Position numbers and translations under genes: made by a program
Notes under the pieces: model-generated
What the model saw: the letters and a program-made list of their open reading frames with translations, nothing else
Database searches by the model: none
What the model was told of the DNA's origin: nothing
In this document: positions 1-64,000 of the stretch, piece after piece
Numbering within the stretch: the first letter of the stretch is position 1
How the letters are laid out: each line of letters opens with the position of its first letter
IMG/VR virus record: IMGVR_UViG_3300032283_000554
Coordinates: 18,552-82,551 of that record
Strand: one strand, 5' to 3'
Length of the DNA stretch: 64,000 nucleotides
DNA from: a virus
Taxonomy: Duplodnaviria; Caudoviricetes

Positions 1-3000
1 AACTCCAAGTAGGTTTATCATAGCTTGATCTATCATAGAAGGAAGAGAGTCTGCGTGTGCGGTATTACCTGAAGCTTTAGCAAATACACCTGCTGCTCCG
101 ACATCTGCCAAAACATTTCCATAAACATTGCTTGGAGATAAATCCTTATTGTTCATAACTAAAGATGCAATTGTTTGTCTAATCATTTCATCTTCGTTAA
201 AGACTGTTCCTCCATTAGTAAACCTTTTATCAAACGGTGACTCAACACCAAGCAACTTTGATTTGCCACTTGGGTCTAATGGATTTGATATTGTTTTAAT
301 TGTTTGCTCAGGAGCATCGAGTCCAAATACTTCTCTAGCCATTCTAGTTCCGTATACCTCAGCCTTAGCAGATATTTCATTTGGAACACCCTTAAAGAAC
401 TTAAGTCTACCATCGGAATCTTTGTATAATCCAGAAACACCAGGTATTGGATAACTCATTCCAGAGCTTGGTGAAACCATGTGTCCATATTTAACTGGAG
501 GCAAATCTTTAAACGATCCAGTTGCTGTAGCCCTTGACATTTCACGAGCTTGCTCTAAAATATCAAGTTGCTTTCCTGGGGCTAATAATTTTAATAATGG
601 GGATACGCTAGACCCTCTATCTCTGCCTGCCACTGCTTCTTTAATCCACGGGTACTTAATCATATCGGCTTCACGCTTTTTAGCATATTGAGCTTGCTGA
701 GCTAATCTAATAGCCTCTAGTCTTGCAGAAAGTGGAGGAACAACTCCATATGAAGATCTATCTGCAGATATAGATCCACCTGGAATCACACCGCCAGCAT
801 TAAATGCTCCTGATACAAGCATTGGTCTTGGAGGCCTTCCTGCAAATATCCACTTTGATCTTTTTGCTGCTGCTTCTAAAAGCATGCGTAAAGAATTTCT
901 TTGATCTTTATTTGCTCTTACTACATTTCCAGATGCAATCTGAGCCTTGCTTTTAAATAATCCATCATCTTGCAACGCTGTATATATGTCATCTACGCTT
1001 GCAAACCTATCTAGTCCTGTTTTCTTTAATGCTATAGCAAGGTTTTCTTTTGCATCTGCTGAACTTAAATTTAAAACATCTCTTGATAAACCTATTGTTT
1101 CAAGAGTGCTCATTACATGATTTATACCAGCAGGTAATACAGCACCAACTCCTATGTAACCACTAGTTGTATATCCAACTAGATCTTTACGTCTAAAATG
1201 TGCTTTGTCGTGCAATCCATCAATAGATGGGGACTTATCAGATGCATTTAAAAATGTTGTTGGAGCAATTGCTGCTATAAGATCATGCACTCCAGCAAAT
1301 TTTCTACTATTTAGCATTGCTGCTCTAACATCATTTAATTGATAATTTAAAGCTTTACTAGTACTTCTTGGGTATACTGTTTCTCCATGTGAATTTTTAA
1401 CACCAGTTGCATCTTTAACACGTGGGACCATGCCATCTCTTTCTAGTCCCTGTACCTGCTTAATTCTTATCTTTACAAAACTTTCATCGCTTCCGCCAGA
1501 TAGAGCTTTAGCTTTATCAAAATTGCTTGTTGCAATATTTATAGCTTTATTAATTGGCAGCTTGTTATGGTAAGATAATTCTGCTGCGTCAAGCATGATC
1601 ATTCTTACTCTTATGTCATCTTCGTATCTTGGGTTATTGATAAACTTTAGATATTCTCTATACTGTCTTTTAAAGTTTTCTTCTTTCATTCTAGCTTTAG
1701 CGGACTTAGACATTTCTTTTCCGTATGAATTGACGCCCCTCATTATCTGTCCGCCAAAACTATATCCGCTATTTGCTGCATCTACTGCTGCATACAGCTC
1801 AGGCATTTTTTGAATTTGGGGCCCAAAGACTACCTCCCGTGGAGTAAGTTCTGCAGTAATATTTCCGCCATCATTTAAGTAAGTACTTGGAGCCATTGCA
1901 ACCAATGCAGCATTTGCTGGGTCCATAGAAGCGGCTTGATTAAGTACATATCCTCCTAAAGGTACGCTACCAAGCCTGTCATCATATCCTATAGATGATG
2001 GGCCAGAAACAACTGTTTTGTTTGCGCTAAATGACTCTACATCGCCACCAGTATTAAACTTAGGCATTCTTGTTGTCTGCATGCTATACGGAGCACCAAA
2101 CGTTCTGATTCCACGCAGTCTACCAAACTCGGTCATTACAGCTGCGTTGTTTTTCTTCTTATAAAGATCTCTTAATGTAAATTGCCCATTTGCATCAACA
2201 ACTGGTTGATCCATCATTGGGGCTCTTGTTAAATCAAGGCTTCTGCCGCGTCCTGCAGCGTACATACTTACAGCAGATCCCATGTCTGCTTCTATCTGTG
2301 CATTTAAAGCAATAATTCTTGCCTTTGCTTGATCAACTGTTATTTCTGCACTTCTCATTTGCTGAACTATTAATCCAGACTGTGTAGCTGCACTATCTGC
2401 AAATCTTTGAGTTATAGGAAGAATGTCATCAAATGTATCAAGGAGTTCTCTACTGACTGTTCCGCCCATCATAATTGTTTTCTTTAATGCTGCAACTTCT
2501 TGCTCTGTTTGCATTCCAAGTGTTGCCATTAATGCATGGAACTTGGCTGCTTCTCCTGGAACAATTCCTGTAGATATTCCCTTTACGCTTGTTAGACCTT
2601 CAATGTTAGGTAGTCTATCGCTCATATACATTTGAGGAGTTCTTGATATTCCTCTATTTACTGGTATTGCTCCTGGTACCCCGCCAAATATTGTTGCTGG
2701 CTTATTTGGGTCTCTAGGATTAATATGAGACATTGCTCTTGTGTTAGGATCTCCTACATAAGGATCGTTAGGGTCAACAACTCTTCTTCCTCCGACCATT
2801 ACAGGATTACCAGCAACGGTATTTACCACTCCATTAACTGGAACTGCACCCTTCATTGATGCTGCTTGAAGATTTTGATAATCTAAAACAAGTTTTTGAA
2901 GTGCATTGTGAAGAACTTGAGCCGCAGCTGCATCAGAATAAAATGCATTCTCGACTAGCTCTGCTGCTTTTTGTGCGGCAATAATTTCTGGAGTAAGCAT

Positions 3001-4752
3001 CTTCCAGCCATTTGCTTTCATAAAGAATGCTCTTAGCTGGACAACACCCTTAGTTATATATCCAAAGAAGTTTGCGAGTAAACCAGTTAACATAATAAGT
3101 GGTCCAACTAATGCTGTAAATCCAGCAAGGAAGGTCAATCCTTTTTTAATTGGGTCTGGCAATTTAGTAAAGAAATCTAAGATTTTTGTTGCTGCGCTTA
3201 TAAGCTTAGTGGCAACTCCTAAAAACTCTTCTCCTACATCTGCAAGCTCTGCTTTTAATCCCTCAATAGCTCTTTTGTATTTACCAGATGCAGACTCTGT
3301 AACCATCTTTAATTCTCGACTTGCTACATCTGCAAGATCTGCAGTACTTGCTTTCATCAATTCTAAAACTTGAAGCGTCTGGCTACCCTGTTTACCTAGA
3401 TTATTAAGCAATGCGCTCATTCTTGCAAACTGAAACTTTCCAAACATTTGCTCCATTGCTCTTGCTTTACTTAGTGGGTCAAGGGAGTCTAAAGCTTTTT
3501 GCAGATCCATCAATAAACCAGTAGTGTCTCCAGTATTTTTTGCAACCATGCCCATAACATCTATGCCAAAATCTGACATCATCCCTACGGTTTGTTTTGT
3601 TGGGTTAATAAGAGATGCTAAACCAGACTTCAAAGCGTTGGCACCTTCTGAAGCGCTAATACCACCTTCACGCATTGCAGTTAGATATAGGGCTAAGTCT
3701 TTAACATCTCCACCTAGCTGCTGAATCACTGGACCAGCTTTTGGAATTGCTTCTACTAGGTCATTAAGAGTTGTTGATGTCTGGTTTTCAACTGCGTTGA
3801 GAAAGTTAATAGATTCTGTTAGCTCTTGAGTATTTTGCTTAAAAGCTGTTTGAATTGATAATGTTGCTTTCATTGCATCTTGTCTATCAACTTCACCCAG
3901 GATAGCAAGTCTTGTTGTTTCCGCAATTGATCCTAGCAGTTCGTTTCCAGTTTGTCCTGTTGCTGCAATATCAGCACCTAATGCAATAGTATCCTTAAAT
4001 GATGCACCCATTGTTTTAGATAATGTTTTTGCAGTCTCAACAACTTCTTCTCTAATTGCTTTTAAATCTGAAGCAGATGTAGCTGCAAGACCACCGTAAA
4101 CTTTTGTTAATCTTACAAGCTCTTGGTCTGCTTCTTTAAATGCTTTACCAGCTGCTGCTCCAAACATAGTGAGTGGCACAGTAAGTCCTACAGTAAGCTG
4201 TCTACCAGCCCACTGAGTATTTTTACCCCAGTTAATTAAAGATCCTGCTCCCTCAGATAATGCACGATTCATAATCTGCATTTCCATTCGAGCTAGTTTT
4301 CCACTATTTGCTACAGCATCTAATCCTCTAGGAATCATTACGTTATACTGCATTAACCCCTGAGCATTTCTACCTAGTGGTTGCAGTACTGAATTTTGAA
4401 GCATTACCTGTTCTTTGGCAAGCTCCCTGATCATACCCTTTTGAGTAGTAGTATGCTCTCTAAATGTAGAGAAATAATTTTTAAGCTTTAATCTACCAGC
4501 ATCCAAGTTCTTACCGAACTTATCTACATCAGAATTAAGGTTTACAAAGTGGCTGGAGAACTGTCCGCTTCCAGTTAATGTATCTCTAAATAAATTGTTT
4601 GCTAATTTTGTTGAAGAAGAAATTGCTTTGTTTGACGCAAGAAGCTCTCTTTGTAATTGTTGGAGACTAGAACTAGCCCTGTGTACTTCAGACACAAGGC
4701 TAGATAAGTCGGCTTTGGCGACTATACTGGTTACAATTTGTTCGTCAGCCAC
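1..4752 (-). CDS. Tape measure protein (runs off the left edge), with a kinase-like domain in the visible C-terminal part
   Basis: Not in the ORF track because it has no stop in the window. GTG at 4752 overlaps the upstream TAG. Translates as MADEQIVTSIVAKADLS...LINWGKNTQWAGRQLTVGLTVP...FLNAVENQTSTTLNDLVEAIPKAGPV, a TP901-type tape-measure core, and lies right after the tail chaperones. Confidence 0.92.
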   Translation of the reverse strand, partial: MADEQIVTSIVAKADLSSLVSEVHRASSSLQQLQRELLASNKAISSSTKLANNLFRDTLTGSGQFSSHFVNLNSDVDKFGKNLDAGRLKLKNYFSTFREHTTTQKGMIRELAKEQVMLQNSVLQPLGRNAQGLMQYNVMIPRGLDAVANSGKLARMEMQIMNRALSEGAGSLINWGKNTQWAGRQLTVGLTVPLTMFGAAAGKAFKEADQELVRLTKVYGGLAATSASDLKAIREEVVETAKTLSKTMGASFKDTIALGADIAATGQTGNELLGSIAETTRLAILGEVDRQDAMKATLSIQTAFKQNTQELTESINFLNAVENQTSTTLNDLVEAIPKAGPVIQQLGGDVKDLALYLTAMREGGISASEGANALKSGLASLINPTKQTVGMMSDFGIDVMGMVAKNTGDTTGLLMDLQKALDSLDPLSKARAMEQMFGKFQFARMSALLNNLGKQGSQTLQVLELMKASTADLADVASRELKMVTESASGKYKRAIEGLKAELADVGEEFLGVATKLISAATKILDFFTKLPDPIKKGLTFLAGFTALVGPLIMLTGLLANFFGYITKGVVQLRAFFMKANGWKMLTPEIIAAQKAAELVENAFYSDAAAAQVLHNALQKLVLDYQNLQAASMKGAVPVNGVVNTVAGNPVMVGGRRVVDPNDPYVGDPNTRAMSHINPRDPNKPATIFGGVPGAIPVNRGISRTPQMYMSDRLPNIEGLTSVKGISTGIVPGEAAKFHALMATLGMQTEQEVAALKKTIMMGGTVSRELLDTFDDILPITQRFADSAATQSGLIVQQMRSAEITVDQAKARIIALNAQIEADMGSAVSMYAAGRGRSLDLTRAPMMDQPVVDANGQFTLRDLYKKKNNAAVMTEFGRLRGIRTFGAPYSMQTTRMPKFNTGGDVESFSANKTVVSGPSSIGYDDRLGSVPLGGYVLNQAASMDPANAALVAMAPSTYLNDGGNITAELTPREVVFGPQIQKMPELYAAVDAANSGYSFGGQIMRGVNSYGKEMSKSAKARMKEENFKRQYREYLKFINNPRYEDDIRVRMIMLDAAELSYHNKLPINKAINIATSNFDKAKALSGGSDESFVKIRIKQVQGLERDGMVPRVKDATGVKNSHGETVYPRSTSKALNYQLNDVRAAMLNSRKFAGVHDLIAAIAPTTFLNASDKSPSIDGLHDKAHFRRKDLVGYTTSGYIGVGAVLPAGINHVMSTLETIGLSRDVLNLSSADAKENLAIALKKTGLDRFASVDDIYTALQDDGLFKSKAQIASGNVVRANKDQRNSLRMLLEAAAKRSKWIFAGRPPRPMLVSGAFNAGGVIPGGSISADRSSYGVVPPLSARLEAIRLAQQAQYAKKREADMIKYPWIKEAVAGRDRGSSVSPLLKLLAPGKQLDILEQAREMSRATATGSFKDLPPVKYGHMVSPSSGMSYPIPGVSGLYKDSDGRLKFFKGVPNEISAKAEVYGTRMAREVFGLDAPEQTIKTISNPLDPSGKSKLLGVESPFDKRFTNGGTVFNEDEMIRQTIASLVMNNKDLSPSNVYGNVLADVGAAGVFAKASGNTAHADSLPSMIDQAMINLLGV

Positions 4753-5419
4753 TAATTACTCCTAGAGTATCCTAATCCTGCTCCGATTCCAAATCCAGCT
4801 TGTGCTGCTAAGGACCCTTGTAAACCAACAACATCATCTGCTGATGTATTTATTCCAAGTGCTCTTCTTTGGATATCTTCAAAGGTAGAACCTTTTTTTT
4901 CTTCTTCTACATCATCATCTAATTGTATTCCTTTTAGTGATGCTGCAAACTTTCTTTGGTTGTGCTCTCTTTCATTTATCGCTGTAATTGTTTGAATCAA
5001 TTCTGGCAGTGATAAAGTTTCTTCTAGTTCTTCGTAATTCTTCCAGTGACCCAGAAGAAAAACTTGACCTTCTAAAGCGGCTAAATCTAGTTCTGGCCAG
5101 CCAGTACCGCTGCCGCTATCAGGTTTGGGTCGTCCATCTTAATTCCTCCACAAACTTCAAGAATGCGGTTAATTGTTGGAACATCTAATGCTTCTTCAAG
5201 CTTATCTATGTCTTTAACAAGATCAGGTAGTTGAACTTCCAATGCTACTCCGCATGCTTCAACTAAAATTCCAAGTGTTGCAGCTTCGTCTTCTGCGTCT
5301 TGTACTTTCTTAATTACTTCCATAAACTTTCTTAGTTGCTTGATTGAGAGAGGCTTAAGCTTTACATTAGCTCCGCTTTGTAGCTGAATCTCTTCTACAT
5401 CATATACTGTTGTTGCCAT
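4752..5419 (-). CDS. Tail assembly chaperone, long (gpGT-like) form made by -1 frameshift
   Basis: Slippery C CCA AAC at 5123-5129 (minus strand). The -1 frame is open (PDSGSGTGWPELDLAALEGQVFLLGHWKNYEELEENLSLPELIQTI...) into ORF 4752..5000. Confidence 0.85.
5087..5419 (-). CDS. Tail assembly chaperone, short (gpG-like) form
   Basis: 110 aa between major tail and tape measure; AGGAGG RBS upstream. Confidence 0.85.
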   Translation of the reverse strand: MATTVYDVEEIQLQSGANVKLKPLSIKQLRKFMEVIKKVQDAEDEAATLGILVEACGVALEVQLPDLVKDIDKLEEALDVPTINRILEVCGGIKMDDPNLIAAAVLAGQN

Positions 5420-5480
5420 TTTATCCTCCTTAAGGATTGTCTAAATTATTATAGCATAACCATTATACGGATACAACAGC

Positions 5481-5506
5481 AAAGCCCCCAATTTCTTGGG
5501 GGCTTT
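5481..5506 (-). terminator. Intrinsic terminator after major tail gene
   Basis: Inverted repeat aaagcccccaa-tttc-ttgggggcttt. Confidence 0.75.
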
Positions 5507-5526
5507 GATATTAATTATTAATATAA

Positions 5527-6288
5527 TTAAACTGCTAGAACGCGGTCAATAATCTTACCGTATTCTGAACCAGCGTGATCTGAGTCACCTGATGGTAGAA
5601 GACGGAATGTTACTGGGAATGTTGTTGCTGCTGTACGAGCCAAAGAGAACTGTGACTGTTCTACAGACAAAACACGACGTGCATAGTATACACGCTCAGT
5701 TGATGATGCTTCTGAAGTTGGAGCCTGTCCAACTGCAATTAGCTGACGCTCTGTTGGAGCTGCACCTAGTGCACCTGCTTCCAAACCTAGTGTGTCAACT
5801 GCTGTTGCACCTGTTCCTGATGATGTAAGTGTTGATCCCTTTTGACCAAATACTGCAAGAACGTTCTCTAGAGTACCTTCTGCCATTTCTGTTGAGATCT
5901 GAACCATCATTGCAGACTTAAACAGCTTAGCTGTATCTAGCAACTGATCAACAGTTACTGAGTCAAATGTTGGCTGGTAGCTGATCTGTAGACCGTTATT
6001 TGTGTAACCAACGTTACGGTAAGCTCCACCAATTGCTGGTGATGCCTCTGTAGGCGTTGCTGTCTGAGTAGCACCTGTTGTTGTTAAAACTTTGTTTAGT
6101 GTTGTAGTATAAGACTCTCCTGATGAGAATGCTGGTACAAAACGATTCTTTGATGCAACGAAAGCGTTTGCGTTGCCTGCATCCATGCTTGAATCATAAC
6201 CAGATACTGTTGAATCTTCTACTGACAAAAATAGTGGTGATGCGCCTACGAGAATATTCTTAGCGTCACCTGTGTTTTGATATGCCAT
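5527..6288 (-). CDS. Major tail (tube) protein
   Basis: NILVGASPLF...YRNVGYTNNGLQISYQPTFDSVTVDQLLD...FPVTFRLLP; AGGAGG RBS before the ATG at 6288; synteny. Confidence 0.85.
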   Translation of the reverse strand: MAYQNTGDAKNILVGASPLFLSVEDSTVSGYDSSMDAGNANAFVASKNRFVPAFSSGESYTTTLNKVLTTTGATQTATPTEASPAIGGAYRNVGYTNNGLQISYQPTFDSVTVDQLLDTAKLFKSAMMVQISTEMAEGTLENVLAVFGQKGSTLTSSGTGATAVDTLGLEAGALGAAPTERQLIAVGQAPTSEASSTERVYYARRVLSVEQSQFSLARTAATTFPVTFRLLPSGDSDHAGSEYGKIIDRVLAV

Positions 6289-6391
6289 AATTGTATTGCC
6301 TCCTGATTTCATATGAAATTAATGTATCTATTTGGCTGGCTAGGCCCTTTCCTCTGTTCTAATTTTACTCTACTATATTATAAAAGGCAAA

Positions 6392-6901
6392 TCAGGAAAA
6401 TCTGCCTTTACCATCTGTTATTCTAGAGTATTTTACCTCTAATATTACATCTGCTCCATAGAATCCTTGTATCTCTTCTGATGGGGCTGTAGATGATATG
6501 TCTGCTATATGGATGCTATGGAACTTGAATTTATTAGATAGCCCCGCCCATTTATTTACATCCTTTGCAGACTCATCCATTCTTCTAAATTCATCAGTTA
6601 GGAAGTTTCTTATTTCAACAATATCAAGCAGATCTGGTGAATATAGGGTCAATAGGATTTGTTCGCAACATATCATCCAGTTATTTTCATAAGACATTCC
6701 TATCTTATCATAGACTATGTGTTTCTTCCCACTCAAAAATTGATTCATTTCTGGCTGTTGCTGTACTGGAACAATTGGAACAAGGGTTTCATTAAGGTTG
6801 TCGGAGTAGTAGTCATCTGCATCAAATATGTTGACGGCTGTAAGTCTACTCCATAAGAATTTTCTTATTTCAAACATAGCATCCAATTTGTAATTAGCCA
6901 T
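6392..6901 (-). CDS. Putative tail terminator/completion protein
   Basis: 169 aa immediately upstream of the major tail gene; assigned by position. Confidence 0.55.
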   Translation of the reverse strand: MANYKLDAMFEIRKFLWSRLTAVNIFDADDYYSDNLNETLVPIVPVQQQPEMNQFLSGKKHIVYDKIGMSYENNWMICCEQILLTLYSPDLLDIVEIRNFLTDEFRRMDESAKDVNKWAGLSNKFKFHSIHIADISSTAPSEEIQGFYGADVILEVKYSRITDGKGRFS

Positions 6902-7685
6902 TTGCTAACCTCGCAAATGCTGCTGATGTTGCGGCGTCGGCTTCATTTGCTAACTGATTTGCAGAGAAGCTGTACTTAACCGTCTTAACTTGTGCTGGAA
7001 CTCCTAATGCTCTAGATAATGAGGAGTTAAAAAGTTTTTGGAATCCCGATTTTTTAATAGACATGTTGACTAGCTGTCCAGTAAAGAAGTATCTGTATGC
7101 AGCAAAGAAAGAGTTCTTGGTTGCCGCTCCGCCTGGCTTTCTAACGGTAACAGATTCTCCCTTTGGCATAAATACAGTATATCCATCAACTTCAAATACC
7201 AATCTTTCTGAAAATCTTGGAGCAATAACTACTGTTTTGCCCTGCTCCATTATCTCAGCTTTTTTAACAAAGACATGTTTATTGTTAGAGTTTTCAGATG
7301 GTACGAAAGATTTAGAATCTATTAATTCATAATTAACTTTTAAGGATAGCCCATCTGCTGGAAGCTTTTTTAATTTAAATAATCTAGCCTCATCCTGACC
7401 AGCTCTGCCCCATTCATAAACATGATGAAAAGACTTTGGAGAGGTTCTTGCTTTTGCATCTACATAGTCTCCAAAATCAACTTGAAGCTGATCAAAGATT
7501 ACGCTTCTAAATGCTGATTGAAATTGAGAGTTAGATGCAAGCTTAGCCATGACATTTGTCTTATAAAATAAAGCTGCAGATATCTGAGCAACAGTGCTGT
7601 CTTTTATTGCACCGCTCATTGGCTTATTAGACATTAAGTTAACTAATCCGCTTGCTGCTTTAATTGCTAAAATTTCAGACGCCAA
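6894..7685 (-). CDS. Putative neck/tail-completion protein
   Basis: HHVYEW motif, located in the head-tail block; TTG start with GGAG RBS. Confidence 0.5.
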   Translation of the reverse strand: MASEILAIKAASGLVNLMSNKPMSGAIKDSTVAQISAALFYKTNVMAKLASNSQFQSAFRSVIFDQLQVDFGDYVDAKARTSPKSFHHVYEWGRAGQDEARLFKLKKLPADGLSLKVNYELIDSKSFVPSENSNNKHVFVKKAEIMEQGKTVVIAPRFSERLVFEVDGYTVFMPKGESVTVRKPGGAATKNSFFAAYRYFFTGQLVNMSIKKSGFQKLFNSSLSRALGVPAQVKTVKYSFSANQLANEADAATSAAFARLANG

Positions 7686-8100
7686 TTTGCTGATTCTCCG
7701 CTCTTTGTAGTGATGAGTTATATCCAACTACATTTCCAAATGGATCTGCTATTGGGGTTGTTCCTATCACATCAAATACAGTATCTGTATCACTTGGGTA
7801 ATTTAATTCATACCAGATTGCGTTGCCATTGGCATCAATAATGTTTTTAATTTTATCTCTGGCAGTTAGTCTATCAGATGTTCTTACTTCTATATATTGG
7901 TTATTTGAATACTTGTTTGAAAACTTTTGGTTATCATTAGACCTATTTCGGCTTTCTGTAATAACTCCTCTGGCATAACAATCTATTGTTTTTATATAAG
8001 AGAATTCTCTAACCATTGCACCAGTGTTTGGATCCTGCCGTTCTGATTGACGGTAGACATCCATTTTCATGGTCATTAAACCATCAACCACGTCAAACAT
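7675..8100 (-). CDS. Putative head closure/stopper protein
   Basis: 141 aa, beta-rich, directly after the adaptor gene. Confidence 0.55.
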   Translation of the reverse strand: MFDVVDGLMTMKMDVYRQSERQDPNTGAMVREFSYIKTIDCYARGVITESRNRSNDNQKFSNKYSNNQYIEVRTSDRLTARDKIKNIIDANGNAIWYELNYPSDTDTVFDVIGTTPIADPFGNVVGYNSSLQRAENQQIGV

Positions 8101-9083
8101 TACACCAGTACCATTTGTGTTATAACATAGTCTGCTAGAAGTTTATCTGCGTAAGAAGATCCTGTTCCGCTGAAAGCTTCAGAAGAATACTCAAAGTCCC
8201 AGTCTGTTGTAGATATCTTCTTAACATATCTGTCTCGCCATACACGGTCTTTGGCAAAGTACATCTTCATTAGCTCTACAGTTGCGTCACGTACTTCATT
8301 TGGAACATGATCCCAGCCAAATCGTGCATATACTGTGTAGTGCTTTGATCTTCTAAATATATTTGGTGATGCATCATTAATTGAAGGAGGCACCATTCCA
8401 TTTGCAATATATACATCATTATCAAGATACGAAGCCTGATTTACTTTTATTCCAAATCCGCTAACAGTATTTTCAACAACTAATCCTAGGTTATTTACAT
8501 TGTTTATTTTGTCCACTAATAGCTGATCATTAGCATATAGAGTGTGTAGACGATTAACCTTCTTTGTTAATGGCAGAGTGTCTGAGTCATTTCCTATTGA
8601 ATAATAATGATCATCGTGCAGGTAAAACTTTTGTCCAGTATGTCCTTCAATTATATTTCTAGCATATCTTTCCGCCAACTTTAGCTCTTGATAAGTTTTA
8701 TGATTTGGATCGTTTGCATCTGATCCAAGCCCCATCTCTTGTGCTGCTTCTTGTATATCAACATAAGGTGCAACAACATCAAGGTAGGTTGTGTTGGAAT
8801 ACGCTACAGAGTCATACTGCCAGTCCCAGACTAGCTTAAACTTTCTAGTTCTTGCTGTGTGCTGTGCTGGAAGGTAAACATTAAATGAACCCAAGTCGAC
8901 TTCATTTGCTTCTGCTGTGACGGTAGCAACGATTGATGAAGAGCTAATCTGTGGAGAGATAAGTGGATCGCCAGTTATGTCGTAAAATTTTACAACTACT
9001 GAGGAGCTAGGCGTGATAGCCTCACCTTTTACGTAAAGCTTTGTTGTTGCTGCCGAGCTTGTGTTTTGGTATATCTCTGCCAT
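8100..9083 (-). CDS. Head-to-tail adaptor with N-terminal Ig-like region
   Basis: AERYARNIIEGHTGQKF...FGWDHVPNEVRDATVELM...TGSSYADKLLADY, a gp15/gp6-like adaptor pattern. Confidence 0.7.
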   Translation of the reverse strand: MAEIYQNTSSAATTKLYVKGEAITPSSSVVVKFYDITGDPLISPQISSSSIVATVTAEANEVDLGSFNVYLPAQHTARTRKFKLVWDWQYDSVAYSNTTYLDVVAPYVDIQEAAQEMGLGSDANDPNHKTYQELKLAERYARNIIEGHTGQKFYLHDDHYYSIGNDSDTLPLTKKVNRLHTLYANDQLLVDKINNVNNLGLVVENTVSGFGIKVNQASYLDNDVYIANGMVPPSINDASPNIFRRSKHYTVYARFGWDHVPNEVRDATVELMKMYFAKDRVWRDRYVKKISTTDWDFEYSSEAFSGTGSSYADKLLADYVITQMVLV

Positions 9084-9092
9084 GTGTTAGGC

Positions 9093-9491
9093 TTAGTTGT
9101 AGTACTCCTGTACTTCTCTAGGTGTAGCCAATCTAAACCCTTCCTCCTTATCAAAAATTTCTTGAGCCACTTCTGGCTTCATTGCTACAAATGGATGCTC
9201 AATTGTAAAAGTAAATCCAAGTGCATCATATCTGTAGTTTGGTCGATCCATCTTTACAAGAACCATATCTTCATCAAGCTTCTGATTTGGATCTAGTCTA
9301 GGAAGAATTTCATCTGCGTCTTCTTTTGCGTTCTCTATGTTTTTAAGTGTACCTTGGTAGACTGACCAGGTTACTCCTTCTTCTGAAAGTGATGCAATAA
9401 TATCTGCTTTGTTTTTTAGGCCGTCCACATCAACTGCGAAGTCCGCTGCTAATGCTTTTAGATCTTTGACCTTAAGTGTGTCAAATGACAT
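9093..9491 (-). CDS. Head-associated protein with HeH/Rho-N-like N-terminus
   Basis: LKVKDLKALAADFAVDVDGLKNKADIIASL; C-terminal FRLATPREVQEYY; follows the capsid gene. Confidence 0.5.
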   Translation of the reverse strand: MSFDTLKVKDLKALAADFAVDVDGLKNKADIIASLSEEGVTWSVYQGTLKNIENAKEDADEILPRLDPNQKLDEDMVLVKMDRPNYRYDALGFTFTIEHPFVAMKPEVAQEIFDKEEGFRLATPREVQEYYN

Positions 9492-9542
9492 ATATATACT
9501 CCTTTGGTATGTATACAAATTATAGCACTATAAAATTAAAAT

Positions 9543-9574
9543 GAAAAGCCCCCAAAATTAATTGGGGGCCTTTC
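9543..9574 (-). terminator. Intrinsic terminator after major capsid gene
   Basis: gaaaagcccccaa...ttgggggcctttc hairpin; T-run on the minus strand. Confidence 0.75.
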
Positions 9575-9594
9575 GGTAGTTATTTCTTATTTAA

Positions 9595-10650
9595 TTAAGA
9601 AGCAACCTTAACGTCTTTTACGACTACCCATGCATCTGCCTGCTCAATTTGGGTACCAACACGAGTATACATTGTATATTCGATTGAGTCCTTCTTTGGC
9701 CAGAAGAAGCGGTAAACAGTTACATCACGCTTGATACCAATAACAACGTTATTTGGGAATGTCAAGTGGACGTCTCCGTGCTCTCCTGTTGGTGTTGCAT
9801 ATGATCCTACCTGAGTTTCCTTAAGTAGTGGAACTTCAACAATTGGAATACCAAATGCGAATGGTGCTACGTATCCTGCTGGACCACCAAGTCCGCCTTC
9901 ATTTCCACGGATGATGCTTGAAGCGATATCCTGTGGGTTTGCAGAACCATAGTTACCCAACTGTGAAGTTGAGTACAAGTAGTCTTGAATTAGGTTTGAG
10001 CCTGCAAGGAAGCGTAGGTCTGGACGACGTTGCTTGTACTTACGTGGCATTGCCTTTAGAGCCTTGTTGAAGATGTCACGAGACACTGCTGCGCCCGCTC
10101 CAGCTACTACACGACCATTTGTCTTTGCAATCTTGACAATACCATCAAATGCCTTGTAAAGGTTATCTGAAGATAGTGCTGTGTTACCGTTAAGGACTAC
10201 GTCCTCTAGGTCGTTACCAGCCTGTGTTGCCATAAGTCTTGCAATGTGATCTTCTAGGTCAGCGCCTTCAATATTGTCTTCTAGAGACTCAGTTGAAAGT
10301 TCCCAATCTAGGCGAAGCTTCTTTGTTGTGAGAGAAATCTTTGAGAACTGTACGGCTGAATTTGTGCCAGTGTTCTCTGCTTCAGATGCAAGCTTCATAA
10401 GCTTTTCTCCGACGCCGATACGATCAATCTCTGTAGTGTCAGCTCTCATTCGAACTGTACGTGCTACTTTACCGATTACTGTTGCATCGAACATGTAATC
10501 GAGGAATCTTGCGGATTGCTCAGGATTGAGCAAGCCTCCCTTACCCTCGGAACCTACGTGAATTCCGTCGGTAGGGTTTGCTGCGCCAGTCATTCCACCT
10601 GTTAGTGTTGTGCCTGCTTCAGCTGCTTTTGCTAATAGTTCATTACTCAT
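9595..10650 (-). CDS. Major capsid protein (HK97 fold)
   Basis: GGLLNPEQSARFLDYMFD...KKLRLDWELSTESLEDNIEG...GNDLEDVVLNG; follows the protease; strong codon bias. Confidence 0.92.
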   Translation of the reverse strand: MSNELLAKAAEAGTTLTGGMTGAANPTDGIHVGSEGKGGLLNPEQSARFLDYMFDATVIGKVARTVRMRADTTEIDRIGVGEKLMKLASEAENTGTNSAVQFSKISLTTKKLRLDWELSTESLEDNIEGADLEDHIARLMATQAGNDLEDVVLNGNTALSSDNLYKAFDGIVKIAKTNGRVVAGAGAAVSRDIFNKALKAMPRKYKQRRPDLRFLAGSNLIQDYLYSTSQLGNYGSANPQDIASSIIRGNEGGLGGPAGYVAPFAFGIPIVEVPLLKETQVGSYATPTGEHGDVHLTFPNNVVIGIKRDVTVYRFFWPKKDSIEYTMYTRVGTQIEQADAWVVVKDVKVAS

Positions 10651-10667
10651 TAGTTTTCACCATACCC

Positions 10668-11981
10668 TTATTTTGTTAATTCGCTAACGGAACCGAGGAA
10701 AGTGCCGTTCCATTTTGATTTTTTGATTGTTACTCCTGTTGACCCGCCAAGGTCAGAGGACTTCTTGATTGCAGTGTCTGATTCTACTGCGTCTACTCTT
10801 TTTTCAACTGTGTCCATTATAGACTTAATTGAATCAACTGCTGTTGAGAGTTCTGTGTGCTTTTCTGCTAATTCTGAAATTCTCAAATCGACATTCTTGC
10901 TAAAAGCTTCGACTGTCTCCTTGATTGTTGAAACCTGAGCAGCGTTTGCCTCAGAGGCCTTTTCCAAAGTCTCTGAGAAGAAACCCTTAAGGTCGCCTAG
11001 CATTTTAACAAAGTCAGGTGATTCCTGAGATGTTAGTTCTGCTGATTTTTCCAGAACTTCGGCAGAAGTTACTTCAGCTACAATTTCAGCAGAATCTTGT
11101 TCTACTGGGGCAACTTCTTCAATAATTTCTGCAGGTGTTTCTACTACTGCTTCTTCTACTACTGGAGTTGCTTCTGTTACATTAAGCTTTTCCACTTCAT
11201 TTCCTCCTTCTGCAATTGCCGTATTTATATTTTGTGTTTCAGGCAATGTTTGCAATCTTGATCTACGTGAATCAAGAATCTTTTCTATTTCTTTTCCTTT
11301 GTTTACGTCGTTTGACTCTACCCATCCAATGAGCTCTGTCTTTTTTCCAGTAACTGGAGACAAGTATTCTGATTCTGTTGACATAAATACAGAATCGCTG
11401 TCTGCACAATAAAAAATATTTTCCATTTTAACATCTGCTGCAATGCCTTTAAAAATCATTTGTCCGTTTACCTTTTCAATAGAAAAAATGTTACATAGTT
11501 CATTTGCTGGTGAATCAACGATTGATAGTTCAACTAGTGCATAGTCTTTAATAAATCTTACTGATGCTCCTGTTGATTTGTTTACTTCGTTATCTGATTC
11601 AAGAATCTTTCCGCCGATAGAAAAACCAGTTAGGGTTCCGTCTAGAACCTTCTCCCATGTATCCTGAGCGCCTTTTGAAATGTATGCATCAACGTAAACT
11701 CCGTTGTAAAATTCTTTTGTTATTGGGTCGTAAAAAGTCTCTGGTCTAAATGAAGCAACCTTGCCAACTGCGAGTGGCTGATGCATTTCTCTTAGGTTTC
11801 CTCTAAAACCTTCAAACGCTTTCATACTTGCTTCTTGTGTAACGACGTCACCAGTCTGATCCAGGTTGTCTAATGTTGCAAACCCTGAGACTGTTCTTTT
11901 TTCTCTATTGACCTTTGTAAATGGAATTGATAAATTAATAGCATTTCCATTAGCGGACCAATGTGACTTTTCTATGATCAT
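10668..11981 (-). CDS. Prohead maturation protease fused to acidic/coiled-coil scaffold
   Basis: RTVSGFATLDNLDQTGDVV...REMHQP...GFSIGG...ELSIVDSPAN, then an E/V/P-rich linker and coiled coil. Confidence 0.88.
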   Translation of the reverse strand: MIIEKSHWSANGNAINLSIPFTKVNREKRTVSGFATLDNLDQTGDVVTQEASMKAFEGFRGNLREMHQPLAVGKVASFRPETFYDPITKEFYNGVYVDAYISKGAQDTWEKVLDGTLTGFSIGGKILESDNEVNKSTGASVRFIKDYALVELSIVDSPANELCNIFSIEKVNGQMIFKGIAADVKMENIFYCADSDSVFMSTESEYLSPVTGKKTELIGWVESNDVNKGKEIEKILDSRRSRLQTLPETQNINTAIAEGGNEVEKLNVTEATPVVEEAVVETPAEIIEEVAPVEQDSAEIVAEVTSAEVLEKSAELTSQESPDFVKMLGDLKGFFSETLEKASEANAAQVSTIKETVEAFSKNVDLRISELAEKHTELSTAVDSIKSIMDTVEKRVDAVESDTAIKKSSDLGGSTGVTIKKSKWNGTFLGSVSELTK

Positions 11982-12036
11982 ATGTATATATTATAGAGAT
12001 TGTTGTATCAAAAGGCAAATAAGTAGTTGAGTAGAA

Positions 12037-13617
12037 CTAGTTGACTTGTCTTCCATCTCCCTTTGCATTTCTGCCCTCCCCAGATTTATCTGGAGAATTG
12101 GCAGATCTTTCTTGGTCACGAGTTCTGCTTTGGGTTGCTTGGGCTTTAATTTCAGCTGCTTGGGCTGCAAGATCTACTGGGACATCTCCGCCTTCTCTTG
12201 GAACCATTCCCATTCTTACTCTAATTTCATTTGGAGTTATTACCTGGAATCTAAGATATCTTTCATCAATCTTTGATTGGGTATCAGCATCTGTCAAACT
12301 TAATTCATTAAATTTAAGTTCTAGGGCATCCGTCATTTCTTGAATTATCTTATTCAATTTCTTTTCTAGGTTTTCTTGGGCTGGGCGACAAACCTGCTCT
12401 TTAAATGTCTTGTCTGCATCTCTAGCGGCAGCCAAATTAATACCAGCTGGGGTACCAATTTTATTAATTGGAACTCTGTGAGCCATTAATATTTCATCTC
12501 TATTTGAGCCTCTGTATTTTTCAAATGAGCCTTCCTGTGCTCCTGCCTCAATTGGCTCCATTTTAAATTCAGTTTTTGAGTCTGGAGAATCTGGAGGAAG
12601 TGGAATATATAGAGATCTGTGGTTCTTTCCTCTTAGTCCTACCTGGAAAAACTCAAGTAATTTTCTTTCTGATTCTGGTGAAAGCTTTGCGCCTTTTACT
12701 GTAATAATATATCTTGGTACCGCCTTATTTTCAAAGTAGTCTAGGTTATATTTACCAGCAAATTCATTACCAGCCATTGCATTTTGTGCAGCAATAATAT
12801 CTGGAATTCCATAATAGTTATTCTTTGGAGTGTACTTCTTTATATGAATAATTTCATTTGGTCTATCTTCTTGACCTGCTATTGGATTAACTGTTTTAGT
12901 GTCTCCAAAGTTTCTAAAGTATACTGCCTTGCCATAAAGAAGCTGTATGAATCCGTCTCTGAAGCGTCTTACACGCATTGTCTTTGATGGGATATGACCA
13001 ATGTACCCTATCTTACCAGTCGTCGTTCTACCGACCTCCAGATAGCCATTACCAGTGGCTTCGTAGTCAGTGTAGAACTTAATAAGTGTTTCTTTAAATG
13101 TTTCATCCTCATTGCAATCCTCAAGCCATTGGTGAAGGTCTTGCTTAATTCTATTTAACTTTTTACGAGCTCTTTCTAGCTGTCTTTCATCTTCAATATC
13201 TTCAAGTGTGTCTGTAGTTTTCTTTGACTCAATAAAATCAAAACCTAGACCAACAATGTTAGCAACCTTTGCATTTATTGCAGCGTAGTTGTATGGTGAA
13301 ATTTCATAAATTGTTGAAAGATAGTCAAGGTTATATTCTGGTTGAATTAAATCAAATGTGGCATATCCGCTTACTGCTTGCTGATGTTGAAGTTGCTGGC
13401 TTACTGATCCGTCTTTTCCAACAAAAGCTTTTTGAATATCTCTAGAAACCTTTCTTCTAAAGGATGCTCCTAGGCCAGAAAGCTTTAGCAATTCTTCTGC
13501 ATCTATATCAAATAGGTCATCAGTTTTTTGCGTTGTTGGGTTATTAAATTTCATCCAATCAGCGACATTAGATATTTCTACGCTATCTGCAACTGCATCT
13601 TCATCATGCTCAATCAT
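12037..13617 (-). CDS. Portal protein (PBSX/HK97-like)
   Basis: DYEATGNGYLEV...NEIIHIKKYTP..YYGIPD...YFENKAVP...ITPNEIRVRMG. Confidence 0.92.
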   Translation of the reverse strand: MIEHDEDAVADSVEISNVADWMKFNNPTTQKTDDLFDIDAEELLKLSGLGASFRRKVSRDIQKAFVGKDGSVSQQLQHQQAVSGYATFDLIQPEYNLDYLSTIYEISPYNYAAINAKVANIVGLGFDFIESKKTTDTLEDIEDERQLERARKKLNRIKQDLHQWLEDCNEDETFKETLIKFYTDYEATGNGYLEVGRTTTGKIGYIGHIPSKTMRVRRFRDGFIQLLYGKAVYFRNFGDTKTVNPIAGQEDRPNEIIHIKKYTPKNNYYGIPDIIAAQNAMAGNEFAGKYNLDYFENKAVPRYIITVKGAKLSPESERKLLEFFQVGLRGKNHRSLYIPLPPDSPDSKTEFKMEPIEAGAQEGSFEKYRGSNRDEILMAHRVPINKIGTPAGINLAAARDADKTFKEQVCRPAQENLEKKLNKIIQEMTDALELKFNELSLTDADTQSKIDERYLRFQVITPNEIRVRMGMVPREGGDVPVDLAAQAAEIKAQATQSRTRDQERSANSPDKSGEGRNAKGDGRQVN

Positions 13618-13958
13618 TTTTTAGGACCCCTAAGTTTAGCCATTTCTTCCTTATGGACTCCTATGTCCAATGGATCTGGGGTAAGACCCCATCTTAATCT
13701 TTGCTTTTGATATTCAAATTCTTCGTCATCAATTTGTCGGCTGCCTTCAATAAACTTTGGCTGGCCTTCTTCAATTCCATAATGGGCAACTGCCTTTGCT
13801 AGCAATGCAATTCTTTCTTTATTGCCAAACATAGATGTTATTGACAGGAAGCTGTTGTCTTCGTCACCGATCCATCTTCCGTCAGGCATCTCCCAGACAT
13901 AGACTCCTAGCCTAGTCTCGCCAGATTTCATTTGAGCATTAATTCTTTTTATGTCCAT
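13614..13958 (-). CDS. Hypothetical virion-module protein
   Basis: 114 aa overlapping the portal start; preceded by an extended -10 element. Confidence 0.6.
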   Translation of the reverse strand: MDIKRINAQMKSGETRLGVYVWEMPDGRWIGDEDNSFLSITSMFGNKERIALLAKAVAHYGIEEGQPKFIEGSRQIDDEEFEYQKQRLRWGLTPDPLDIGVHKEEMAKLRGPKK

Positions 13959-14021
13959 AGTTAATTATTTTACCATTCTTATATACATAAGTCCAGCTTT
14001 TTGTCACTCAACCTGACAAAA

Positions 14022-15785
14022 TTATATAATCTGGAACACAGCCCTGTCTCTGGAGTATGTTGAGACTGACTCTTCTGTCATGCTCATTGACGAATCGCTC
14101 CCAACGAATAAAGTTTTGCCTGTGTAAAGGTCATAGTGCTCTTGGTGGCTAATTAATGGGTCTGAGTATAGGGCAATGTTTTGATAAAGGTTATCATCAA
14201 GCACACCAGATCTCACTCCTAATAGTTGCTTTCCGTTAAACCAAATTTGTCCATTTATTACAGAAGCTGTTTTTATAAGTATATAATTGGGCTCATCTAT
14301 ATATAAGTATGAGGATATGTTTGTTGCTGAAGATGCATCTTGCCCATTTATATAGATATTACTAATGTTGGATTTTGATATCACCCCGCCTGCCGCCCAG
14401 GAGAGTGAGGTCTCTGTAGATCCAGGTTTGTTGAATATCAAATGTCCGCTAGACAATGATTTTGGAGTAAATATCATTTCAATATTTCTAACATCATTTG
14501 ATGAGTTTATAAAAAATGCTGAAGACTTTGGTCTTATTCCATTATCATAATTTCTAGTTCTAACTGGATATTTATTATTTGATATGTCAAAATCCCAGAT
14601 AGTTCCAGTAGTGGGCTGTGATGTAGACAAGATGCCGCTACCGTTGTGAGAAAACATTTTCTTTTCAGAATGGAAATAAATTTTTAAATAATATAGCTCT
14701 GGAATATATCTATCTGAATTAGTTGATGAAAAAACTACTTTAAAGTACAGTATTTTTTGTGAAGAAAAACTAGATCCTTGTGTAAATCCTGGTATAGATG
14801 ATCCATTTACACATATAGTCCATGGGCCAGTCTCGGATGTTTCTGATACATATACCGAAACCCCTTTTGATGCCATCCATTCTATTTTTGAGGATACATA
14901 TTGATTTGTAATATTTAATACTAAATCTTCTACAAATTCTCCAGTAGTAAATCCTGAATTTAAATATAAACTATTGTTAATTGAGTTATAAGCCAATGCC
15001 TCATTGTCGTATATAAGATCTTTCCATAATATTTGAACTGGATAAACATATCTTGTTTTTATATCTTGATATCTTTCTGCGCCCCTAAATAGCTCTCCCA
15101 GATCTGGTCCTGGGATTTGCTCATCATTAATTAAAAATAAATTATTGTAGTGAGATAATATTGAATTTGCAGAAAGAGCATATCTATAAACCGCTGGGCA
15201 ATCAATTAAAAAATATTGATCTCCTGTGGCTGGGCCACATGACAGGGTTATGCTTGTGTTTGTAAAAGATATTGATATCGTCTTATTCGCAACTAGCAAT
15301 CCGTCTACATACAAACTCATTGAGTCTACTGAATATACACCAACAACATGAATTACTCTATTTGAATTAGGAACAGAGTAATCAACTCTTTCATTTTCTA
15401 ATTTAAATACTACATTGCCATTATCCCAATACAAACCAATGCCGTCAGAATCTGCAAATATTGGAGTTACTGATGTTAATGTTTTTGGATGAAACCATGC
15501 CTCAAGGGTAAAATCGTTATCAGAGGTTGAAACGGTTGCAAATCCTCCAGTACCAGTGGTGCCAGAAAAATCTTTTGAAATAGCAAACTGTATTGATTTA
15601 GAGCTATCTATTTTATTTGTGTGTTTGCCACCACCAACTATTGGCATTCCAGATATTCCAATTCCACCTACATACGATCCGTTATTTCCACATCCAGAAC
15701 TATCGTAGGCGGTGGTGCCAGAAGTTTCATCTAGCTTCCATAGTCCAGTAGGAGAGTCTTTTATTGTAGAAAGATAGTATGACAT
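14022..15785 (-). CDS. LamG/concanavalin-like domain virion protein
   Basis: PTGLWKLDETSGTTAYDSSG...FTLEAW...HVVGVY...LYVDG...AVYRYALS..I..HY. Confidence 0.75.
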   Translation of the reverse strand: MSYYLSTIKDSPTGLWKLDETSGTTAYDSSGCGNNGSYVGGIGISGMPIVGGGKHTNKIDSSKSIQFAISKDFSGTTGTGGFATVSTSDNDFTLEAWFHPKTLTSVTPIFADSDGIGLYWDNGNVVFKLENERVDYSVPNSNRVIHVVGVYSVDSMSLYVDGLLVANKTISISFTNTSITLSCGPATGDQYFLIDCPAVYRYALSANSILSHYNNLFLINDEQIPGPDLGELFRGAERYQDIKTRYVYPVQILWKDLIYDNEALAYNSINNSLYLNSGFTTGEFVEDLVLNITNQYVSSKIEWMASKGVSVYVSETSETGPWTICVNGSSIPGFTQGSSFSSQKILYFKVVFSSTNSDRYIPELYYLKIYFHSEKKMFSHNGSGILSTSQPTTGTIWDFDISNNKYPVRTRNYDNGIRPKSSAFFINSSNDVRNIEMIFTPKSLSSGHLIFNKPGSTETSLSWAAGGVISKSNISNIYINGQDASSATNISSYLYIDEPNYILIKTASVINGQIWFNGKQLLGVRSGVLDDNLYQNIALYSDPLISHQEHYDLYTGKTLFVGSDSSMSMTEESVSTYSRDRAVFQII

Positions 15786-15952
15786 TATTTCCTAAAGAAT
15801 ATCTTTTTTAATTTTTTAAATACGCTAAAGACATCCTTCTTATTTTTTTCATAAGCCTTATCTGTTCTCTCAATAAAGGCATGACTTTTAAAGTATGGGT
15901 TAAATTGAACATCTGTAAAATGTCTTCTAGGGATTCTTTTATAAGGAGTCAT
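15785..15952 (-). CDS. Small basic hypothetical protein (55 aa)
   Basis: MTPYKRIPRRHFTDVQFNPYF..., read manually; TATAAT just upstream. Confidence 0.5.
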   Translation of the reverse strand: MTPYKRIPRRHFTDVQFNPYFKSHAFIERTDKAYEKNKKDVFSVFKKLKKIFFRK

Positions 15953-15983
15953 ATTTAATATTATACTACAATAAGTCCTAAAA

Positions 15984-16448
15984 TCAACAGTCTAGCTTTT
16001 TGTCAATTCCCAAATTTGATAAGAATCTCTCTGGGTTAAATCTCCAGTTATCTTTGGCAAATGAGGTCATTATCTCCATACAGGTATTCTCATATGCTTG
16101 AATTGAAATTAAAGGCTTTAGGCCTAATAAGGTTTCTGTAACATCTATATAGTTTGTTCTTAAGAATGTTGGGTCTCCTGCCTGATTTCTCTTAAACACC
16201 TTTTCATTTATTTTGCCTGTAGGCTCATATAGCCTAACTGTAAGATATTGTTTTGCAAATCCCCAGTCGTTGTACATATTGTATGCTTCTGCTGCCTCTA
16301 TAGCATTTGGGAAGAATATAATTGATCTTGCTGGCTCTTCCCCATCTCTTGCAATTGTAAGCATATAGGCATCGGACTTTTTATTTGCTACAGTCTCAAT
16401 GTACTCTTTAACAACATCGTGATGCTCTTGCTTTAGCTGTCCGCTCAT
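15984..16448 (-). CDS. Hypothetical protein
   Basis: 154 aa ORF continuing the operon. Confidence 0.6.
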   Translation of the reverse strand: MSGQLKQEHHDVVKEYIETVANKKSDAYMLTIARDGEEPARSIIFFPNAIEAAEAYNMYNDWGFAKQYLTVRLYEPTGKINEKVFKRNQAGDPTFLRTNYIDVTETLLGLKPLISIQAYENTCMEIMTSFAKDNWRFNPERFLSNLGIDKKLDC

Positions 16449-17048
16449 TTATGTCCACGCCATCTTAAATTTTTCTCTAAAATCCAAATACGGTATAGCG
16501 TATGGATCTACCCACCAATCTTCATGCCACTCTCTAACAACTAGCTTATAACCAAATGAAGAAAGAATTTCTCTTTGCGCCTCACGCATTCCCTTATTGT
16601 TATATTCAATTTGAGAGTCATGTTCAAAAGTAATTACAGAAAACCTATACTTGCTTAAAGGAATAGCAAGTAGTCCGTGTAAAGTTAAGTAGGGATTTCC
16701 CACAGAGTTTCCTTCTGGGGTATACCCAGCATCTATGTCAACCTGCAAGTAGTCTATTTGTTTTGGAAAGTTATTGTCTTCAAAATAGGAAAGATAATTA
16801 AAATGTGTTGCGTCTCCCAAAATGCATGGATTTTTTCTATTTGAAACAAACTCTGCGTGTCTTTCTGGGTCTATTTCAAATGAAACACCGTTCCATTTAT
16901 AATCTGTTTCTAGATGATAGGTGTTGCTTCCTTTTTTAGAATCAAATGCACCTAGCTCTACGTAGTAACCATTTTCTTTATTTTTAAGTAAATCCAGCAC
17001 AAATCTTTCTTGTCCACTATTTCCCTTATACTCCATGATATTCTCCAA
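16449..17048 (-). CDS. FkbM-like SAM-dependent methyltransferase
   Basis: GQERFVL...GYYVELGA...SNTYHLE...WNGVSFE...IDYLQVDID...ITFEHD. Confidence 0.75.
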   Translation of the reverse strand: MENIMEYKGNSGQERFVLDLLKNKENGYYVELGAFDSKKGSNTYHLETDYKWNGVSFEIDPERHAEFVSNRKNPCILGDATHFNYLSYFEDNNFPKQIDYLQVDIDAGYTPEGNSVGNPYLTLHGLLAIPLSKYRFSVITFEHDSQIEYNNKGMREAQREILSSFGYKLVVREWHEDWWVDPYAIPYLDFREKFKMAWT

Positions 17049-17619
17049 ATAAGTCTTCGTTTAATGATATACCTTTATCATCAACGTGATGTTTTGCAAA
17101 TACTGTTGATATATATCTAACTACATCATTTTTTACTGGCTTTGTACCATGTAAAATTTTCCCGCCATGAATAACCAGTGATCTACTTTTTGGTTTGTGC
17201 ACTATATTTAAATCAGGATACTCTAATTCACCGCCGCTGTAGTCATCATTATAATAAAGAACAGCACCATAAAATACCTTTTGACTAGAAGCCCTATGGC
17301 CCTCATGATCATCAGTGTGAAGTCCAAGGAAGTCATCCATTCGATATCTTTGTAAATTTATTCCAGTAACATCAACATTGCCAGAAAACAGTGCAGATAT
17401 TCTATTATAAAAATCTAAAAAAATACTACATGAATTTACAGATTTTCTATTTAAAACTTTAGAATCCCAAAACTCATATGTTAGATCTTCTTCATGCCAC
17501 TCAGAATCATTTCTAAGATTTATAAATTGCATTACCTGATCAAGCTCTTCTTCTGTTATAAAGTTTTGTATTTCATAAACTTGATCAGATAACTTTGCAA
17601 TTTTATAGTCTAACATCAA
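17026..17619 (-). CDS. 2OG-Fe(II) oxygenase (prolyl-4-hydroxylase-like)
   Basis: HTD...VLYYNDDYSGGEL...HGTKPV...RY. Confidence 0.85.
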   Translation of the reverse strand: MMLDYKIAKLSDQVYEIQNFITEEELDQVMQFINLRNDSEWHEEDLTYEFWDSKVLNRKSVNSCSIFLDFYNRISALFSGNVDVTGINLQRYRMDDFLGLHTDDHEGHRASSQKVFYGAVLYYNDDYSGGELEYPDLNIVHKPKSRSLVIHGGKILHGTKPVKNDVVRYISTVFAKHHVDDKGISLNEDLFGEYHGV

Positions 17620-17624
17620 CTACA

Positions 17625-18383
17625 TTATTCTTGGTTTTGTTCGTGGTACTGCTTAATGTATTCTTCTGATGGTCCACCTGGGCCTCCAACAACATACCCA
17701 TCAACAAAGATAAATCCAGGAGTGATAAACTTGTCTCCTGATTTCATTATGTGTACCTGATGCTTATAAGGATCTGTTGACGGGAATATTAATGCGCTTC
17801 CAGCCTTTGGCTTTGCAGTAAATGTAACCATATCTTTAGTTCTTGGATCTAGCGCATCATCTGGTGGTCTAAGGTGACCATTCATTTCTAATCTTAGGTC
17901 TTCTGGTCGGATAACGAATGATATCTCTCCACCTTCGTAGTCATCGTTCCAGTAAATAATAATTGACCATTCTAAGCTGTTGTCTCCAGCTTGTCTGTCA
18001 AAGTGGGCGCCCATAGCACAACCTTCAATATATTTCTGAATGCCAACAAATGGTGATACGTTTGGAACACCCTTAAGACCTCTATCAACAATAAAAGATT
18101 CTGATATATTCTTAATAGCATTTCTAATTGTTGATATGATAAAGTCTACATCTTTTCTTATATCTTCATCTAAATTTTCTACCTCAGAAAGATTAAAATC
18201 CTTTTTCTTTCCAAAGATGTTACCGTCTCTGCTGCTTGAATTCCAGTTTTTCCATCTTGGAATAACCTTGTGAACTCTTTCATCAGAATCTAGCTTATTT
18301 ATCAAATCAATAATTGCCTGGGGGTTCTCAATTACATCTGAATACATGTAAACATTTTCATGTAATTTTTCTTCTAGCTTCAT
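17625..18383 (-). CDS. 2OG-Fe(II) oxygenase (prolyl-4-hydroxylase-like)
   Basis: HFD...[12 protein letters not shown]...FPS..PYKHQV...KF. Confidence 0.85.
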   Translation of the reverse strand: MKLEEKLHENVYMYSDVIENPQAIIDLINKLDSDERVHKVIPRWKNWNSSSRDGNIFGKKKDFNLSEVENLDEDIRKDVDFIISTIRNAIKNISESFIVDRGLKGVPNVSPFVGIQKYIEGCAMGAHFDRQAGDNSLEWSIIIYWNDDYEGGEISFVIRPEDLRLEMNGHLRPPDDALDPRTKDMVTFTAKPKAGSALIFPSTDPYKHQVHIMKSGDKFITPGFIFVDGYVVGGPGGPSEEYIKQYHEQNQE

Positions 18384-19126
18384 TTGTCGTTCTCCTCTAT
18401 TTTATATTTATTTCCATCTAGATCTATTCGGTATCCTTCTTTTAATGCATCTTGCCATTCTGACTTTATAACTTCCTGCTCTTCTCTAATTTTTTTCATT
18501 TCTGCATCCCAAGCGTCTATTGTTTCTTGTGGATATGATTCTGGTGACCGATCATCCCAAAATGAACCTAGAGTGTATCTTATTCCAGAAGTTATCATTG
18601 TAACCTCATGAGTATTATCAAAGCCACCTGCAAAAGATGTAAGTGTGCCAGTCTCTGGAACTAGTGTATGGTTTTGTTTATTAAATATTAGATTGCCACC
18701 TTCAAAATCATCATTTAGATACAAGAAAGCTGCGTATCTACTTCTTTCAAACGGGCCTGTGTTTCCCTGTAAGTCTGTATTATCTGAGTGTTCTTTTGCG
18801 TAAGCTCCAGGCTCCCATTTTTGAGCATGAAATCCAATCTTGTGAATATCTGAAGAAGGCTTGTTGTGTACCTCAGCAACTGCATCAATAATCTTATTTT
18901 GAAGTGTAGAGAAAAAATCTGAAGCTAAACCAAATTGTTCTAGCTCCTCGTCACCGTCTTGTGGCAAGACAGAAGAGTATGATTCGTAAAAAGTGATTGG
19001 AGTCCATGACAATTTTTCATTTGCAACTTGAGCCTCTAAAACTTTTATTATTGCAGAAGATTCTTCTTTTGTTAAAAAGTTTTTAAATACTAAAATATCT
19101 GCTGTTAATCTTTCTGAAGTACTCAT
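18380..19126 (-). CDS. 2OG-Fe(II) oxygenase (prolyl-4-hydroxylase-like)
   Basis: HSD...LYLNDDFEGGNL...HEV...RY. Confidence 0.85.
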   Translation of the reverse strand: MSTSERLTADILVFKNFLTKEESSAIIKVLEAQVANEKLSWTPITFYESYSSVLPQDGDEELEQFGLASDFFSTLQNKIIDAVAEVHNKPSSDIHKIGFHAQKWEPGAYAKEHSDNTDLQGNTGPFERSRYAAFLYLNDDFEGGNLIFNKQNHTLVPETGTLTSFAGGFDNTHEVTMITSGIRYTLGSFWDDRSPESYPQETIDAWDAEMKKIREEQEVIKSEWQDALKEGYRIDLDGNKYKIEENDK

Positions 19127-19854
19127 TTATTTATATCTCCATCTAGTAGTGTTCTATAATATTTTTTATTTGGGTCTGGTTGATTTTCTCCAGTATGCTC
19201 TAGTATTTCCCAGAAAAATGGACAGGTGTATCTAATTGCACCTTTAATTTCAGTTACTCCGTGAATATAATTCATATCGCCTGGGAAAAAATAGGCTGCT
19301 CCCTTTTTAGGTTTAAATTGAACACCTTGTAAAGGAAAATACAATTCTCCACCTTCGTAGTCATCGTTTAAATAAAATAAACTTGAAAGGTCGTAGTATG
19401 GGAAATCATTTGGTAATCCAATATCTGGAAGCTCATGAAGCTCTTTATCTGCATGTGGTTTTTGGAACTGTCCAGGAAGCCAGCGAACAATTGTTGTTCC
19501 TGTTGGGGTCACTTTAACTTTATAGAAATCTTCAACAATTGGCTTTAGTCTTTCAAACAGACCTTGAAGAATGGGTCTAATTTCTGGATCATTTTTATCT
19601 AGAGATGGGCTTGTGCAAACTCTGTCTTTCCAGTAATTAGCATCATATACGGTTGTACCATTTTCATTAACATGGCTTTCTGTTACATCCCAAATAGTTA
19701 TTTTTCTAGCAGCTGCCTCAAGAAAATCCATCTCTTCTTGAGTCATAAAGTTTTCCAGTTCAACTATCATGTCCTTGCCATACCCAAAGAATCCAGAGGG
19801 CGTGAGAGATGGTGTCTTGTATACTACTGAAGCATCCTGATTTGTTGAGTTCAT
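19123..19854 (-). CDS. 2OG-Fe(II) oxygenase (prolyl-4-hydroxylase-like)
   Basis: HAD...[11 protein letters not shown]...HGV...RY. Confidence 0.88.
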   Translation of the reverse strand: MNSTNQDASVVYKTPSLTPSGFFGYGKDMIVELENFMTQEEMDFLEAAARKITIWDVTESHVNENGTTVYDANYWKDRVCTSPSLDKNDPEIRPILQGLFERLKPIVEDFYKVKVTPTGTTIVRWLPGQFQKPHADKELHELPDIGLPNDFPYYDLSSLFYLNDDYEGGELYFPLQGVQFKPKKGAAYFFPGDMNYIHGVTEIKGAIRYTCPFFWEILEHTGENQPDPNKKYYRTLLDGDINK

Positions 19855-19866
19855 TTTTCTATTATA

Positions 19867-20583
19867 TCATTTCTTGTCTTTAGAGGTAAGATCAGTAATC
19901 TTTAACTTTAAAGACTTTATCTCGTGGCTGCCTAGGCTATTTCCTAAATAGTCTACTGCATCTCTATAAAAATTTGTAAATCCGCCCTTTTTAGTAATTT
20001 CGTCCCAAACTTTTTGTCTTTTTTCTCGTTCTTTTAAATCCATACCTTCAAAAACTTTGTCTTTAATTTCAAGCTCGACATTTTGATACTCTTTTAATGA
20101 TATTGGAATAAAAGTAGCAACTGGCATTCCAGCTGGAATTTTAATTATAGTATTTGGCCTTGTAATTCTCCAGGCAATAGGAATTGCTTCTTTTAAAACT
20201 GAAGTTGATATTACTGTTGTAAATGGGGTTGCTCCATCAACAAAAAAGTTAGGGGGAACGATTTGTAACATTGAAACGTTTTCAGGTGTATCAAAATAGA
20301 ATCCAGAATAAAAACTTATAGTAGCGTTTCCTCTTACTGTTGTGGGAACACCTACTGGGCCTGATAATATGGTTACATGATCTGGGGTTGTATCTGAAAT
20401 TCCATCCCAAATAAACTCAATATCATCTAAAAAAGAAATTGACCAGCCAACTGTATTTGCCAGAGAAACTGGAAAACATTTGTAGGCATGAGCATCTAAA
20501 GTATCATCCATCCAGTCTCTTTTGACTTTAGTCTGTTCAATTTTAGATCTAGTCTGGTTATTTTTATATACTGTTATTTTCAT
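19867..20583 (-). CDS. DUF6065-like protein
   Basis: KRDWMDDT...HAYKCFPVSLANTVGW...PPNFFVDG...WRITRPN...FYRDAVD. Confidence 0.65.
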   Translation of the reverse strand: MKITVYKNNQTRSKIEQTKVKRDWMDDTLDAHAYKCFPVSLANTVGWSISFLDDIEFIWDGISDTTPDHVTILSGPVGVPTTVRGNATISFYSGFYFDTPENVSMLQIVPPNFFVDGATPFTTVISTSVLKEAIPIAWRITRPNTIIKIPAGMPVATFIPISLKEYQNVELEIKDKVFEGMDLKEREKRQKVWDEITKKGGFTNFYRDAVDYLGNSLGSHEIKSLKLKITDLTSKDKK

Positions 20584-21274
20584 TTACTTCATTGTCCCAT
20601 TTTGGATCATACATGTCTGGAGTATGAAATTTTTTACTGTAGTCAAGCATTGTTACTATAGAGTATTTTGTTCCCTTGGTTACCGCTTTTGCTTGATGGG
20701 CATACATAAAATTAGATGGGAAAACATATAGATCTCCAGCCTTTGGTTTAATGTCTAGATTTTGAAGTCTAAAATAAAGCCCTCCATCATCATAATCATC
20801 GTTAACATATCCTACAAGAGAAACAACACAATTGTAAGAATACCCATGATCTTGATGCTCCATAAAATGCTGGCTTTCTCCATATTTAATAAAGTTAAAA
20901 GCTTCCCAATACTTAAGCTCCATAATATTGTGTGCTTTGCAATAATCTACAACTGCTGGATATTGAGCATCATATACATCTTGCCACAGAGCTTTTAGCT
21001 TTTCTGCATCTTCGCTTTTGTCTAAAGCAATATCACTTTTTTTAAACTTAATATCTACACAGTCTCTATAGTCTGGCATTAGTTGTTGATAGCCAACGTA
21101 TGCTGGCTGGAAAGTATATCTTTTTTCTTTAGTTCCAACTTGCCCAACTGCACCCTCAAGCCTATTAATTATATCAAGGTCTTTTTTTAAGACATCTCTG
21201 TATACAAATATTCCAGGGGCTAGCTCTTCTTTGCTGCTCCAAGTAGGTGCTGTGCTTTTAGTTTGTGTTGTCAT
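20564..21274 (-). CDS. 2OG-Fe(II) oxygenase (prolyl-4-hydroxylase-like)
   Basis: HQD...YVNDDYDDGGL...FPSNFMYAH...KYS. Confidence 0.88.
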   Translation of the reverse strand: MTTQTKSTAPTWSSKEELAPGIFVYRDVLKKDLDIINRLEGAVGQVGTKEKRYTFQPAYVGYQQLMPDYRDCVDIKFKKSDIALDKSEDAEKLKALWQDVYDAQYPAVVDYCKAHNIMELKYWEAFNFIKYGESQHFMEHQDHGYSYNCVVSLVGYVNDDYDDGGLYFRLQNLDIKPKAGDLYVFPSNFMYAHQAKAVTKGTKYSIVTMLDYSKKFHTPDMYDPKWDNEVNENNSI

Positions 21275-22068
21275 TTATAATCCCTCTTTGTCCAAACTTT
21301 TGATTTATATACTCCACCGTCAGGCTGACGATAAAAATTTGCATTTTCAACTAATCTGTCTTGCATTTCTTTTATTTTTAAATATTCAACATCGTGATCC
21401 CAATCTTCTCTTTTAAATGGAAGAATCTGTAAGAATGGTGTTCCTTTTGGAATAGTGCCTTCCCAGTCTTTTGCAATAAAAAAAGGAAATGTTCCAAGTA
21501 AGTGAACTTTATCGTTGTCAACAACACCACTTGTATTTAAAAATGGTAAATCAAATCTATTCATTGGTGTCATAAATAATGCACTATAGCCTTCTGGAAC
21601 TTGAATTCCCCATTCTGGGTACCATGCAAAATGATCTTCGTAATATCCTATAGGCGATGGGAATTGTTCCATAGGAGTTCTTTCTGTTACAAAACTAATA
21701 TGCTTTTTGTCTTTTACTTCTACAGAAATCTTTCCATTTTTATTTTTTGAAAATACTAAATCGCATGGAGTGCTTAAAACATATCCAGTCATAAATGCAT
21801 CTAATATTGCTGGGCAGGCTTTCCATGTAGGAATCTTGCCAAAATCTTTTGGGTCCCCCTCTTTTGAAACAGGACATACCTCTTTTGTGGCCTTATAGTA
21901 TTCACCATTTGGCATCTTTGCAAATCTATCAGCCTCTTTATACCATGCAGGTATGCTTTGCTGTGTTGGTTTTGGCACTGATGGGCTAAACTTGTTTAGC
22001 CATGGCCTAAACGATTGAAATAATATTTTAATATTTTTTCCCGTTCTCTTTGTCATGATAAAGATCAT
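21271..22068 (-). CDS. DUF6065-related protein
   Basis: IPAWYK...[16 protein letters not shown]...[16 protein letters not shown]...[18 protein letters not shown]. Confidence 0.55.
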
Positions 22069-22735
22069 TGTAGTCCATCATAATAACAACAGAGTACTTT
22101 GTTCCCGACTCTATATTTAAAGATGCATGCTCATAAACAAAATTAGAAGGGAAAAGAATTATGTCTCCTGCTTTTGGTTTTAAAACAAGGTCGTGTCTTG
22201 GAAATTCAATCTCTCCGCCCTCGTAGTCATCATTTAGATAAACAACTGCAGAAACTGTACATGTGTAATATGGACCATGATCAGCATGAATTTTAAAAAA
22301 TTCTCCTGGTAGATATTTAACAAAGTTAAATGCTTCTTTGTAATTAATGTTAAAATTCCAAACGGACTCATAATGTCTTAGTGATTTATTTAATCCAACA
22401 TCAACAATATCATAGCATTCTCTTAAAACATCACTATCTGCAAGATAGTTACCAAGCTGATCTCTTTTAAACTTTAAATCATAACAATTTCTAGCATGAC
22501 TGGTTGGCTCGGCTTTAGCATTAACAGTTGCTCCGTGCCACTTTATTCCACGTTTATCCAAAGATATTTCTTCTTCAAGCATGTTGATTAATCTTTGGCA
22601 ATCTTCTTGACTAATTGCATTTCTATAAAGATTTATTCCATATTCAAGATTTTCAACAATCATGCCATTGTCAATTTCTTTTGGTTCAACTCTTGAAGTT
22701 GTTTTTTCAATTCGTGGCAGGTCATACCATTCCAT
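22028..22735 (-). CDS. 2OG-Fe(II) oxygenase (prolyl-4-hydroxylase-like)
   Basis: HAD...[11 protein letters not shown]...FPSNFVYEH...KYS. Confidence 0.88.
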
Positions 22736-22797
22736 AGTATCTCATTTCTACTATAACATCTTATCATACTATTCTAGAAAAGAAAAGTATATTTTAT

Positions 22798-23778
22798 TTA
22801 GTATCCCCGAAAGTATGGGAAGTATGGTCCGCCGCCAAATGATGGGAAGAACGGTCCGAATCCTGGGAAGAACGGTGGGAAGAACGGTCCGAATCCTGGG
22901 AAGAACGGTGCCTTAAATCCTGGGAAGTATGGTCCGAATCCTGGGAAGAACGGTGGGAAGAATGGTGGGAAGAATGGGAAGAACGGTGGGAAGAACGGTG
23001 GGAAGAACGGTGGGAAGAACGGTGGGAAGAATGGGAAGAACGGTGGGAAGAATGGGAAGAACGGTGGGAAGAATGGTGGGAAGAATGGTGGGAAGAATGG
23101 TGGGAAGAATGGGAAGAACGGTGGGAAGAACGGGAAGAATGGTGGGAAGAAAGGCGGGAAGAACGGGAAGAACGGAGCTATAGTTGTAACGCTACCCGTT
23201 GCATTTGAAGCCAAAGACGTTCCATTTATGTTAGTAGCAGTTACAGAATATGTTTGAGATGTATTTGGTGTATCTGCAATTACTGCAGATGTTGCATTAG
23301 ATGCTAAGTTACCTGAAACTGATCCGTCTGTTCCAGTAACATTATGTCTTGTTATTGGAGAGTTGCCTGTTGCGCCAATTGTCCAATTTATGGTATTTTG
23401 ATTTACTCCAGCGGTTGCTGAAGCAGATTGTGGCGCTTGTGGAACTGTGCTTACTGTTACTGCTGCTGAAGTAAGCGAAACAAGAGACGTTCCAGCGGCA
23501 TTGGATGCTGTCATTGTAAATGTTGGATTTGCTACTGATGCAAAGCCCGTTACAATAATTGGAGATGATGATCCAGTTGCTGTTTGGCCAGTGCTAGCTG
23601 TTACTGTATAAGATGTTGCTGGTGGAGATGCTGCTGGCAAAGAAAAGGTGATGGTTACGGCTCCGTTGTTATAAGGTCGATCTGTTCCGACGTTTACAGC
23701 ACTATCAATTATTGGTTTGCTTGGCTCCAAAAAATTGTCTTGCGCCGAAGATTTTCTACCTATTCTTTTGTTTGCCAT
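22798..23778 (-). CDS. Fibronectin type III-domain protein with C-terminal (P)PFF repeat tail
   Basis: Two FN3-like repeats (SYTVTAS...FTMTASNAAGTS; INWT...YSVTATNINGTS), then PFFPFFPPFFPPFF...PYFPYFRGY. Confidence 0.85.
   Translation of the reverse strand: MANKRIGRKSSAQDNFLEPSKPIIDSAVNVGTDRPYNNGAVTITFSLPAASPPATSYTVTASTGQTATGSSSPIIVTGFASVANPTFTMTASNAAGTSLVSLTSAAVTVSTVPQAPQSASATAGVNQNTINWTIGATGNSPITRHNVTGTDGSVSGNLASNATSAVIADTPNTSQTYSVTATNINGTSLASNATGSVTTIAPFFPFFPPFFPPFFPFFPPFFPFFPPFFPPFFPPFFPPFFPFFPPFFPFFPPFFPPFFPPFFPPFFPFFPPFFPPFFPGFGPYFPGFKAPFFPGFGPFFPPFFPGFGPFFPSFGGGPYFPYFRGY
22815..23176 (-). repeat. Tandem 9/12-nt coding repeat (ccrttcttc / ccaccrttcttc) encoding PFF/PPFF
   Basis: Plus strand shows runs of gggaagaacggt / gggaagaatggt / gggaagaat. 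Confidence 0.95.
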
Positions 23779-23807
23779 TTATTTAACCCCTGTCTTTGAT
23801 TTTTTCA

Positions 23808-26597
23808 TTACGCTGTTAGATCTCCAGCTAGTAACCAAGTATTTGTTGCTACCTTGGTAAGAGTTGCTGATGAGTATGTAGTTCTTAATGTTAATCCTGG
23901 TGTACGAAGAATTGTAACTGTACCATCTGCCGCTACAAAGTTTGCGCCAGTTCCTGATGCTTGATAGAAATCAATTGATGTACCAATTGGGAAGGCTGTT
24001 GTTGCATTTGTTGGTATTGTAATTGCCCGTGTACCTGCAATTGGGATAAGTTGATCTCTTAGGGCAAGGCCACCTGTTGATAGGTTATATGCTGCTGAGA
24101 TTTCAGTTCCAATTGTTGTAAGTGATGGGACACCAGCCTTTGTCTGTGTTCCGTCTGTAAACGCTACACCTGCGGCTGCAACTGTTACTGTACCTGTAAA
24201 TGTTGGAGAAGCAAGTGGGGCCTTTAGACCAAGGTTTGTTGTTACTGTTGATGCAAAGTTTGCATCGTCACCAAGTGCTGCAGCAAGTTCATCAAGTGTG
24301 TTAAGAGCAGCTGGTGCGCCTGTTAGTAGTGCATTAACTTGTGATGTTGCATCTGCAATTGCTTCTGCTTTAGCGGTTGCAATTGCTGAAGCCTGTGCTG
24401 TAGATACTGGCTTTGCTGTATCAGCTGTATTATCAGCGGATCCTAGGCCAACCATTGTCTTTGTGATACCAGATACTGTACCAGTAAATGTTGGCGATGC
24501 TAGTGGTGCCAGTAATCCAAGGGCTGTGTCAAGTCCTGAAATCTTAGATGTTGCAATTGCTGCTGATGGATTTATATCAGCATTTACAATTGTGTCTGGT
24601 GCAATCTTTCCAGTTGTTACTGCATCATTTGCAATTTTTCCTTCAGTTATTGATGAATCTGCAATTTTTCCAGTTGTTATTGCTAAATCTGCAACATCTG
24701 CTGTTGCAACCGCTCCATCAGCAATCATTCCAGATGTAACTGTTCCTGCTGGAAGTGTTACTGTGCCAGTAAATGTTGGAGAAGCTAGTGGTGCTTTAAG
24801 ATCAATCTGTGTTTGAATGTTTGAGCTTGCTCCATTAAGAAGATCTAGCTCAACTGATGAAATATTTCCAATGCTTGTTGTTGCAGGAAGAGATACTGTT
24901 CCTGTAAATGTTGGTGAAGCAAGTGGGGCGTATGTAGTTGCTGCTGTTGCTGAAGCCAACTTAGCATCAATCTGAGTCTGTACGTTTGCTGTAACTCCGT
25001 TAAGAAGCTCTAGCTCTTCTGCTGAGATATTACCAATGCTTGTTGTTGCAGGAAGAGAGACTGTTCCAGTAAATGTTGGTGCTGCAAGTGGGGCGTATGT
25101 AGTTGCTGCTGTTGCTGAAGCCAACTTAGCATCAATCTGAGTCTGTACGTTTGCTGTAACTCCGTTAAGAAGCTCTAGCTCAGTTGATGAAACCAAGCCT
25201 ATGCTTGTTGTTGAAGGCAAAGATACTGTTCCAGTAAATGTTGGTGAAGCAGCGGGTGCCTTAGCATCAATCTGAGTCTGTACGTTTGCTGTAACTCCGT
25301 TAAGAAGCTCTAGCTCAGTCGCTGAAACCAAACCAATGCTTGTTGTTGCAGGAAGAGAAAATGTTCCAGTAAATGTTGGGGTATCAATTGTTGGAGCATT
25401 AATTGTTTTATTAGTTAATGTTTGAGTTTCAGATGTTCCAACAACTACTCCTGGAAGGGCTTTTCCTAAAACTGTGTTTACTGTTAAAACGTCAATATTG
25501 TTTATCTTAACAGCTTTATCTCCAGGAATATTAATATTTTCTGAAATATCCCATGCTGATTTTGCAAGGCTATACTTGATTGATTTATCAGTTGTTCCCT
25601 TTAGAATTATTCCGCCTTGATCTGCAGCGGCATCAGTTGGTGTTGCTGTTTGTCCTAAAACAATATCTTTATCTTGAACTGTAAGTGTGGTTGAGTTAAT
25701 TGTTGATGTTGATCCATTTACTGTCAAGTTTCCAGAAAGTGTTAGGTTAACTGCAGTAGCGTCTCCAGTAAGTGCTGGTGACTGTAAAGGAGCCTTTAAA
25801 TCTAATGCTGATAATGCTGCAAGTGAGACTGGCTTGTTTGCATCTGAAGTATTATCAACATTAGACAAACCAACGTCTGACTTAATAATTCCAGTTGGGG
25901 TATTTATTGCTGGAGATGTAAGAGTCTTATTTGTAAGAGTTTGTGTTCCTGTTGTAGTCGCAAGTATGCTTGTGTCAGCAATGCCATGTACTGCTGTTGT
26001 GTCAGATTCGTGAGTTGAAAGTGCTGTTCCTGCTGCAGATGCTGCTGCAGAAATTGCTTCTGACTTAGCGGTTGCTACGTTTGCTGTAGTTGCTAAAAGT
26101 GAAGTGTCTGCAATACCATGTACTGATGTTGTGTCAGCCTCGTGTGTTGCTATTGCTGCTGATATTGCAGCTGTGGCTGATATTTCCCGCCAGTTGCCAT
26201 TTGTGCTTGCAGGGGAAGAGGCAAGTACATATGTTGTGCCGTTGTCTGCTTGAATTGCAATATCGCCAGGCTCTGCCGTTAAAGCTAAACGTGCAGCTTG
26301 GTTTGCTGCTGAAGAAACTGTGACTTTTGCTAATGGTGGCAGCTGAGCAGAAGGAATAAATCCTGATGAGTCCAATGAAGCAACACCATTTGCAACACCT
26401 TTTGTACTTAGAAGAATATAATCGTCTACTGTTTGTGAGAGAGCATAACTTAGTGAGTTCCAAGCAGTGCTTCCATCTCCAAATTTAAATGTATTAGTAT
26501 CTGTTTCAATACCAATTTCTCCAGCTGCTAGGATTGGATTTGCTGAATCCCATTGAGCTTCTGTGCCTCTTCTTAACTGTAATCTTACTGTTGCCAT
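23808..26597 (-). CDS. Long tail fibre/adhesin with Mtd-N-like N-terminus and internal repeats
   Basis: LQLRRGTEAQW...LAAGEIGIETDT..FKFGDG; repeated APLASPTFTG; APAALNTLDELAAALGDDANF. Confidence 0.8.
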   Translation of the reverse strand: MATVRLQLRRGTEAQWDSANPILAAGEIGIETDTNTFKFGDGSTAWNSLSYALSQTVDDYILLSTKGVANGVASLDSSGFIPSAQLPPLAKVTVSSAANQAARLALTAEPGDIAIQADNGTTYVLASSPASTNGNWREISATAAISAAIATHEADTTSVHGIADTSLLATTANVATAKSEAISAAASAAGTALSTHESDTTAVHGIADTSILATTTGTQTLTNKTLTSPAINTPTGIIKSDVGLSNVDNTSDANKPVSLAALSALDLKAPLQSPALTGDATAVNLTLSGNLTVNGSTSTINSTTLTVQDKDIVLGQTATPTDAAADQGGIILKGTTDKSIKYSLAKSAWDISENINIPGDKAVKINNIDVLTVNTVLGKALPGVVVGTSETQTLTNKTINAPTIDTPTFTGTFSLPATTSIGLVSATELELLNGVTANVQTQIDAKAPAASPTFTGTVSLPSTTSIGLVSSTELELLNGVTANVQTQIDAKLASATAATTYAPLAAPTFTGTVSLPATTSIGNISAEELELLNGVTANVQTQIDAKLASATAATTYAPLASPTFTGTVSLPATTSIGNISSVELDLLNGASSNIQTQIDLKAPLASPTFTGTVTLPAGTVTSGMIADGAVATADVADLAITTGKIADSSITEGKIANDAVTTGKIAPDTIVNADINPSAAIATSKISGLDTALGLLAPLASPTFTGTVSGITKTMVGLGSADNTADTAKPVSTAQASAIATAKAEAIADATSQVNALLTGAPAALNTLDELAAALGDDANFASTVTTNLGLKAPLASPTFTGTVTVAAAGVAFTDGTQTKAGVPSLTTIGTEISAAYNLSTGGLALRDQLIPIAGTRAITIPTNATTAFPIGTSIDFYQASGTGANFVAADGTVTILRTPGLTLRTTYSSATLTKVATNTWLLAGDLTA
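24890..25375 (-). repeat. Near-identical tandem repeats within the fibre gene (ELLNGVTANVQTQIDAK units)
   Basis: ttagcatcaatctgagtctgtacgtttgctgtaactccgttaagaagctctagctc occurs three times (about 24961, 25126, 25261). Confidence 0.9.
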
Positions 26598-26650
26598 TTT
26601 GTTACCCCTTATATATTTTATTTATACTGCTTATTGTATCATTTATTGCT

Positions 26651-27016
26651 TTAAGATATGACTCCAGAGTCAAAAACCATAGAAACATCGGCATCTGTAG
26701 AAGATGGAGATCCACCATCTACAAATTTGCTTGTTCCTTCAGGGGTAACTCCGTTTGCCTGTACTGTATATATTGGCTGTCCGTTATAATCAATGGCTAA
26801 ACCAATATCCATAAAACTAATCTGTGAAGCTATATCTGGAATCTCTGAATTAAGTGCAATTGGTACCCAAGTGCCATTTAATTGAAGCTGTAGCTTATTT
26901 GTTGCTGTATCAAATCTAAGGGGTGTTGTTCCTAAAACGACGTTAGACCCAAATGTGGCAGTACCTGCTACATTGAGTCCATTCTTTACTTTAAAATTCT
27001 TATTATCTGTTGCCAT
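26651..27016 (-). CDS. Fibre-associated small virion protein
   Basis: KNFKVKNGL N-terminus shared with 27086..28747; C-terminal VDGG/FDSG motifs. Confidence 0.55.
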   Translation of the reverse strand: MATDNKNFKVKNGLNVAGTATFGSNVVLGTTPLRFDTATNKLQLQLNGTWVPIALNSEIPDIASQISFMDIGLAIDYNGQPIYTVQANGVTPEGTSKFVDGGSPSSTDADVSMVFDSGVIS

Positions 27017-27085
27017 TTAAGTTCACATATCCCCTAAGTGTTTTGGTGGGGTTTTTAAAAGGAACCCCATAACCTCGTTATTTAA

Positions 27086-28747
27086 TTATTTAATTAATGT
27101 TCCAACAACGACAACTTCAGTGTTAGCGTTTGCTGGTGTTACTCTAACTCTTACATCTGTTCCAGAATAATCTGCTGTTACTGCAGCCAATTCTGTTCCG
27201 TTTGAATATGTAATGCCATATTCAGAAACTGCTACGTTATTTGCAGTATCAAGTGTTACTACTAGGTCTGAAACCTGAGTGTGAACACCATTCTTTACCT
27301 TAACAACAAGCTTAGCGCTTCTGTAGTCTGTTGCGGTCCACGCAATAGCTGTTGTTTCTGCTGCTACTGCAATATTTCCAGTTGTTGCTGCAACTTGCTT
27401 AGCAACAGAGTTGTAATTAATTGCTGTGAATGCTGTAGTTCCATTTTGCTGTGCTGTGTTTGCTGCTGCTGCTGTTGCTTCTGCTGCTGCTTGAGCTGCG
27501 TTAGCCTTAGTTGTGGCATCTGATGCTGCTGCTGAGATAGCGGCTGCTTGTGCTGCGTTAGCCTTAGTTGTGGCATCTGATGCTGCTGCTGAGATAGCGG
27601 CTGCTTGTGCTGCGTTAGCCTTAGTTGTGGCATCTGCTGCTGCAGTTGATACTGAAGCTGCATCGCCTGATACTCTAAGTGCGGCTTCTGCTGCTACTTT
27701 GGCAGTTGCGTCTGATGCTGCTGCTGCTTCTGCTGCGTCTGCCTCTGCCTTAGCAAATGCTGTGGTTGCAATCTGAGTTGTATTAGTATCTGCTGCTGCA
27801 GTAGGTGCTGTAGGTGTACCAGTAAGTGCTGGTGAAGCAAGTGGAGCTTTTGCTGCCAAAGCAGTTGTCATTGTTGTTGCATAGTTATGATCATCATTGA
27901 TTGCTGCGGCTAATTCATTTAATGTGTCGAGAAGCTCTGGCGCACCAGTTGTTAGTACGCTTACTGCTGAAGAAATTGCTGTATTTCGGTCTGAAACCTC
28001 TGTTGCAATTGCTGTTGAAATTGCTGATGCTGAAGCTGAAGCTGCTGCTGCAATTGCTTCTGTTTTAGCTGTTGCTACATTTGCTGTAGTTGCTAGAAGA
28101 GAAGTATCTGCAATACCATGAATATTTGTTGTATCTGATTCGTGATTTGAAAGTGCTGTTGCTGCTGCTGAGATAGCTGCTGCTTGTGCTGCGTTAGCCT
28201 TAGTTGTGGCATCTGATGCTGCTGCTGAGATAGCGGCTGCTTGTGCTGCATTAGCCTTAGTTGTGGCATCTGCTGCTGCAGTTGATACTGAAGCTGCGTC
28301 GCCTGATACTCTAAGTGCTGCTTCTGCTGCTACCTTTGATGTAGCATCTGATGCTGCTGCTGCAATTGCTGCTGATTGTGCTCCTGCTGCTGAGCCTGCT
28401 GCATCGTAGGCTGCTGCTGTTGCTGAAAGTGCACGAGCATTTGTAAAGTAAAGGTTTGCGCCTTCTGCAAGGTCGTCTGTGTCATGATTTGAAAGACTTG
28501 AAACGGTACCTGTTACGTTACCAACAAATGTTGCAGTAATTGTTCCTGCAGCAAAGTTTCCATTGGCGTCACGCTTTACAACCTTATTAGCTTCGTTAGC
28601 TGAAGTTGCTGTACCACCAATAAGACCAACAATATAGTCTTGGTCTGCTTGAGCCTTGGTTAATACACCAAAGCCGTTAACGGTAGCGGTGCCACCTTCA
28701 ACGATAAGCCCATTTTTAATTCTAAAGTTTTTATTTACTGTTGCCAT
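27086..28747 (-). CDS. Ala-rich coiled-coil fibre protein
   Basis: AAASDATTKANAAQA repeats; APELLDTLNELAAAI; C-terminal YRSAKLVV beta domain. Confidence 0.75.
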   Translation of the reverse strand: MATVNKNFRIKNGLIVEGGTATVNGFGVLTKAQADQDYIVGLIGGTATSANEANKVVKRDANGNFAAGTITATFVGNVTGTVSSLSNHDTDDLAEGANLYFTNARALSATAAAYDAAGSAAGAQSAAIAAAASDATSKVAAEAALRVSGDAASVSTAAADATTKANAAQAAAISAAASDATTKANAAQAAAISAAATALSNHESDTTNIHGIADTSLLATTANVATAKTEAIAAAASASASAISTAIATEVSDRNTAISSAVSVLTTGAPELLDTLNELAAAINDDHNYATTMTTALAAKAPLASPALTGTPTAPTAAADTNTTQIATTAFAKAEADAAEAAAASDATAKVAAEAALRVSGDAASVSTAAADATTKANAAQAAAISAAASDATTKANAAQAAAISAAASDATTKANAAQAAAEATAAAANTAQQNGTTAFTAINYNSVAKQVAATTGNIAVAAETTAIAWTATDYRSAKLVVKVKNGVHTQVSDLVVTLDTANNVAVSEYGITYSNGTELAAVTADYSGTDVRVRVTPANANTEVVVVGTLIK

Positions 28748-28773
28748 TTATATGACTCCCTTTACTGCTTTTT

Positions 28774-29337
28774 TTATGCTTTTAATGCTGTTCTAAAATA
28801 TCTTACTTTTATTGATCCTGAAACAGGGGTTACACATAGACTTATTATACCGCTATTTTCTTCAAAAGTAACGGTAGCAAGCGATTGATCTGTGTTTGAC
28901 ACCATGTCTGATTCTGATATATAAACATCAGTTCCGTCGTTTAACAAAAGTATAGTTGATGTAGATGTTAGGTTGCCAACAGACTTGTGAATCTGCAGTG
29001 AGTACCTGGCTGTTTTGTATACTGTCTTTGAAAATGAATCTATAGCAGTTTTGTTTTCTATTCCGTCTATAGTTAGATCGTTGTTTCCATCTAAGCCTAA
29101 AAGCTCTGAAGCATTCTCTGCATCTAGAGTAGCCAAGCTTGTTTGAAGCTGGCTTACTTTATAGTCTATTGAGTTTACATCTGTTGATCCGTTTACGCCA
29201 AGCTTACTTTCAATTGCCTCAATTGCATCATTGACGTTACCATGCAGTGTTGCATGGCTTTCCATTGATTCAGTTGCGGCAGGATTAGTAAGGTTATCTT
29301 TTGATGTAGGGTAATTAGTCGCCAATTTGTCCTCCAT
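28774..29337 (-). CDS. Virion fibre/accessory protein
   Basis: ATNYPTSKD...HATLHGNVNDAIEAIESKLG; C-terminus resembles that of 27086..28747. Confidence 0.55.
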   Translation of the reverse strand: MEDKLATNYPTSKDNLTNPAATESMESHATLHGNVNDAIEAIESKLGVNGSTDVNSIDYKVSQLQTSLATLDAENASELLGLDGNNDLTIDGIENKTAIDSFSKTVYKTARYSLQIHKSVGNLTSTSTILLLNDGTDVYISESDMVSNTDQSLATVTFEENSGIISLCVTPVSGSIKVRYFRTALKA

Positions 29338-29692
29338 CCAACAATGTTAGTTCTGTATAGCTTGCATTTGTATACGATGATGTTGGAGTACCACCGTCTA
29401 TGCCAATTATAGCAGGATTTGTTTCTAAAACACCTGCATTATTGTTAATGTCTTCAGAAAAGTTTATTGTTTCTTGCAAGTTAACTGTGTGTACATTTCC
29501 ATCATAAGAATGTGTGTGCATGTAGAATGGAGCGGGATCGGTAGAGCCAGGAGTTAAGTCAACCCACACTGCACCGTTGTAAATTTTAATGTTTTTGCTT
29601 GTTACATTAAAGTATACATCTCCAGATGATCCCACAATGGGATCTTCTGCAAGTGTGAGTAGATTTAGTAATGACTTAAACTTTTTGGCCAT
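29315..29692 (-). CDS. Virion accessory protein
   Basis: GDVYFN...IYNGAVW; IDGG/LDGG motifs. Confidence 0.5.
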   Translation of the reverse strand: MAKKFKSLLNLLTLAEDPIVGSSGDVYFNVTSKNIKIYNGAVWVDLTPGSTDPAPFYMHTHSYDGNVHTVNLQETINFSEDINNNAGVLETNPAIIGIDGGTPTSSYTNASYTELTLLDGGQIGD

Positions 29693-29701
29693 TTGAAATC
29701 C

Positions 29702-30997
29702 TTATCCTATTACAACTACTCTATATTCTCCAGATGCTGGTGCAACTGCAAATTTAATAGTTACTACTGAATCTGATGTGTGCTCAACATCTGCCTCTAT
29801 TTGTGCATATGGTGAAGCAACTTCATAAATGGCAGTCACTATGTCTTTTGTACCTAAATTGTGAGTTACCGTATAAGATGTTGCTGAAGTATTAAGAGTT
29901 GTTTTATACTTTCTTGTTATCTCATGGTAATTTGTGCCATCATTTGTTAATGTCCATTGATCTGCCGTTTCGTTCCATAGAAGCTCTACGTCTGCAGAGG
30001 TTCCACGGTTTACCTTTACTCCAGCATCTGCTGAAGGTGCGCCAGTGACGTTGGTATTAAGAACTACCTTATTGTCAACAATATTAACTTCTGTTGTGCT
30101 TATAGAGTTAATAGATCCTTGAACATCAAGGTTTCCACCAATGCTTAAGTTACCAGTAATTGATACATCATCTGGCAATCCAATAGTTACTGCTGCGGAT
30201 TCTGATCCAGAGCCTGATACTGTAATTTCTCCAGATGTTCCTGCAATTGTTGAAACATAGCTTCCAGTTGTATCAGTTCCGAGGGCAACTGAGTTTGGCT
30301 CAATTGTAGTTGATATTGTAACATCACCCAAATTGGTCATTGTTGCAGAACCAGCTACATCTCCTGAAAGTGTAATTACTGGATCTTTATTAAGAGACAC
30401 TGCTCCTGCTGTAACTGTAAAGTCTGTTGAGCTAAATGAAGCTACACCCTTATTTGTATAGGTTGCATCTTCTGCAGATACTGTAATTGTATTATTTGTT
30501 ACCGCTACATCGATGCCTTCTCCGCCAGCAACTGTAAGTGTGTCTGTAAGAAGATCAACTGTATCCGTTCCAGTATCTCCAGCAACTGAAAGGTTAGTTG
30601 CTACGTTTACTGTTCCTGCTGCAGTTAAACGACCTTGAGCGTCAACTGTAAATGTAGGAATTGCTGTTGTTGATCCATATGAACCAGCAGTTACAGATGT
30701 ATTGTCTAAATCAATTGTTGTTGTTCCAGCTGGGTCACCGTATGTTGCTGTTAGCCCAACTCCGCCAACAATAGAAGCACCAATTACATCTTGTATAACT
30801 TCTGTGGAGCCAGACATCGGCATCCATGGACCGTTAGGTGATGATAGTCCATTGTAGTAATACATTGTGCTATTTGATGTATCGTAGTAAATCTGTCCAA
30901 CTACTGGGTTTGAAGGCGCTGAGCCTAAGTTTTGGATTCTAGCATTGAGCAACTCATTCTTGTTGAGATCAACGCTAACTAAAAATTTTCTTGCCAT
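29702..30997 (-). CDS. Tail fibre/virion structural protein
   Basis: DLNKNELLNARIQNL..APSNP..GQIYY; AGSYGSTTAIPTFTVDAQGRLTAA; VTHNLGT. Confidence 0.7.
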   Translation of the reverse strand: MARKFLVSVDLNKNELLNARIQNLGSAPSNPVVGQIYYDTSNSTMYYYNGLSSPNGPWMPMSGSTEVIQDVIGASIVGGVGLTATYGDPAGTTTIDLDNTSVTAGSYGSTTAIPTFTVDAQGRLTAAGTVNVATNLSVAGDTGTDTVDLLTDTLTVAGGEGIDVAVTNNTITVSAEDATYTNKGVASFSSTDFTVTAGAVSLNKDPVITLSGDVAGSATMTNLGDVTISTTIEPNSVALGTDTTGSYVSTIAGTSGEITVSGSGSESAAVTIGLPDDVSITGNLSIGGNLDVQGSINSISTTEVNIVDNKVVLNTNVTGAPSADAGVKVNRGTSADVELLWNETADQWTLTNDGTNYHEITRKYKTTLNTSATSYTVTHNLGTKDIVTAIYEVASPYAQIEADVEHTSDSVVTIKFAVAPASGEYRVVVIG

Positions 30998-31008
30998 TTG
31001 CTATCTCC

Positions 31009-31449
31009 TTATGACAGGTATGCTGTCCCTGAAAATGGTTGAGCCATTGTCAGTGTTATTTGGTTAGTGCTATTGTAATCTATTCCAGTTTCTAAAATAT
31101 CTCCTGCGCTTGATTTGACTGTAACGTTTGGTTGATACCCAAGCCCATGACTAATAACAACAGAATACACTCCTAGGGTTGGCCCAGTAACCTGAGCAAG
31201 CTCCCAAGAATAAGCTAGCGTATTGTTTGTTAAAAATATTTTCCTTGATCCTGACCATGTTACATCAGAAACCTTTGGTCCGTGAAAAGCAGAAGATACC
31301 GTGTCATAATAAAAATCTCCAGTAAGTCCTAAATTTGCTGCTGGATCTCCAGATCCATTTAGAATAGTTCTTCCTCTTGGGCCTTGTGGTCCAGGTGAAG
31401 AGATTATGACTTTGTTTATTTGCTCTTTAACAACTACGGATTCTACCAT
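31009..31449 (-). CDS. Virion protein with short collagen-like motif
   Basis: PGPQGPRG..ILNGSGDP...GDFY...HGLGYQPNV. Confidence 0.6.
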   Translation of the reverse strand: MVESVVVKEQINKVIISSPGPQGPRGRTILNGSGDPAANLGLTGDFYYDTVSSAFHGPKVSDVTWSGSRKIFLTNNTLAYSWELAQVTGPTLGVYSVVISHGLGYQPNVTVKSSAGDILETGIDYNSTNQITLTMAQPFSGTAYLS

Positions 31450-31796
31450 TATATAGTCACCGACCTATTTAGGGTTATAAACCCTTCAAGGAGTTTTATT
31501 TTATTCGCATTAGTATCTACGACCATAATGTCATATACTGACTTTGGGTAAAAGAGTTTATTTGTTTGAGTTGGTGTAAGTGTTACAGTTACTTTTCCAA
31601 GGGGTCCATTTATTACTATACCGCCACTTGGAGATGTTAAAGTTACTGCTAGCTTTGTTCCACCTTTTACATCACGTACCTGCATTTTTGCAGATGCGCC
31701 AGTAAGATCAATCGCATTATCATTGTCGTCTTTATATTCTACTACAAAGCTGAATGTTGCATTTTGATCTACTTCGAAATTCTTTTGTCCTGCCAT
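31449..31796 (-). CDS. Virion Ig-like/BppU-N-like protein
   Basis: NFEVDQNATF...IDLTGASAKMQVR...YDI...KLLEG. Confidence 0.6.
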   Translation of the reverse strand: MAGQKNFEVDQNATFSFVVEYKDDNDNAIDLTGASAKMQVRDVKGGTKLAVTLTSPSGGIVINGPLGKVTVTLTPTQTNKLFYPKSVYDIMVVDTNANKIKLLEGFITLNRSVTI

Positions 31797-31868
31797 TTGC
31801 CATAGTCTCCTAAATAGGAATACTCCTGTACTAATTTTAGCACAGGAGTATTTCTAATTGACTATTTT

Positions 31869-32102
31869 TTACTTTTTGGTAAATCCGAACGATGGCTCGT
31901 TTGGATTAAGTGCTTTCAAAATTACGGGTGCTGTGGCAGCAAATCCGCCAAGTAGTAGGTCTCTTGGACTAGTGTTGCCAGTCATATATAGAGCAATTGC
32001 TGCTCCTAGAAAATGACGTCCATAACTTGCTAGTGCTGCTAGAATCTTCTCTTGCATTGTAACCTTTCCATCTCCATTAAGATCTTCTTTAGCTTTTGCC
32101 AT
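31869..32102 (-). CDS. Putative holin
   Basis: 77 aa, two hydrophobic segments, ASYGRHFLGAAIALY...LKALNPNEPSFG. Confidence 0.55.
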   Translation of the reverse strand: MAKAKEDLNGDGKVTMQEKILAALASYGRHFLGAAIALYMTGNTSPRDLLLGGFAATAPVILKALNPNEPSFGFTKK

Positions 32103-32174
32103 TTTTGATCCTCCTTATTTCTAGGCAGGAAGCCTAGGAATTTTGAGCCTTAGCCCAATTCTATAATTGTACCA

Positions 32175-34109
32175 CTATGCGCTAATATCTACCAATTCGC
32201 AATTTCCATCAGAGCTACAGGCAAGTGTTGCGTTTGTAGAAGTTCCATCCTCTGTCTCATAGAAAGATAGATCTTCCCAGCGAATGTTTTTAGGCATTTT
32301 TGCAACAACGGATTCGTACTCTGCCTTTTCTACTTCTTGATACGGAGCCTGCTTGTATGAGTGATCTGAATGCGGTAAAAATGAAATTCCAGACACTTCG
32401 TCAAAATGCTTGTATACCCAAGCTCCTACTTCCATCCATTCATCTTCTTTGACAGAAACGGTAATTGAAGGCTTATGTTCACACCAAGCACGTTGGTAAA
32501 CTAGCCAAATATTTAGATGCTCAATAGCCGTTAAATCATTTCTTACAATTGCGCCTTCTGGTGCTTTTACTGGAAAAGAAAAAACATATGTTTCGTTTGG
32601 TTTCATAAAATCATCTTCTACTGGAATTCCAACTTCTTTAAGAAATACAGAGATTGGATCACCCTTTGAGCCACGAACAGTTCTAATGTAGTAAGGAGAA
32701 TGCCAAGCATGCATACCAGAAGAAACTCCAACTAGTTGAGACACGGTTCCTGATGGCTTTACACAAGTAATAGCTGCAGATTCTGGGATTCCAATTTTGT
32801 CTGCTTCTTTTTTATTTGTTTCTCTTGCTGATTCTCTAAGAGTCATTAAAAATGCTTCTAATGAAACAAGATCCTCTTTGCCTGACATAAACTTGTGTCC
32901 AAATTGCCCAGTTAAAGAAACTCCTAGTAGGCGCTCTTCTTCGGTGTTGTCTTTCCAAATTTTTCTAAGATACTTAAAGTCTGTAAGCGTTGATTGCCAT
33001 GTTCCAAGGATAGTTGCAAGCTCAACCTTGCGTTCAATATCTTTCTTTGTATCACTTTCACGTAAAACGACTTCTGAAAGATTACAAAACTGGTAAGGAC
33101 GTAAAATAATTTCTGAGCAGGGATTAGTTCCGTAGTGTATATCTGGATCTCTTCTTCCAAATTTTGCTGCCTGGGCTTGAGCTGCGGCCACATTGTATAT
33201 ACCTCGCTCTCCTGATTTTGAATCATAAAGTGATTTCCATTCTGCAATAAACTGCTCCATGTCTGGCTTGCGTGAATACGCAACAGAATTATTTGACAAT
33301 GCTCGTTGTGGACTTTGTTCCCACCAGTTTCCTGATTTAGCTTGAGCCATTTCTATGTCGTTAATATTTGAAAGAGAAATCATTGCCGAACGACGAACTC
33401 CTCCTACAACAACTACTTCACCAATCTTGCACATTATGTCATGGCATTCAATTGGCTTAAGACTTCTTCCTGCTGCATTTTTAAATTTTGCAATTGTAAA
33501 ATCAAAAAGGTTCACCAGGGGCTGTGGACCAGATGATCTTCCACCCATTGTTTTAAGTCTTGCGCCTGCGGGACGAACTTTAGAAACATCTATTGCAGGA
33601 ATCTGTCCTGACCAAAGTAGCGCTAGCAATTCACGGTATGCTTTTGCCCAACCCTGCTTTGAATCTTCTACTGTAATTACTGTAGTTGATTTTTCTAATG
33701 TTTCTGGGACGGCAGGAAGCTTATTAATATATTTATACTCAACAGAAAATCCTACACCTGTACCGCACATAAGAATGTACATTGTCTCATCAAATGAACG
33801 TGGTGAATCAACTGGAAGGAATGCACAATTGTACCCAGCTACATTATCTCTATCTAACGCTGCTCCTGAAGTCATCACGGAGCGCATTGAGGGCATGACA
33901 TTTCTTTGAAATACACCGTCTTTTAATTCCGCTACAAGCTTCTCAGTTGGAATGTAATTGTGGTTTTGCTTTAGATGATTCAAAATATAGTCAAAATATC
34001 TATCTACTGTTTCACCCCACGTTTCACGACGGTTCTCTTCTGGAATCCATCTAGCGTAACGCGATAACGCAATAAAATTTTCGTAAGGGTTTGCAATAGT
34101 ATTTGACAT
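32175..34109 (-). CDS. nrdJ: Class II (adenosylcobalamin-dependent) ribonucleotide reductase
   Basis: SRYARW..RRETW.ETVDRY; YNC; VVGGVRRSA; TNPCSEI; TCVKPSGT; WCEHKPSIT; C-terminal CSSDGNC. Confidence 0.92.
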   Translation of the reverse strand: MSNTIANPYENFIALSRYARWIPEENRRETWGETVDRYFDYILNHLKQNHNYIPTEKLVAELKDGVFQRNVMPSMRSVMTSGAALDRDNVAGYNCAFLPVDSPRSFDETMYILMCGTGVGFSVEYKYINKLPAVPETLEKSTTVITVEDSKQGWAKAYRELLALLWSGQIPAIDVSKVRPAGARLKTMGGRSSGPQPLVNLFDFTIAKFKNAAGRSLKPIECHDIMCKIGEVVVVGGVRRSAMISLSNINDIEMAQAKSGNWWEQSPQRALSNNSVAYSRKPDMEQFIAEWKSLYDSKSGERGIYNVAAAQAQAAKFGRRDPDIHYGTNPCSEIILRPYQFCNLSEVVLRESDTKKDIERKVELATILGTWQSTLTDFKYLRKIWKDNTEEERLLGVSLTGQFGHKFMSGKEDLVSLEAFLMTLRESARETNKKEADKIGIPESAAITCVKPSGTVSQLVGVSSGMHAWHSPYYIRTVRGSKGDPISVFLKEVGIPVEDDFMKPNETYVFSFPVKAPEGAIVRNDLTAIEHLNIWLVYQRAWCEHKPSITVSVKEDEWMEVGAWVYKHFDEVSGISFLPHSDHSYKQAPYQEVEKAEYESVVAKMPKNIRWEDLSFYETEDGTSTNATLACSSDGNCELVDISA

Positions 34110-34264
34110 TTATAGTACCTGTTTCTCCGCCTAGCGGTCTAATTTAATTTAAGTAGATTCCTATTCTACCAAACTTTTTTAAGCATGGGAAGAGCATTAA
34201 ATTAAAAGTAAAAAAAACAGCCTTATTATTAGTTAACTAAAACAAAGATAATATTATCTCTGGG

Positions 34265-34294
34265 TTGACAGATTAAACTTTTTAATGGTATTCT
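34265..34294 (+). promoter_or_regulatory. Sigma70-type promoter for the transglycosylase gene
   Basis: TTGACA-N18-TATTCT with extended TG. Confidence 0.55.
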
Positions 34295-34327
34295 TATAGT
34301 TCGTTATCTCTATTGGAGGAAATGCCT

Positions 34328-34888
34328 ATGGAGAATATAAAAGAAAAACTTAGCGATGTTTTACATCACTATGTTGCAATATCAGTAGCTGTATTGTTTT
34401 TATTTACTGGTCAACCAGAAATGATTCAATCAGCATCTGCTCTGGTTTTAAAACCAGATGTAAAAACCGAAGCACAACTTAACAAGGAAAAGCTGAAGCA
34501 ATTCAGTAATACTGTGTGGAAACCATCTGAATCTTTAACAGATACAGAATTGGTTGAACTTCTCGAAGCCGTAGGCTTTGAGGGTAGCGCCCTTAAAATG
34601 GCGTGGGCTGTGGCTAAAAAGGAGTCTAATGGACGCCCAATGGCTTATAACGGCAACAGGAAAACTGGAGACAGTTCCTACGGAATTTTTCAGATCAACA
34701 TGTTGGGAAACCTAGGTGATGATCGTAAAGAAAAATTCAAACTGGATAGTAACTACTCGTTATTTGATCCAGCAATCAACGCAGAGATAACGTATTATAT
34801 GACCAATGGCGGTCAAGATTGGTCGTCATGGAAAGGCTTAACCGCTAAGACAAAAGAGTGGATAAGCAAGTTTCCATCTAAAAGTTAG
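34328..34888 (+). CDS. Lysozyme-like/lytic transglycosylase with N-terminal signal or anchor
   Basis: AWAVAKKESNG...DSSYGIFQINM...LFDPAINA...WSSW; hydrophobic N-terminus. Confidence 0.8.
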   Translation: MENIKEKLSDVLHHYVAISVAVLFLFTGQPEMIQSASALVLKPDVKTEAQLNKEKLKQFSNTVWKPSESLTDTELVELLEAVGFEGSALKMAWAVAKKESNGRPMAYNGNRKTGDSSYGIFQINMLGNLGDDRKEKFKLDSNYSLFDPAINAEITYYMTNGGQDWSSWKGLTAKTKEWISKFPSKS

Positions 34889-34900
34889 AAAGGATTTATC

Positions 34901-35122
34901 ATTAAGATACAACTAGTATCTGAATATCTAAACCTTTCAAGAGAAGGTCTTGTTTCAGAAATGGCTTGCCCATTAGATCAAGGCCTTCTCTTTTCTAACA
35001 CAGACAACGAAGATAAAGTTTTTATTTATTGTGTTTCTTGTAAATACAAAAGCTATGTCGGTACAGCCCTTTATAGCAAAATGGTGAAAGAAATAGAAAA
35101 TGCAGATAGAAAGCAAGTTTAA
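34901..35122 (+). CDS. Small Cys-containing protein with probable ATT start
   Basis: AGAAAGGA RBS then ATT AAG ATA CAA; IKIQLVSEYLNLSREGLVSEMACPLDQG...YCVSCKY; fills the gap in the operon. Confidence 0.55.
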   Translation: MKIQLVSEYLNLSREGLVSEMACPLDQGLLFSNTDNEDKVFIYCVSCKYKSYVGTALYSKMVKEIENADRKQV

Positions 35123-35294
35123 CAAAGACTTAGTTTTAGATATGTCTTCTAATATTCCATGTGCACATATACCTAGAGCATTTCTTGCTGAAAAAGCATT
35201 AAATGTTATACAGTCATATTTAGAGCTAGCTAAAGTTCGCGGCTTAAATACAATTGATGAAGTGCTTGAAGATATAAAAGCAAAAAATGACTGA
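35100..35294 (+). CDS. Hypothetical protein
   Basis: ORF track; overlaps neighbours in an operon. Confidence 0.55.
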   Translation: MQIESKFNKDLVLDMSSNIPCAHIPRAFLAEKALNVIQSYLELAKVRGLNTIDEVLEDIKAKND

Positions 35295-35490
35295 AACTAA
35301 TTCTAGCAACCTAGAAGACAATCTTCCTATGGTAAATTACATAATGCTTCATAGAATATATGACGTATTATGCCTAATTGCAAAACAGGGTGGGGATGTT
35401 AAAGAAATAGAGAAAATGGTAGAATATCATAAAGAAGGATTCTTGCTGGGACCTTCCCCAGCATTTATTTCTGAGGAGAATAATGAATAG
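35287..35490 (+). CDS. Hypothetical protein
   Basis: ORF track; operon arrangement. Confidence 0.6.
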   Translation: MTETNSSNLEDNLPMVNYIMLHRIYDVLCLIAKQGGDVKEIEKMVEYHKEGFLLGPSPAFISEENNE

Positions 35491-35668
35491 AGAAGAAATA
35501 ATTGACCTCATGACTGAGGTTTTTAGCGAAACAAATAAGAGCATGGCTCTGGCAAGCGGGATGGAAGAAGCTGAAGTAGATAAATTTATTGAACAAAGCA
35601 CTCCCTCTATTAATCATGCCTTGAGTGCTGTTTATGATGTGCTTCTTGAAAAAGAGCTTGTTAAATAG
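35483..35668 (+). CDS. Hypothetical protein
   Basis: GAGGAG RBS; operon arrangement. Confidence 0.6.
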   Translation: MNREEIIDLMTEVFSETNKSMALASGMEEAEVDKFIEQSTPSINHALSAVYDVLLEKELVK

Positions 35669-35702
35669 TATTGCTTTGTCAAAAAACATGTACTACAATA
35701 TA

Positions 35703-35790
35703 AGTGTGTGATATTAATTACACTATGCGGATATAACGCAACAAATACCCTAAAGGATCCGCCTCCTTTAGGGTTTTTTGTTTAAGGGGT
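35703..35790 (+). ncRNA. Candidate small RNA or leader ending in an intrinsic terminator
   Basis: TTGCTT...TACAAT promoter, two small hairpins, then accctaaagga-tccgcc-tcctttagggt followed by a T-run. Confidence 0.4.
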
Positions 35791-35793
35791 AAA

Positions 35794-36426
35794 ATGGACT
35801 CATATTTAAGCAGATGGACAGAAGATAAAGATTTTGTAAAACTTCATAACGATTTTAATTTAATATGCAACATAAACAATGTTATGGATAACGCTTTGTA
35901 TGCAAGAATATACATACTTAGACAATTAGCAAAATACCAATCTGTAGTCAACCCTAATTTAAATTTTGCTGAGACTGGCGTTTATGCTGGAATGACAATG
36001 TTTTTTACCGCCGAGTTTTGCAATAAATCTTTTATAGGAATTGATTCTTGGGAAGGTGTTTCTGAACCAGGAGAATTTGATACAGAGTACTTTAAAACAA
36101 TAAAATTAAAATCTGAAATGGCGTGGGCAAAAAATAACCTTTCAAGGTACAACAATATAGAATTAAAAAAGGGGTGGATCCCAGAAGTTTTTAAAGACAT
36201 AGAAGATAAACAATATTCATTTGTGCACGTAGATGTAGACCTACATAAACCTACAAAAGAATCCATAGAATACTTTTGGCCTAAAATAGTTTCTGGAGGA
36301 GTGTTAATATGTGATGACTATGGATCCTATAAAACAGAAGGATCTAGAAAAGCTGTTAATGACTATTTTGAAAATCACAACATACTTGAGCTTCCTACTG
36401 GCCAAGCTATTATATGGAAGAAATGA
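35794..36426 (+). CDS. TylF/MycF-like O-methyltransferase
   Basis: ETGVYAG...IDSWEG...KGWIPEVF...FVHVDVDL...GGVLICDDYG. Confidence 0.85.
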   Translation: MDSYLSRWTEDKDFVKLHNDFNLICNINNVMDNALYARIYILRQLAKYQSVVNPNLNFAETGVYAGMTMFFTAEFCNKSFIGIDSWEGVSEPGEFDTEYFKTIKLKSEMAWAKNNLSRYNNIELKKGWIPEVFKDIEDKQYSFVHVDVDLHKPTKESIEYFWPKIVSGGVLICDDYGSYKTEGSRKAVNDYFENHNILELPTGQAIIWKK

Positions 36427-36438
36427 TACAATAATACT

Positions 36439-37089
36439 ATGACTACTTGGCTAAAAAAAGAATTTGAAGATAGTGGATATACTGTAGAAACTCCTATTGA
36501 TGGGCTTCTTGTTGTTAAAAATTTTATAACAGAAGAAGAAATTAAGATATACATGGATATTATTAATAACACAACTGAAGAAGAATGGGATAAGTGGTAT
36601 ACAGACCAGCTAAAAGTTTTCTGTAAACAAAAATTTGGAAGAGAAGATGTTGAAAATTTAGTTAAAGAAGGTTTGTACGAAATAACATCAAATTGGAACG
36701 ACAAAAATCTTTCCTTTATAAACTCAGAAATTCATAGAAGAATAGATAAAAGATTTAACGACGTTCTTGAAAAATCTAAAGAGGATTTGATTTTAAGTGG
36801 GTTCTATTTTATTCAAAGAATGTACGATGGAACTCAGTTAGTTTCTCATCATGATCAAAACACAGACGGATCAGTTCAACACGCTGCAGTTATATATATA
36901 AATAATGACTACAACGGTGGTGAAATTTTTTGGGCCCATAAGGATTTTGAAATGACTCCAGAGCCTGGTGATCTTTTATTATTTGGTGGGGATCCAGAAT
37001 GGGAACACGGAGTAAGGTTTGTAACATCAGGACCTATGAGATATGTTCTTCCAGGATTTATAAAGATACCTAATTTTTACAAAAATTAA
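36439..37089 (+). CDS. 2OG-Fe(II) oxygenase
   Basis: HHD...YINNDYNGGEI...HGV...RY. Confidence 0.85.
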   Translation: MTTWLKKEFEDSGYTVETPIDGLLVVKNFITEEEIKIYMDIINNTTEEEWDKWYTDQLKVFCKQKFGREDVENLVKEGLYEITSNWNDKNLSFINSEIHRRIDKRFNDVLEKSKEDLILSGFYFIQRMYDGTQLVSHHDQNTDGSVQHAAVIYINNDYNGGEIFWAHKDFEMTPEPGDLLLFGGDPEWEHGVRFVTSGPMRYVLPGFIKIPNFYKN

Positions 37090-37095
37090 TTTTTG

Positions 37096-37647
37096 TTAAG
37101 ATAGAGTAACGCACAAAATAAGAGAATCTTCTTCTCCTGAATTTGATATATCTTCATTATAAGGGCTTGTAAGAATGCAGTATGCTTCATTAGCACCAAA
37201 AGTTTTTTCTGGGAAAGTGCTTGTCTTTAAACTTCCGTCTAATACAATAAAAAGCTTATATTGCTCATCGCTGTCATCCACTACTTCTGATTCATAAAAA
37301 ACACTATTTGTATACGTAAATGGTTCAGAGTTAGAGTAAGCAATTGTATAATATTTGCTGACTGTTGGGAAAGAACCATTTTTTGTCTGAAAAAGATCTG
37401 CAAGTTTTGTTCTAGTTTCAACAAAAATAGGTTTTACTAAAAATCTTGAATGAGAATAAACAGTCTTAGTCACATTACCATCAACTTCAACATGCTTCTC
37501 TTCATCTGTTGCAGTATTAAGCCAATCTTTGAGTGCAGATATATCTGCTTCCGTCATAGTGAGCAGAAAAGTTTCTTTTGCTGCAACATATGCCCCTGTT
37601 ATTGCTGGTTCATCTCCAGCGTGAGTTACGTCGTCTAGTATTCCCAT
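37096..37647 (-). CDS. Hypothetical protein, possible cupin-like C-terminus
   Basis: FIVLDGSL...ISNSGEEDSLILCV; metal ligands not evident. Confidence 0.5.
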   Translation of the reverse strand: MGILDDVTHAGDEPAITGAYVAAKETFLLTMTEADISALKDWLNTATDEEKHVEVDGNVTKTVYSHSRFLVKPIFVETRTKLADLFQTKNGSFPTVSKYYTIAYSNSEPFTYTNSVFYESEVVDDSDEQYKLFIVLDGSLKTSTFPEKTFGANEAYCILTSPYNEDISNSGEEDSLILCVTLS

Positions 37648-37940
37648 TAGTTTGCTACCTTCCATTCTTCAAATGCTTGAATATCTTCTTGTGTTCCAAA
37701 ATTTGTAACTAAATACTCTTGAGATTCTCTGATCTTTGCAATCTGGTCTTCTTCAGACAATTCTGCAAGTCCTAGGTTTTCCTGGTATGCAATTGTTAGA
37801 TTTCCATCTCTAATTGCTTCATCAGTATCTTCTTTAGACATTGATTCGTTGGCTGCTTTAAATTCTGCAATTAATGCAACGTCAAACTTTGCCCAAATTG
37901 CTTGAACTCTATCTGCAGTAAGTGTTTTGAAAAATCCCAT
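37647..37940 (-). CDS. Hypothetical acidic protein
   Basis: AGGAG RBS; 97 aa. Confidence 0.65.
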   Translation of the reverse strand: MGFFKTLTADRVQAIWAKFDVALIAEFKAANESMSKEDTDEAIRDGNLTIAYQENLGLAELSEEDQIAKIRESQEYLVTNFGTQEDIQAFEEWKVAN

Positions 37941-38203
37941 TATGTATCTCCTTTAATTTTTAAGAATAAGTATATTATACCCTACATATTCTACAGATTC
38001 AATCTTAAAAAGTGCGGCGAAAAGTGAGCCGAAAATTAGAGACCATCATTTTCACCTTCATATAAACTTCTCAAATACTCCATATGAGCTAGCTTTTGTT
38101 CCTCAGAGCCAATTTTATGCTCTACTGGTACACCAGCCCATAGAATAAAAAAGAGGGCGGAAAGAGGAACATCATAAGCTATCATATTAGTATTATACTC
38201 CAT

Positions 38204-38217
38204 GTTTCACGTGAAAC
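38204..38217. promoter_or_regulatory. parS-like ParB-binding palindrome GTTTCACGTGAAAC
   Basis: Exact 14-bp actinobacterial parS core; 15/16 match to TGTTTCACGTGAAACA; intergenic. Confidence 0.8.
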
Positions 38218-38345
38218 CAATTAGGCCTAGATATTAAAAAATAGGAAGATCGATATAACAAGAAAGCAAAGTGCAATAAATCTGATCTTCTTTTTTCTTG
38301 GCCATTCATCTGGCACTCTTACTTGATCCATATTCTACTCCTTTG

Positions 38346-38420
38346 TAGGCCTATTGGGATTTGAACCCAAAGTCGATTGCATATAAGACAATTGCTTTAA
38401 CCAGATTAAGCTATAGGCCC
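38346..38420 (-). tRNA. tRNA-Ile(UAU)
   Basis: GGGCCTA/TAGGCCT acceptor; anticodon arm attgt-CTTATAT-gcaat; GGTTCAAATCC T-arm; no encoded CCA. Confidence 0.85.
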
Positions 38421-38499
38421 TTATATTAGCCTATTATCTGGTACATAATGCCAAGGATGAAAGTCATTACAGTTACTATGGCTATTGCCAAAAGAAGTT

Positions 38500-38607
38500 T
38501 CACTGTTCTATCCCCGTTTTTTTAAAAATTGAATCTAGGACTTCATCCATAGAATCATCTATTGTTCTAGTATGTTGTCTTGAACAGTTTCCACATTCTC
38601 TACACAT
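38500..38607 (-). CDS. Small MCxxCGxC peptide (35 aa)
   Basis: MCRECGNCSRQHTRTIDD...; AGGTG RBS. Confidence 0.5.
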   Translation of the reverse strand: MCRECGNCSRQHTRTIDDSMDEVLDSIFKKTGIEQ

Positions 38608-39125
38608 ACTTATCACCTATTTGTCTTATATCTTTTAATACTTTATCTGGGGATATTAGATTTTAGGAAAGCCCCCCTACCCCCCAAATTTTTTCTTTTT
38701 GGAAAGATAGAGAAAGCAATTCCTGGAACATATATCAACAGATGTTATCTGGTACATATTGAGTTTCAGGGTAAGCCCCCCACAAAGCAAACTAAGTGTA
38801 GCATTTTACTTTTACCAAAGTCAATAGCTTATATAACAGCTATGTTGATCAAGTAGTATCTTACCATATTCCCCGCCATATATTCTAGTTGACTGCTTTT
38901 TAAGATCTATGAAAATGTTAATATATTTTTTACATGTATGATACACAATTTGGGCAAAACGGACATTTTGGATAGTGCGCCCATGTTTTAGCGTGTTTTG
39001 TGATGCATCTCACACGATTTTTTTGTGACTTGCAACACAATGTCCGAATTATACGCATTTTGAATTAGACATTTGTCAGACCCCCATGCTATGCTTAAGG
39101 TATAACAAAAAGAAAGGTGTTCAAG

Positions 39126-39272
39126 ATGAATACATTTGAAAGAATACAGAAAGAGCAAGCGGAAAAGCGTATTGCTCAAAGAATTAAGGATAAGGCTATA
39201 GTAGAGGCTATGTTTTCTAATAACCCTCGCCCTTTAAATAACGCTTACCTACTAGCAAAAGAGGAAAACTAG
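39126..39272 (+). CDS. Small hypothetical early protein (48 aa)
   Basis: GAAAGG RBS after the promoter at 39074; MNTFERIQKEQ... Confidence 0.6.
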   Translation: MNTFERIQKEQAEKRIAQRIKDKAIVEAMFSNNPRPLNNAYLLAKEEN

Positions 39273-39381
39273 TGTGACTAAGGTCACAAAAATACTTTTG
39301 CGACACACCCCCCTAACCTCCCCAATTTGTCAGACCCCCATGCTACAATTACAGAATAACAACAACGAAAGGTCAGAATAA

Positions 39382-39495
39382 ATGACACTAGATGAATACA
39401 AGCAAATGGTAGAGGCTCAACGCCTCGCCTCCCTAGCAATAGCCCTAGAGGCTTTGCGTAAGTCCGATACAATCGCTAAGGAGATGAATAAATAA
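39382..39495 (+). CDS. Small hypothetical early protein (37 aa)
   Basis: AACGAAAGG RBS; TAATG coupling to the next ORF. Confidence 0.6.
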   Translation: MTLDEYKQMVEAQRLASLAIALEALRKSDTIAKEMNK

Positions 39496-39677
39496 TGTCA
39501 TACGCATACTCATACGAAACTAACTCAATCTCTAAATGGGATACCATTCAAGAAGATGTCGCAGACGCATACGCTTACCTTGATGAGGTAGATGAGGAAC
39601 AACCTCCACTAGATGACTTCAATGATGAAGATACAGATGAACTAGCAAAACTATACGCACTAACTTGGGAGAACTAA
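39495..39677 (+). CDS. Small acidic hypothetical protein
   Basis: ORF track; strongly D/E-rich. Confidence 0.65.
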   Translation: MSYAYSYETNSISKWDTIQEDVADAYAYLDEVDEEQPPLDDFNDEDTDELAKLYALTWEN

Positions 39678-39679
39678 TA

Positions 39680-39829
39680 ATGACTATCACTTACTCACTA
39701 TGGGACGGCGCACAATTCTTAGGTTTCTTTACCGCTACTAGCGCAGACGAAATGAATAAGGTTGTAGCAGACTTACAAAAGGTTTCTAAAAATGTTGTAG
39801 CACACATGCGAAAGGTAGAACAGAACTAA
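39680..39829 (+). CDS. Small hypothetical protein (49 aa)
   Basis: MTITYSLWDGAQFLG...; TAATG coupling. Confidence 0.55.
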   Translation: MTITYSLWDGAQFLGFFTATSADEMNKVVADLQKVSKNVVAHMRKVEQN

Positions 39830-40020
39830 TGACTATTGAACTAAATGAATACGGCTTCATGTTTGACATGGGTGATTTTATTTACCTATCCCTATCATGG
39901 GCTTTCCTTATCTTGTCCTCCGTTGTTTTTATCGGTTATAAGATTTATAAGAGAGTGCAAGCACATAGATGGGCATCACTAGTAAAGAATGAACTATCTA
40001 CAGATGAATGGGGTATCTAA
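39829..40020 (+). CDS. Small membrane protein
   Basis: One hydrophobic segment. Confidence 0.55.
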   Translation: MTIELNEYGFMFDMGDFIYLSLSWAFLILSSVVFIGYKIYKRVQAHRWASLVKNELSTDEWGI

Positions 40021-40399
40021 TGAATAGACTACTAACTACTCTAGTGCAATTAGCCCTTATCGTTCCCGCCCTTATCATGGGGCGCATGATGTGGCGCGAG
40101 ATCGTAGCCGACTATAGAGAGTGGGCTAACTCACACTAGCCTAACGGCGTGTCGGCTTGACATTGTCAAGCTGGCCCGCAAAAGAGCGGGGTTATCCACA
40201 GGGTTACGGGGGTTATCCACAACCCCCAGGATTTGCAAGCACGACACGCCCGAGATCCGTGTGAGTTTTATCACATGACTTGAGCGTCTCACATCATGGA
40301 CTTACTCGCTAGTAGTTATCTTTTGTCAGTGGTATCGGCTATAATTGCGGTATAACGAAAAACAGGCGGTAAAGAAATCCGCTACGAAAGGTGGTCGAA

Positions 40400-40576
40400 A
40401 TGACTACAATAAACACACTATGCAAGGCGCATGAGCCTCTTGTTTCTGCTATCTCCGAAATTGGAGATGAACAATTTACACTGTGCATGATTTGCGATAG
40501 CAACATTGAGCGTTACTACTACGATAGTGACCCTGAGCAATTTCCTACATGGACAGATTGGTATGTGACTAAATGA
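40400..40576 (+). CDS. Small Cys/His protein
   Basis: C..H...C..C; ACGAAAGG RBS. Confidence 0.6.
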   Translation: MTTINTLCKAHEPLVSAISEIGDEQFTLCMICDSNIERYYYDSDPEQFPTWTDWYVTK

Positions 40577-40995
40577 GTATTTGGACAAGGTTCGCTACTG
40601 TAAGCGATTACCCTAAAGGTATGATGAACGAATGCGTGTGTGGGCAAGTAGTCCTCGCACCTAAGACACGACATGAGAATTGCGAGAATAAATAATGAGT
40701 ACTTTTGTACCAATTAAATCCGTATGTGGTGCGGTATCCACCACAATAGACATGTATGACTATGAGTTAAATCCTCATGGCGTTATCTGTTGCGATAATT
40801 GCGAAAGCATTTTGTTATGCCGTAAGGCGTGGGACTTTCTTTATAAGGGGAATAAATAATGCCAGTTTTTAATTTTGATTTATCCGTTACTGTTGAGGCA
40901 GATGATTTTGAGTCTGCCTTATCATGGTTAAAGGTTATTCCATTGGAACGCCTTGATTTTATTGTTGTCGATTATACAGAATTAGAGGTTAGCGA

Positions 40996-41190
40996 ATGAA
41001 ATCACAATTAGAAAAAGATTTAGAAATTAAAGAAAGTTTTATTGATTTACTAAATGATGTTTATCCAACTGTAAAAATTGGTTACTCTACTTTTACTCCC
41101 GCCGAAATTCTAGAGTGTTGCGACCCTGTTGCTTTTGCGATTGGTTTAGTAGAACATGAAGATTATTTAACAGAAATGGAAAATGAATAA
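40996..41190 (+). CDS. Small hypothetical protein
   Basis: GAGG RBS; ORF track. Confidence 0.6.
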   Translation: MKSQLEKDLEIKESFIDLLNDVYPTVKIGYSTFTPAEILECCDPVAFAIGLVEHEDYLTEMENE

Positions 41191-41529
41191 TGGAAAAAGA
41201 TATTTTTGGTTTTGCAGATGCAATTGAAATTGAATTGATCAATGAAGAAAATTTAAAAATTGTTGAATTAATTTTTAAAGATTTTAAATAAATAAATCGT
41301 GGCGGTTCGACATTGTCGAGCTGGCCCGCAATATTGCGGGGTTATCCACAGGGTTACGGGGGTTATCCACAACCCCCAGGATTTCCGACACGCCCGACAC
41401 GCCCGAGATTTTGTGATTTTTATCACACGGCTTGAGCGTCTCAAAATGTGGAATTACTGGCTAGTAATTATCTTTTGTCAGTGCTATCCGCTATAATTGC
41501 TACTATCAACAAACGAAAGGTGACAACTA

Positions 41530-41742
41530 ATGTCAGCAAATGTCTATACAATAGAAAGCCTACTTGTAGGAAAAACTTATCACTCACGCACTTTAACAGG
41601 CGAAATTATTGACGCAGAAAAGTCTGATGTCTTTTATGGCAGAGGCTTAGAAAGTTATCGGGTTCAGGTTCGCCCACACTATCCCTCAGTATTTAATCTA
41701 AAAGATACTTATCGCTATCTATCAGTTAAGGTCGGTGACTAA
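41530..41742 (+). CDS. Small hypothetical protein (SH3-like size)
   Basis: First gene after the cassette at about 41300. Confidence 0.65.
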   Translation: MSANVYTIESLLVGKTYHSRTLTGEIIDAEKSDVFYGRGLESYRVQVRPHYPSVFNLKDTYRYLSVKVGD

Positions 41743-42048
41743 TGATTAAAGAATACTTACACGAAACCGAATTTTATTTTGTCAAAGATGAAATAAAAAT
41801 CTGTTGTGATGAACAACAATTTATCCATGTCTGTAAAGCGCATGGCGAGCAACAAGGTTGCTACTTTTGCGAATTTAACCCTTATGAGAATTGCGAGTGT
41901 GAATAATGATTAACTCAGTATTAACAATAGATTGCCAAGATTGCTTTGGTCACGGAGTAATCTTTTTTGGTAATGATAATGATTTCGATTGCGAACCTTG
42001 CGATTGTGTAAATGACGGCTCACTATTTTGGAACGGAGAAAATAACTA

Positions 42049-42255
42049 ATGTATAAACTAACTTGCGCTTATGACTCAAATGCTCCGCATTGGTCAGCGG
42101 AATACGAAAACGAATTTGGTGCTTGGGAAAACTTTTTCCTATTTACCGATTGGGGATTTGCTGATGAATACGCAACTGTAAATCTTTACACACCTAGCGG
42201 AAAATGCCACACGAAAATATTTTATCGTGAAGGCAGAAGGGTCGTAATTAAATGA
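42049..42255 (+). CDS. Small hypothetical protein
   Basis: GGAG RBS; ORF track. Confidence 0.6.
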   Translation: MYKLTCAYDSNAPHWSAEYENEFGAWENFFLFTDWGFADEYATVNLYTPSGKCHTKIFYREGRRVVIK

Positions 42256-42414
42256 AAACTTTTGAATTTCTAACTTACATAAATGTAGAAGCAGAAAATT
42301 ATGATGAAGCCATAGATGTATTTCAATTTCAATTAAAATACGGAATAAATAAAGATAATGTCTATGTCGCAGACATAACAGATTTAACTATCGAAAGCGT
42401 AGAGGTATAAAAAA

Positions 42415-42606
42415 ATGATGACAAGAAAAGATTATGTCGCGGTTGCAGAAATTTTAAATTATGCAAGCGATAAAACTCATCCCGCTGTATTTTCTAAAAT
42501 GGTAAATGATTTCGCTGAAATGTTTGCGAAAGATAATGAGCGATTTGATGTAAAGCGATTTCATGAAGCGAGTGGGTATCATGTCCCAAAACTCACTACG
42601 AGATAA
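42415..42606 (+). CDS. Small hypothetical protein
   Basis: MTRKDYVAVAEIL...DNERFD..RF. Confidence 0.65.
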   Translation: MMTRKDYVAVAEILNYASDKTHPAVFSKMVNDFAEMFAKDNERFDVKRFHEASGYHVPKLTTR

Positions 42607-42979
42607 AGTAAAGCGAATTCAGGAATTGCGTCGCAGTAATGCGGCGCAACCTGTTCGCAATAAGAAAAAATATTTTCGCAAGATCAAGCACAAAAATAAA
42701 ATTGCAGAGTAATGCATAGTTATGCAGGCCCGCAATACTGCGGGGTCGGGCGTGTCGTTACGGGTGTGATTAAAATCACCCTGGATTTTTGTTAAAGCTC
42801 TCGGCGTGTCTTAGATAATGTCAGCCCATTCTGCTATACTTGCCATTCAACTAACGAAAGGCTCATCCCATGGATTTCTATGATGACTACTATGAAACAG
42901 ATATGCTACGCCCTGACGCTAAGTCATGCTATTGCAAGGTCAATTTAATTTGCACTAATTGCGCGGAGAGTTATAACTA

Positions 42980-43702
42980 ATGACTAAACTAAAACGATCT
43001 AACGATAGAAAGGTGGCTAACCTTGTCACAAAAAACGGAAAGCAAGCGGCAATTGCCAATACTTTTGGATTACCCGCAGGAAAAGCATATTCATGTCCTG
43101 GAGCGACTAGCATATGCGAAAGTGTTTGTTATGCTGGGAAACTTGAAAAAGTATTCCCAACAGTAAAAGTTAATCTATTACACAATTGGGAACTATTGCG
43201 TAATGCTGATTACTTAACCATGCTTAATCTGATATCTGAGATGATTGATGAATTCAAGGCTGACTGTGTAAAAAAGAATGCGCCTATGCTATTCCGCATT
43301 CACTGGGACGGCGATTTCTTTAATGATACTTATACTACTGCATGGTCTGATGTAATTAAACTTAATGATGATGTGCAATTTTGGGTTTACACCCGCGTTA
43401 AGTCTGCCGCGCTTATTCTTAAGGATATATCTAACCTATCTCTTTACTATTCAACGGATGATGACAATAAGGAGATAGGTCATGAACTAAAAAAGAATGA
43501 GGGTATCCGTCTTGCTTATCTAGGCAAGACATTTGCCGTAACAGAAGACACAATGAAAGAATTGACGGGCAAGCCTGGCGCTAAGTGTCCTGAGAATATG
43601 AAAAGCATTCCGCTAATTAGCAATGCGGGATCTGCATGCGTGTCATGCGGTTTGTGTGTTTACGGGAAAGCGGATATTAGATTTTCTGCAACTAAAAAAT
43701 AA
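42980..43702 (+). CDS. Gp88-like Cys-rich (radical-SAM-related) protein
   Basis: SCPGATSICESVCYA; FRIHWDGDFF; FWVYTR; CPE...ACVSCGLC. Confidence 0.7.
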   Translation: MTKLKRSNDRKVANLVTKNGKQAAIANTFGLPAGKAYSCPGATSICESVCYAGKLEKVFPTVKVNLLHNWELLRNADYLTMLNLISEMIDEFKADCVKKNAPMLFRIHWDGDFFNDTYTTAWSDVIKLNDDVQFWVYTRVKSAALILKDISNLSLYYSTDDDNKEIGHELKKNEGIRLAYLGKTFAVTEDTMKELTGKPGAKCPENMKSIPLISNAGSACVSCGLCVYGKADIRFSATKK

Positions 43703-43900
43703 ATTGCAGCGTGTCGGCTTGACAATGTTGAGCTGGCCCGCAATATTGCGGGGTTATCCACAGGGTTACGGTGGTTATCCACAACCCCCTGGAATTTGTG
43801 AGATTAATCACAAAATAAATTAGATAAAGCTTGGGCGTGTTGCATAATTTGTCAGTGGCATAGTCTATAATACTCTTATACCAACAACGAAAGGCAATAA

Positions 43901-44104
43901 ATGAAAATAGAACATAGTCTAAAGTTTGTTACAGAGTTTAAGGAAGGCCACCCTATAACTACACAAATGAAAATGCTTGATGAAGGCACTCGCGTAATAA
44001 TGCTAGAGTCACTACTAAAAGAATTAGTCGGTAGCCGACTACAACCTATCCTTGATGAAATAAATGAAAATGGCTCATACGCAATTCTAAAGGTGGCAGA
44101 ATAA
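43901..44104 (+). CDS. Small hypothetical protein
   Basis: First gene after the cassette at about 43710. Confidence 0.65.
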   Translation: MKIEHSLKFVTEFKEGHPITTQMKMLDEGTRVIMLESLLKELVGSRLQPILDEINENGSYAILKVAE

Positions 44105-44376
44105 TGGGATACACAACAGCGTTAGACTTATCAGAAAACTTAGACATAACACTAGAACAGGCAATCGGTTATCACTTACAGGGTAATCACTATCCACCCG
44201 TTCCGCTTTCTATGGTGCAACCTTGCATTGATGCTATTGATGCTATTCATGCGGGTGATGGCGATACGCCAATAGCACTTCCTGAAGGTGTTAAATACAA
44301 GGATCGAACAACAGCACCCGCGTGGGCAATCGCTGAGCAGCACCACTTAGAAGCGTGGCTACCTGAGTGTGACTAA
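44104..44376 (+). CDS. Hypothetical protein
   Basis: HLQGNHYPPVP...HHLEAW. Confidence 0.65.
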   Translation: MGYTTALDLSENLDITLEQAIGYHLQGNHYPPVPLSMVQPCIDAIDAIHAGDGDTPIALPEGVKYKDRTTAPAWAIAEQHHLEAWLPECD

Positions 44377-44472
44377 GGTCACACAATAATTATCTCAAAT
44401 GCTGAGACAGGGCTAGACTAATGTCAGACCCAAATGATACAATACTAACCTAACAAAGAAAAGAGGCAATAA

Positions 44473-44655
44473 ATGACAATCAACGACAAGTTGTACCAAG
44501 TAGGGGATTTATTCACTACACTAAAGTCAAAGAAAACAGGTGTGATTAAGGAAATCCACCCACAGGCATCTGGCTCGGTGCGTGTGCTACTAGAAATGCC
44601 AACGAAAGAAACTCGTTGGACTTCGGTATCCGCTCAAACGCTACTAGGCGTATAA
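44473..44655 (+). CDS. Small SH3/KOW-like protein
   Basis: YQVGDLF...TGVIKEI...VRVLL; has its own promoter. Confidence 0.55.
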   Translation: MTINDKLYQVGDLFTTLKSKKTGVIKEIHPQASGSVRVLLEMPTKETRWTSVSAQTLLGV

Positions 44656-44748
44656 TCTAAAGGCAGGTGGGTCGCAGAAATGTCAGACCCACCTGCTATA
44701 ATTAAAACTTAATAAACCCACTAAACCCACAACGAAAGAAGGCAACAA

Positions 44749-45171
44749 ATGGCACGACAGAAAGCAATTAGCGTTAAAATCGCAACACCAAAGGTAATCA
44801 AGGCACTCGAAACTGCACTAGCAAAGTTAGAGGCAGATTACGCATCACAAGAAGCAAACGAAGCAAAGTATCAGAAATTGCATGAGAAATGGATTAAGGA
44901 ACTTTCAGCCTATGCGGTGGAAAACATCAAGAAGGCAGAAAACTTCCGTACTAACTATCGCTCATGGAATAACACTCTAAACATTGACTTCGATTTGACA
45001 GTATTAGCAAAGGATTTGCCAACAGAGCCTGAAAAGGATTTCGAGTCAATTTCTCTCTATAACTATCGTGAGCAGAAAGAGGAAATCTCTAATGCTATTC
45101 GTATTCTAAAGATGACAGATGAGGAAGTAGTTAGCACAAGCACTTACAATGCGGTTGCTCGTTACCTCTAA
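44749..45171 (+). CDS. Hypothetical coiled-coil protein
   Basis: Own promoter and RBS. Confidence 0.7.
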   Translation: MARQKAISVKIATPKVIKALETALAKLEADYASQEANEAKYQKLHEKWIKELSAYAVENIKKAENFRTNYRSWNNTLNIDFDLTVLAKDLPTEPEKDFESISLYNYREQKEEISNAIRILKMTDEEVVSTSTYNAVARYL

Positions 45172-45241
45172 ATAATCCAACAACCTGAGTATGTTGCTAA
45201 ACTGCTCTCCTTTCGGGGACAACTACTAACAAAGGCAAATA

Positions 45242-45496
45242 ATGAAAAATCGTTTCAGAGTAGAAATCTATGATGCAAACAAGAGTAATGATGTAACAAT
45301 TTATTCAGAGCAAGGTGTAGATAAAGAATACTTAACTGAGTTAGCATTCTCTAATAGAGGAAATTTCTTAGGTGATGTACGTGCTTATGTCTATGATACT
45401 TTAAAGAAGACTAAAACAACTGCTCTTTACCTCCCGTCCGAAGTTATTAACTTCAATCGCAAAAATCAATTAACCAGGGATGAGTTGGGTCTGTAA
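45242..45496 (+). CDS. Hypothetical protein
   Basis: ORF track with AAAGG RBS. Confidence 0.6.
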   Translation: MKNRFRVEIYDANKSNDVTIYSEQGVDKEYLTELAFSNRGNFLGDVRAYVYDTLKKTKTTALYLPSEVINFNRKNQLTRDELGL

Positions 45497-45692
45497 GGAT
45501 CCAACACTGGCTGCATATGCAGCTGGCCCGTATAGCTAAGGGGTTATCCACAGGCTTACGACCACTTGTGGATAACCCCTGGAATTTGTGATAATGATCA
45601 CATCTCAAAATGTGGACATATAGTAACTAATCATAGACAATGTCAGTGGCAGATGTTATACTTATGACTAATCAAACGAAAGGTAAAAAATA

Positions 45693-46700
45693 ATGGCTCA
45701 TAATCTGGAAATGGAAAACGGCGAAGTTGCTTTCGCACTTCGTGGCGCACCTGCATGGCACAACCTTGCAAATCGCATCTTTACACAAGATGAAGATGTT
45801 ACAACTCAAATGATGTTAGATGAGGCAAAACTTTCCAACTGGAATGTTCGTCTGTCTCCACTAACTGACCACATCTCAGATACATGGAACGATGTATCTA
45901 ACGCATCTCTTGTCATTCGTGACAACCCATTCAACAATGGAACTGATGTTCTCGCAACTGTCGGCAAGCGTTACAAGCCTGTGCAGAATGAGGAACTATT
46001 TGCATTTGCTGATGCAATTCACGATGCCAATGCTGATTGTCGCTGGGAGTCTGCTGGCTCACTTCGTAGCGGTAAAGTAGTATTTGGAACTGTGGACATT
46101 CCTCGCACAATGGTGCTTGACCCACAAGGCGCAAATGATGCAACTAAGTTGTATCTAATTGTTTGGACTTCACACGATGGTTCTGTTGCTGTTCAGGCAG
46201 CCGTTACTCCTGTTCGTGTTGTTTGCCAAAACACATTGAACCTTGCAATGCGTAATGCAAAGCAATCATTCAAAATTCGTCACACTCAATCTGTTGAGGG
46301 TCGTATTCAGGTTGCTCGTGAAACTCTTGGGCTTGCTCTTGGTTACTTCGATGAATTTGAAATTGAGGCTAAGGCTCTATTTGCTCAAGCAATTACAGAT
46401 GCTGAATTCTCTAAGTTAATTCAGACAATCTATCCTAAGCCTGACAAAGATGCGGCAAAAGTTGCATTAACTAAGTGGGAGAATAAAGTCGTGCTTCTTG
46501 ATGACCTTTATCATAACTCACCAACTAACGCTAACATCAAGGGAACTAAGTGGGGTGCGTTCAATGCACTAACTGAACGCCTTGACTACTATCGTTCAGG
46601 TCGCGGAAATTCTGAAACACTTATGGCGGGTGCATCAGGGTTTGACCCAATTCTAACTGCTGAAAAAAACAAAATCAAGAAATTGGTTTCTGCTTTTTAA
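45693..46700 (+). CDS. DUF932 / TIGR03299-like phage-plasmid protein
   Basis: PAWH...YKPVQNEELF...ESAGSLRSGK...TSHDGS...TPVRVVCQNTL...RHT...GTKWGAFNALTE. Confidence 0.85.
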   Translation: MAHNLEMENGEVAFALRGAPAWHNLANRIFTQDEDVTTQMMLDEAKLSNWNVRLSPLTDHISDTWNDVSNASLVIRDNPFNNGTDVLATVGKRYKPVQNEELFAFADAIHDANADCRWESAGSLRSGKVVFGTVDIPRTMVLDPQGANDATKLYLIVWTSHDGSVAVQAAVTPVRVVCQNTLNLAMRNAKQSFKIRHTQSVEGRIQVARETLGLALGYFDEFEIEAKALFAQAITDAEFSKLIQTIYPKPDKDAAKVALTKWENKVVLLDDLYHNSPTNANIKGTKWGAFNALTERLDYYRSGRGNSETLMAGASGFDPILTAEKNKIKKLVSAF

Positions 46701-46746
46701 ATAAATAATTCCTGAGCATGAATAAAAACTGCTCACAATTTTTATT

Positions 46747-46823
46747 GATCCATTAGCTCAGTTGGTTAGAGCGCTACCCTGTCACGGTAGAGGCCGTCGG
46801 TTCAAGTCCGATATGGGTCGCCA
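46747..46823 (+). tRNA. tRNA-Asp(GUC)
   Basis: GATCCAT/ATGGGTC acceptor, ctacc-CTGTCAC-ggtag anticodon arm, GGTTCAAGTCC, encoded CCA. Confidence 0.92.
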
Positions 46824-46924
46824 AGGCCCGTATAGCTAAGGGGGCAAAAAATGTGTTACGAGTCACAAAAGAAAATCCCTGGAATCTATTGTAAATGTCA
46901 GTGGGCTCCTGTATAATTCTCTTC

Positions 46925-47581
46925 ATGACCAACGAAACCATATCAAGTAAGTATACATTTGTCTGCGATCCAGATGAATGCGATTGTCTAATAGAACTAA
47001 CATCATCTGACGGGTTTGGATTCCCTTCAGGTGTGACCGAACTCACATGCCCGTGTGGTCGCAAGACTACATTAGTGTCAGTGGAGCATGCTACAATTGC
47101 ACCAACAAACCAAACGAAAGAGGAAACAATGGAAACAACAGATACAACAGTATCACCTGCAGTAGAGTACAACCCTGATTTATTGGTTACCTACAAAGTA
47201 ATTAGTGGATACTCAGACCCAACATATGCTACAGACAAAGTCCGCAACATTGAATGGGAACTTCATAACTCCCGAACTAATTCAAAGATTGCTTCAGTCT
47301 TAACAAATAAGATTGCCATGGCTAAGGATGTTCTGTCTGAAGCATATGCTGACTCACTTGACCAAGAAACACTTCAAGCAATTGCTGAAGCGCTAGACAT
47401 TCCTTTAGTTAAAGAGATTGAATGGTCTGCAACTATTGAGGTTAGTGGAACATTAACAATTGATTTGCTTGAAGGTGATGTAGATGTTGAATCAGAAATC
47501 TACGACAATCTTTATGTTGAATCACAGAACGGCAACATTGAAGTAGGAGATGTTGAAGTTACGAATGTTCGTGAGAACTAA
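46925..47581 (+). CDS. Hypothetical protein (N-terminal Cys cluster, acidic C-terminus) with an internal promoter and start at 47129
   Basis: ATG 7 nt after TATAAT; a second promoter plus RBS lies inside the frame. Confidence 0.6.
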   Translation: MTNETISSKYTFVCDPDECDCLIELTSSDGFGFPSGVTELTCPCGRKTTLVSVEHATIAPTNQTKEETMETTDTTVSPAVEYNPDLLVTYKVISGYSDPTYATDKVRNIEWELHNSRTNSKIASVLTNKIAMAKDVLSEAYADSLDQETLQAIAEALDIPLVKEIEWSATIEVSGTLTIDLLEGDVDVESEIYDNLYVESQNGNIEVGDVEVTNVREN

Positions 47582-47784
47582 TGTACTTTGAACTCACCGC
47601 TCCCGATAGGCTATCAATGGAGATGGCTTATTGGGATGCACAAATAACTGGACTTGACCCTCAAGCAATGTCACCTTTGACATTCAACATAGGAACTGGT
47701 AGTATTGAGAAAGTAAGTCGTCTTAGAGATAAGTACAACTTAATTGAATCTTATGTATCAGACTACGAAACCACAGGTTATTAA
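47581..47784 (+). CDS. Hypothetical protein
   Basis: TAATG coupling. Confidence 0.6.
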   Translation: MYFELTAPDRLSMEMAYWDAQITGLDPQAMSPLTFNIGTGSIEKVSRLRDKYNLIESYVSDYETTGY

Positions 47785-47936
47785 GGAGAAATTATGTCAG
47801 AGTATAAAGATGGTTGGGCAGATGGTTATAAGTTTGCTCGTGATGAAATCATGGAAAAGTTATCAGAGATTGATATTAATGATATCGATTCTTGGATTCT
47901 TGACCGTCTATCTGAGATGATCGAAGGTGGAAAACT

Positions 47937-48128
47937 ATGATGGCTGAATGGCTTAAGTGTGACCAATGTGCAGCACAGGCTATGTGGGAAGCAAAGAAAG
48001 ATTCATTCTCTCTTTATTTCTGCGGGCACCATAAAAATGAGCAGGGCGAAACCCTTGTGGACTGGGCTCATGAGATGGTACAATTACTCAATTACGACAA
48101 ACAACTACAACTAGAAACGGCGGAATAA
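47937..48128 (+). CDS. Small zinc-finger-like protein
   Basis: CDQC...FCGHH. Confidence 0.6.
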   Translation: MMAEWLKCDQCAAQAMWEAKKDSFSLYFCGHHKNEQGETLVDWAHEMVQLLNYDKQLQLETAE

Positions 48129-48129
48129 A

Positions 48130-48495
48130 ATGGGAGATAGAGCAAACTTTGGATTCAGAGATTCCAAGGAGAATGTAGTATTTTTATATGGACACTGGGC
48201 TGGCCATAACATGCTAGCCAAGTTAGCAAATGCTGTGCAGGCTGCAGAAACTCGTTGGCAAGATGAGTCATATGCAACACGCATTGCTATATCTAATCTA
48301 ATTGGAGAAGACTGGACTCAGACAACGGGCTGGGGAATTTATGTTAACCAATTAGGAGACAACGAACATAAGGTGCCCGTCATTGATTGGGCTAACCAAA
48401 CCTTTACATTGTATGAAGAGGACCTGAGCACGGTAGTGTTTAGTTCAACATTATCTGCATTTGTAGATAAATACAGTCGACTAGTTATGGTATAA
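48130..48495 (+). CDS. Hypothetical protein
   Basis: MGDRANF...LYGHWAG...DESYATRI. Confidence 0.7.
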   Translation: MGDRANFGFRDSKENVVFLYGHWAGHNMLAKLANAVQAAETRWQDESYATRIAISNLIGEDWTQTTGWGIYVNQLGDNEHKVPVIDWANQTFTLYEEDLSTVVFSSTLSAFVDKYSRLVMV

Positions 48496-48500
48496 TAGTA

Positions 48501-48648
48501 TCAGGACAATGTCCTGGTTTTAATATAGAAATGAAATGGTGCGTCTATTAGTCTACGGGCCAGGCGCTAAGTAAAGCGGTTTATTTCTTTCGTTGGAAAT
48601 CAGCAGCCATATTCATACCCCCCAGCTTTTAGCTGGGGGTTTCTTTTT
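48501..48648 (+). ncRNA. Candidate structured sRNA with anti-RBS loop
   Basis: TGGTATAAT promoter at 48488; multi-stem fold with a UACG tetraloop and a UUUCGUUG loop; terminator at 48617-48648; no ORF. Confidence 0.6.
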
Positions 48649-48823
48649 GCCCGCAAAGACTTGAGGGTAACATATTGTTGTTACGATTGTCAAATATATT
48701 TCCCAGGAATTTGTGTGATCTTGACCACAAAGCTGAATCATGTGGTGTGTATCACACCAATTTGCTATTCCATTTGTCAGTGGTCCATTGTATAATTAGA
48801 ACATATCAACGAAAGGATATAAA

Positions 48824-49558
48824 ATGCCAAATTGGGTATTTAATGGATTAACTATAGAAGGTAATCCTGAGCAAGTAAAATCTCTAATTACACAAATGAA
48901 TAAGCCATTCATCTATTCTATCACTGCAGTAGGTGATTTAGCATATGATGTTAAGCAAACTAAGTTTATTAATCCTATCTTTGCTTTTCATAATATCTAT
49001 AACTATAGAGATGCTGGTATTACTGATGAGGTATATCATGGACAACCTCCTCGTTCCACCGATTTTTCTGAGGCAATGAAGTTTGAGACCAATGACTGGT
49101 ATAACTTTAATGTCCGTGAGTGGGGAACAAAATGGGATGTTGCTGTAGCAGAAGACAATATTTATCCTGACACAACTATTGAAGAAGCCGAGAACGGTGA
49201 GAACTATGTAGTCCATTACAACTTTAACACTGCATGGTCACGACCTCTTGGTGCTATCTCTAAATTATCTGCACAATACCCAACACTACTATTTACTTTA
49301 TCATATGAAGAAGAAACAGGCTGGGGTGGAGAAATGGAATTCCTCCGTGGAGAAGTTATATCAGAATCAGAATACGATAACATGTGCCGTGATTGTGATG
49401 CAACTGACCAAATGGAATACTGCGACAATGATTGCGGTGAAATCTGTAGCAACTGCAACTGGCTTGGCGAGGCAGACCTAGAGGCTGTCGCAATTTGTCA
49501 GACCCATAAGATATACTTAGACACTAAAGTACCCGAATACAGAAAGGCGGAAGCATAA
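48824..49558 (+). CDS. DUF1281/YubB ferredoxin-like domain protein
   Basis: MPNWVFN...DWYNFNVREWGTKWD...FNTAWSRP...YEEETG. Confidence 0.75.
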   Translation: MPNWVFNGLTIEGNPEQVKSLITQMNKPFIYSITAVGDLAYDVKQTKFINPIFAFHNIYNYRDAGITDEVYHGQPPRSTDFSEAMKFETNDWYNFNVREWGTKWDVAVAEDNIYPDTTIEEAENGENYVVHYNFNTAWSRPLGAISKLSAQYPTLLFTLSYEEETGWGGEMEFLRGEVISESEYDNMCRDCDATDQMEYCDNDCGEICSNCNWLGEADLEAVAICQTHKIYLDTKVPEYRKAEA

Positions 49559-49770
49559 TGGAAGCATTTACAGATACAGTAGGAGAACATATCCTTGGAG
49601 CAATTCAAGTAGATATTGAGCAAGCATTATTTGAAGATTGGAATAATGCTAACTTAGATGAGGGAGAAGCATTTGCTGAATATCGTTTCATGCAATTTGC
49701 TCCTGATAACTTAAAACAATCATACAATGAATACTATGGATATATTGAGGGAGATGAGTTCTGCTTATGA
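49558..49770 (+). CDS. Small acidic protein
   Basis: ORF track; coupled start. Confidence 0.6.
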   Translation: MEAFTDTVGEHILGAIQVDIEQALFEDWNNANLDEGEAFAEYRFMQFAPDNLKQSYNEYYGYIEGDEFCL

Positions 49771-50045
49771 TGCTAGGATATGATAAAAAGGATTTAGATA
49801 CTATGATTAACTCAGTACATGATGCTAAGTTATTCTATCTTCGATCACCGTCCGATTTAATGGACAAGACAGAACTTAGAACTAATTTGGAGATGACAGT
49901 TAGTTTTCTCCAGGGATTATGGGCAGAAGGGTATTTTGACTAATGCATAATCATTATTGGGAATGTGATGACATTCCAGGATACTTTTATTGTGTTTGCG
50001 GAGTTACCGCAATACATAATAGAGAAACGGGAAAGAAGGATATTC

Positions 50046-50252
50046 ATGACTAAGTCATCACACTTCCTGGAATATATGAAGATACATAAGATTAGTTTAG
50101 AACAAGATTTAGAGGATGCTAGAAATAACATCCCTATATCTGAAGATGAATACTTTGAATCAGATAGTTATTACATGGGTGCCATTGATACTATGGAACA
50201 TATTTTGTCAGTGGCCTCTGATATAATGATTGACAACGAAAGGGTATATTAA
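50046..50252 (+). CDS. Small acidic protein
   Basis: AAGGA RBS before the ATG at 50046. Confidence 0.55.
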   Translation: MTKSSHFLEYMKIHKISLEQDLEDARNNIPISEDEYFESDSYYMGAIDTMEHILSVASDIMIDNERVY

Positions 50253-50382
50253 TGACACTGGATAATGTATTAGATAAGATTGAGTCTATTATAGATAGCA
50301 CTCATTCTGTTGTTTCCCCGCTCCAAATGGAGCATTGCAAGTATTGTACAACTTGGCTAACTCTTACAGAATTGGTGGCATA

Positions 50383-50652
50383 ATGAATTCAGAAGACATC
50401 GGGCTCCCGCCCCATTTGCAACGCTTGGTCAATGCAGGTGTTAGTGGATTAGATATAATGCACGGTGAACTAAAGAATCTAATGTTAATTGCTGAGCAAG
50501 ACCTAGCAAGCGCACTAGAGCAGGAGGAGTTGTCTGAAGAGGCAATGGATTCTATGGTCCGAACAGAATGTGAAGGGCGCCTAGATATGCTAGTAGAACT
50601 ATATAATTTAACATACCAACTATCATTTGCAATTGGAGAACGCACACTATGA
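50383..50652 (+). CDS. Hypothetical protein
   Basis: MNSEDIGLPPHLQRLV... Confidence 0.6.
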   Translation: MNSEDIGLPPHLQRLVNAGVSGLDIMHGELKNLMLIAEQDLASALEQEELSEEAMDSMVRTECEGRLDMLVELYNLTYQLSFAIGERTL

Positions 50653-50963
50653 AACCTGAAGATAAAGATAAACTAAACAAGTGTCTAGAGATTCTAGATG
50701 ATACAGACTTAGGCCTATCATTAGTTTGGCTATGGACATGGTCAACAATTAATAACATCCTAGAGGATGACACATATGTTGCCAAGGTAACCCAAGATGA
50801 CATGTGGAACCACATGTGTGAGGCTGTGGAGGCTGGTATGGGCTTCTCCTTGGAGTGGGGCGCCGAGCAACATCAGGAAGAAGTTTTAGATTGGATGATG
50901 AGCAGGGACTACATCGTAGACCCTGAAGATGAAGAGGAGGAGGACGAAGATGAAGATGAGTGA
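50649..50963 (+). CDS. Acidic hypothetical protein
   Basis: C-terminal DPEDEEEEDEDEDE. Confidence 0.65.
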   Translation: MKPEDKDKLNKCLEILDDTDLGLSLVWLWTWSTINNILEDDTYVAKVTQDDMWNHMCEAVEAGMGFSLEWGAEQHQEEVLDWMMSRDYIVDPEDEEEEDEDEDE

Positions 50964-51089
50964 TAAGTATCTAAACGATCAACTTAGTACAGCCCAAAAG
51001 CTTTTGTGGGGTGGGTCCGAAACAGAAAACATTGAGGCACACAACATCATTGCTAAATTAATTAAGGATAAGATAGAACAGGTGGAACT

Positions 51090-51272
51090 ATGAGCAAAGA
51101 ATTTAAAGTCTATGGAGACATTATTCAAGACTACTACATTATTGTAGAAGCCAAAGATAGTGATGAGGCATGGTACAAAGCAGTAGCCACACCTAAAAAG
51201 GAATGGAAAAAGAATACCCCTCGCAAGGACAAGATAGAACCTTATCAAGTAGAAGAACTAACAACTGAATAA
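51090..51272 (+). CDS. Small hypothetical protein
   Basis: AGGTGG RBS; ORF track. Confidence 0.55.
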   Translation: MSKEFKVYGDIIQDYYIIVEAKDSDEAWYKAVATPKKEWKKNTPRKDKIEPYQVEELTTE

Positions 51273-51419
51273 AGATAGGTTGGGCCGTTATGGACAATTC
51301 GGACATAACGGTCATAATCTAAGGGCACGGGCAAAAATTTTGCTTTACGGCACCTATTTACAAATCGCCGAAATTCGGATATAATATATATAACAACTGA
51401 TCTAGAAAGGATCAAACAA

Positions 51420-51572
51420 ATGACATCAACACCAACAACAACTCGTGAATACCTAAAGACCCAGGGAATTTCTGTGGGCAAGCGTGGCCGCTTCTCAGCT
51501 GCAGCTCTAGGCGTTATCAGCAAAGCTGTGCAAGAGGGCGTAGTCTTCTCAGACAAGAAGAACGCTAAGTAA
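51420..51572 (+). CDS. Lsr2 DNA-binding-domain-like protein (50 aa)
   Basis: Read manually: MTSTPTTTREYLKTQGISVGKRGRFSAAAL..., matching the Lsr2 C-terminal R-x-W/Y...G..V..RGR AT-hook pattern; AGAAAGGA RBS. Confidence 0.65.
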   Translation: MTSTPTTTREYLKTQGISVGKRGRFSAAALGVISKAVQEGVVFSDKKNAK

Positions 51573-51685
51573 CAAACTAAGTGTGGGGATCCTCCTCTCT
51601 GTGGGAAACGGGAAAGGGGAGGGTCCTCGCTTCATTTACAAATGTCAGTGGTCAATGGTATAATCAAAACGAAAGGCGGAACTCA

Positions 51686-52069
51686 ATGGCTAAAGCGAAC
51701 GAATTCAAAGCAGCAGAAAAACTAACAGACTATCTAAATAATGCTAACTTCTCACCTGCCGTAATGGCAAATGTATTAACAACTGAACATACCTTGTATA
51801 CCCAAGATAGGCTAATGGAACTAGTTAAATATATTATCCATTATAATGCTCTTAGATTTAATACAGAATGGGAAAAAGGACAAACATCCGAAGGATTAAT
51901 GCTAGCAGATGCTCTCAACGGAATGCTAGAGGCAAAGTATGGACTAAGCGAATCAGTCCAGGAACACATCAATCAATCACCTGAATTAAATAAGGGCGGG
52001 TACAAGAACTCTTGGGTTCATGATTATGATACTAGTAATAGAGTAGTAATAGATCATCCATTCATCTAA
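51686..52069 (+). CDS. Hypothetical protein
   Basis: Promoter at 51643 and AACGAAAGG RBS indicate a start at 51686. Confidence 0.65.
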   Translation: MAKANEFKAAEKLTDYLNNANFSPAVMANVLTTEHTLYTQDRLMELVKYIIHYNALRFNTEWEKGQTSEGLMLADALNGMLEAKYGLSESVQEHINQSPELNKGGYKNSWVHDYDTSNRVVIDHPFI

Positions 52070-52568
52070 GATAACTTCCCCTATGGGGCATATGGCTTTA
52101 ATTAGCTATATGTCCCATTTTTTATGCCCATCTTATGGGCCAAATTTTCTCTTTACGATCACATATAAAAAACCCCTGGAAATGTATAATAAATCTAATA
52201 TAATCTGTCAAAATGTGCATAGAATATCTCATTATATGAGACAAATAATGCAGAATCTGACAGAATTTTTTGCCATAAATATGGGCCAAAATTGCTCTTT
52301 ACGAAGCAAATATAAATTTCCTGGAATTTTTATATGAAAGCTATTGACAAATATTGGCCAATATGCTTTATATGGGCCCTATTGACATTACGATGCCCAT
52401 CTGATATCGTGGCCCATTACAAGGGTATATTCAACTATATATAATGATAGTATTTGGACATAAATTGATAGTATGATTCTCCACTTTACTCCACAATACT
52501 CCACTAAATAAGCCTCTAGGAGGCTGATACAAGGGAGATTAAAGGGAGGGGGATAGAATAGTTAGGGC

Positions 52569-52868
52569 TTACTTTGGAAAATATGCTGTATTGCCTCTTA
52601 TGTTACTGTTGTAGTGAGAGGCTGAATTGGCATTAGATTTCCATTGCTTTAATACCGTATATGGCATTTCATATTCATATGGACCAGGATATGGTTGAGG
52701 AGCTCTCATTATAACCTTATATATACCATTGTCTTTATCTATTAAGGTAGCCTTTATTTCAGCTTTCCCGCCTGGAAATGGATCTTTACCTTCTCCACTA
52801 AAAGTTCCATCCCATGACCCTTTACTTGCAGACATGGTAAACGATATATTATCTGGAAAACTTATCAT
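52569..52868 (-). CDS. Hypothetical protein, possibly KTSC-like C-terminus
   Basis: YEYEMPYTVLKQW..NANSASHYNSNIRG; leaderless start. Confidence 0.5.
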   Translation of the reverse strand: MISFPDNISFTMSASKGSWDGTFSGEGKDPFPGGKAEIKATLIDKDNGIYKVIMRAPQPYPGPYEYEMPYTVLKQWKSNANSASHYNSNIRGNTAYFPK

Positions 52869-53024
52869 ACGTCTATTCTACCATTATCTTGCTGAGCATG
52901 TAAGGCATATGAATGGGTCATCATCTTGCTTGATATATAGTTGCTTACATTGAGTACATGCTACCTTATATGGCTCATAGCCCTTGACATACTTCTCATA
53001 GGATGATTGAAACTTATCCATAAT

Positions 53025-53225
53025 CTATCGTAATACCTTACAATTTAGACAGTAATATGGGTTACGCATATCATCCATATTGATGACTATTGTCTGAGCA
53101 CATTTATGACAAGTAGCCTGCATGAGGTTATGCTCTTCTAGATCGTATATTGAGACCCGTAGAGTCTTTGTGTAATATACCTTAGTTGCATACCATGTGA
53201 TTAGTATAGCTAGTATTGTTATCAT
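53025..53225 (-). CDS. Membrane-anchored zinc-ribbon protein
   Basis: N-terminal TM segment; CHKC...CLNC. Confidence 0.55.
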   Translation of the reverse strand: MITILAILITWYATKVYYTKTLRVSIYDLEEHNLMQATCHKCAQTIVINMDDMRNPYYCLNCKVLR

Positions 53226-53467
53226 TTCTTGATCTTCCCCCCGTGAATTTCGTTTACTGGCTCTTTTGACCAGTGTATATAAGATCTAATATAAACTATT
53301 GCATAGGCAATAGCTGCAAAGATAAATCCGTACTGCTCAGTAGTAATAGCATAGATCATCCATAGGCACTCATTAAATAACAATAAGAACCATGCCCATA
53401 TTGATTTACGCCCTACAAAATATATGCCTGTGACACCGATTGCTGCCAATACATATGACCACATCAT
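53222..53467 (-). CDS. PnuC-like small membrane protein
   Basis: Three hydrophobic helices; WAW...NECLW.IYA...QYGF. Confidence 0.55.
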   Translation of the reverse strand: MMWSYVLAAIGVTGIYFVGRKSIWAWFLLLFNECLWMIYAITTEQYGFIFAAIAYAIVYIRSYIHWSKEPVNEIHGGKIKK

Positions 53468-53700
53468 CTGTCACCCCGTTCTTTATCCCAGTATGGGACT
53501 CCGTTTTCATCAAAGTCAGAACCTAATCTGCTAAGCAATTCCTGAGTATATGGATCTATTTTCCATGCCTCTAGCATCAGTTGCATTTCATCATCCATCG
53601 CACCACAATTAGAGCATGTAACCTGACCATCAAGGTCTAGTTGAAAGTCATGCCCATATTTAGTGCATATGCCATCGCTCATCAGTATCCCCCAAGACAT
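53464..53700 (-). CDS. Small Cys/His protein
   Basis: C...GH...CSNCG. Confidence 0.5.
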   Translation of the reverse strand: MSWGILMSDGICTKYGHDFQLDLDGQVTCSNCGAMDDEMQLMLEAWKIDPYTQELLSRLGSDFDENGVPYWDKERGDR

Positions 53701-53891
53701 TCATTACGAGTATGATATAACCTGATCTTAGTCAATATCTTCTTAGTTGGAGCGTTTAATGGCTCTTCGCATGCACCGCATGCCATATCCCATTCACCGC
53801 TAAAGAAGTCATATTTAGCTCCCTTAAAGTTGGCATACTTGTGTGCCACAAATACAGCAAATGGGTCAGGTATCTCTAGGCTCTGTAACAT
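53682..53891 (-). CDS. Small zinc-finger-like protein
   Basis: CGAC...H....C; leaderless start. Confidence 0.55.
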   Translation of the reverse strand: MLQSLEIPDPFAVFVAHKYANFKGAKYDFFSGEWDMACGACEEPLNAPTKKILTKIRLYHTRNECLGGY

Positions 53892-54293
53892 ATATTTATT
53901 ATAGCATTTATGTCAGGTACTGACAAGGGGTCTCTACTTTTCGACTTCACTTTCGGTCAATATGTATTAAATTAGATCCTTAATAAACTGTACTAATTCA
54001 TCACAATCACATCTATCTAATCCATGATGATTAGTCCATTCCTTCTCAAAGGAGGATCCGTCATCATGTCGTTGTTGTACCTTTTGTGCTATTTCAATAA
54101 TTATTTCATCTCTAGATAAAGGTATTATGAGCTTAACCCTTTAAATGAATGGCATTCACATACGCCTACTACATCATATCTACATGTATCTACTTCTGCT
54201 AAATCATTATACTTAGCTGCTTTTGAACAGTAGTGACATTTCTCTGGCTCTTCCGCCTCCAGATAGGCTTCAAAGTTATCTAGGATACCCACA

Positions 54294-54491
54294 CTACTTA
54301 TTCCTTGGTACGAGGCTCTGTGGACCTTCTGTGCCGAATAAAGACTTCTTTACTGGTACGCAGTTAGGTACTTGCTTACCGCCTTTATCCTTCATCCCAA
54401 CCTGCTTGTATCCGCTCCAGCAAGCCTTTTGAATGTTGTCCCATTTGTCTAGTGTCTCATCATCTGAGAAGTATTCTGATATATTGTCCAT
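54294..54491 (-). CDS. Small protein with CW.GY...VPNCVP motif
   Basis: ACWSGYKQVGMKDKGGKQVPNCVP. Confidence 0.6.
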   Translation of the reverse strand: MDNISEYFSDDETLDKWDNIQKACWSGYKQVGMKDKGGKQVPNCVPVKKSLFGTEGPQSLVPRNK

Positions 54492-54564
54492 ATTGCTATT
54501 ATATCATTTATCTTAATTTTTGTCTAGGTTGATTTAATCAGATAGCCCTAGTATTATTAGACCT

Positions 54565-55101
54565 ATGAAATACACTTTAGTTGAAAATTTCCTTAGCAAT
54601 GATCAGTCAGATTACTTATATGATTATGCAGTTGAAAACTGTACAGATGAAACTAGGCCACATTACGGGTCCTATCCGATTGGGGGACCTGACCTGCTAA
54701 ATGGTGATGCTCATCTAGACTTTGATGCATCTAAGGTGCTTGAAGCAATAGATTTTGGATTTAAACACTTCAAGGATAACTACGAGATAATGGGTGATTT
54801 TGTTTTAGATAGAGTTCATTTTAACATGATGAATAAAGGTGCAATACTTAAAGTTCATGCAGATGATGAAATTGGATATATGCAGCAAGAAAATGAGAGA
54901 CAGCGTAGGTATGTAATAAGTTTATTCTTAAATGATGATTATGCTGGTGGAGAATTTAACTTTGAAGATGGTAAGGATCTCTTAATCCCGCCAAAAGGAA
55001 GCTTAGTTTTGTTTCCAGGATGGTCTCTTAGACATGGTGTGGATGAAGTATTAGATGGATCTAGAGTTAATATACTAATTGTTTATCACGATATATTTTA
55101 G
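54565..55101 (+). CDS. 2OG-Fe(II) oxygenase
   Basis: HAD...FLNDDYAGGEF...HGV...R. Confidence 0.85.
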   Translation: MKYTLVENFLSNDQSDYLYDYAVENCTDETRPHYGSYPIGGPDLLNGDAHLDFDASKVLEAIDFGFKHFKDNYEIMGDFVLDRVHFNMMNKGAILKVHADDEIGYMQQENERQRRYVISLFLNDDYAGGEFNFEDGKDLLIPPKGSLVLFPGWSLRHGVDEVLDGSRVNILIVYHDIF

Positions 55102-55123
55102 TCACGTAGTGACTGAATCATCT

Positions 55124-55927
55124 CTACTTTTCGACTTCACTTTTTCGAATGTTATATTCAGTAATAGCAGGTAGTATATTATCATATTCTTGACCTACAA
55201 AGTCAGCTTCTTGGAATAGCATTCCATATATTCCACGCTTTTCTGCGGTGTCCAAGAACTCAAAGAACTCATCTTTTGTAAAAAAGTCTAAATCCATACA
55301 TGCACCCTCTGCTGGATGCCTACATTCATTGTCATTGTCGCATTCATATCTATGATGAGTCTGATCTTCAGTAATGATTGGTGCTATTGATATAATAACC
55401 TTTTGGTCTTCAGTATCAAATCGGTTTGCCTTATACCAAACATAAGGTATTATCATTCCAAAGCCATTCTGAGCGCAGCTATTAAAAACCGTATTATTTG
55501 TTGTTGACACAACAAATTCATTCTTACTCACTTTTTTAAAATCTTTTGCGTACTCTAACATATAATTAGATCTATCTATACTAGAAGAGCTATCGTTAGG
55601 TTCTGTAAGTATTCCGCCGTAAGCTTTTTCGTGTTTATTTATATACCCAGTTAAAAGGTTTATGCACAAAACATCCCTGGATATTTTAGATATAGATGAG
55701 CATATCATAGATAAGTATTGAGCTGATATGGTGTAAGGCCTGATAGCAATAATAAACTTAAACTTACTTTTTGGGTCAATTATTCTAGATATTCTAGTAA
55801 AGTAATCACCCATTGTATTTCCAAAAGGGTACATGACTCCATCTAAACCAGCCTTTTTTAATTCATTGACTCTGCGCTCGAGGGATGCGTTTGTCTGATC
55901 ATCTCTTTCAAACCAATACATTTTCAT
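55124..55927 (-). CDS. Luciferase-like (LLM) flavin monooxygenase-fold protein
   Basis: KFIIAIRPYTISAQYL...INLLTG. Confidence 0.6.
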   Translation of the reverse strand: MKMYWFERDDQTNASLERRVNELKKAGLDGVMYPFGNTMGDYFTRISRIIDPKSKFKFIIAIRPYTISAQYLSMICSSISKISRDVLCINLLTGYINKHEKAYGGILTEPNDSSSSIDRSNYMLEYAKDFKKVSKNEFVVSTTNNTVFNSCAQNGFGMIIPYVWYKANRFDTEDQKVIISIAPIITEDQTHHRYECDNDNECRHPAEGACMDLDFFTKDEFFEFLDTAEKRGIYGMLFQEADFVGQEYDNILPAITEYNIRKSEVEK

Positions 55928-56301
55928 GTTAGACTAACTCCAATTTTGTTTTCTTTTGATACCTGCTCTAAGAATATTTTAGCCGAAACAGACAGCTCTT
56001 CGTAGGTCATAACTGTACGCTTATGATCTTTATCTTTACCAAATAAGTTCTTTAATAGCTCTACTGGTGTAATAACTTTATCTTCTGGAATCCCTCCATG
56101 CTTATAAAGCATTTTAAGAAGTACTCCAGCAATAAATAAATCATCAGTAAATGCAGCCCATGGGAAAAGTATATCAAATGGGTCAATTGGAGTAGATAAC
56201 CAAATTACACAAAGTAAGGCAAGTACTTTGATGTGCCTAGGTGACCTATCAAATTGCGCCTTGTATGGAGTAAGAAGTATTTTTAGATTAGTGTATTTCA
56301 T
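55924..56301 (-). CDS. DUF1232/YkvA-like membrane protein
   Basis: WLSTPIDPFDILFPWAAFTDDL. Confidence 0.6.
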   Translation of the reverse strand: MKYTNLKILLTPYKAQFDRSPRHIKVLALLCVIWLSTPIDPFDILFPWAAFTDDLFIAGVLLKMLYKHGGIPEDKVITPVELLKNLFGKDKDHKRTVMTYEELSVSAKIFLEQVSKENKIGVSLT

Positions 56302-56439
56302 TTATCTATTGTACCATTTTCTATCTGATTTTCATGGTATTGCATATGAAAGTCTAGCAATTGATGAGTTGTTGCACAAAAACATATTGGGCAATATGTA
56401 ATCCATTGAGACTTATCTGACCATTGTTTAGGCATTAAG

Positions 56440-56510
56440 CTCCAGGTAAAGGAATCGGACCTTTATTATCGGTTTCGGAAACCGCTCTACGACCATTATA
56501 GGAACCTGAA
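56440..56510 (-). tRNA. tRNA-Arg(CCG), atypical
   Basis: TTCAGGT/ACCTGGA acceptor; cggt-TTCCGAA-accg anticodon arm; T-loop TCCGATT instead of TTCGA. Confidence 0.6.
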
Positions 56511-56513
56511 ATT

Positions 56514-56819
56514 CTAATTACTATCTGCCTTGCTTAACCATTGATCTTCCCATAAACCTATTAAAGATTTATTTCCAATGTCATCAAAATAGTAACGCTT
56601 GGCGTTACTATCATAGTTCCAACCATACCACATATCGCCTTCCATCCAGCTGCATGAGGCTATATCTGTTAAATCTGAATTAGTAAATACATCAGACAAA
56701 TGATCATACATGTGTACTTCTTCAAAGATGGCTTCTCTTAGAGATGTAAATCTAAATATACGATTAACTAACCAATCAATCATTATTCTTTGGATCCTTT
56801 TCCCATGTAAGCTTTCCAT
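56514..56819 (-). CDS. Hypothetical protein
   Basis: ORF track; true start probably MIDWLV. Confidence 0.5.
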   Translation of the reverse strand: MESLHGKRIQRIMIDWLVNRIFRFTSLREAIFEEVHMYDHLSDVFTNSDLTDIASCSWMEGDMWYGWNYDSNAKRYYFDDIGNKSLIGLWEDQWLSKADSN

Positions 56820-57034
56820 CTTTATATACTGGCCAATATCCTAATGGACGCCAGTCCATCTTCATAATCTTAGGCTCTTTCATACTGCCACCTGAATTGG
56901 AATCATTGCGGTGCATCTTTCGCAATACTGATAGGTTGATCCTGTATATGGGCATGAGCCTGCGGCTACAAGGGTGTGGCCCTTAATCCGACAAACTATT
57001 TTAGTTATGATCATAGTTCATTGTATAATATGAA

Positions 57035-57835
57035 CTAGATGTTGTCAATAGGCTTATTGCTATTAAAATTAATTAAAGCTTCTTCGAGAGCATGGTACGG
57101 CTCTCCCAAAGCTGAGGTTATTCCCGTTCCCGTATGCATAAATAAAAATATATATGTTTTATTTCCAGACAAAACTTCTTTGACCGAGTGAGAGGTTAAA
57201 CATGGTAAAAACACTACGCTGCCAGCTGAAGGCTTTATTGAGTACCCAAGGTCATCAAAAACAATCTCTCCACCTTCGTAGTTGTCGTTAAGATAAATAA
57301 GAGATGTCCAATCCATGGTATTTTTTGGATTTAGTATATTCCTATCTATGTGTGGACCCATATGTCCACCCGTTCTATACTTTCTAATACAATAGTTTCT
57401 AGTTATGTGATGTGGCAAATCGTTATTTGTTTTTTCTGACCAAATCTTTAAGGCTTTCATGTAGTCATCTTCTATCATCTTAATAGCTGGTAAAGATTCC
57501 TGATGGTCTATGCTAGACTTAGCATAATCTGAGATATCTTTTCTTGGCCAATACAAATTTCTTTCATTGTAAGAAAGGTCCCAGTCTAACAGCTTAGAAA
57601 CTCCTCTCAAAGAGTGCTCATCGTCTGGGAATATATGATCCCACTTTGTCATATCGTCTGGGTCTAAACTAACTGGGTAACCATCAATCCATGTACTCCA
57701 TGATGGGAACACTTTTAGAATTTCAGGGTTTTTATCGTTTGATTCTACAAATTCTAAAAATTCTTTTGCTTTGGTAAATGCATTTTCAATGTATATTACG
57801 CCACCAGGCATGTCGTGAATTATAGGAGTAGTCAT
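57035..57835 (-). CDS. 2OG-Fe(II) oxygenase
   Basis: HID...YLNDNYEGGEI...HSV...K. Confidence 0.85.
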   Translation of the reverse strand: MTTPIIHDMPGGVIYIENAFTKAKEFLEFVESNDKNPEILKVFPSWSTWIDGYPVSLDPDDMTKWDHIFPDDEHSLRGVSKLLDWDLSYNERNLYWPRKDISDYAKSSIDHQESLPAIKMIEDDYMKALKIWSEKTNNDLPHHITRNYCIRKYRTGGHMGPHIDRNILNPKNTMDWTSLIYLNDNYEGGEIVFDDLGYSIKPSAGSVVFLPCLTSHSVKEVLSGNKTYIFLFMHTGTGITSALGEPYHALEEALINFNSNKPIDNI

Positions 57836-57842
57836 ACAGTAA

Positions 57843-58031
57843 TTATAACACCTCTTTGTTTATTGTGTCTTTGATAACTGGGTCCATTCTATTCCAATGC
57901 CCATTTTCGCTACCCTGATAGACCTGACCAGTTTCTCTATCAATCAAAAGCCATTTTTCTGGGCACTTAGTCTTGACATGTAAATTGACAGATTTTAAAA
58001 TTGTTTTAAACTTAAATTGTTTCCGCAACAC
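57843..58031 (-). CDS. Hypothetical protein
   Basis: TKCPEKWLLIDRETGQVYQG. Confidence 0.55.
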   Translation of the reverse strand: MLRKQFKFKTILKSVNLHVKTKCPEKWLLIDRETGQVYQGSENGHWNRMDPVIKDTINKEVL

Positions 58032-58328
58032 TTATCCTTTTATTGCCAGCACACTTTTTGTATTTAAAAGTAAGTACTTTTCTCCATCTGTATCTTCAAT
58101 ATCTGTTCCGCTATTTTGATTATAATAAACCATGTCGCCAATATTTAAACCTTTAATTGGAATAAGCTCTCCTTTATAGTTATGCTCACCGTTTCCAAGA
58201 TCCAAGATCCTACCAGTTTTAAGATTAGATTCACTTAATGAGGCCATTAAAACTATACCAGATGATGTAGTTCTGTCTTCAACTTTATCTTCTTTTACCA
58301 ACAGAAGATTACCAAAAGGCTTAATCAT
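58032..58328 (-). CDS. groES: Co-chaperonin GroES
   Basis: MIKPFGNLLLV...TTSSGIVL...G.ILDLGNG...GDMVYY...GTDI...YLLL...VLA. Confidence 0.85.
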   Translation of the reverse strand: MIKPFGNLLLVKEDKVEDRTTSSGIVLMASLSESNLKTGRILDLGNGEHNYKGELIPIKGLNIGDMVYYNQNSGTDIEDTDGEKYLLLNTKSVLAIKG

Positions 58329-58334
58329 TTGTTA

Positions 58335-58496
58335 TTACTCCTCAAAAGATTCTTGTGTTTCCCAAAAGCTATCCTTTTTGAACTGCTCTTGTATTCTTTT
58401 TGCATCTAAAATTACAGAAATTTCTCTATAAAGTTTTATTCCCATGTAAGCACACGCTACAAATATAATTGCAGCAAATATAATAAAGTTATTCAT
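58335..58496 (-). CDS. Small membrane protein
   Basis: N-terminal TM segment; leaderless-type start. Confidence 0.5.
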   Translation of the reverse strand: MNNFIIFAAIIFVACAYMGIKLYREISVILDAKRIQEQFKKDSFWETQESFEE

Positions 58497-58503
58497 ATCT
58501 ATA

Positions 58504-59136
58504 TTATACAGCATCTGTGCCAATCGTGTCAATAGATCTTTTATTTATTTCAGGGAATATGTCTATTAGTAAATGAACTCTATCAATATCACTATCATTT
58601 AAAACGGAATGTGGTTTTTGATTGTTTATCTCCCAACACTCCCCCTCCTTCATGTTAAGGGTTTCTCCATTAACTGTGTAAGATACAAGGTCGTTGGTTA
58701 TTATTGGTATGTGAAATCTTCTGACCGCCGACAAATACTCGCCTTTGTCGGTATGTTCAGATACGTCTTTGTTTGCCAAAAGCCTGATTAGCAAAACCCT
58801 ACCAGACACTCCATTACACATTAATTCTAAATCATTTACAATTTTTGAAACAACATCTAGCATGGCAGGATCTTTAACTTCTGAGATAATTTTATCTCCG
58901 AAATTCCAATCAAAGCTGTGGTATTGGATTACAAATGTGTTTGTGTATAGATGAGGATTTCTTCTTTCTGAGTACTTACGATTTTGTCTAAAGTCATAGG
59001 TATTCCATTCATCATTAATTTTCTTTACACTATTTAAAATATCAGATACATCATATTTTTTATAGAATTTAAAATTAAAATCATCTGGCTTTGGTGACAA
59101 AGGCACTTTATCTTTAAAGGAGCTCAATTGTTTCAT
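58504..59136 (-). CDS. Aspartyl/asparaginyl beta-hydroxylase-like 2OG oxygenase
   Basis: HTD...RFHIPIITN...WEINNQKPHSVLN...RVHLLID. Confidence 0.85.
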   Translation of the reverse strand: MKQLSSFKDKVPLSPKPDDFNFKFYKKYDVSDILNSVKKINDEWNTYDFRQNRKYSERRNPHLYTNTFVIQYHSFDWNFGDKIISEVKDPAMLDVVSKIVNDLELMCNGVSGRVLLIRLLANKDVSEHTDKGEYLSAVRRFHIPIITNDLVSYTVNGETLNMKEGECWEINNQKPHSVLNDSDIDRVHLLIDIFPEINKRSIDTIGTDAV

Positions 59137-59956
59137 TATCCTTTACATAGTTATATATAAAATAATCAATATCATTATTTTTTAATATTAAATCTATTTC
59201 TGATTCAGACAAAAGAGAAACCAGGTGCTCGGTTGTAATTCCTTCTTCATTGCCATAACTAAAAATTCCAGCATTAACAATATTGTCTTTATTAAATTCT
59301 ATTTCTACATTATAATTAGCATTAAACCAGTTATTAATATTTTTTTCAAACAGGTCGATTCTATCCAAAGAATTGACTATCTTAAAATCTTTTATTGCCT
59401 TTAATGCATTTTCCTTTGAAGTGTTTGTGTTGTCTATAAACCAACTAAACGCCTCTCCCCTTTTTAAAAATGGGCTCATTAACTCTTCATAATGATTTGT
59501 ATAAAAATCTAATGGGCTAAAGGCTCTAGAATCTGCTGAGTTGCATATAAACCTAGACTGATAATTGTTATGCAATTCGAAGTTAGGGTCTTCAAATAAA
59601 TAGTATCTTAGTTTATCTAAAGGAGACTCTCTCTCTAAATATTCTTTTCTGCTAAAAAGAGCACGGTTGTGTAGAAAGTTAAAATAACTAACCCTGGCCT
59701 CAACTGGGTTTCTTATTATTGTAGCAACATCAATGTCTGGAACAACATCAATAGGATATCTCCCAGCATGCATAGCAGTGTAAACCTTTTTGGCAAAGTT
59801 GTTGTTATTTGGATGATGGGTGCTTATATAATAAGATATATCATTAGCGTCTAATGATCTTTTAATATTCTCAGAAACATACTTACCAGCAGTTTTTGGT
59901 ATATGCAAAAAGTATAGTTGCTTTAGTTCACCTTGTTTATTATCATTTCGTTCCAC
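59114..59956 (-). CDS. Sulfotransferase-family protein
   Basis: FLHIPKTAG (5'-PSB) and IRNPVEARVSYF (3'-PB) motifs. Confidence 0.8.
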   Translation of the reverse strand: MERNDNKQGELKQLYFLHIPKTAGKYVSENIKRSLDANDISYYISTHHPNNNNFAKKVYTAMHAGRYPIDVVPDIDVATIIRNPVEARVSYFNFLHNRALFSRKEYLERESPLDKLRYYLFEDPNFELHNNYQSRFICNSADSRAFSPLDFYTNHYEELMSPFLKRGEAFSWFIDNTNTSKENALKAIKDFKIVNSLDRIDLFEKNINNWFNANYNVEIEFNKDNIVNAGIFSYGNEEGITTEHLVSLLSESEIDLILKNNDIDYFIYNYVKDNETIELL

Positions 59957-60762
59957 TTGTTAAGGCTCCTTCCTTGATTTAAAGAGCCTTCCTTGTGTCT
60001 TTCACGCAAAATTTCTTTCCAGTCTTCTTCTGTATTTTGATTTTTTTCAGCATGCCATGCTTCAGAGCCTGGGTACTGATATCTCCAGTAAGCTCTAATA
60101 AGCGCCTTAGATCCATTTTTAGCTATCATTGGGCTGTGGTAAAAAGGATGTCCAGATGGGAACATGATTAGATCCCCAGCTCCTGGTTTATAAAAAATAT
60201 GATTTATTAGTGTTTCTTTATCATCACTTAATTCAATTAAATTTATTCCGCCTTCATCATAATCATCATTAAGGTAGAACAAGCATGTAGTTCCAAACTT
60301 TAGTCCAGGATCTTCTTTTCTTTCTTCTTGAAAATCAGTATGATAGTTCATACCTTGAGCTTCATTAACTCCCATGCCATCTTTATAGTAAGCTATATCG
60401 ACTGAATCCCAACACCAGTTATCATAATTTACCTTTACTGATCCAAAGTACTGCTCTGAAGATTCGTGGAAAACCTTAAATAGATCTTTAACATATTGAT
60501 TGTTTGAAACTTTATCCTCTTTATCAGAAAAATTTTCATCTGTAAATGTTTGCCAATCATCCTTACCAGGGAATGACTCAAAACATCTACCAGATGTTGG
60601 AATTAGGATATGGAAGCCAAACTCATACCAAGGTATGGCTCTATCTTCATAGTTAGTTAAATAGTAATTTAGCATTTCTTTTGAGTTGTTTAAAGCATTC
60701 TTAAAAACCCAAACTTTATCGTGAAGCTTTAATACTTCAACCTCATTGCCATTGATTATCAA
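59923..60762 (-). CDS. 2OG-Fe(II) oxygenase
   Basis: YHTD...FYLNDDYDEGGI...FPSGHPFYH...K. Confidence 0.85.
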   Translation of the reverse strand: MIINGNEVEVLKLHDKVWVFKNALNNSKEMLNYYLTNYEDRAIPWYEFGFHILIPTSGRCFESFPGKDDWQTFTDENFSDKEDKVSNNQYVKDLFKVFHESSEQYFGSVKVNYDNWCWDSVDIAYYKDGMGVNEAQGMNYHTDFQEERKEDPGLKFGTTCLFYLNDDYDEGGINLIELSDDKETLINHIFYKPGAGDLIMFPSGHPFYHSPMIAKNGSKALIRAYWRYQYPGSEAWHAEKNQNTEEDWKEILRERHKEGSLNQGRSLNKWNEMIINKVN

Positions 60763-60800
60763 TTTAAAATACCCAACCTTTATGTAACGTTAATGTTTTA

Positions 60801-60947
60801 TTAAACGTTAGTCTTCCTAGGATGTTTTGGAGTATAGTCTCCAATAATAGCTTTTATCCTGCCATCTTTTCTTAATCTTACAATTTTTCCTTCTCGAATA
60901 ATTGTATCGTTAAAGGGTACTTGCCTACCAAATTTTTTTGGAGGCAC
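60801..60947 (-). CDS. Small basic protein
   Basis: GTG start; PPKKFGRQVPFNDTIIREGKIVRLRKDGRIK. Confidence 0.5.
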   Translation of the reverse strand: MPPKKFGRQVPFNDTIIREGKIVRLRKDGRIKAIIGDYTPKHPRKTNV

Positions 60948-61129
60948 TATACTTTCTTTCTTCCAGTTTTTCTAGGTGCTTGAGGAACAGCTGGTGTTTC
61001 TCTTCTTATGCCATGCTTGTTAACATCAATCTTCATTGGTGGTCTTTTTTCTTGTATGCCTGATTTAAATTTACCCTGAGAAGGATTTCTTTTTGGCGTA
61101 TCGTTAGAGTTTACAACGTTTTCTGACAC
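60947..61129 (-). CDS. Small basic protein
   Basis: ORF track; TAGTG coupling. Confidence 0.55.
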   Translation of the reverse strand: MSENVVNSNDTPKRNPSQGKFKSGIQEKRPPMKIDVNKHGIRRETPAVPQAPRKTGRKKV

Positions 61130-61236
61130 TATGCACCCTTTATTTGTGATATAGTTACAACATTATTACTGGCTGGCGATGGAGCTGATTCATTTTGAAT
61201 TTGCTCATCTTTTCCGCATCCGCAATCTTTACACAT
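61129..61236 (-). CDS. MCxxCGC peptide (35 aa)
   Basis: MCKDCGCGKDEQIQNESAPSP...; TAATG coupled. Confidence 0.55.
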   Translation of the reverse strand: MCKDCGCGKDEQIQNESAPSPASNNVVTISQIKGA

Positions 61237-61385
61237 TATTCGTTGATAAACCTTTCTCTTTGTTCTGGAGTTGAGGTCATGCTTAGAGTAACTCCAGAGT
61301 TTCCCTGAGATGTTTTATCTATAATTGAAACTGGAACTATGCCAGTCTGACTGCCTACGCTTTCGCAACCGCACTCAACGCACAT
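61236..61385 (-). CDS. MCxxCGC peptide (49 aa)
   Basis: MCVECGCESVGSQTG... Confidence 0.6.
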   Translation of the reverse strand: MCVECGCESVGSQTGIVPVSIIDKTSQGNSGVTLSMTSTPEQRERFINE

Positions 61386-61386
61386 A

Positions 61387-61536
61387 TTACTTTGGGCCTT
61401 GTGCTTGTGCTTGGTTTGACATATCCGTTGATGGGAATGCTGCAGCAGGTGCATCTGACAAGTGTAGGTTTAGATCGTTTGATCCTGACTGCTCGCCTGT
61501 CTGGTTAAATCCTGTTAAATCTTTTCCGTCTGACAT
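61387..61536 (-). CDS. Small polar peptide (49 aa)
   Basis: AGGAG RBS; MSDGKDLTGFNQTGEQSGSNDLNL... Confidence 0.6.
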   Translation of the reverse strand: MSDGKDLTGFNQTGEQSGSNDLNLHLSDAPAAAFPSTDMSNQAQAQGPK

Positions 61537-61654
61537 AGTATTACTCCTATAGGTTATTTATTTAAGCGGGACTAGTATTCCGCTTATGAATCTATTATAT
61601 CATTTAGTTGATTAGGATCAACATCTACCCGTGGGTCCCTTTAATTGCCCTGTC

Positions 61655-62653
61655 TTAGCCCCAGATGGCCGCTGAGCACCTGGTACACATGCCAGAGTAT
61701 GAGTCTTCTATCATGTCTGTTCTTTCTTTGCTTAGCCATATATCTTTAATTGTAGAGTTGTTGGAATTTCCATAAACCGTCTTAAAATCAAAATCAGCAC
61801 AACATATAAAAAAATCACCATTTGGGTTAATATGTATCCACTCATTAGTTCTACTTCTTACATCTATTCCGCCATTACATCCTATTACCTTTTTTCCTTC
61901 TCCCGCCAAATATTTATTTATGGCTGAAGTCTGATCAATTATTCCCGAGTCAGCAAGGTGACCAGCTCTGTCGTATAAATGATGGGCGGGGAACACTTGA
62001 ATTGATGGGAATAAAGATTTAAGCAGTATAACTTCCTGGGCTAAATCTCCACTCTCTACATCTAAATTTAAATCTGGAGCACCAGGAAGTATGTCAAGCC
62101 ATCCACCATTTTTAACTAATGAATTGCTGTTTAATCCATTAACCATTAAATGGAATCTATCTTCTAATATTAATTCTTTTAGCTCTTCTGCAGCATACAA
62201 AACACTGTCCACCATCTTATCAAACATTTTTTCATTTAAATTTACATACTTAGCCCATCTAGTTTTATCTCCAGATGGTATATTTAAAAGGATTCCTCCA
62301 ACTACATCAATATTTTTTTTAATAATATCAACTTTTTTCTTAGTAAGAGGGGTGCCATTTGTAAGTATGTTTATTGTAAATCCATATTTTCTGTATAAAC
62401 CAAACATCTCTTCAAAGTTTTTATACAATAAAACTTCGTTGTAATTAGCAGTAAAAATATTTTTTAGATTAGGATCTACAAAGTCTCCCTTTCCGCTATG
62501 AAGTTGAGAAAGTATATTTTCTAACTCCACCAACTCCATATCTCTAATAGCAGATTTTGGGTTTCCTTCATAAGAAACTGGGCAAAACCAACATCCAGCA
62601 TTGCATAGACCATTTACGTCTATCTGTACTGCGCTGATCTTGTATTGTGACAA
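61655..62653 (-). CDS. Radical SAM protein with SPASM/twitch-type C-terminus
   Basis: CNAGCWFC; TNG; C...INPNGDFFICC.D...GN...IW...CTRC. Confidence 0.88.
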   Translation of the reverse strand: MSQYKISAVQIDVNGLCNAGCWFCPVSYEGNPKSAIRDMELVELENILSQLHSGKGDFVDPNLKNIFTANYNEVLLYKNFEEMFGLYRKYGFTINILTNGTPLTKKKVDIIKKNIDVVGGILLNIPSGDKTRWAKYVNLNEKMFDKMVDSVLYAAEELKELILEDRFHLMVNGLNSNSLVKNGGWLDILPGAPDLNLDVESGDLAQEVILLKSLFPSIQVFPAHHLYDRAGHLADSGIIDQTSAINKYLAGEGKKVIGCNGGIDVRSRTNEWIHINPNGDFFICCADFDFKTVYGNSNNSTIKDIWLSKERTDMIEDSYSGMCTRCSAAIWG

Positions 62654-62800
62654 CTTTATCCCTTTAGTTTCACCTTTTATAAATTTTATTATAACAGTTC
62701 TTGCACATTTTAATTACCTTGCTCTCTGTAGAAGTTATGTATTTAGCTTCTCCAGCACATTCTTTTACTTCACATTTATTTAAATCGGTCATTAAGTTAA

Positions 62801-63013
62801 TTACTTACCCTTAATCTTTTCCCAGATTTTTTCATGCATATAGTAAAATGACATTTCTACGAACAAATACGAAATTGCTCCAATGCCAATATACTCCCAT
62901 TCAGCTTCTCCTGTGAGAAGTTTAGTTACAATATAAAGTAGTCCGCCTACAAAAAATACATGTACAAACGGCCATGTGATTGACTTATATATACTTTTTT
63001 TACTATTTAGCAT
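62801..63013 (-). CDS. DUF2061-like membrane protein
   Basis: KSIYKSITW...YYMHEKIW. Confidence 0.7.
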   Translation of the reverse strand: MLNSKKSIYKSITWPFVHVFFVGGLLYIVTKLLTGEAEWEYIGIGAISYLFVEMSFYYMHEKIWEKIKGK

Positions 63014-63176
63014 GCTGCCTCTTTTTCTTTTAATTTTCTAAGTACTAAACTTAAGACTTCTCTTGGTCTCCAGTCTGGGGGTATTTCTAAGCTTTCCATA
63101 TCTTCAATTAATTCTTTTAGAACTTTTTTTTGAATTACATGATAGTGATCCCATTCATTATTTAATTGTACCATTA

Positions 63177-63806
63177 TCAAAGATCTTCCGCAATAGGCTT
63201 ATTTATATCAGCATTTATAAGAAATCCAACTCTAGGGCCCTTAGCCCAAACACGATGTGTTGTTTTTTTAGGGAAAAACAAAAGATCTCCCTCTTTTAAT
63301 TCATAAACTACCTTTGAGCTTTTTCCTTTTATTTCCCAAAAAGAAGTTCCTATCGATTGTAAGTAGCAGGCTGGCCAAGGGTCGCTATGTTCATTTACTG
63401 TTTTTTCTCCTAAAGAAACCTTTATTCCTTCGCTATGCCAAAGAGCACTACAGGAGCAATTTCTAGCATCCCATTCTTTATAGTAATCGCAATTTGAAAA
63501 GTCATGATCGTATTCTGAATCTAAATTTATTTTGTGTAAAAAATCTTTTATCTCTGGAAAATCTTCCCAGACTAATCCAGTTTGTGGTGCAAGCCAAAAC
63601 GGGTGCTGCGTCAGAATGTTTCCATTAACGTGTACGCTATCATCTTGGTTTCTAACCTTTTCTTCAAGGTCTAGGTTTCTATCAATAGTTTGTTTATATA
63701 TAAAATCTAAAGCATTTTGCCATGTAAATGTTGTTTTAAAATAATTTTCAATAAATACGGCTTCTTCTTTAACCGCTGCTTCTTTAAATCTTGAAAGTAT
63801 ATCCAT
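63177..63806 (-). CDS. Cupin/JmjC-like protein
   Basis: HSD...YLQSIGTSFW...LKEGDLLFFP...HRV...PR. Confidence 0.7.
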   Translation of the reverse strand: MDILSRFKEAAVKEEAVFIENYFKTTFTWQNALDFIYKQTIDRNLDLEEKVRNQDDSVHVNGNILTQHPFWLAPQTGLVWEDFPEIKDFLHKINLDSEYDHDFSNCDYYKEWDARNCSCSALWHSEGIKVSLGEKTVNEHSDPWPACYLQSIGTSFWEIKGKSSKVVYELKEGDLLFFPKKTTHRVWAKGPRVGFLINADINKPIAEDL

Positions 63807-63819
63807 AATAGTTCCCTAT

Positions 63820-63850
63820 TTAAGGGCAGTGGTTTCCCACTGCCCTTAAA
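63820..63850 (-). terminator. Intrinsic terminator
   Basis: taagggcagtgg-tttc-ccactgccctta. Confidence 0.75.
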
Positions 63851-63852
63851 AA

Positions 63853-64000
63853 TTACTTGATTAGGGTAACCTTAGCTTTTGGATTCTTTGCATTCCACTT
63901 CTTTGCAAGTGAATTGAAAGCATCCTTAATTGACTTAAGTGCAGCAGCATTATCTGCTGTTAACTTAGCGATAGTTGCATCCTTAGCAAGGACAACTGCA
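63853..64000 (-). CDS. C-terminus of an Ala/Lys-rich protein (partial)
   Basis: ...LKSIKDAFNSLAKKWNAKNPKAKVTLIK*; strong codon bias. Confidence 0.65.
   Translation of the reverse strand, partial: AVVLAKDATIAKLTADNAAALKSIKDAFNSLAKKWNAKNPKAKVTLIK

Follow-up and report, generated by a model that had tools for sequence, protein, structure and literature searches.

A small-gene block with putative promoters resembling PafBC-dependent promoters in a lake phage of actinophage lineage

Introduction

The closest described counterparts of the sites that we report here are the PafBC (RecA-NDp) promoters of Mycobacterium and other actinobacteria. Their consensus has been printed as tTGTCRgtg - 8 nt - TannnT (PMC5656591) and as tGTCgg(N10)tA(N3)T, whose upstream portion lies at -28 to -23 and which has no -35 box (PMC8635444). 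Structural and ChIP work assigns the motif to PafBC, which is reported there from almost every actinobacterial species, and the same source likens PafBC to the "sigma appropriation" of phage T4 (PMC8635444).

In the middle promoters of T4, an upstream box stands in place of the -35 box and a protein links the DNA to sigma domain 4, as we propose for our sites. Unlike in T4, we found no phage-encoded activator, and the reader that we propose is a host protein. Also, the consensus of the T4 MotA box differs from TGTCAG in both sequence and position. A third comparison is with class I CRP/GlxR-dependent promoters, in which a 16-bp palindrome lies upstream on one face of the helix. Finally, the Streptomyces phage Karimac (Stanwilliamsviridae) has a homologous block of genes with promoters of another type. 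We found no paper that describes the promoters that we discuss here.

Results

The phage and its small-gene block

The record is an 82,551-base siphovirus sequence with 38% G+C, and the window is the whole 64-kb stretch of it that we analyzed. Judging from its genes, the phage is a member of an actinophage lineage, because all 4 complete relatives have whiB, the portal protein shares 58.9-59.2% identity with its counterparts in Streptomyces phages, the phage encodes an Lsr2-like gene, and there are leaderless-type starts on the - strand. The original prediction had taken Mycobacterium to be the host. This was not borne out, and we reject the idea of a mycobacteriophage, given the low G+C content and given that a sequence look-up placed pieces of the record in runs from lakes and other freshwater. 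Our one scan of bacterial genomes for the promoter motif returned only phage contigs that had been binned into non-actinobacterial MAGs.

The only long block of + strand genes in the window consists of about 40 small ORFs whose proteins have no assignable function (Table 1). We presume that it is expressed early. Terminator-like hairpins are common in and around it (21 in 37500-53500, versus 10.1 expected). The one near its end lies across the first bases of the last ORF in the list (52083-52337) and is close to the junction with the converging - strand genes.

A composite motif ahead of the small genes

The pattern TGTCAG-N10-TAnnnT has 16 exact matches in the window, all on the + strand and all between 39074 and 51664. 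In 100 shuffles of the sequence, the mean was 0.77 matches (sd 0.80) and the largest number was 3. The entire record has the same 16 forward matches and no reverse ones, while a backwards version of the pattern, as a control, gave 2 and 0. TGTCAG alone occurs at the chance level (34 versus 31.0 expected), which means that only the composite pattern is in excess. The spacing is strict as well: on the + strand, no site has a 9-nt or 11-nt spacer.

These sites are where promoters should be. At 14 of the 16, there follows a ribosome site of the GAAAGG type, with an ATG 21-54 nt past the -10 box, which agrees with the 14 promoters of this form that had originally been claimed. One more is placed for a leaderless start, with its ATG only 7 nt past the -10 box; it heads a 218-aa ORF (46925-47581) whose coding sequence is conserved in relatives. 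A further promoter inside that ORF heads an in-frame 150-aa form. This makes 15 sites that are correctly placed ahead of a start codon. The remaining match lies within the first codons of an ORF and is probably due to chance; the same match within the ORF recurs in relatives.

The sites fall into two classes. The core reads TGTCAGTG at 9 of the 16 sites, and at 6 others (N)CCC takes the place of the "TG" after the core. The sites have no -35 box. Across 182 unique sites from IMG/VR, no position from -37 to -30 carries more than 0.31 bit, and only 6 of the 16 sites in the window have a TTGACA-like hexamer (at least 4 of 6 bases) at 16-19 nt from the -10 box. The housekeeping layout, with such a hexamer 16-18 nt 5' of the -10 box, is not what we see at these sites, and sigma-70-type -35/-10 pairs are not enriched in the block region (60 versus 53.2 expected). 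The best explanation of these patterns is that the 15 sites are promoters of the small-gene block, in which TAnnnT is the -10 box, a -35 box is lacking, and TGTCAG occupies -28 to -23 without variation.

It had also been suggested that the virion genes lack TGTCAG promoters and use TGn-TAnAAT instead. This is roughly right. TGnTAnAAT is enriched in the window (41 versus 22.1 expected, with 27 on the - strand). Of those 27, we viewed 23 in context (leaving out 11002, 11425, 48915, and 54818), and the -10 box lay 6-8 nt 5' of a listed ORF start in 5 cases (13958, 19854, 53891, 56301, and 57835).

Table 1. Features of the small-gene block, with positions in the window
Feature	Position	Strand	-10 box	Start codon or remark
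Small-gene block, about 40 small ORFs	39074..52337	+		presumed early; from ORF lists
Promoter, ACCC class	39074..39095	+	TATGCT	ATG 39126
Promoter, ACCC class	39328..39349	+	TACAAT	ATG 39382
Promoter, TGG class	40324..40345	+	TATAAT	ATG 40400
Promoter, TGC variant	41476..41497	+	TATAAT	ATG 41530
Pattern match, probably chance	41531..41552	+		within first codons of ORF starting 41530
Promoter, CCC class	42819..42840	+	TATACT	ATG 42870
Promoter, TGG class	43850..43871	+	TATAAT	ATG 43901
Promoter, ACCC class	44422..44443	+	TACAAT	ATG 44473
Promoter, ACCC class	44681..44702	+	TATAAT	ATG 44749; family-conserved 140-aa protein
Promoter, TGG class	45641..45662	+	TATACT	ATG 45693; DUF932 / TIGR03299 protein
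tRNA-Asp	46747-46823			within the block
Promoter, TGG class	46896..46917	+	TATAAT	ATG 46925, leaderless-type
Promoter, TGG class	47076..47097	+	TACAAT	ATG 47129; inside ORF 46925-47581
Promoter, TGG class	48775..48796	+	TATAAT	ATG 48824
Promoter, ACCC class	49496..49517	+	TATACT	ATG 49558
Promoter, TGG class	50206..50227	+	TATAAT	ATG 50252
Promoter, TGG class	51643..51664	+	TATAAT	ATG 51686
Terminator-like hairpin, then T run	52083..52118	+		near block end
CRP/GlxR-type palindrome	starts 38999			
CRP/GlxR-type palindrome	starts 39024			
CRP/GlxR-type palindrome	starts 39273			
CRP/GlxR-type palindrome	starts 40260			
CRP/GlxR-type palindrome	starts 41412			
CRP/GlxR-type palindrome	starts 43797			
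CRP/GlxR-type palindrome	starts 44368			
CRP/GlxR-type palindrome	starts 45587			
CRP/GlxR-type palindrome	starts 46852			
CRP/GlxR-type palindrome	starts 47032			
CRP/GlxR-type palindrome	starts 48714			
CRP/GlxR-type palindrome	starts 48741			

CRP/GlxR-type boxes

Upstream of 10 of the TGTCAG promoters there are palindromes of the form TGTG-N8-CACA, mostly TGTGA-N6-TCACA. In all there are 12 (versus 0.93 expected), spanning 38999..48756. Measured from the inferred transcript starts, their centers span roughly -54.5 to -95.5, and most follow a series with a step of about 10 nt: near -54.5, -64.5 (two), -74.5 +/- 1 (four), -84.5 (two), and -95.5, with -70.5 and -81.5 off this series. So far as the boxes themselves go, this is the class I CRP/GlxR layout, including the increments of about 10 bp between most of the distances. 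Unlike at class I promoters, the boxes are combined with a -26 element. Given such boxes at ten promoters, other host regulators are probably involved too.

Relatives and Karimac

Clusters of TGTCAG sites on a single strand are present in all 10 relatives that we examined, with 4-25 sites each, although the ORFs shared with these relatives range only from 11 of 82 to 37 of 70. When we relaxed the pattern to NGTCNN-N10-TAnnnT in seven blocks, 84 of 96 sites still had TGTCAG. In one relative (G011), the orthologue of the 45641 site reads TGTCGG, which the "R" of the printed consensus allows. The motif-bearing records that we examined all come from a single, broad lineage of phages.

Karimac's block is homologous to this one: three shared proteins are 45-50% identical, the portal is 59% identical, and there too many small genes each have their own promoter and terminator. 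Its promoters, in contrast, consist of 17 TAGACT boxes with TTGNNN -35-like hexamers 16-19 nt ahead (13 of 17 match at 4 or more of 6 bases), and it has no TGTCRG-N10-TAnnnT sites at all. The comparison suggests that the TGTCAG box may have functionally replaced the -35 box of a Karimac-type block.

Search for a phage-encoded reader

We found no support for the proposal that the phage encodes a PafBC-like activator of its own. Among 5 records, including 4 complete ones, none has a match to the WYL family. Pfam scans of 67 + 54 ORFs of the record and of the 88 ORFs of a complete relative (G002) found no WYL protein, sigma region 2, or RNA polymerase. Similarly, no homologues of WYL proteins, PafB, MotA, AsiA, or sigma factors appeared when we scanned the record with Pfam, PHROGs, and NCBIfam and G002 with Pfam, so an activator of the T4 type, if present, would have to be an unrecognizable analogue. 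One block protein (44749-45171) is kept in every relative with coverage of the block. It is predicted to fold into a helical hairpin and a beta hairpin, with no helix-turn-helix (mean pLDDT 81.8), and this fold has no structural matches at E <= 0.001. Outside the block, G002 encodes whiB and two small HTH-like ORFs.

Discussion

How similar are these sites to PafBC promoters? The PafBC/RecA-NDp consensus given in the original prediction is indeed in print (PMC5656591, PMC8635444). The phage sites agree with it in sequence, in position, in the exact 10-nt spacing of a 22-nt layout, in the lack of a -35 box, and probably in their actinobacterial setting. Nevertheless, there are differences. The phage sites are dense, at 15 in 12.6 kb, and they precede small genes without assigned functions rather than repair genes. 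Their core is invariant, while positions 5 and 6 of the mycobacterial motif are conserved in at most half of the sites. The TGTCAG(N)CCC class is absent from the printed consensus. Also, the phage's host is probably a low-G+C bacterium.

The reading that we favor, although it could just as easily be wrong, is that host RNA polymerase reads the TGTCAG promoters through the host's PafBC. The polymerase with its housekeeping sigma factor would recognize these promoters only with an adaptor at the -26 element, and the most likely adaptor would be the host's own PafBC, a WYL-domain activator that is switched on by single-stranded DNA and that acts by "sigma adaptation", wedging itself between sigma domain 4 and the DNA. 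The signal could be supplied by entry of the phage DNA or by damage to the host's DNA. We infer both that the host has PafBC and that PafBC binds at these sites. We favor this reading because of the motif and its geometry, the match to the printed consensus, the missing -35 box, the kinship to actinophages, the failure to find a phage-encoded reader, the conservation in relatives, and the replacement of Karimac's -35 box. It is weakened by the stricter phage core and by the (N)CCC class. It is also weakened by Karimac, which has no such sites even though its host uses RecA-NDp promoters (PMC5087735). Furthermore, it would be risky for the genes that fire first to stay silent unless PafBC is activated. 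A more specific version, which we hold more tentatively, is that PafBC acts as an entry sensor. The first genes would not be expressed before single-stranded DNA is present, whether it comes from the entering genome or from damage to the host's DNA; PafBC would then adapt the housekeeping polymerase to all 15 promoters together, with the CRP-type boxes reporting on the host's physiology. No other phage is known to start its program through a DNA-damage activator of the host, so this one would be the first. In function, it would parallel plasmid leading regions with their single-strand promoters.

A factor that is encoded by the phage or delivered with the virion might read TGTCAG instead, as MotA and AsiA do in T4, and the block would then be the second temporal class of genes and not the first. 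Its likeness to PafBC would reflect convergence on a bypass of sigma domain 4, or else a captured PafB-like reading head that has diverged too far to be recognized. Because all of the motif-bearing records are from one lineage, the conservation of the motif could follow a lineage-specific factor hidden among the roughly 40 unannotated proteins, and the core is invariant. The whiB gene and the two HTH-like ORFs of G002 are candidates outside the block, and WhiB-type proteins bind sigma domain 4. Nevertheless, we consider a phage factor unlikely, as our scans turned up no homologue of a known reader, the block protein kept in every relative with coverage has neither a helix-turn-helix nor a structural match, and the block opens with a TGTCAG promoter, with no separate "first" class of promoters in sight.

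It seems about as improbable that the reader is some other host protein (ClgR, another sigma adaptor, or the housekeeping sigma factor itself), in which case the promoters would be constitutive or be controlled by some signal besides DNA damage. ClgR was reported to read the motif of RecA-independent promoters, and it recognizes the recA P1 region according to work cited in PMC5656591. In addition, sigma adaptation by further factors may be widespread in actinobacteria (PMC8635444). The PafB contacts that PMC8635444 describes do not account for the (N)CCC class or for the invariant bases at -28, -24, and -23, and the CRP-type boxes also fit with other host proteins. On the other hand, the later structural and ChIP work gives the motif to PafBC (PMC8635444), and our data do not point to any particular alternative. 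We give very little credence to the idea that TGTCAG is an operator at which a repressor would silence the block. The box is invariant, and operators typically lie between -35 and -10, but there is no -35 box for a repressor to occlude: the region that corresponds to Karimac's -35-like hexamers is nearly free of information here, which leaves TGTCAG as the only conserved upstream element. Also, the element is short and asymmetric.

If the promoters are read by host PafBC, then what would this mean? So far, the only genes known to be under sigma adaptation by PafBC are the repair genes of the host itself, and lake phages of a very abundant family, built around this type of promoter, would be evidence that viruses make use of it too. 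There would be dozens of natural, near-consensus promoters for testing how sigma adaptation works, and the comparison with Karimac is a clean swap of promoter type inside one homologous block, which makes it a useful natural experiment. Finally, the timing of phage genes in the most abundant freshwater bacteria would be tied to DNA damage, for example from sunlight, or to the entry of DNA.

A rigid promoter motif ahead of the small genes

The original prediction held that an early region is driven by 14 promoters with an invariant TGTCAG, exactly 10 nucleotides, and then TAnnnT. The motif holds up: a pattern scan of the window found 16 matches to TGTCAG-N10-TAnnnT, all of them on the + strand and between 39074 and 51664, as compared to a mean of 0.77 matches (maximum 3) in shuffled window sequence. 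TGTCAG by itself is at the chance level (34 observed in the window vs. 31 expected). The spacer is rigid, with N10 at 16 sites in the window and N9 or N11 at none, and the entire 82,551-base record has 16 forward and 0 reverse matches, none of them beyond those in the window. Loosening the box to NGTCNN adds two matches in the block, and allowing one mismatch adds one. No convincing gene start can be assigned to any of these extra matches, and the ribosome-binding site and ATG behind one of them are those of the overlapping promoter at 47076. Window 48475-48518 has AGTCGA-N10-TATAAT with a terminator-like hairpin directly 3' of it; this motif, which is conserved in the complete relative G002, may represent a weak variant promoter or a small RNA.

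At 14 of the 16 sites, an ATG with a GAAAGG-type ribosome site follows 21-54 nt past the -10 box. At the site at 46896, the ATG (46925) comes 7 nt past the -10 box and opens a 218-amino-acid ORF (46925-47581). Relatives conserve the coding sequence of this ORF, so we think that its start is leaderless. The ORF has a second promoter of the same type within it, at 47076, which heads an in-frame form of 150 amino acids from the ATG at 47129. The match at 41531 is probably due to chance, as it falls among the initial codons of the ORF that begins at 41530. This leaves 15 plausible promoters for about 40 small ORFs. Nine of the 15 have TGn immediately 5' of the -10 box. The bases after the TGTCAG core are TGG or TGC at nine sites, (N)CCC at six, and CAA at one, the chance site; the (N)CCC subclass, which lacks the usual TGTCAGTGG, is retained at orthologous positions in relatives. 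There are also 21 terminator-like hairpins between the block's units (10.1 expected). We infer that these genes are early from the architecture of the block alone.

Many of the promoters have another element upstream. Window 38999-48756 contains 12 CRP/GlxR-type palindromes (TGTG-N8-CACA, mostly TGTGA-N6-TCACA) vs. 0.93 expected, all 12 are upstream of block promoters, and their centres are mostly at about -54.5, -64.5, -74.5, -84.5, and -95.5 relative to the inferred transcript starts. We considered whether the upstream TCACA hairpins were plain terminators and rejected this, as most of them are CRP-type palindromes.

Coordinates of features in the window and of related phage contigs
Feature	Location	Strand	Remark
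(N)CCC subclass of promoters	39074, 39328, 42819, 44422, 44681, 49496	+	TGTCAG(N)CCC in place of TGTCAGTGG
Extended -10 box 6-8 nt 5' of an ORF's start codon	13958, 19854, 53891, 56301, 57835	-	5 of 23 inspected
Similar to Karimac gp8	42980-43702		50% identity
Similar to Karimac gp3	45693-46700		49% identity
Similar to N-terminus of Karimac Lsr2-like gp7	51420-51572		45% identity
2OG-Fe(II) oxygenase ORFs and accompanying genes	16449-22735, 36439-37089, 54565-55101, 57035-57835, 59923-60762		11 oxygenase ORFs, 7 in tandem
Phage contigs of the family binned in MAGs	L209-L211 (MAGs G006, G007)		78 kb, 24 kb, 110 kb

Conservation of the motif

The stricter pattern TGTCAGTGG-N7-TATAAT is present in at least 188 stretches of IMG/VR. 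Among the matches listed, most are in low-GC contigs with several matches on the same strand, and nearly all have the same type of ribosome site, and then an ATG, downstream. All 10 of the relatives that we examined (G001-G005 and G008-G012) have 4-25 sites clustered on one strand, while a backwards-pattern control in the same relatives gave 0-2 matches. Some of these relatives have only a part of their ORFs in common with the phage genomes G000/G002 (11 of 82 in G008, 13 of 40 in G009, 28 of 76 in G010, 37 of 70 in G011, and 21 of 55 in G012) yet keep the sites, so the box has outlived most of the genes that it drives. Seven blocks have 96 NGTCNN-N10-TAnnnT sites between them, of which 84 have TGTCAG; the orthologous DUF932 promoter of G011 is a TGTCGG variant. 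In 182 unique sites, no position from -37 to -30 exceeds 0.31 bit, so a -35 box is absent, and A or T occupies positions -31 to -29.

An actinophage lineage

The portal is 58.9-59.2% identical to those of Streptomyces phages of about 131 kb, such as Karimac, and whiB is present in all four of the complete relatives in IMG/VR (112-115 kb). Together with an ORF that resembles the N-terminus of Lsr2, this implies that the family is an actinophage lineage. We conclude that the phage is not a mycobacteriophage; the G+C content along the window is 31-43%. No cultured phage gave a close match at the DNA level. IMG/VR estimates that the record is 69% complete. It encodes the parts of a siphovirus (portal, protease, capsid, tail tube, and a tape measure that extends beyond the window), as well as a class II ribonucleotide reductase, GroES, and many 2OG-Fe(II) oxygenases, which are accompanied by DUF6065, Asp/Arg hydroxylase, JmjC-like, and radical SAM/SPASM genes. 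The ORF with the tape-measure domain (window 1-4752 plus 9585-18599 of locus L009) has roughly 4,570 codons, an unusual length given that the genome is only about 115 kb. A search of Rfam found three tRNAs only.

Extended -10 boxes (TGnTAnAAT) are enriched in the window, with 41 observed (27 on the - strand) vs. 22.1 expected. Where such a box lies 6-8 nt before a start codon, the gene probably has a leaderless mRNA. Leaderless starts are common in actinobacteria.

The Lsr2-like ORF encodes just 50 amino acids and matches Lsr2-like proteins (PHROG 6269 and Karimac gp7) only over their N-terminal 40 residues. A near-consensus TTTACA-N17-TATAAT lies upstream, at 51357-51385. The protein may act as a dominant-negative partner for Lsr2, the host's silencer.

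Parts of the phage family are present in lake, freshwater, and wastewater runs, and in four runs the share of sampled words present is 5-14%. Of 30 bins, 26-30 are covered by contigs from four libraries, three of them lake or freshwater RNA libraries and the fourth probably a DNA library, but these contigs do not reveal transcript starts, strand, or transcription. We also looked for hosts. A relative's RecA matched three loci in bacterial genomes, all of them on phage contigs within "Bacteroidia" and "cyanobacterium" MAGs. In these MAGs, whiB is located on C31 and C49, which are the phage contigs with RecA, and also on contig C51. The best 120 matches to the phage RecA are phage copies only (87-92% identity), and its identity to cluster representatives is just 31-60%, so RecA did not lead us to a host recA promoter. 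Similarly, the phage GroES matched only viral clusters in a protein-atlas search.

What reads the promoters?

The PafBC consensus that the original prediction gave is in print. The in vivo motif is tGTCgg(N10)tA(N3)T, with its 5' part at -23 to -28 and no -35 box (PMC8635444), or tTGTCRgtg-8nt-TannnT (PMC5656591). The phage sites share this layout base for base, but the (N)CCC class falls outside the printed consensus, which is mycobacterial. PMC8635444 also describes PafB R46 and R50 as reading the GTC triplet, and states that RNA polymerase with SigA alone cannot recognise PafBC promoters and that almost every actinobacterial species has PafBC. Furthermore, PafBC is reported to be activated by single-stranded DNA (PMC11804915), and a 2025 paper in ACS Infect Dis, cited in PMC12848934, deals with pafBC and mycobacteriophage resistance and may be relevant to the question of whether phages require PafBC. 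Searches of the literature for PafBC with phage promoters, for RecA-NDp, and for pafBC with mycobacteriophage found no account of such phage promoters, and the letters of the motif, searched for as text, turned up nothing but primers. From the sequences, the likeliest reading, to which we give about an even chance, is that host RNA polymerase-SigA would read these promoters through the host's PafBC.

The phage might instead encode its own PafBC-like activator, as the original prediction allowed, but we did not find one with WYL, Pfam, PHROGs, or NCBIfam searches. Six-frame searches found the WYL family in none of five phage records (7 of 14 control genomes matched). Pfam gave no match to a WYL protein, to sigma region 2, or to RNA polymerase among 67 + 54 ORFs of the record or among 88 ORFs of G002 (25.7-80.7 kb, omitting three ORFs that cross locus borders). 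In G002, the sole regulator-like matches, which are whiB and two ORFs with sub-threshold helix-turn-helix similarity, lie outside the block. Neither PHROGs nor NCBIfam identified a regulator within the block, and the only addition from NCBIfam was TIGR03299. The block protein that is kept in every relative with coverage of the block, a 140-amino-acid protein at 44749-45171, has a confidently predicted fold (mean pLDDT 81.8). It has neither a helix-turn-helix nor a DNA-binding fold, and a fold search matched it to nothing at E ≤ 0.001. A phage factor concealed among the unannotated small proteins seems unlikely to us, and we would say the same of another host component, such as another sigma adaptor or ClgR, which is also reported to recognise the motif (PMC5656591). 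It is very improbable that the box is an operator for a repressor. A sigma-54-type -24/-12 promoter can be rejected because the sequence does not fit and because actinobacteria are not known to have sigma-54.

Karimac has a homologous block in its first 11.7 kb, which contains 26 small genes. The strand of these genes has 17 TAGACT -10 boxes, and the opposite strand has none. A -35-like hexamer lies 16-19 nt upstream of TAGACT in 13 of the 17, while just one has GTC at -27 to -25, and Karimac has no sites that match TGTCRG-N10-TAnnnT. Thus, in a single lineage, the lake clade swapped a -35 box for a -26 box, which is exactly how a hybrid promoter works. PMC5087735 indicates that Streptomyces uses RecA-NDp promoters, so the presence or absence of PafBC in the hosts does not simply account for the swap.

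Follow-up and report, generated by a model that had tools for sequence, protein, structure and literature searches.

A candidate small RNA gene in actinophage-like freshwater phages, with a hairpin loop complementary to the ribosome-binding leaders of promoter-proximal phage genes

The 64,000-nt stretch of phage DNA analysed here (the window), which forms part of an 82.5-kb IMG/VR record estimated to be 69 % complete, contains a 328-nt intergenic gap between an ORF at 48130–48495 and a 244-aa gene (ATG 48824), with no credible + strand ORF. The question raised by this locus is whether the gap holds the gene of a regulatory RNA and, if so, what such an RNA would act upon. A preliminary description made from the sequence had placed here a structured small RNA with a loop antisense to the ribosome-binding site of a set of early genes, and had proposed that the RNA acts in trans on the whole set as an early-to-late switch. 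The reading to which we give somewhat more than even credence is that of a small non-coding RNA gene, with a predicted transcript of approximately 145 nt, acting in trans against these leaders, the two parts being judged jointly.

The putative gene begins with an extended −10 promoter-like element (TGGTATAAT, 48488–48496, + strand, read from the sequence), which overlaps the stop codon of the upstream ORF and of which TATGGTATAAT is retained among relatives, including those whose upstream coding sequence differs. A two-hexamer promoter scan did not detect this element because it has no −35 hexamer and, unlike the predicted target promoters, it is not accompanied by a TGTCAG box. In most, not all, of 79 homologues, a TATAAT-like hexamer is located 30–43 nt 5′ of the conserved GGUGC in clades that have a 5′ hairpin, and a −10-like hexamer only 8–11 nt 5′ of it in clades without the hairpin, a difference in spacing that fits a transcript start at the hairpin or at the closing stem P1. 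The 5′ hairpin (48500–48518, + strand), which was recovered by folding and is also listed as terminator-like, is missing from some clades and shows compensatory changes in the alignment of relatives (GGAC/GUCC, GGCC/GGCC and GGUC/GACC). It lies roughly at the expected transcription start and may double as a terminator of the upstream operon.

Downstream of the hairpin, an 86-nt three-way-junction core (48531–48616, + strand) is the sole match in the window to a covariance model, R1 (89.1 bits). The closing stem P1, formed by AUGAAAUGG (48531–48539) and CCAUAUUCAU (48607–48616), has one bulge and, according to the core model, encloses P2 (48541–48546/48562–48567), P2b (48551–48553/48558–48560) with the hairpin GUC-UACG-GGC, the joining segment J2/3 (UAAGUAAA, 48568–48575), P3 (48576–48579/48600–48604) and an apical stem UUUC/GAAA (48584–48587/48596–48599) that closes the loop UUUCGUUG (48588–48595). 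The 8-nt loop and its closing C-G pair constitute the anti-leader sequence CUUUCGUUGG (48587–48596), which occupies invariant columns of the alignment of relatives, A1. An intrinsic terminator (48619–48648), identified by folding and by a terminator scan and consisting of a 9-bp GC-rich stem (48619–48639) and a T run, begins 2 nt after P1; terminators of differing sequence lie 3′ of the RNA in most clades, and several clades have none. A hairpin 3′ of the terminator (GCCCGC...GAGGGU) was left out of the RNA, as no covariation was seen on reading the alignment. A conserved block of approximately 200 bp lies 3′ of the terminator.

The extended −10 element, 5′ hairpin, closing stem, UACG hairpin, apical loop and terminator named in the preliminary description are all present in the sequence, and its statement that the RNA contains no ORF agrees with our finding that the RNA is covered by no + strand ORF of at least 25 aa. 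At the sequence level the element has the marks of its own transcription unit, namely a conserved extended −10 element, a terminator and no ORF. The minimum free energy fold of 48500–48650 reproduces the structure drawn earlier (−49 kcal/mol, z = −3.48; 1 of 200 shuffles equally stable). Across the loop, unpaired probabilities are 0.5–0.94, the 3′ half reaching only about 0.5.

Retrieval through the two flanking proteins yielded 160 viral loci (80 upstream-anchored and 80 downstream-anchored), 118 of which contain the RNA region as judged by blastn, and a pattern scan of IMG/VR added at least 120 stretches, some of which are chance matches in unrelated contigs. At least 199 loci carry the RNA, with at least 72 distinct sequences. 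Alignment A1, constructed with MAFFT from 73 sequences, is invariant at GGUGC, CUA, the CUUUCG-UGG loop and GC-GCC, and invariant unpaired bases are abundant in the junction core (GGUGC, CUA, CCAG, UAAnUAAAGC and AGCAGCC). RNAalifold recovered the structure only in part from the raw MAFFT alignment, because indels misalign P2b and P3, and was replaced by a hand-drawn structure, from which, together with A1, model R1 was built and the sequences were realigned.

Covariation among homologues, named earlier as a check on the structure, bears it out. R1 gave 79 matches in 83 sources, and in the 79 realigned homologues 96.4 % of 1660 cells are paired versus 82.3 % in shuffles and 33–50 % in slid-partner controls, with changes on both sides in 11 of 23 pairs and a covariation score of 0.332 versus 0.119 in shuffles and at most 0.085 in slid controls; none of 500 shuffles reaches either the paired fraction or the score, and the pair counts lean toward the drawn structure because the alignment was fitted to the model. 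Compensatory series are also visible in the raw alignment (GCGUCU/AGGCGC, GCAUCU/AGGUGC, GCGGCU/AGUCGC and GCCCCU/AGGGGU), as is a swap of U-A and A-U beside the loop.

Comparison with databases placed the RNA in no described family. Scanning the window with Rfam 15 at gathering thresholds returned three tRNAs and nothing at the RNA; an E-value scan of 48400–48900 gave terminator-driven matches only (the best, NsiR1, at 20.4 bits versus a gathering threshold of 39), the Rfam C4 family did not match the RNA, and a divergent homologue (L253) had no Rfam match at E-values up to 5. ARAGORN placed three tRNAs elsewhere in the window and none at 48.5 kb, and neither ARAGORN nor Rfam recognizes the element as a tRNA or tmRNA. 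Searches of phages with the DNA of 48300–49000 and with the 244-aa protein found no match. The 185,579 bacterial and archaeal species genomes provided four candidate matches to the RNA, of which one (L283) is real; L282, L284 and L285 had no R1 match and were rejected as chance. L283 is a 3.5-kb contig in a Bacteroidia MAG bin and was not used as a clue to the host, being probably a mis-binned phage fragment. The RNA appears to define a family without an Rfam counterpart, found across a sizeable group of freshwater phages with genomes of roughly 115 kb. The capsid maturation protease shares 45–46 % identity with its counterparts in 127 Streptomyces and 9 Rhodococcus phage records, among 139 matches, and Pfam families found in the phage include the mycobacteriophage family GP88, DUF932 and DUF1281_C; these protein matches mark the phages as actinophage-like and make a freshwater actinobacterium a plausible host.

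Contigs from four of four metatranscriptome runs, belonging to four studies, cover 48511–48617/22, and one of them ends within the terminator T run of a relative. Other contigs include the promoter and upstream gene sequence of relatives and, since they extend 5′ of the promoter, may represent read-through transcripts or DNA. The contigs define no transcript ends and point weakly to transcription of the RNA region. At 90 % likeness, 48300–48460 was left uncovered by metatranscriptome contigs, which cannot show absence.

The suggestion that the loop has multiple targets derives from the distribution of its complement. In the window there are 13 copies of the leader motif AACGAAAG versus 1.50 expected (none of 100 shuffles reaches 13), with 12 copies on the + strand and one on the − strand, the latter being the RNA loop, which is the sole antisense copy in the 82.5-kb record; the first 18.5 kb of the record contain no copy. 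The longer CAACGAAAG is present in 8 copies versus 0.34 expected, a count attained by none of 100 shuffles. Ten of the twelve + strand copies are situated 7–11 nt before an ATG and 3′ of a TGTCAG-N10-TA(T/C)A(A/C)T site, and belong to promoter-proximal genes. The nearest predicted target is the 244-aa gene, whose leader CAACGAAAGG (48807–48816, + strand, as for all leaders given here) would form a duplex of −13.1 kcal/mol with the loop. The same leader CAACGAAAGG is found at 39363–39372 (promoter-like site 39328), 43885–43894 (site 43850) and 50234–50243 (site 50206), and the leader CAACGAAAGAA at 44730–44740 (site 44681) provides an 11-nt complement with a duplex energy of −14.1 kcal/mol. These are the five leaders to which the loop had been said to be exactly complementary, and all five are among the eight CAACGAAAG copies; the 11-nt match reported at 44730 is real. 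The shorter motif, reported at five further positions, was found at each of them among the + strand copies of AACGAAAG, as AACGAAAGG at 41512–41520 (site 41476), 42853–42861 (site 42819), 45675–45683 (site 45641, preceding the DUF932 gene) and 51668–51676 (site 51643), and as AACGAAAG at 47113–47120 (site 47076). The leader at 51668 is possibly in part untranscribed, as only 4 nt separate it from the −10 element. Copies of CAACGAAAG also occur at 44600 and 6156, both absent from the earlier list. Two + strand copies of AACGAAAG are not leaders, one (6157) being located within the − strand late module and the other (44601) inside a small ORF, where the 13-nt complement CCAACGAAAGAAA forms the strongest duplex found.

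The + strand carries 15 TGTCAG promoter-like sites, the first at 39328 and the last at 51643, and the site at 41531 is intragenic; the exact leader follows 10 of the 15 and is absent from 5. The TGTCAG box is positioned approximately 10 nt upstream of the −10 element, too close for a normal −35, and by position only these promoters may resemble an activator-dependent class; since the class is assigned from position only, 'early' is an unproven label for the target genes. The distance from the −10 element to the motif varies (4–30 nt) whereas that from the motif to the ATG is fixed, which argues that the motif is part of the ribosome-binding site and not of the promoter. Operon-internal genes have other Shine–Dalgarno sequences (GGAG, AAGG and GGTGG). 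The 3′ end of actinobacterial 16S rRNA is CCUCCUUUCU, so that GAAAGG would be a proper Shine–Dalgarno sequence, while the CUUUC of the loop would partly mimic the anti-Shine–Dalgarno sequence and GUUGG would add specificity.

An 11-nt loop probe was scanned against 41,264 sequence windows covering both strands, for which duplex energies averaged −3.5 kcal/mol (sd 1.9). Seven leaders of the ten, with energies of −12.5 to −14.1 kcal/mol, placed among the 11 best; the other four places went to the complement of the RNA itself, the site at 44590 within an ORF and two unrelated sites. The three leaders with A before AACG fell outside the 30 best duplexes. The invariant loop, with its complement 7–11 nt before 10 start codons, has the properties of a conserved, predicted single-stranded seed.

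Conservation of the loop in relatives that keep the leaders, which the preliminary description had anticipated, holds with exceptions. Among the 80 upstream-anchored loci, which were unselected on the loop, 79 contain CTTTCG[AT]TGG and one (L045) contains CTTTCGTTT; the 80 downstream-anchored loci comprise 57 canonical sequences, 7 divergent or cut homologues and 16 without the RNA, several of these being cut loci. The 43 non-redundant RNA-bearing loci (411,419 nt) include 237 sense leader 8-mers and no antisense copy outside the RNA. In five relatives with a completeness of at least 97 %, sense copies number 14, 14, 9, 9 and 10 and antisense copies 1, 2, 1, 1 and 1, respectively, and in each genome the RNA-loop copy lies within the leader cluster. 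One exception is a genome (L113/G010) in which the RNA has been precisely deleted, with GGTG joined to AAAAGACTAAGGGTA, and in which 10 sense leaders and no antisense copy are present in 48.7 kb, or 45 % of the genome. Either the RNA is dispensable there or the genome is a recent or defective variant.

Divergent lineages are informative regarding what is retained when the scaffold changes. The loop is enlarged and contains AUUCCUUUCGUUUGG in two distant homologues (L155 and L160, 53–55 bits); that of L155, AUUCCUUUCGUU, is perfectly complementary over 12 nt to the phage's own leader AACGAAAGGAAU, and the records of L155 and L160 contain 8 sense copies each and 2 and 1 antisense copies, respectively. 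In L158/L159, the junction RNA retains P1, P2 and the terminator, its P2b displays UUCCUUUCG, and P3 is a short unrelated hairpin from which the loop has been lost; another unrelated hairpin, 2.6 kb from the junction RNA and with a 14-bp stem (z = −2.99), instead presents the single antisense leader copy of the genome in its 15-nt loop. The persistence of the sequence on a changed scaffold points to base pairing and not to a role in the junction fold. In G006 (70.6 kb, 66 % complete), seven TGTCAG sites lie within 4.6 kb, R1 finds no RNA, the leader 8-mer is at chance level (2 versus 3 in the control) and the leaders read ACAAAGGAAAA and similar. G005, G007, G008 and G009, which weigh little because they are only 18–47 % complete, have no R1 match and near-chance leader counts, and the joint presence and absence of loop and leader rests on few independent lineages. 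The truncated P3 of L147 was dropped as a case of joint loss of loop and leader, since its 18.7-kb record has three sense motifs elsewhere. Base-by-base covariation between loop and leader was looked for and not found, because both are nearly invariant; U, A or C can stand 5′ of CUUUCG, yet this position is part of the apical stem and the leader G opposite does not change with it.

These observations suggest, as the somewhat favoured interpretation, a trans-acting anti-leader RNA that masks the Shine–Dalgarno site of promoter-proximal genes. The junction would expose the 8-nt loop, which with its closing pair forms CUUUCGUUGG and is complementary to the leader (C)AACGAAAG(G); this leader contains the Shine–Dalgarno sequence used by the gene that directly follows each TGTCAG-type promoter. 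The RNA would then pair in trans with the leaders over 8–11 nt, at about −12 to −14 kcal/mol, covering the GAAAGG ribosome-binding site and lowering the translation of the entire leader-bearing gene class together. The sequences themselves show the RNA structure and its conservation, the promoter-like and terminator signals, the complementarity and the joint conservation of loop and leaders; that the two pair in the cell, with repression as the result, and when they do so is what we infer from these features. Within this interpretation repression is the more likely sign. The many invariant unpaired junction bases would be needless in a plain scaffold for a seed, which makes it likely that the RNA also binds a factor or has a further activity. 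The proposal of a regulon-wide trans-acting RNA is strengthened by the conserved structured RNA with its own promoter-like element, by the co-conservation of loop and leaders and by the transfer of the loop to another hairpin in one lineage, and is qualified by L113/G010, where the RNA is not indispensable.

The same abundance of invariant unpaired bases, in both the junction and its internal loop, is what might be expected if the main function resided in the junction core (protein or ligand binding, catalysis or a scaffold), with the loop complementarity secondary or incidental. The position of the terminator directly after P1 in most clades is riboswitch-like, the conserved block of approximately 200 bp beyond it would also suit this explanation, and on our reading of A1 the CUUU of the loop could pair with AAAG in J2/3. 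We nevertheless regard such an explanation as rather unlikely: the chance of a 9-mer complement of an approximately 9-fold over-represented motif arising in 150 nt is about 0.001 by our own estimate, the complement falls exactly in the loop, the loop is the sole genome-wide antisense copy in four of five complete relatives, the lineage whose junction RNA has lost this loop carries the sequence on another hairpin, and no known riboswitch or ribozyme in Rfam matches. That the RNA might be a cis-acting leader of the 244-aa gene, its loop gating that gene's own Shine–Dalgarno leader 220 nt downstream upon terminator read-through, seems improbable. A leader follows the RNA at +245 to +302 in 33 of 43 related loci, the intervening intergenic region is conserved throughout, with alternative inverted repeats, and in some clades the RNA is not followed by a terminator; in the majority, however, a strong terminator, as well as a separate TGTCAG promoter, lies between the RNA and the gene, and in 10 of the 43 loci (L154, L162, L167, L186, L218, L228, L246, L265, L269 and L281) no leader occupies that interval, being closer, further off or past the end of the locus. 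Moreover, the anti-leader hairpin of L158 is located 2.3 kb downstream of the start of the 244-aa gene, and a cis-acting role leaves the same leader on about ten other operons unexplained.

Pairing could also be real and act positively, by stabilizing mRNA, by shielding it from nucleases or by serving as a sponge for a factor that recognizes the complement. All of the complementarity evidence is shared by this possibility. The regulatory sign is unreadable from sequence, and the extended −10-only promoter of the RNA differs from those of its predicted targets, so that their relative timing could go either way. Pairing would cover the GAAAGG Shine–Dalgarno sequence itself, however, and for known base-pairing small RNAs such pairing blocks 30S binding; a positive or protective effect is consequently considered a minor possibility. 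Very improbable, in our judgement, is an asymmetric operator acting at the DNA level and read in either orientation, or a chance match. The spacing of the motif is fixed relative to the start codon and not to the promoter, and its antisense copy sits inside the loop of a covarying RNA hairpin. Shuffled sequences never attain the observed counts. In favour of an operator, actinophages do have repeated asymmetric DNA sites that share one orientation, an example being the 13-bp stoperators of L5 mentioned in PMC3203893.

If the anti-leader interpretation holds, control of ribosome binding by a dedicated phage RNA through complementarity would represent a new variant of antisense control at this site. 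Keyword searches of the literature, covering main texts, found no description of such a phage RNA, and string searches of main texts for AACGAAAGG and CTTTCGTTGG returned only primers and unrelated sequences. In Gram-positive bacteria, RsaE/RoxS and 6C RNA are trans-encoded small RNAs that mask ribosome-binding sites via an exposed loop. Like these, the present RNA is a stand-alone gene with promoter-like element and terminator, and has a pyrimidine-rich loop seed complementary to the Shine–Dalgarno sequences of several mRNAs, the seed being conserved while the stems drift. It differs in being phage-encoded, in having the phage's own genes as predicted targets, in the standardized target leader (in place of a generic G-rich Shine–Dalgarno sequence), in its conserved three-way junction and in having no Rfam match. 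Phage antisense immunity RNAs, namely c4 of P1/P7 and CI of P4, have loops that pair with repeated mRNA sites, including a ribosome-binding site, and are likewise small structured phage RNAs with a loop complementary to repeated phage mRNA sites; unlike the RNA described here, they arise by processing of a longer transcript, and their targets lie in a single operon of a temperate phage. The proposed device also recalls T4 RegB, which inactivates a temporal class of phage mRNAs at the Shine–Dalgarno sequence; RegB is an endoribonuclease protein that cuts GGAG, whereas the present RNA would mask an extended Shine–Dalgarno sequence.

A further parallel is offered by the start-associated sequences (SAS) of cluster K mycobacteriophages. 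As described by Pope et al. (2011; PMC3203893), the SAS is an asymmetric 13-bp motif located 3–7 bp before the start codons of 11–19 non-structural genes, in one orientation, which includes the Shine–Dalgarno core and is conserved beyond the needs of 16S pairing; its reader was given there as "either RNA or protein". Publications from 2024 and 2025 (PMC11373665, PMC12699233) still present the role of SAS as ill-defined. The motif studied here is similarly asymmetric, precedes start codons by a few nt in a single orientation, is restricted to the non-structural module and reaches beyond the Shine–Dalgarno sequence. It is unrelated in sequence (GGGATAGGAGCCC in SAS versus AACGAAAGG here), as are the phages, which makes the likeness an analogy and not a homology, and it differs from SAS in marking promoter-proximal genes only.

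One reverse-oriented SAS is recorded for each of Anaya, Adephagia, Angelica and CrimD in the same account (PMC3203893). In Anaya, which has 16 forward SAS and 1 reverse, the reverse copy lies within the 385-bp gap between gp96 and gp97 and forms the 10-nt loop CCUCCUAUCC of a hairpin (fold z = −3.99), a region found in 133 cluster K records. Nine aligned cluster K phages show compensatory stem changes; the loop is kept in six and altered in DarthP, Amgine and SirPhilip. Since DarthP keeps the canonical SAS despite its altered loop, the link between SAS and hairpin is looser. The counterpart hairpin of Adephagia (58,611–58,713) is in the gap between genes 92 and 93, where late transcription "appears to initiate" according to its authors, so a late leader RNA could silence the SAS-bearing early genes. 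No proposal of an anti-SAS RNA was found in the main texts searched. It is tentatively suggested, as a possibility that we would not yet expect to prove correct, that actinophage-like phages employ an address label and reader, in which a class of leader-tagged mRNAs is switched by an RNA with a complementary loop, and that the same logic possibly explains SAS.

The RNA constitutes a new and abundant family with clean covariation, and many freshwater viral genomes carry it. Should the pairing be real, the ribosome-binding leaders of approximately ten operons would be standardized and governed jointly by one small RNA, and regulon-wide control of translation, a task for which proteins serve in other phages (T4 RegA and RegB, for example), would here be exerted by RNA. 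The analogy also provides a concrete candidate for the reader of SAS in cultured mycobacteriophages, which can be mutated in the laboratory strain Mycobacterium smegmatis mc2155.

One natural variant is a precise deletion at locus L113 (positions 2820-2835; record G010), in which GGTG is fused to AAAAGACTAAGGGTA and the RNA is lost; the promoter, the downstream block and 10 leaders are retained. In the L158 lineage (regions L158:5323-5365 and L158:2697-2777), the anti-leader sequence is carried within the loop of another hairpin, one with a 14-bp stem, and the junction RNA differs in P3 and displays UUCCUUUCG in the loop of P2b. A genuine copy of the RNA, scoring 87.4 bits against covariance model R1, was also found on L283. 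This 3.5-kb contig had been assigned to a Bacteroidia MAG but is probably a wrongly binned phage fragment. Genome-wide, the strongest duplex with the RNA loop (-16.0 kcal/mol) is formed by CCAACGAAAGAAA (window 44590-44602), which is perfectly complementary to the loop and apical stem over 13 nt and is located within a small ORF (44473-44655) rather than at a start codon.

A possible parallel comes from cluster K mycobacteriophages, whose start-associated sequence (SAS) is a motif upstream of start codons. The sole reverse-oriented SAS of Mycobacterium phage Anaya (L286:34850-34900, record positions 59849-59899) makes up the 10-nt loop of a hairpin that is conserved, shows covariation and lies inside an unannotated gap. 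The Adephagia homologue of this hairpin is located in the gap between genes 92 and 93, which is reported to be the region where late transcription starts.

The RNA terminator is followed by a conserved block of approximately 150-200 bp (window 48649-48800) that is kept in all clades and consists, in order, of GCCCGCAAAGAC-TTGAGGGTA, TTACG..TGTCAAATA and the inverted repeats TGTGATCTTGACCACA / ATGTGGTGTG..CACACCA. In clades lacking the terminator, TTGACAAAT is located 9-12 nt upstream of GGCCCGCAAAA. The block shares an GCCCGCAAA box with a site at window ~40150-40235, where TTGACA-N11-GCCCGCAAAAGAGCGGGG precedes two DnaA-box-like TTATCCACA repeats; this site may serve as an origin or a regulatory site.

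Three tRNA genes were identified, namely Ile-TAT (38345-38420, minus strand), Asp-GTC (46747-46823, plus strand) and Arg-CCG (56439-56510, minus strand), with the Asp-GTC gene sitting inside the plus-strand small-gene module.

Fifteen plus-strand promoter-like sites between 39328 and 51643 conform to the pattern TGTCAG(T/A)(G/C)(G/C)-N-TA(T/C)A(A/C)T. The TGTCAG box lies upstream of the -10 element at a distance of only 10 nt, a spacing that is too short for a normal -35 element. One such box is overlapped by the start ATG of the listed 228-aa ORF (46895-47581), which also contains, at 47076-47120, a second promoter-like site with an AACGAAAG leader; because of these two features, the ORF may in reality represent two shorter genes, although a trial start at 47130 proved to be out of frame. 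The TGTCAG sites are retained even in relatives without AACGAAAGG leaders, and this class may require an activator or sigma-like factor encoded by the phage.
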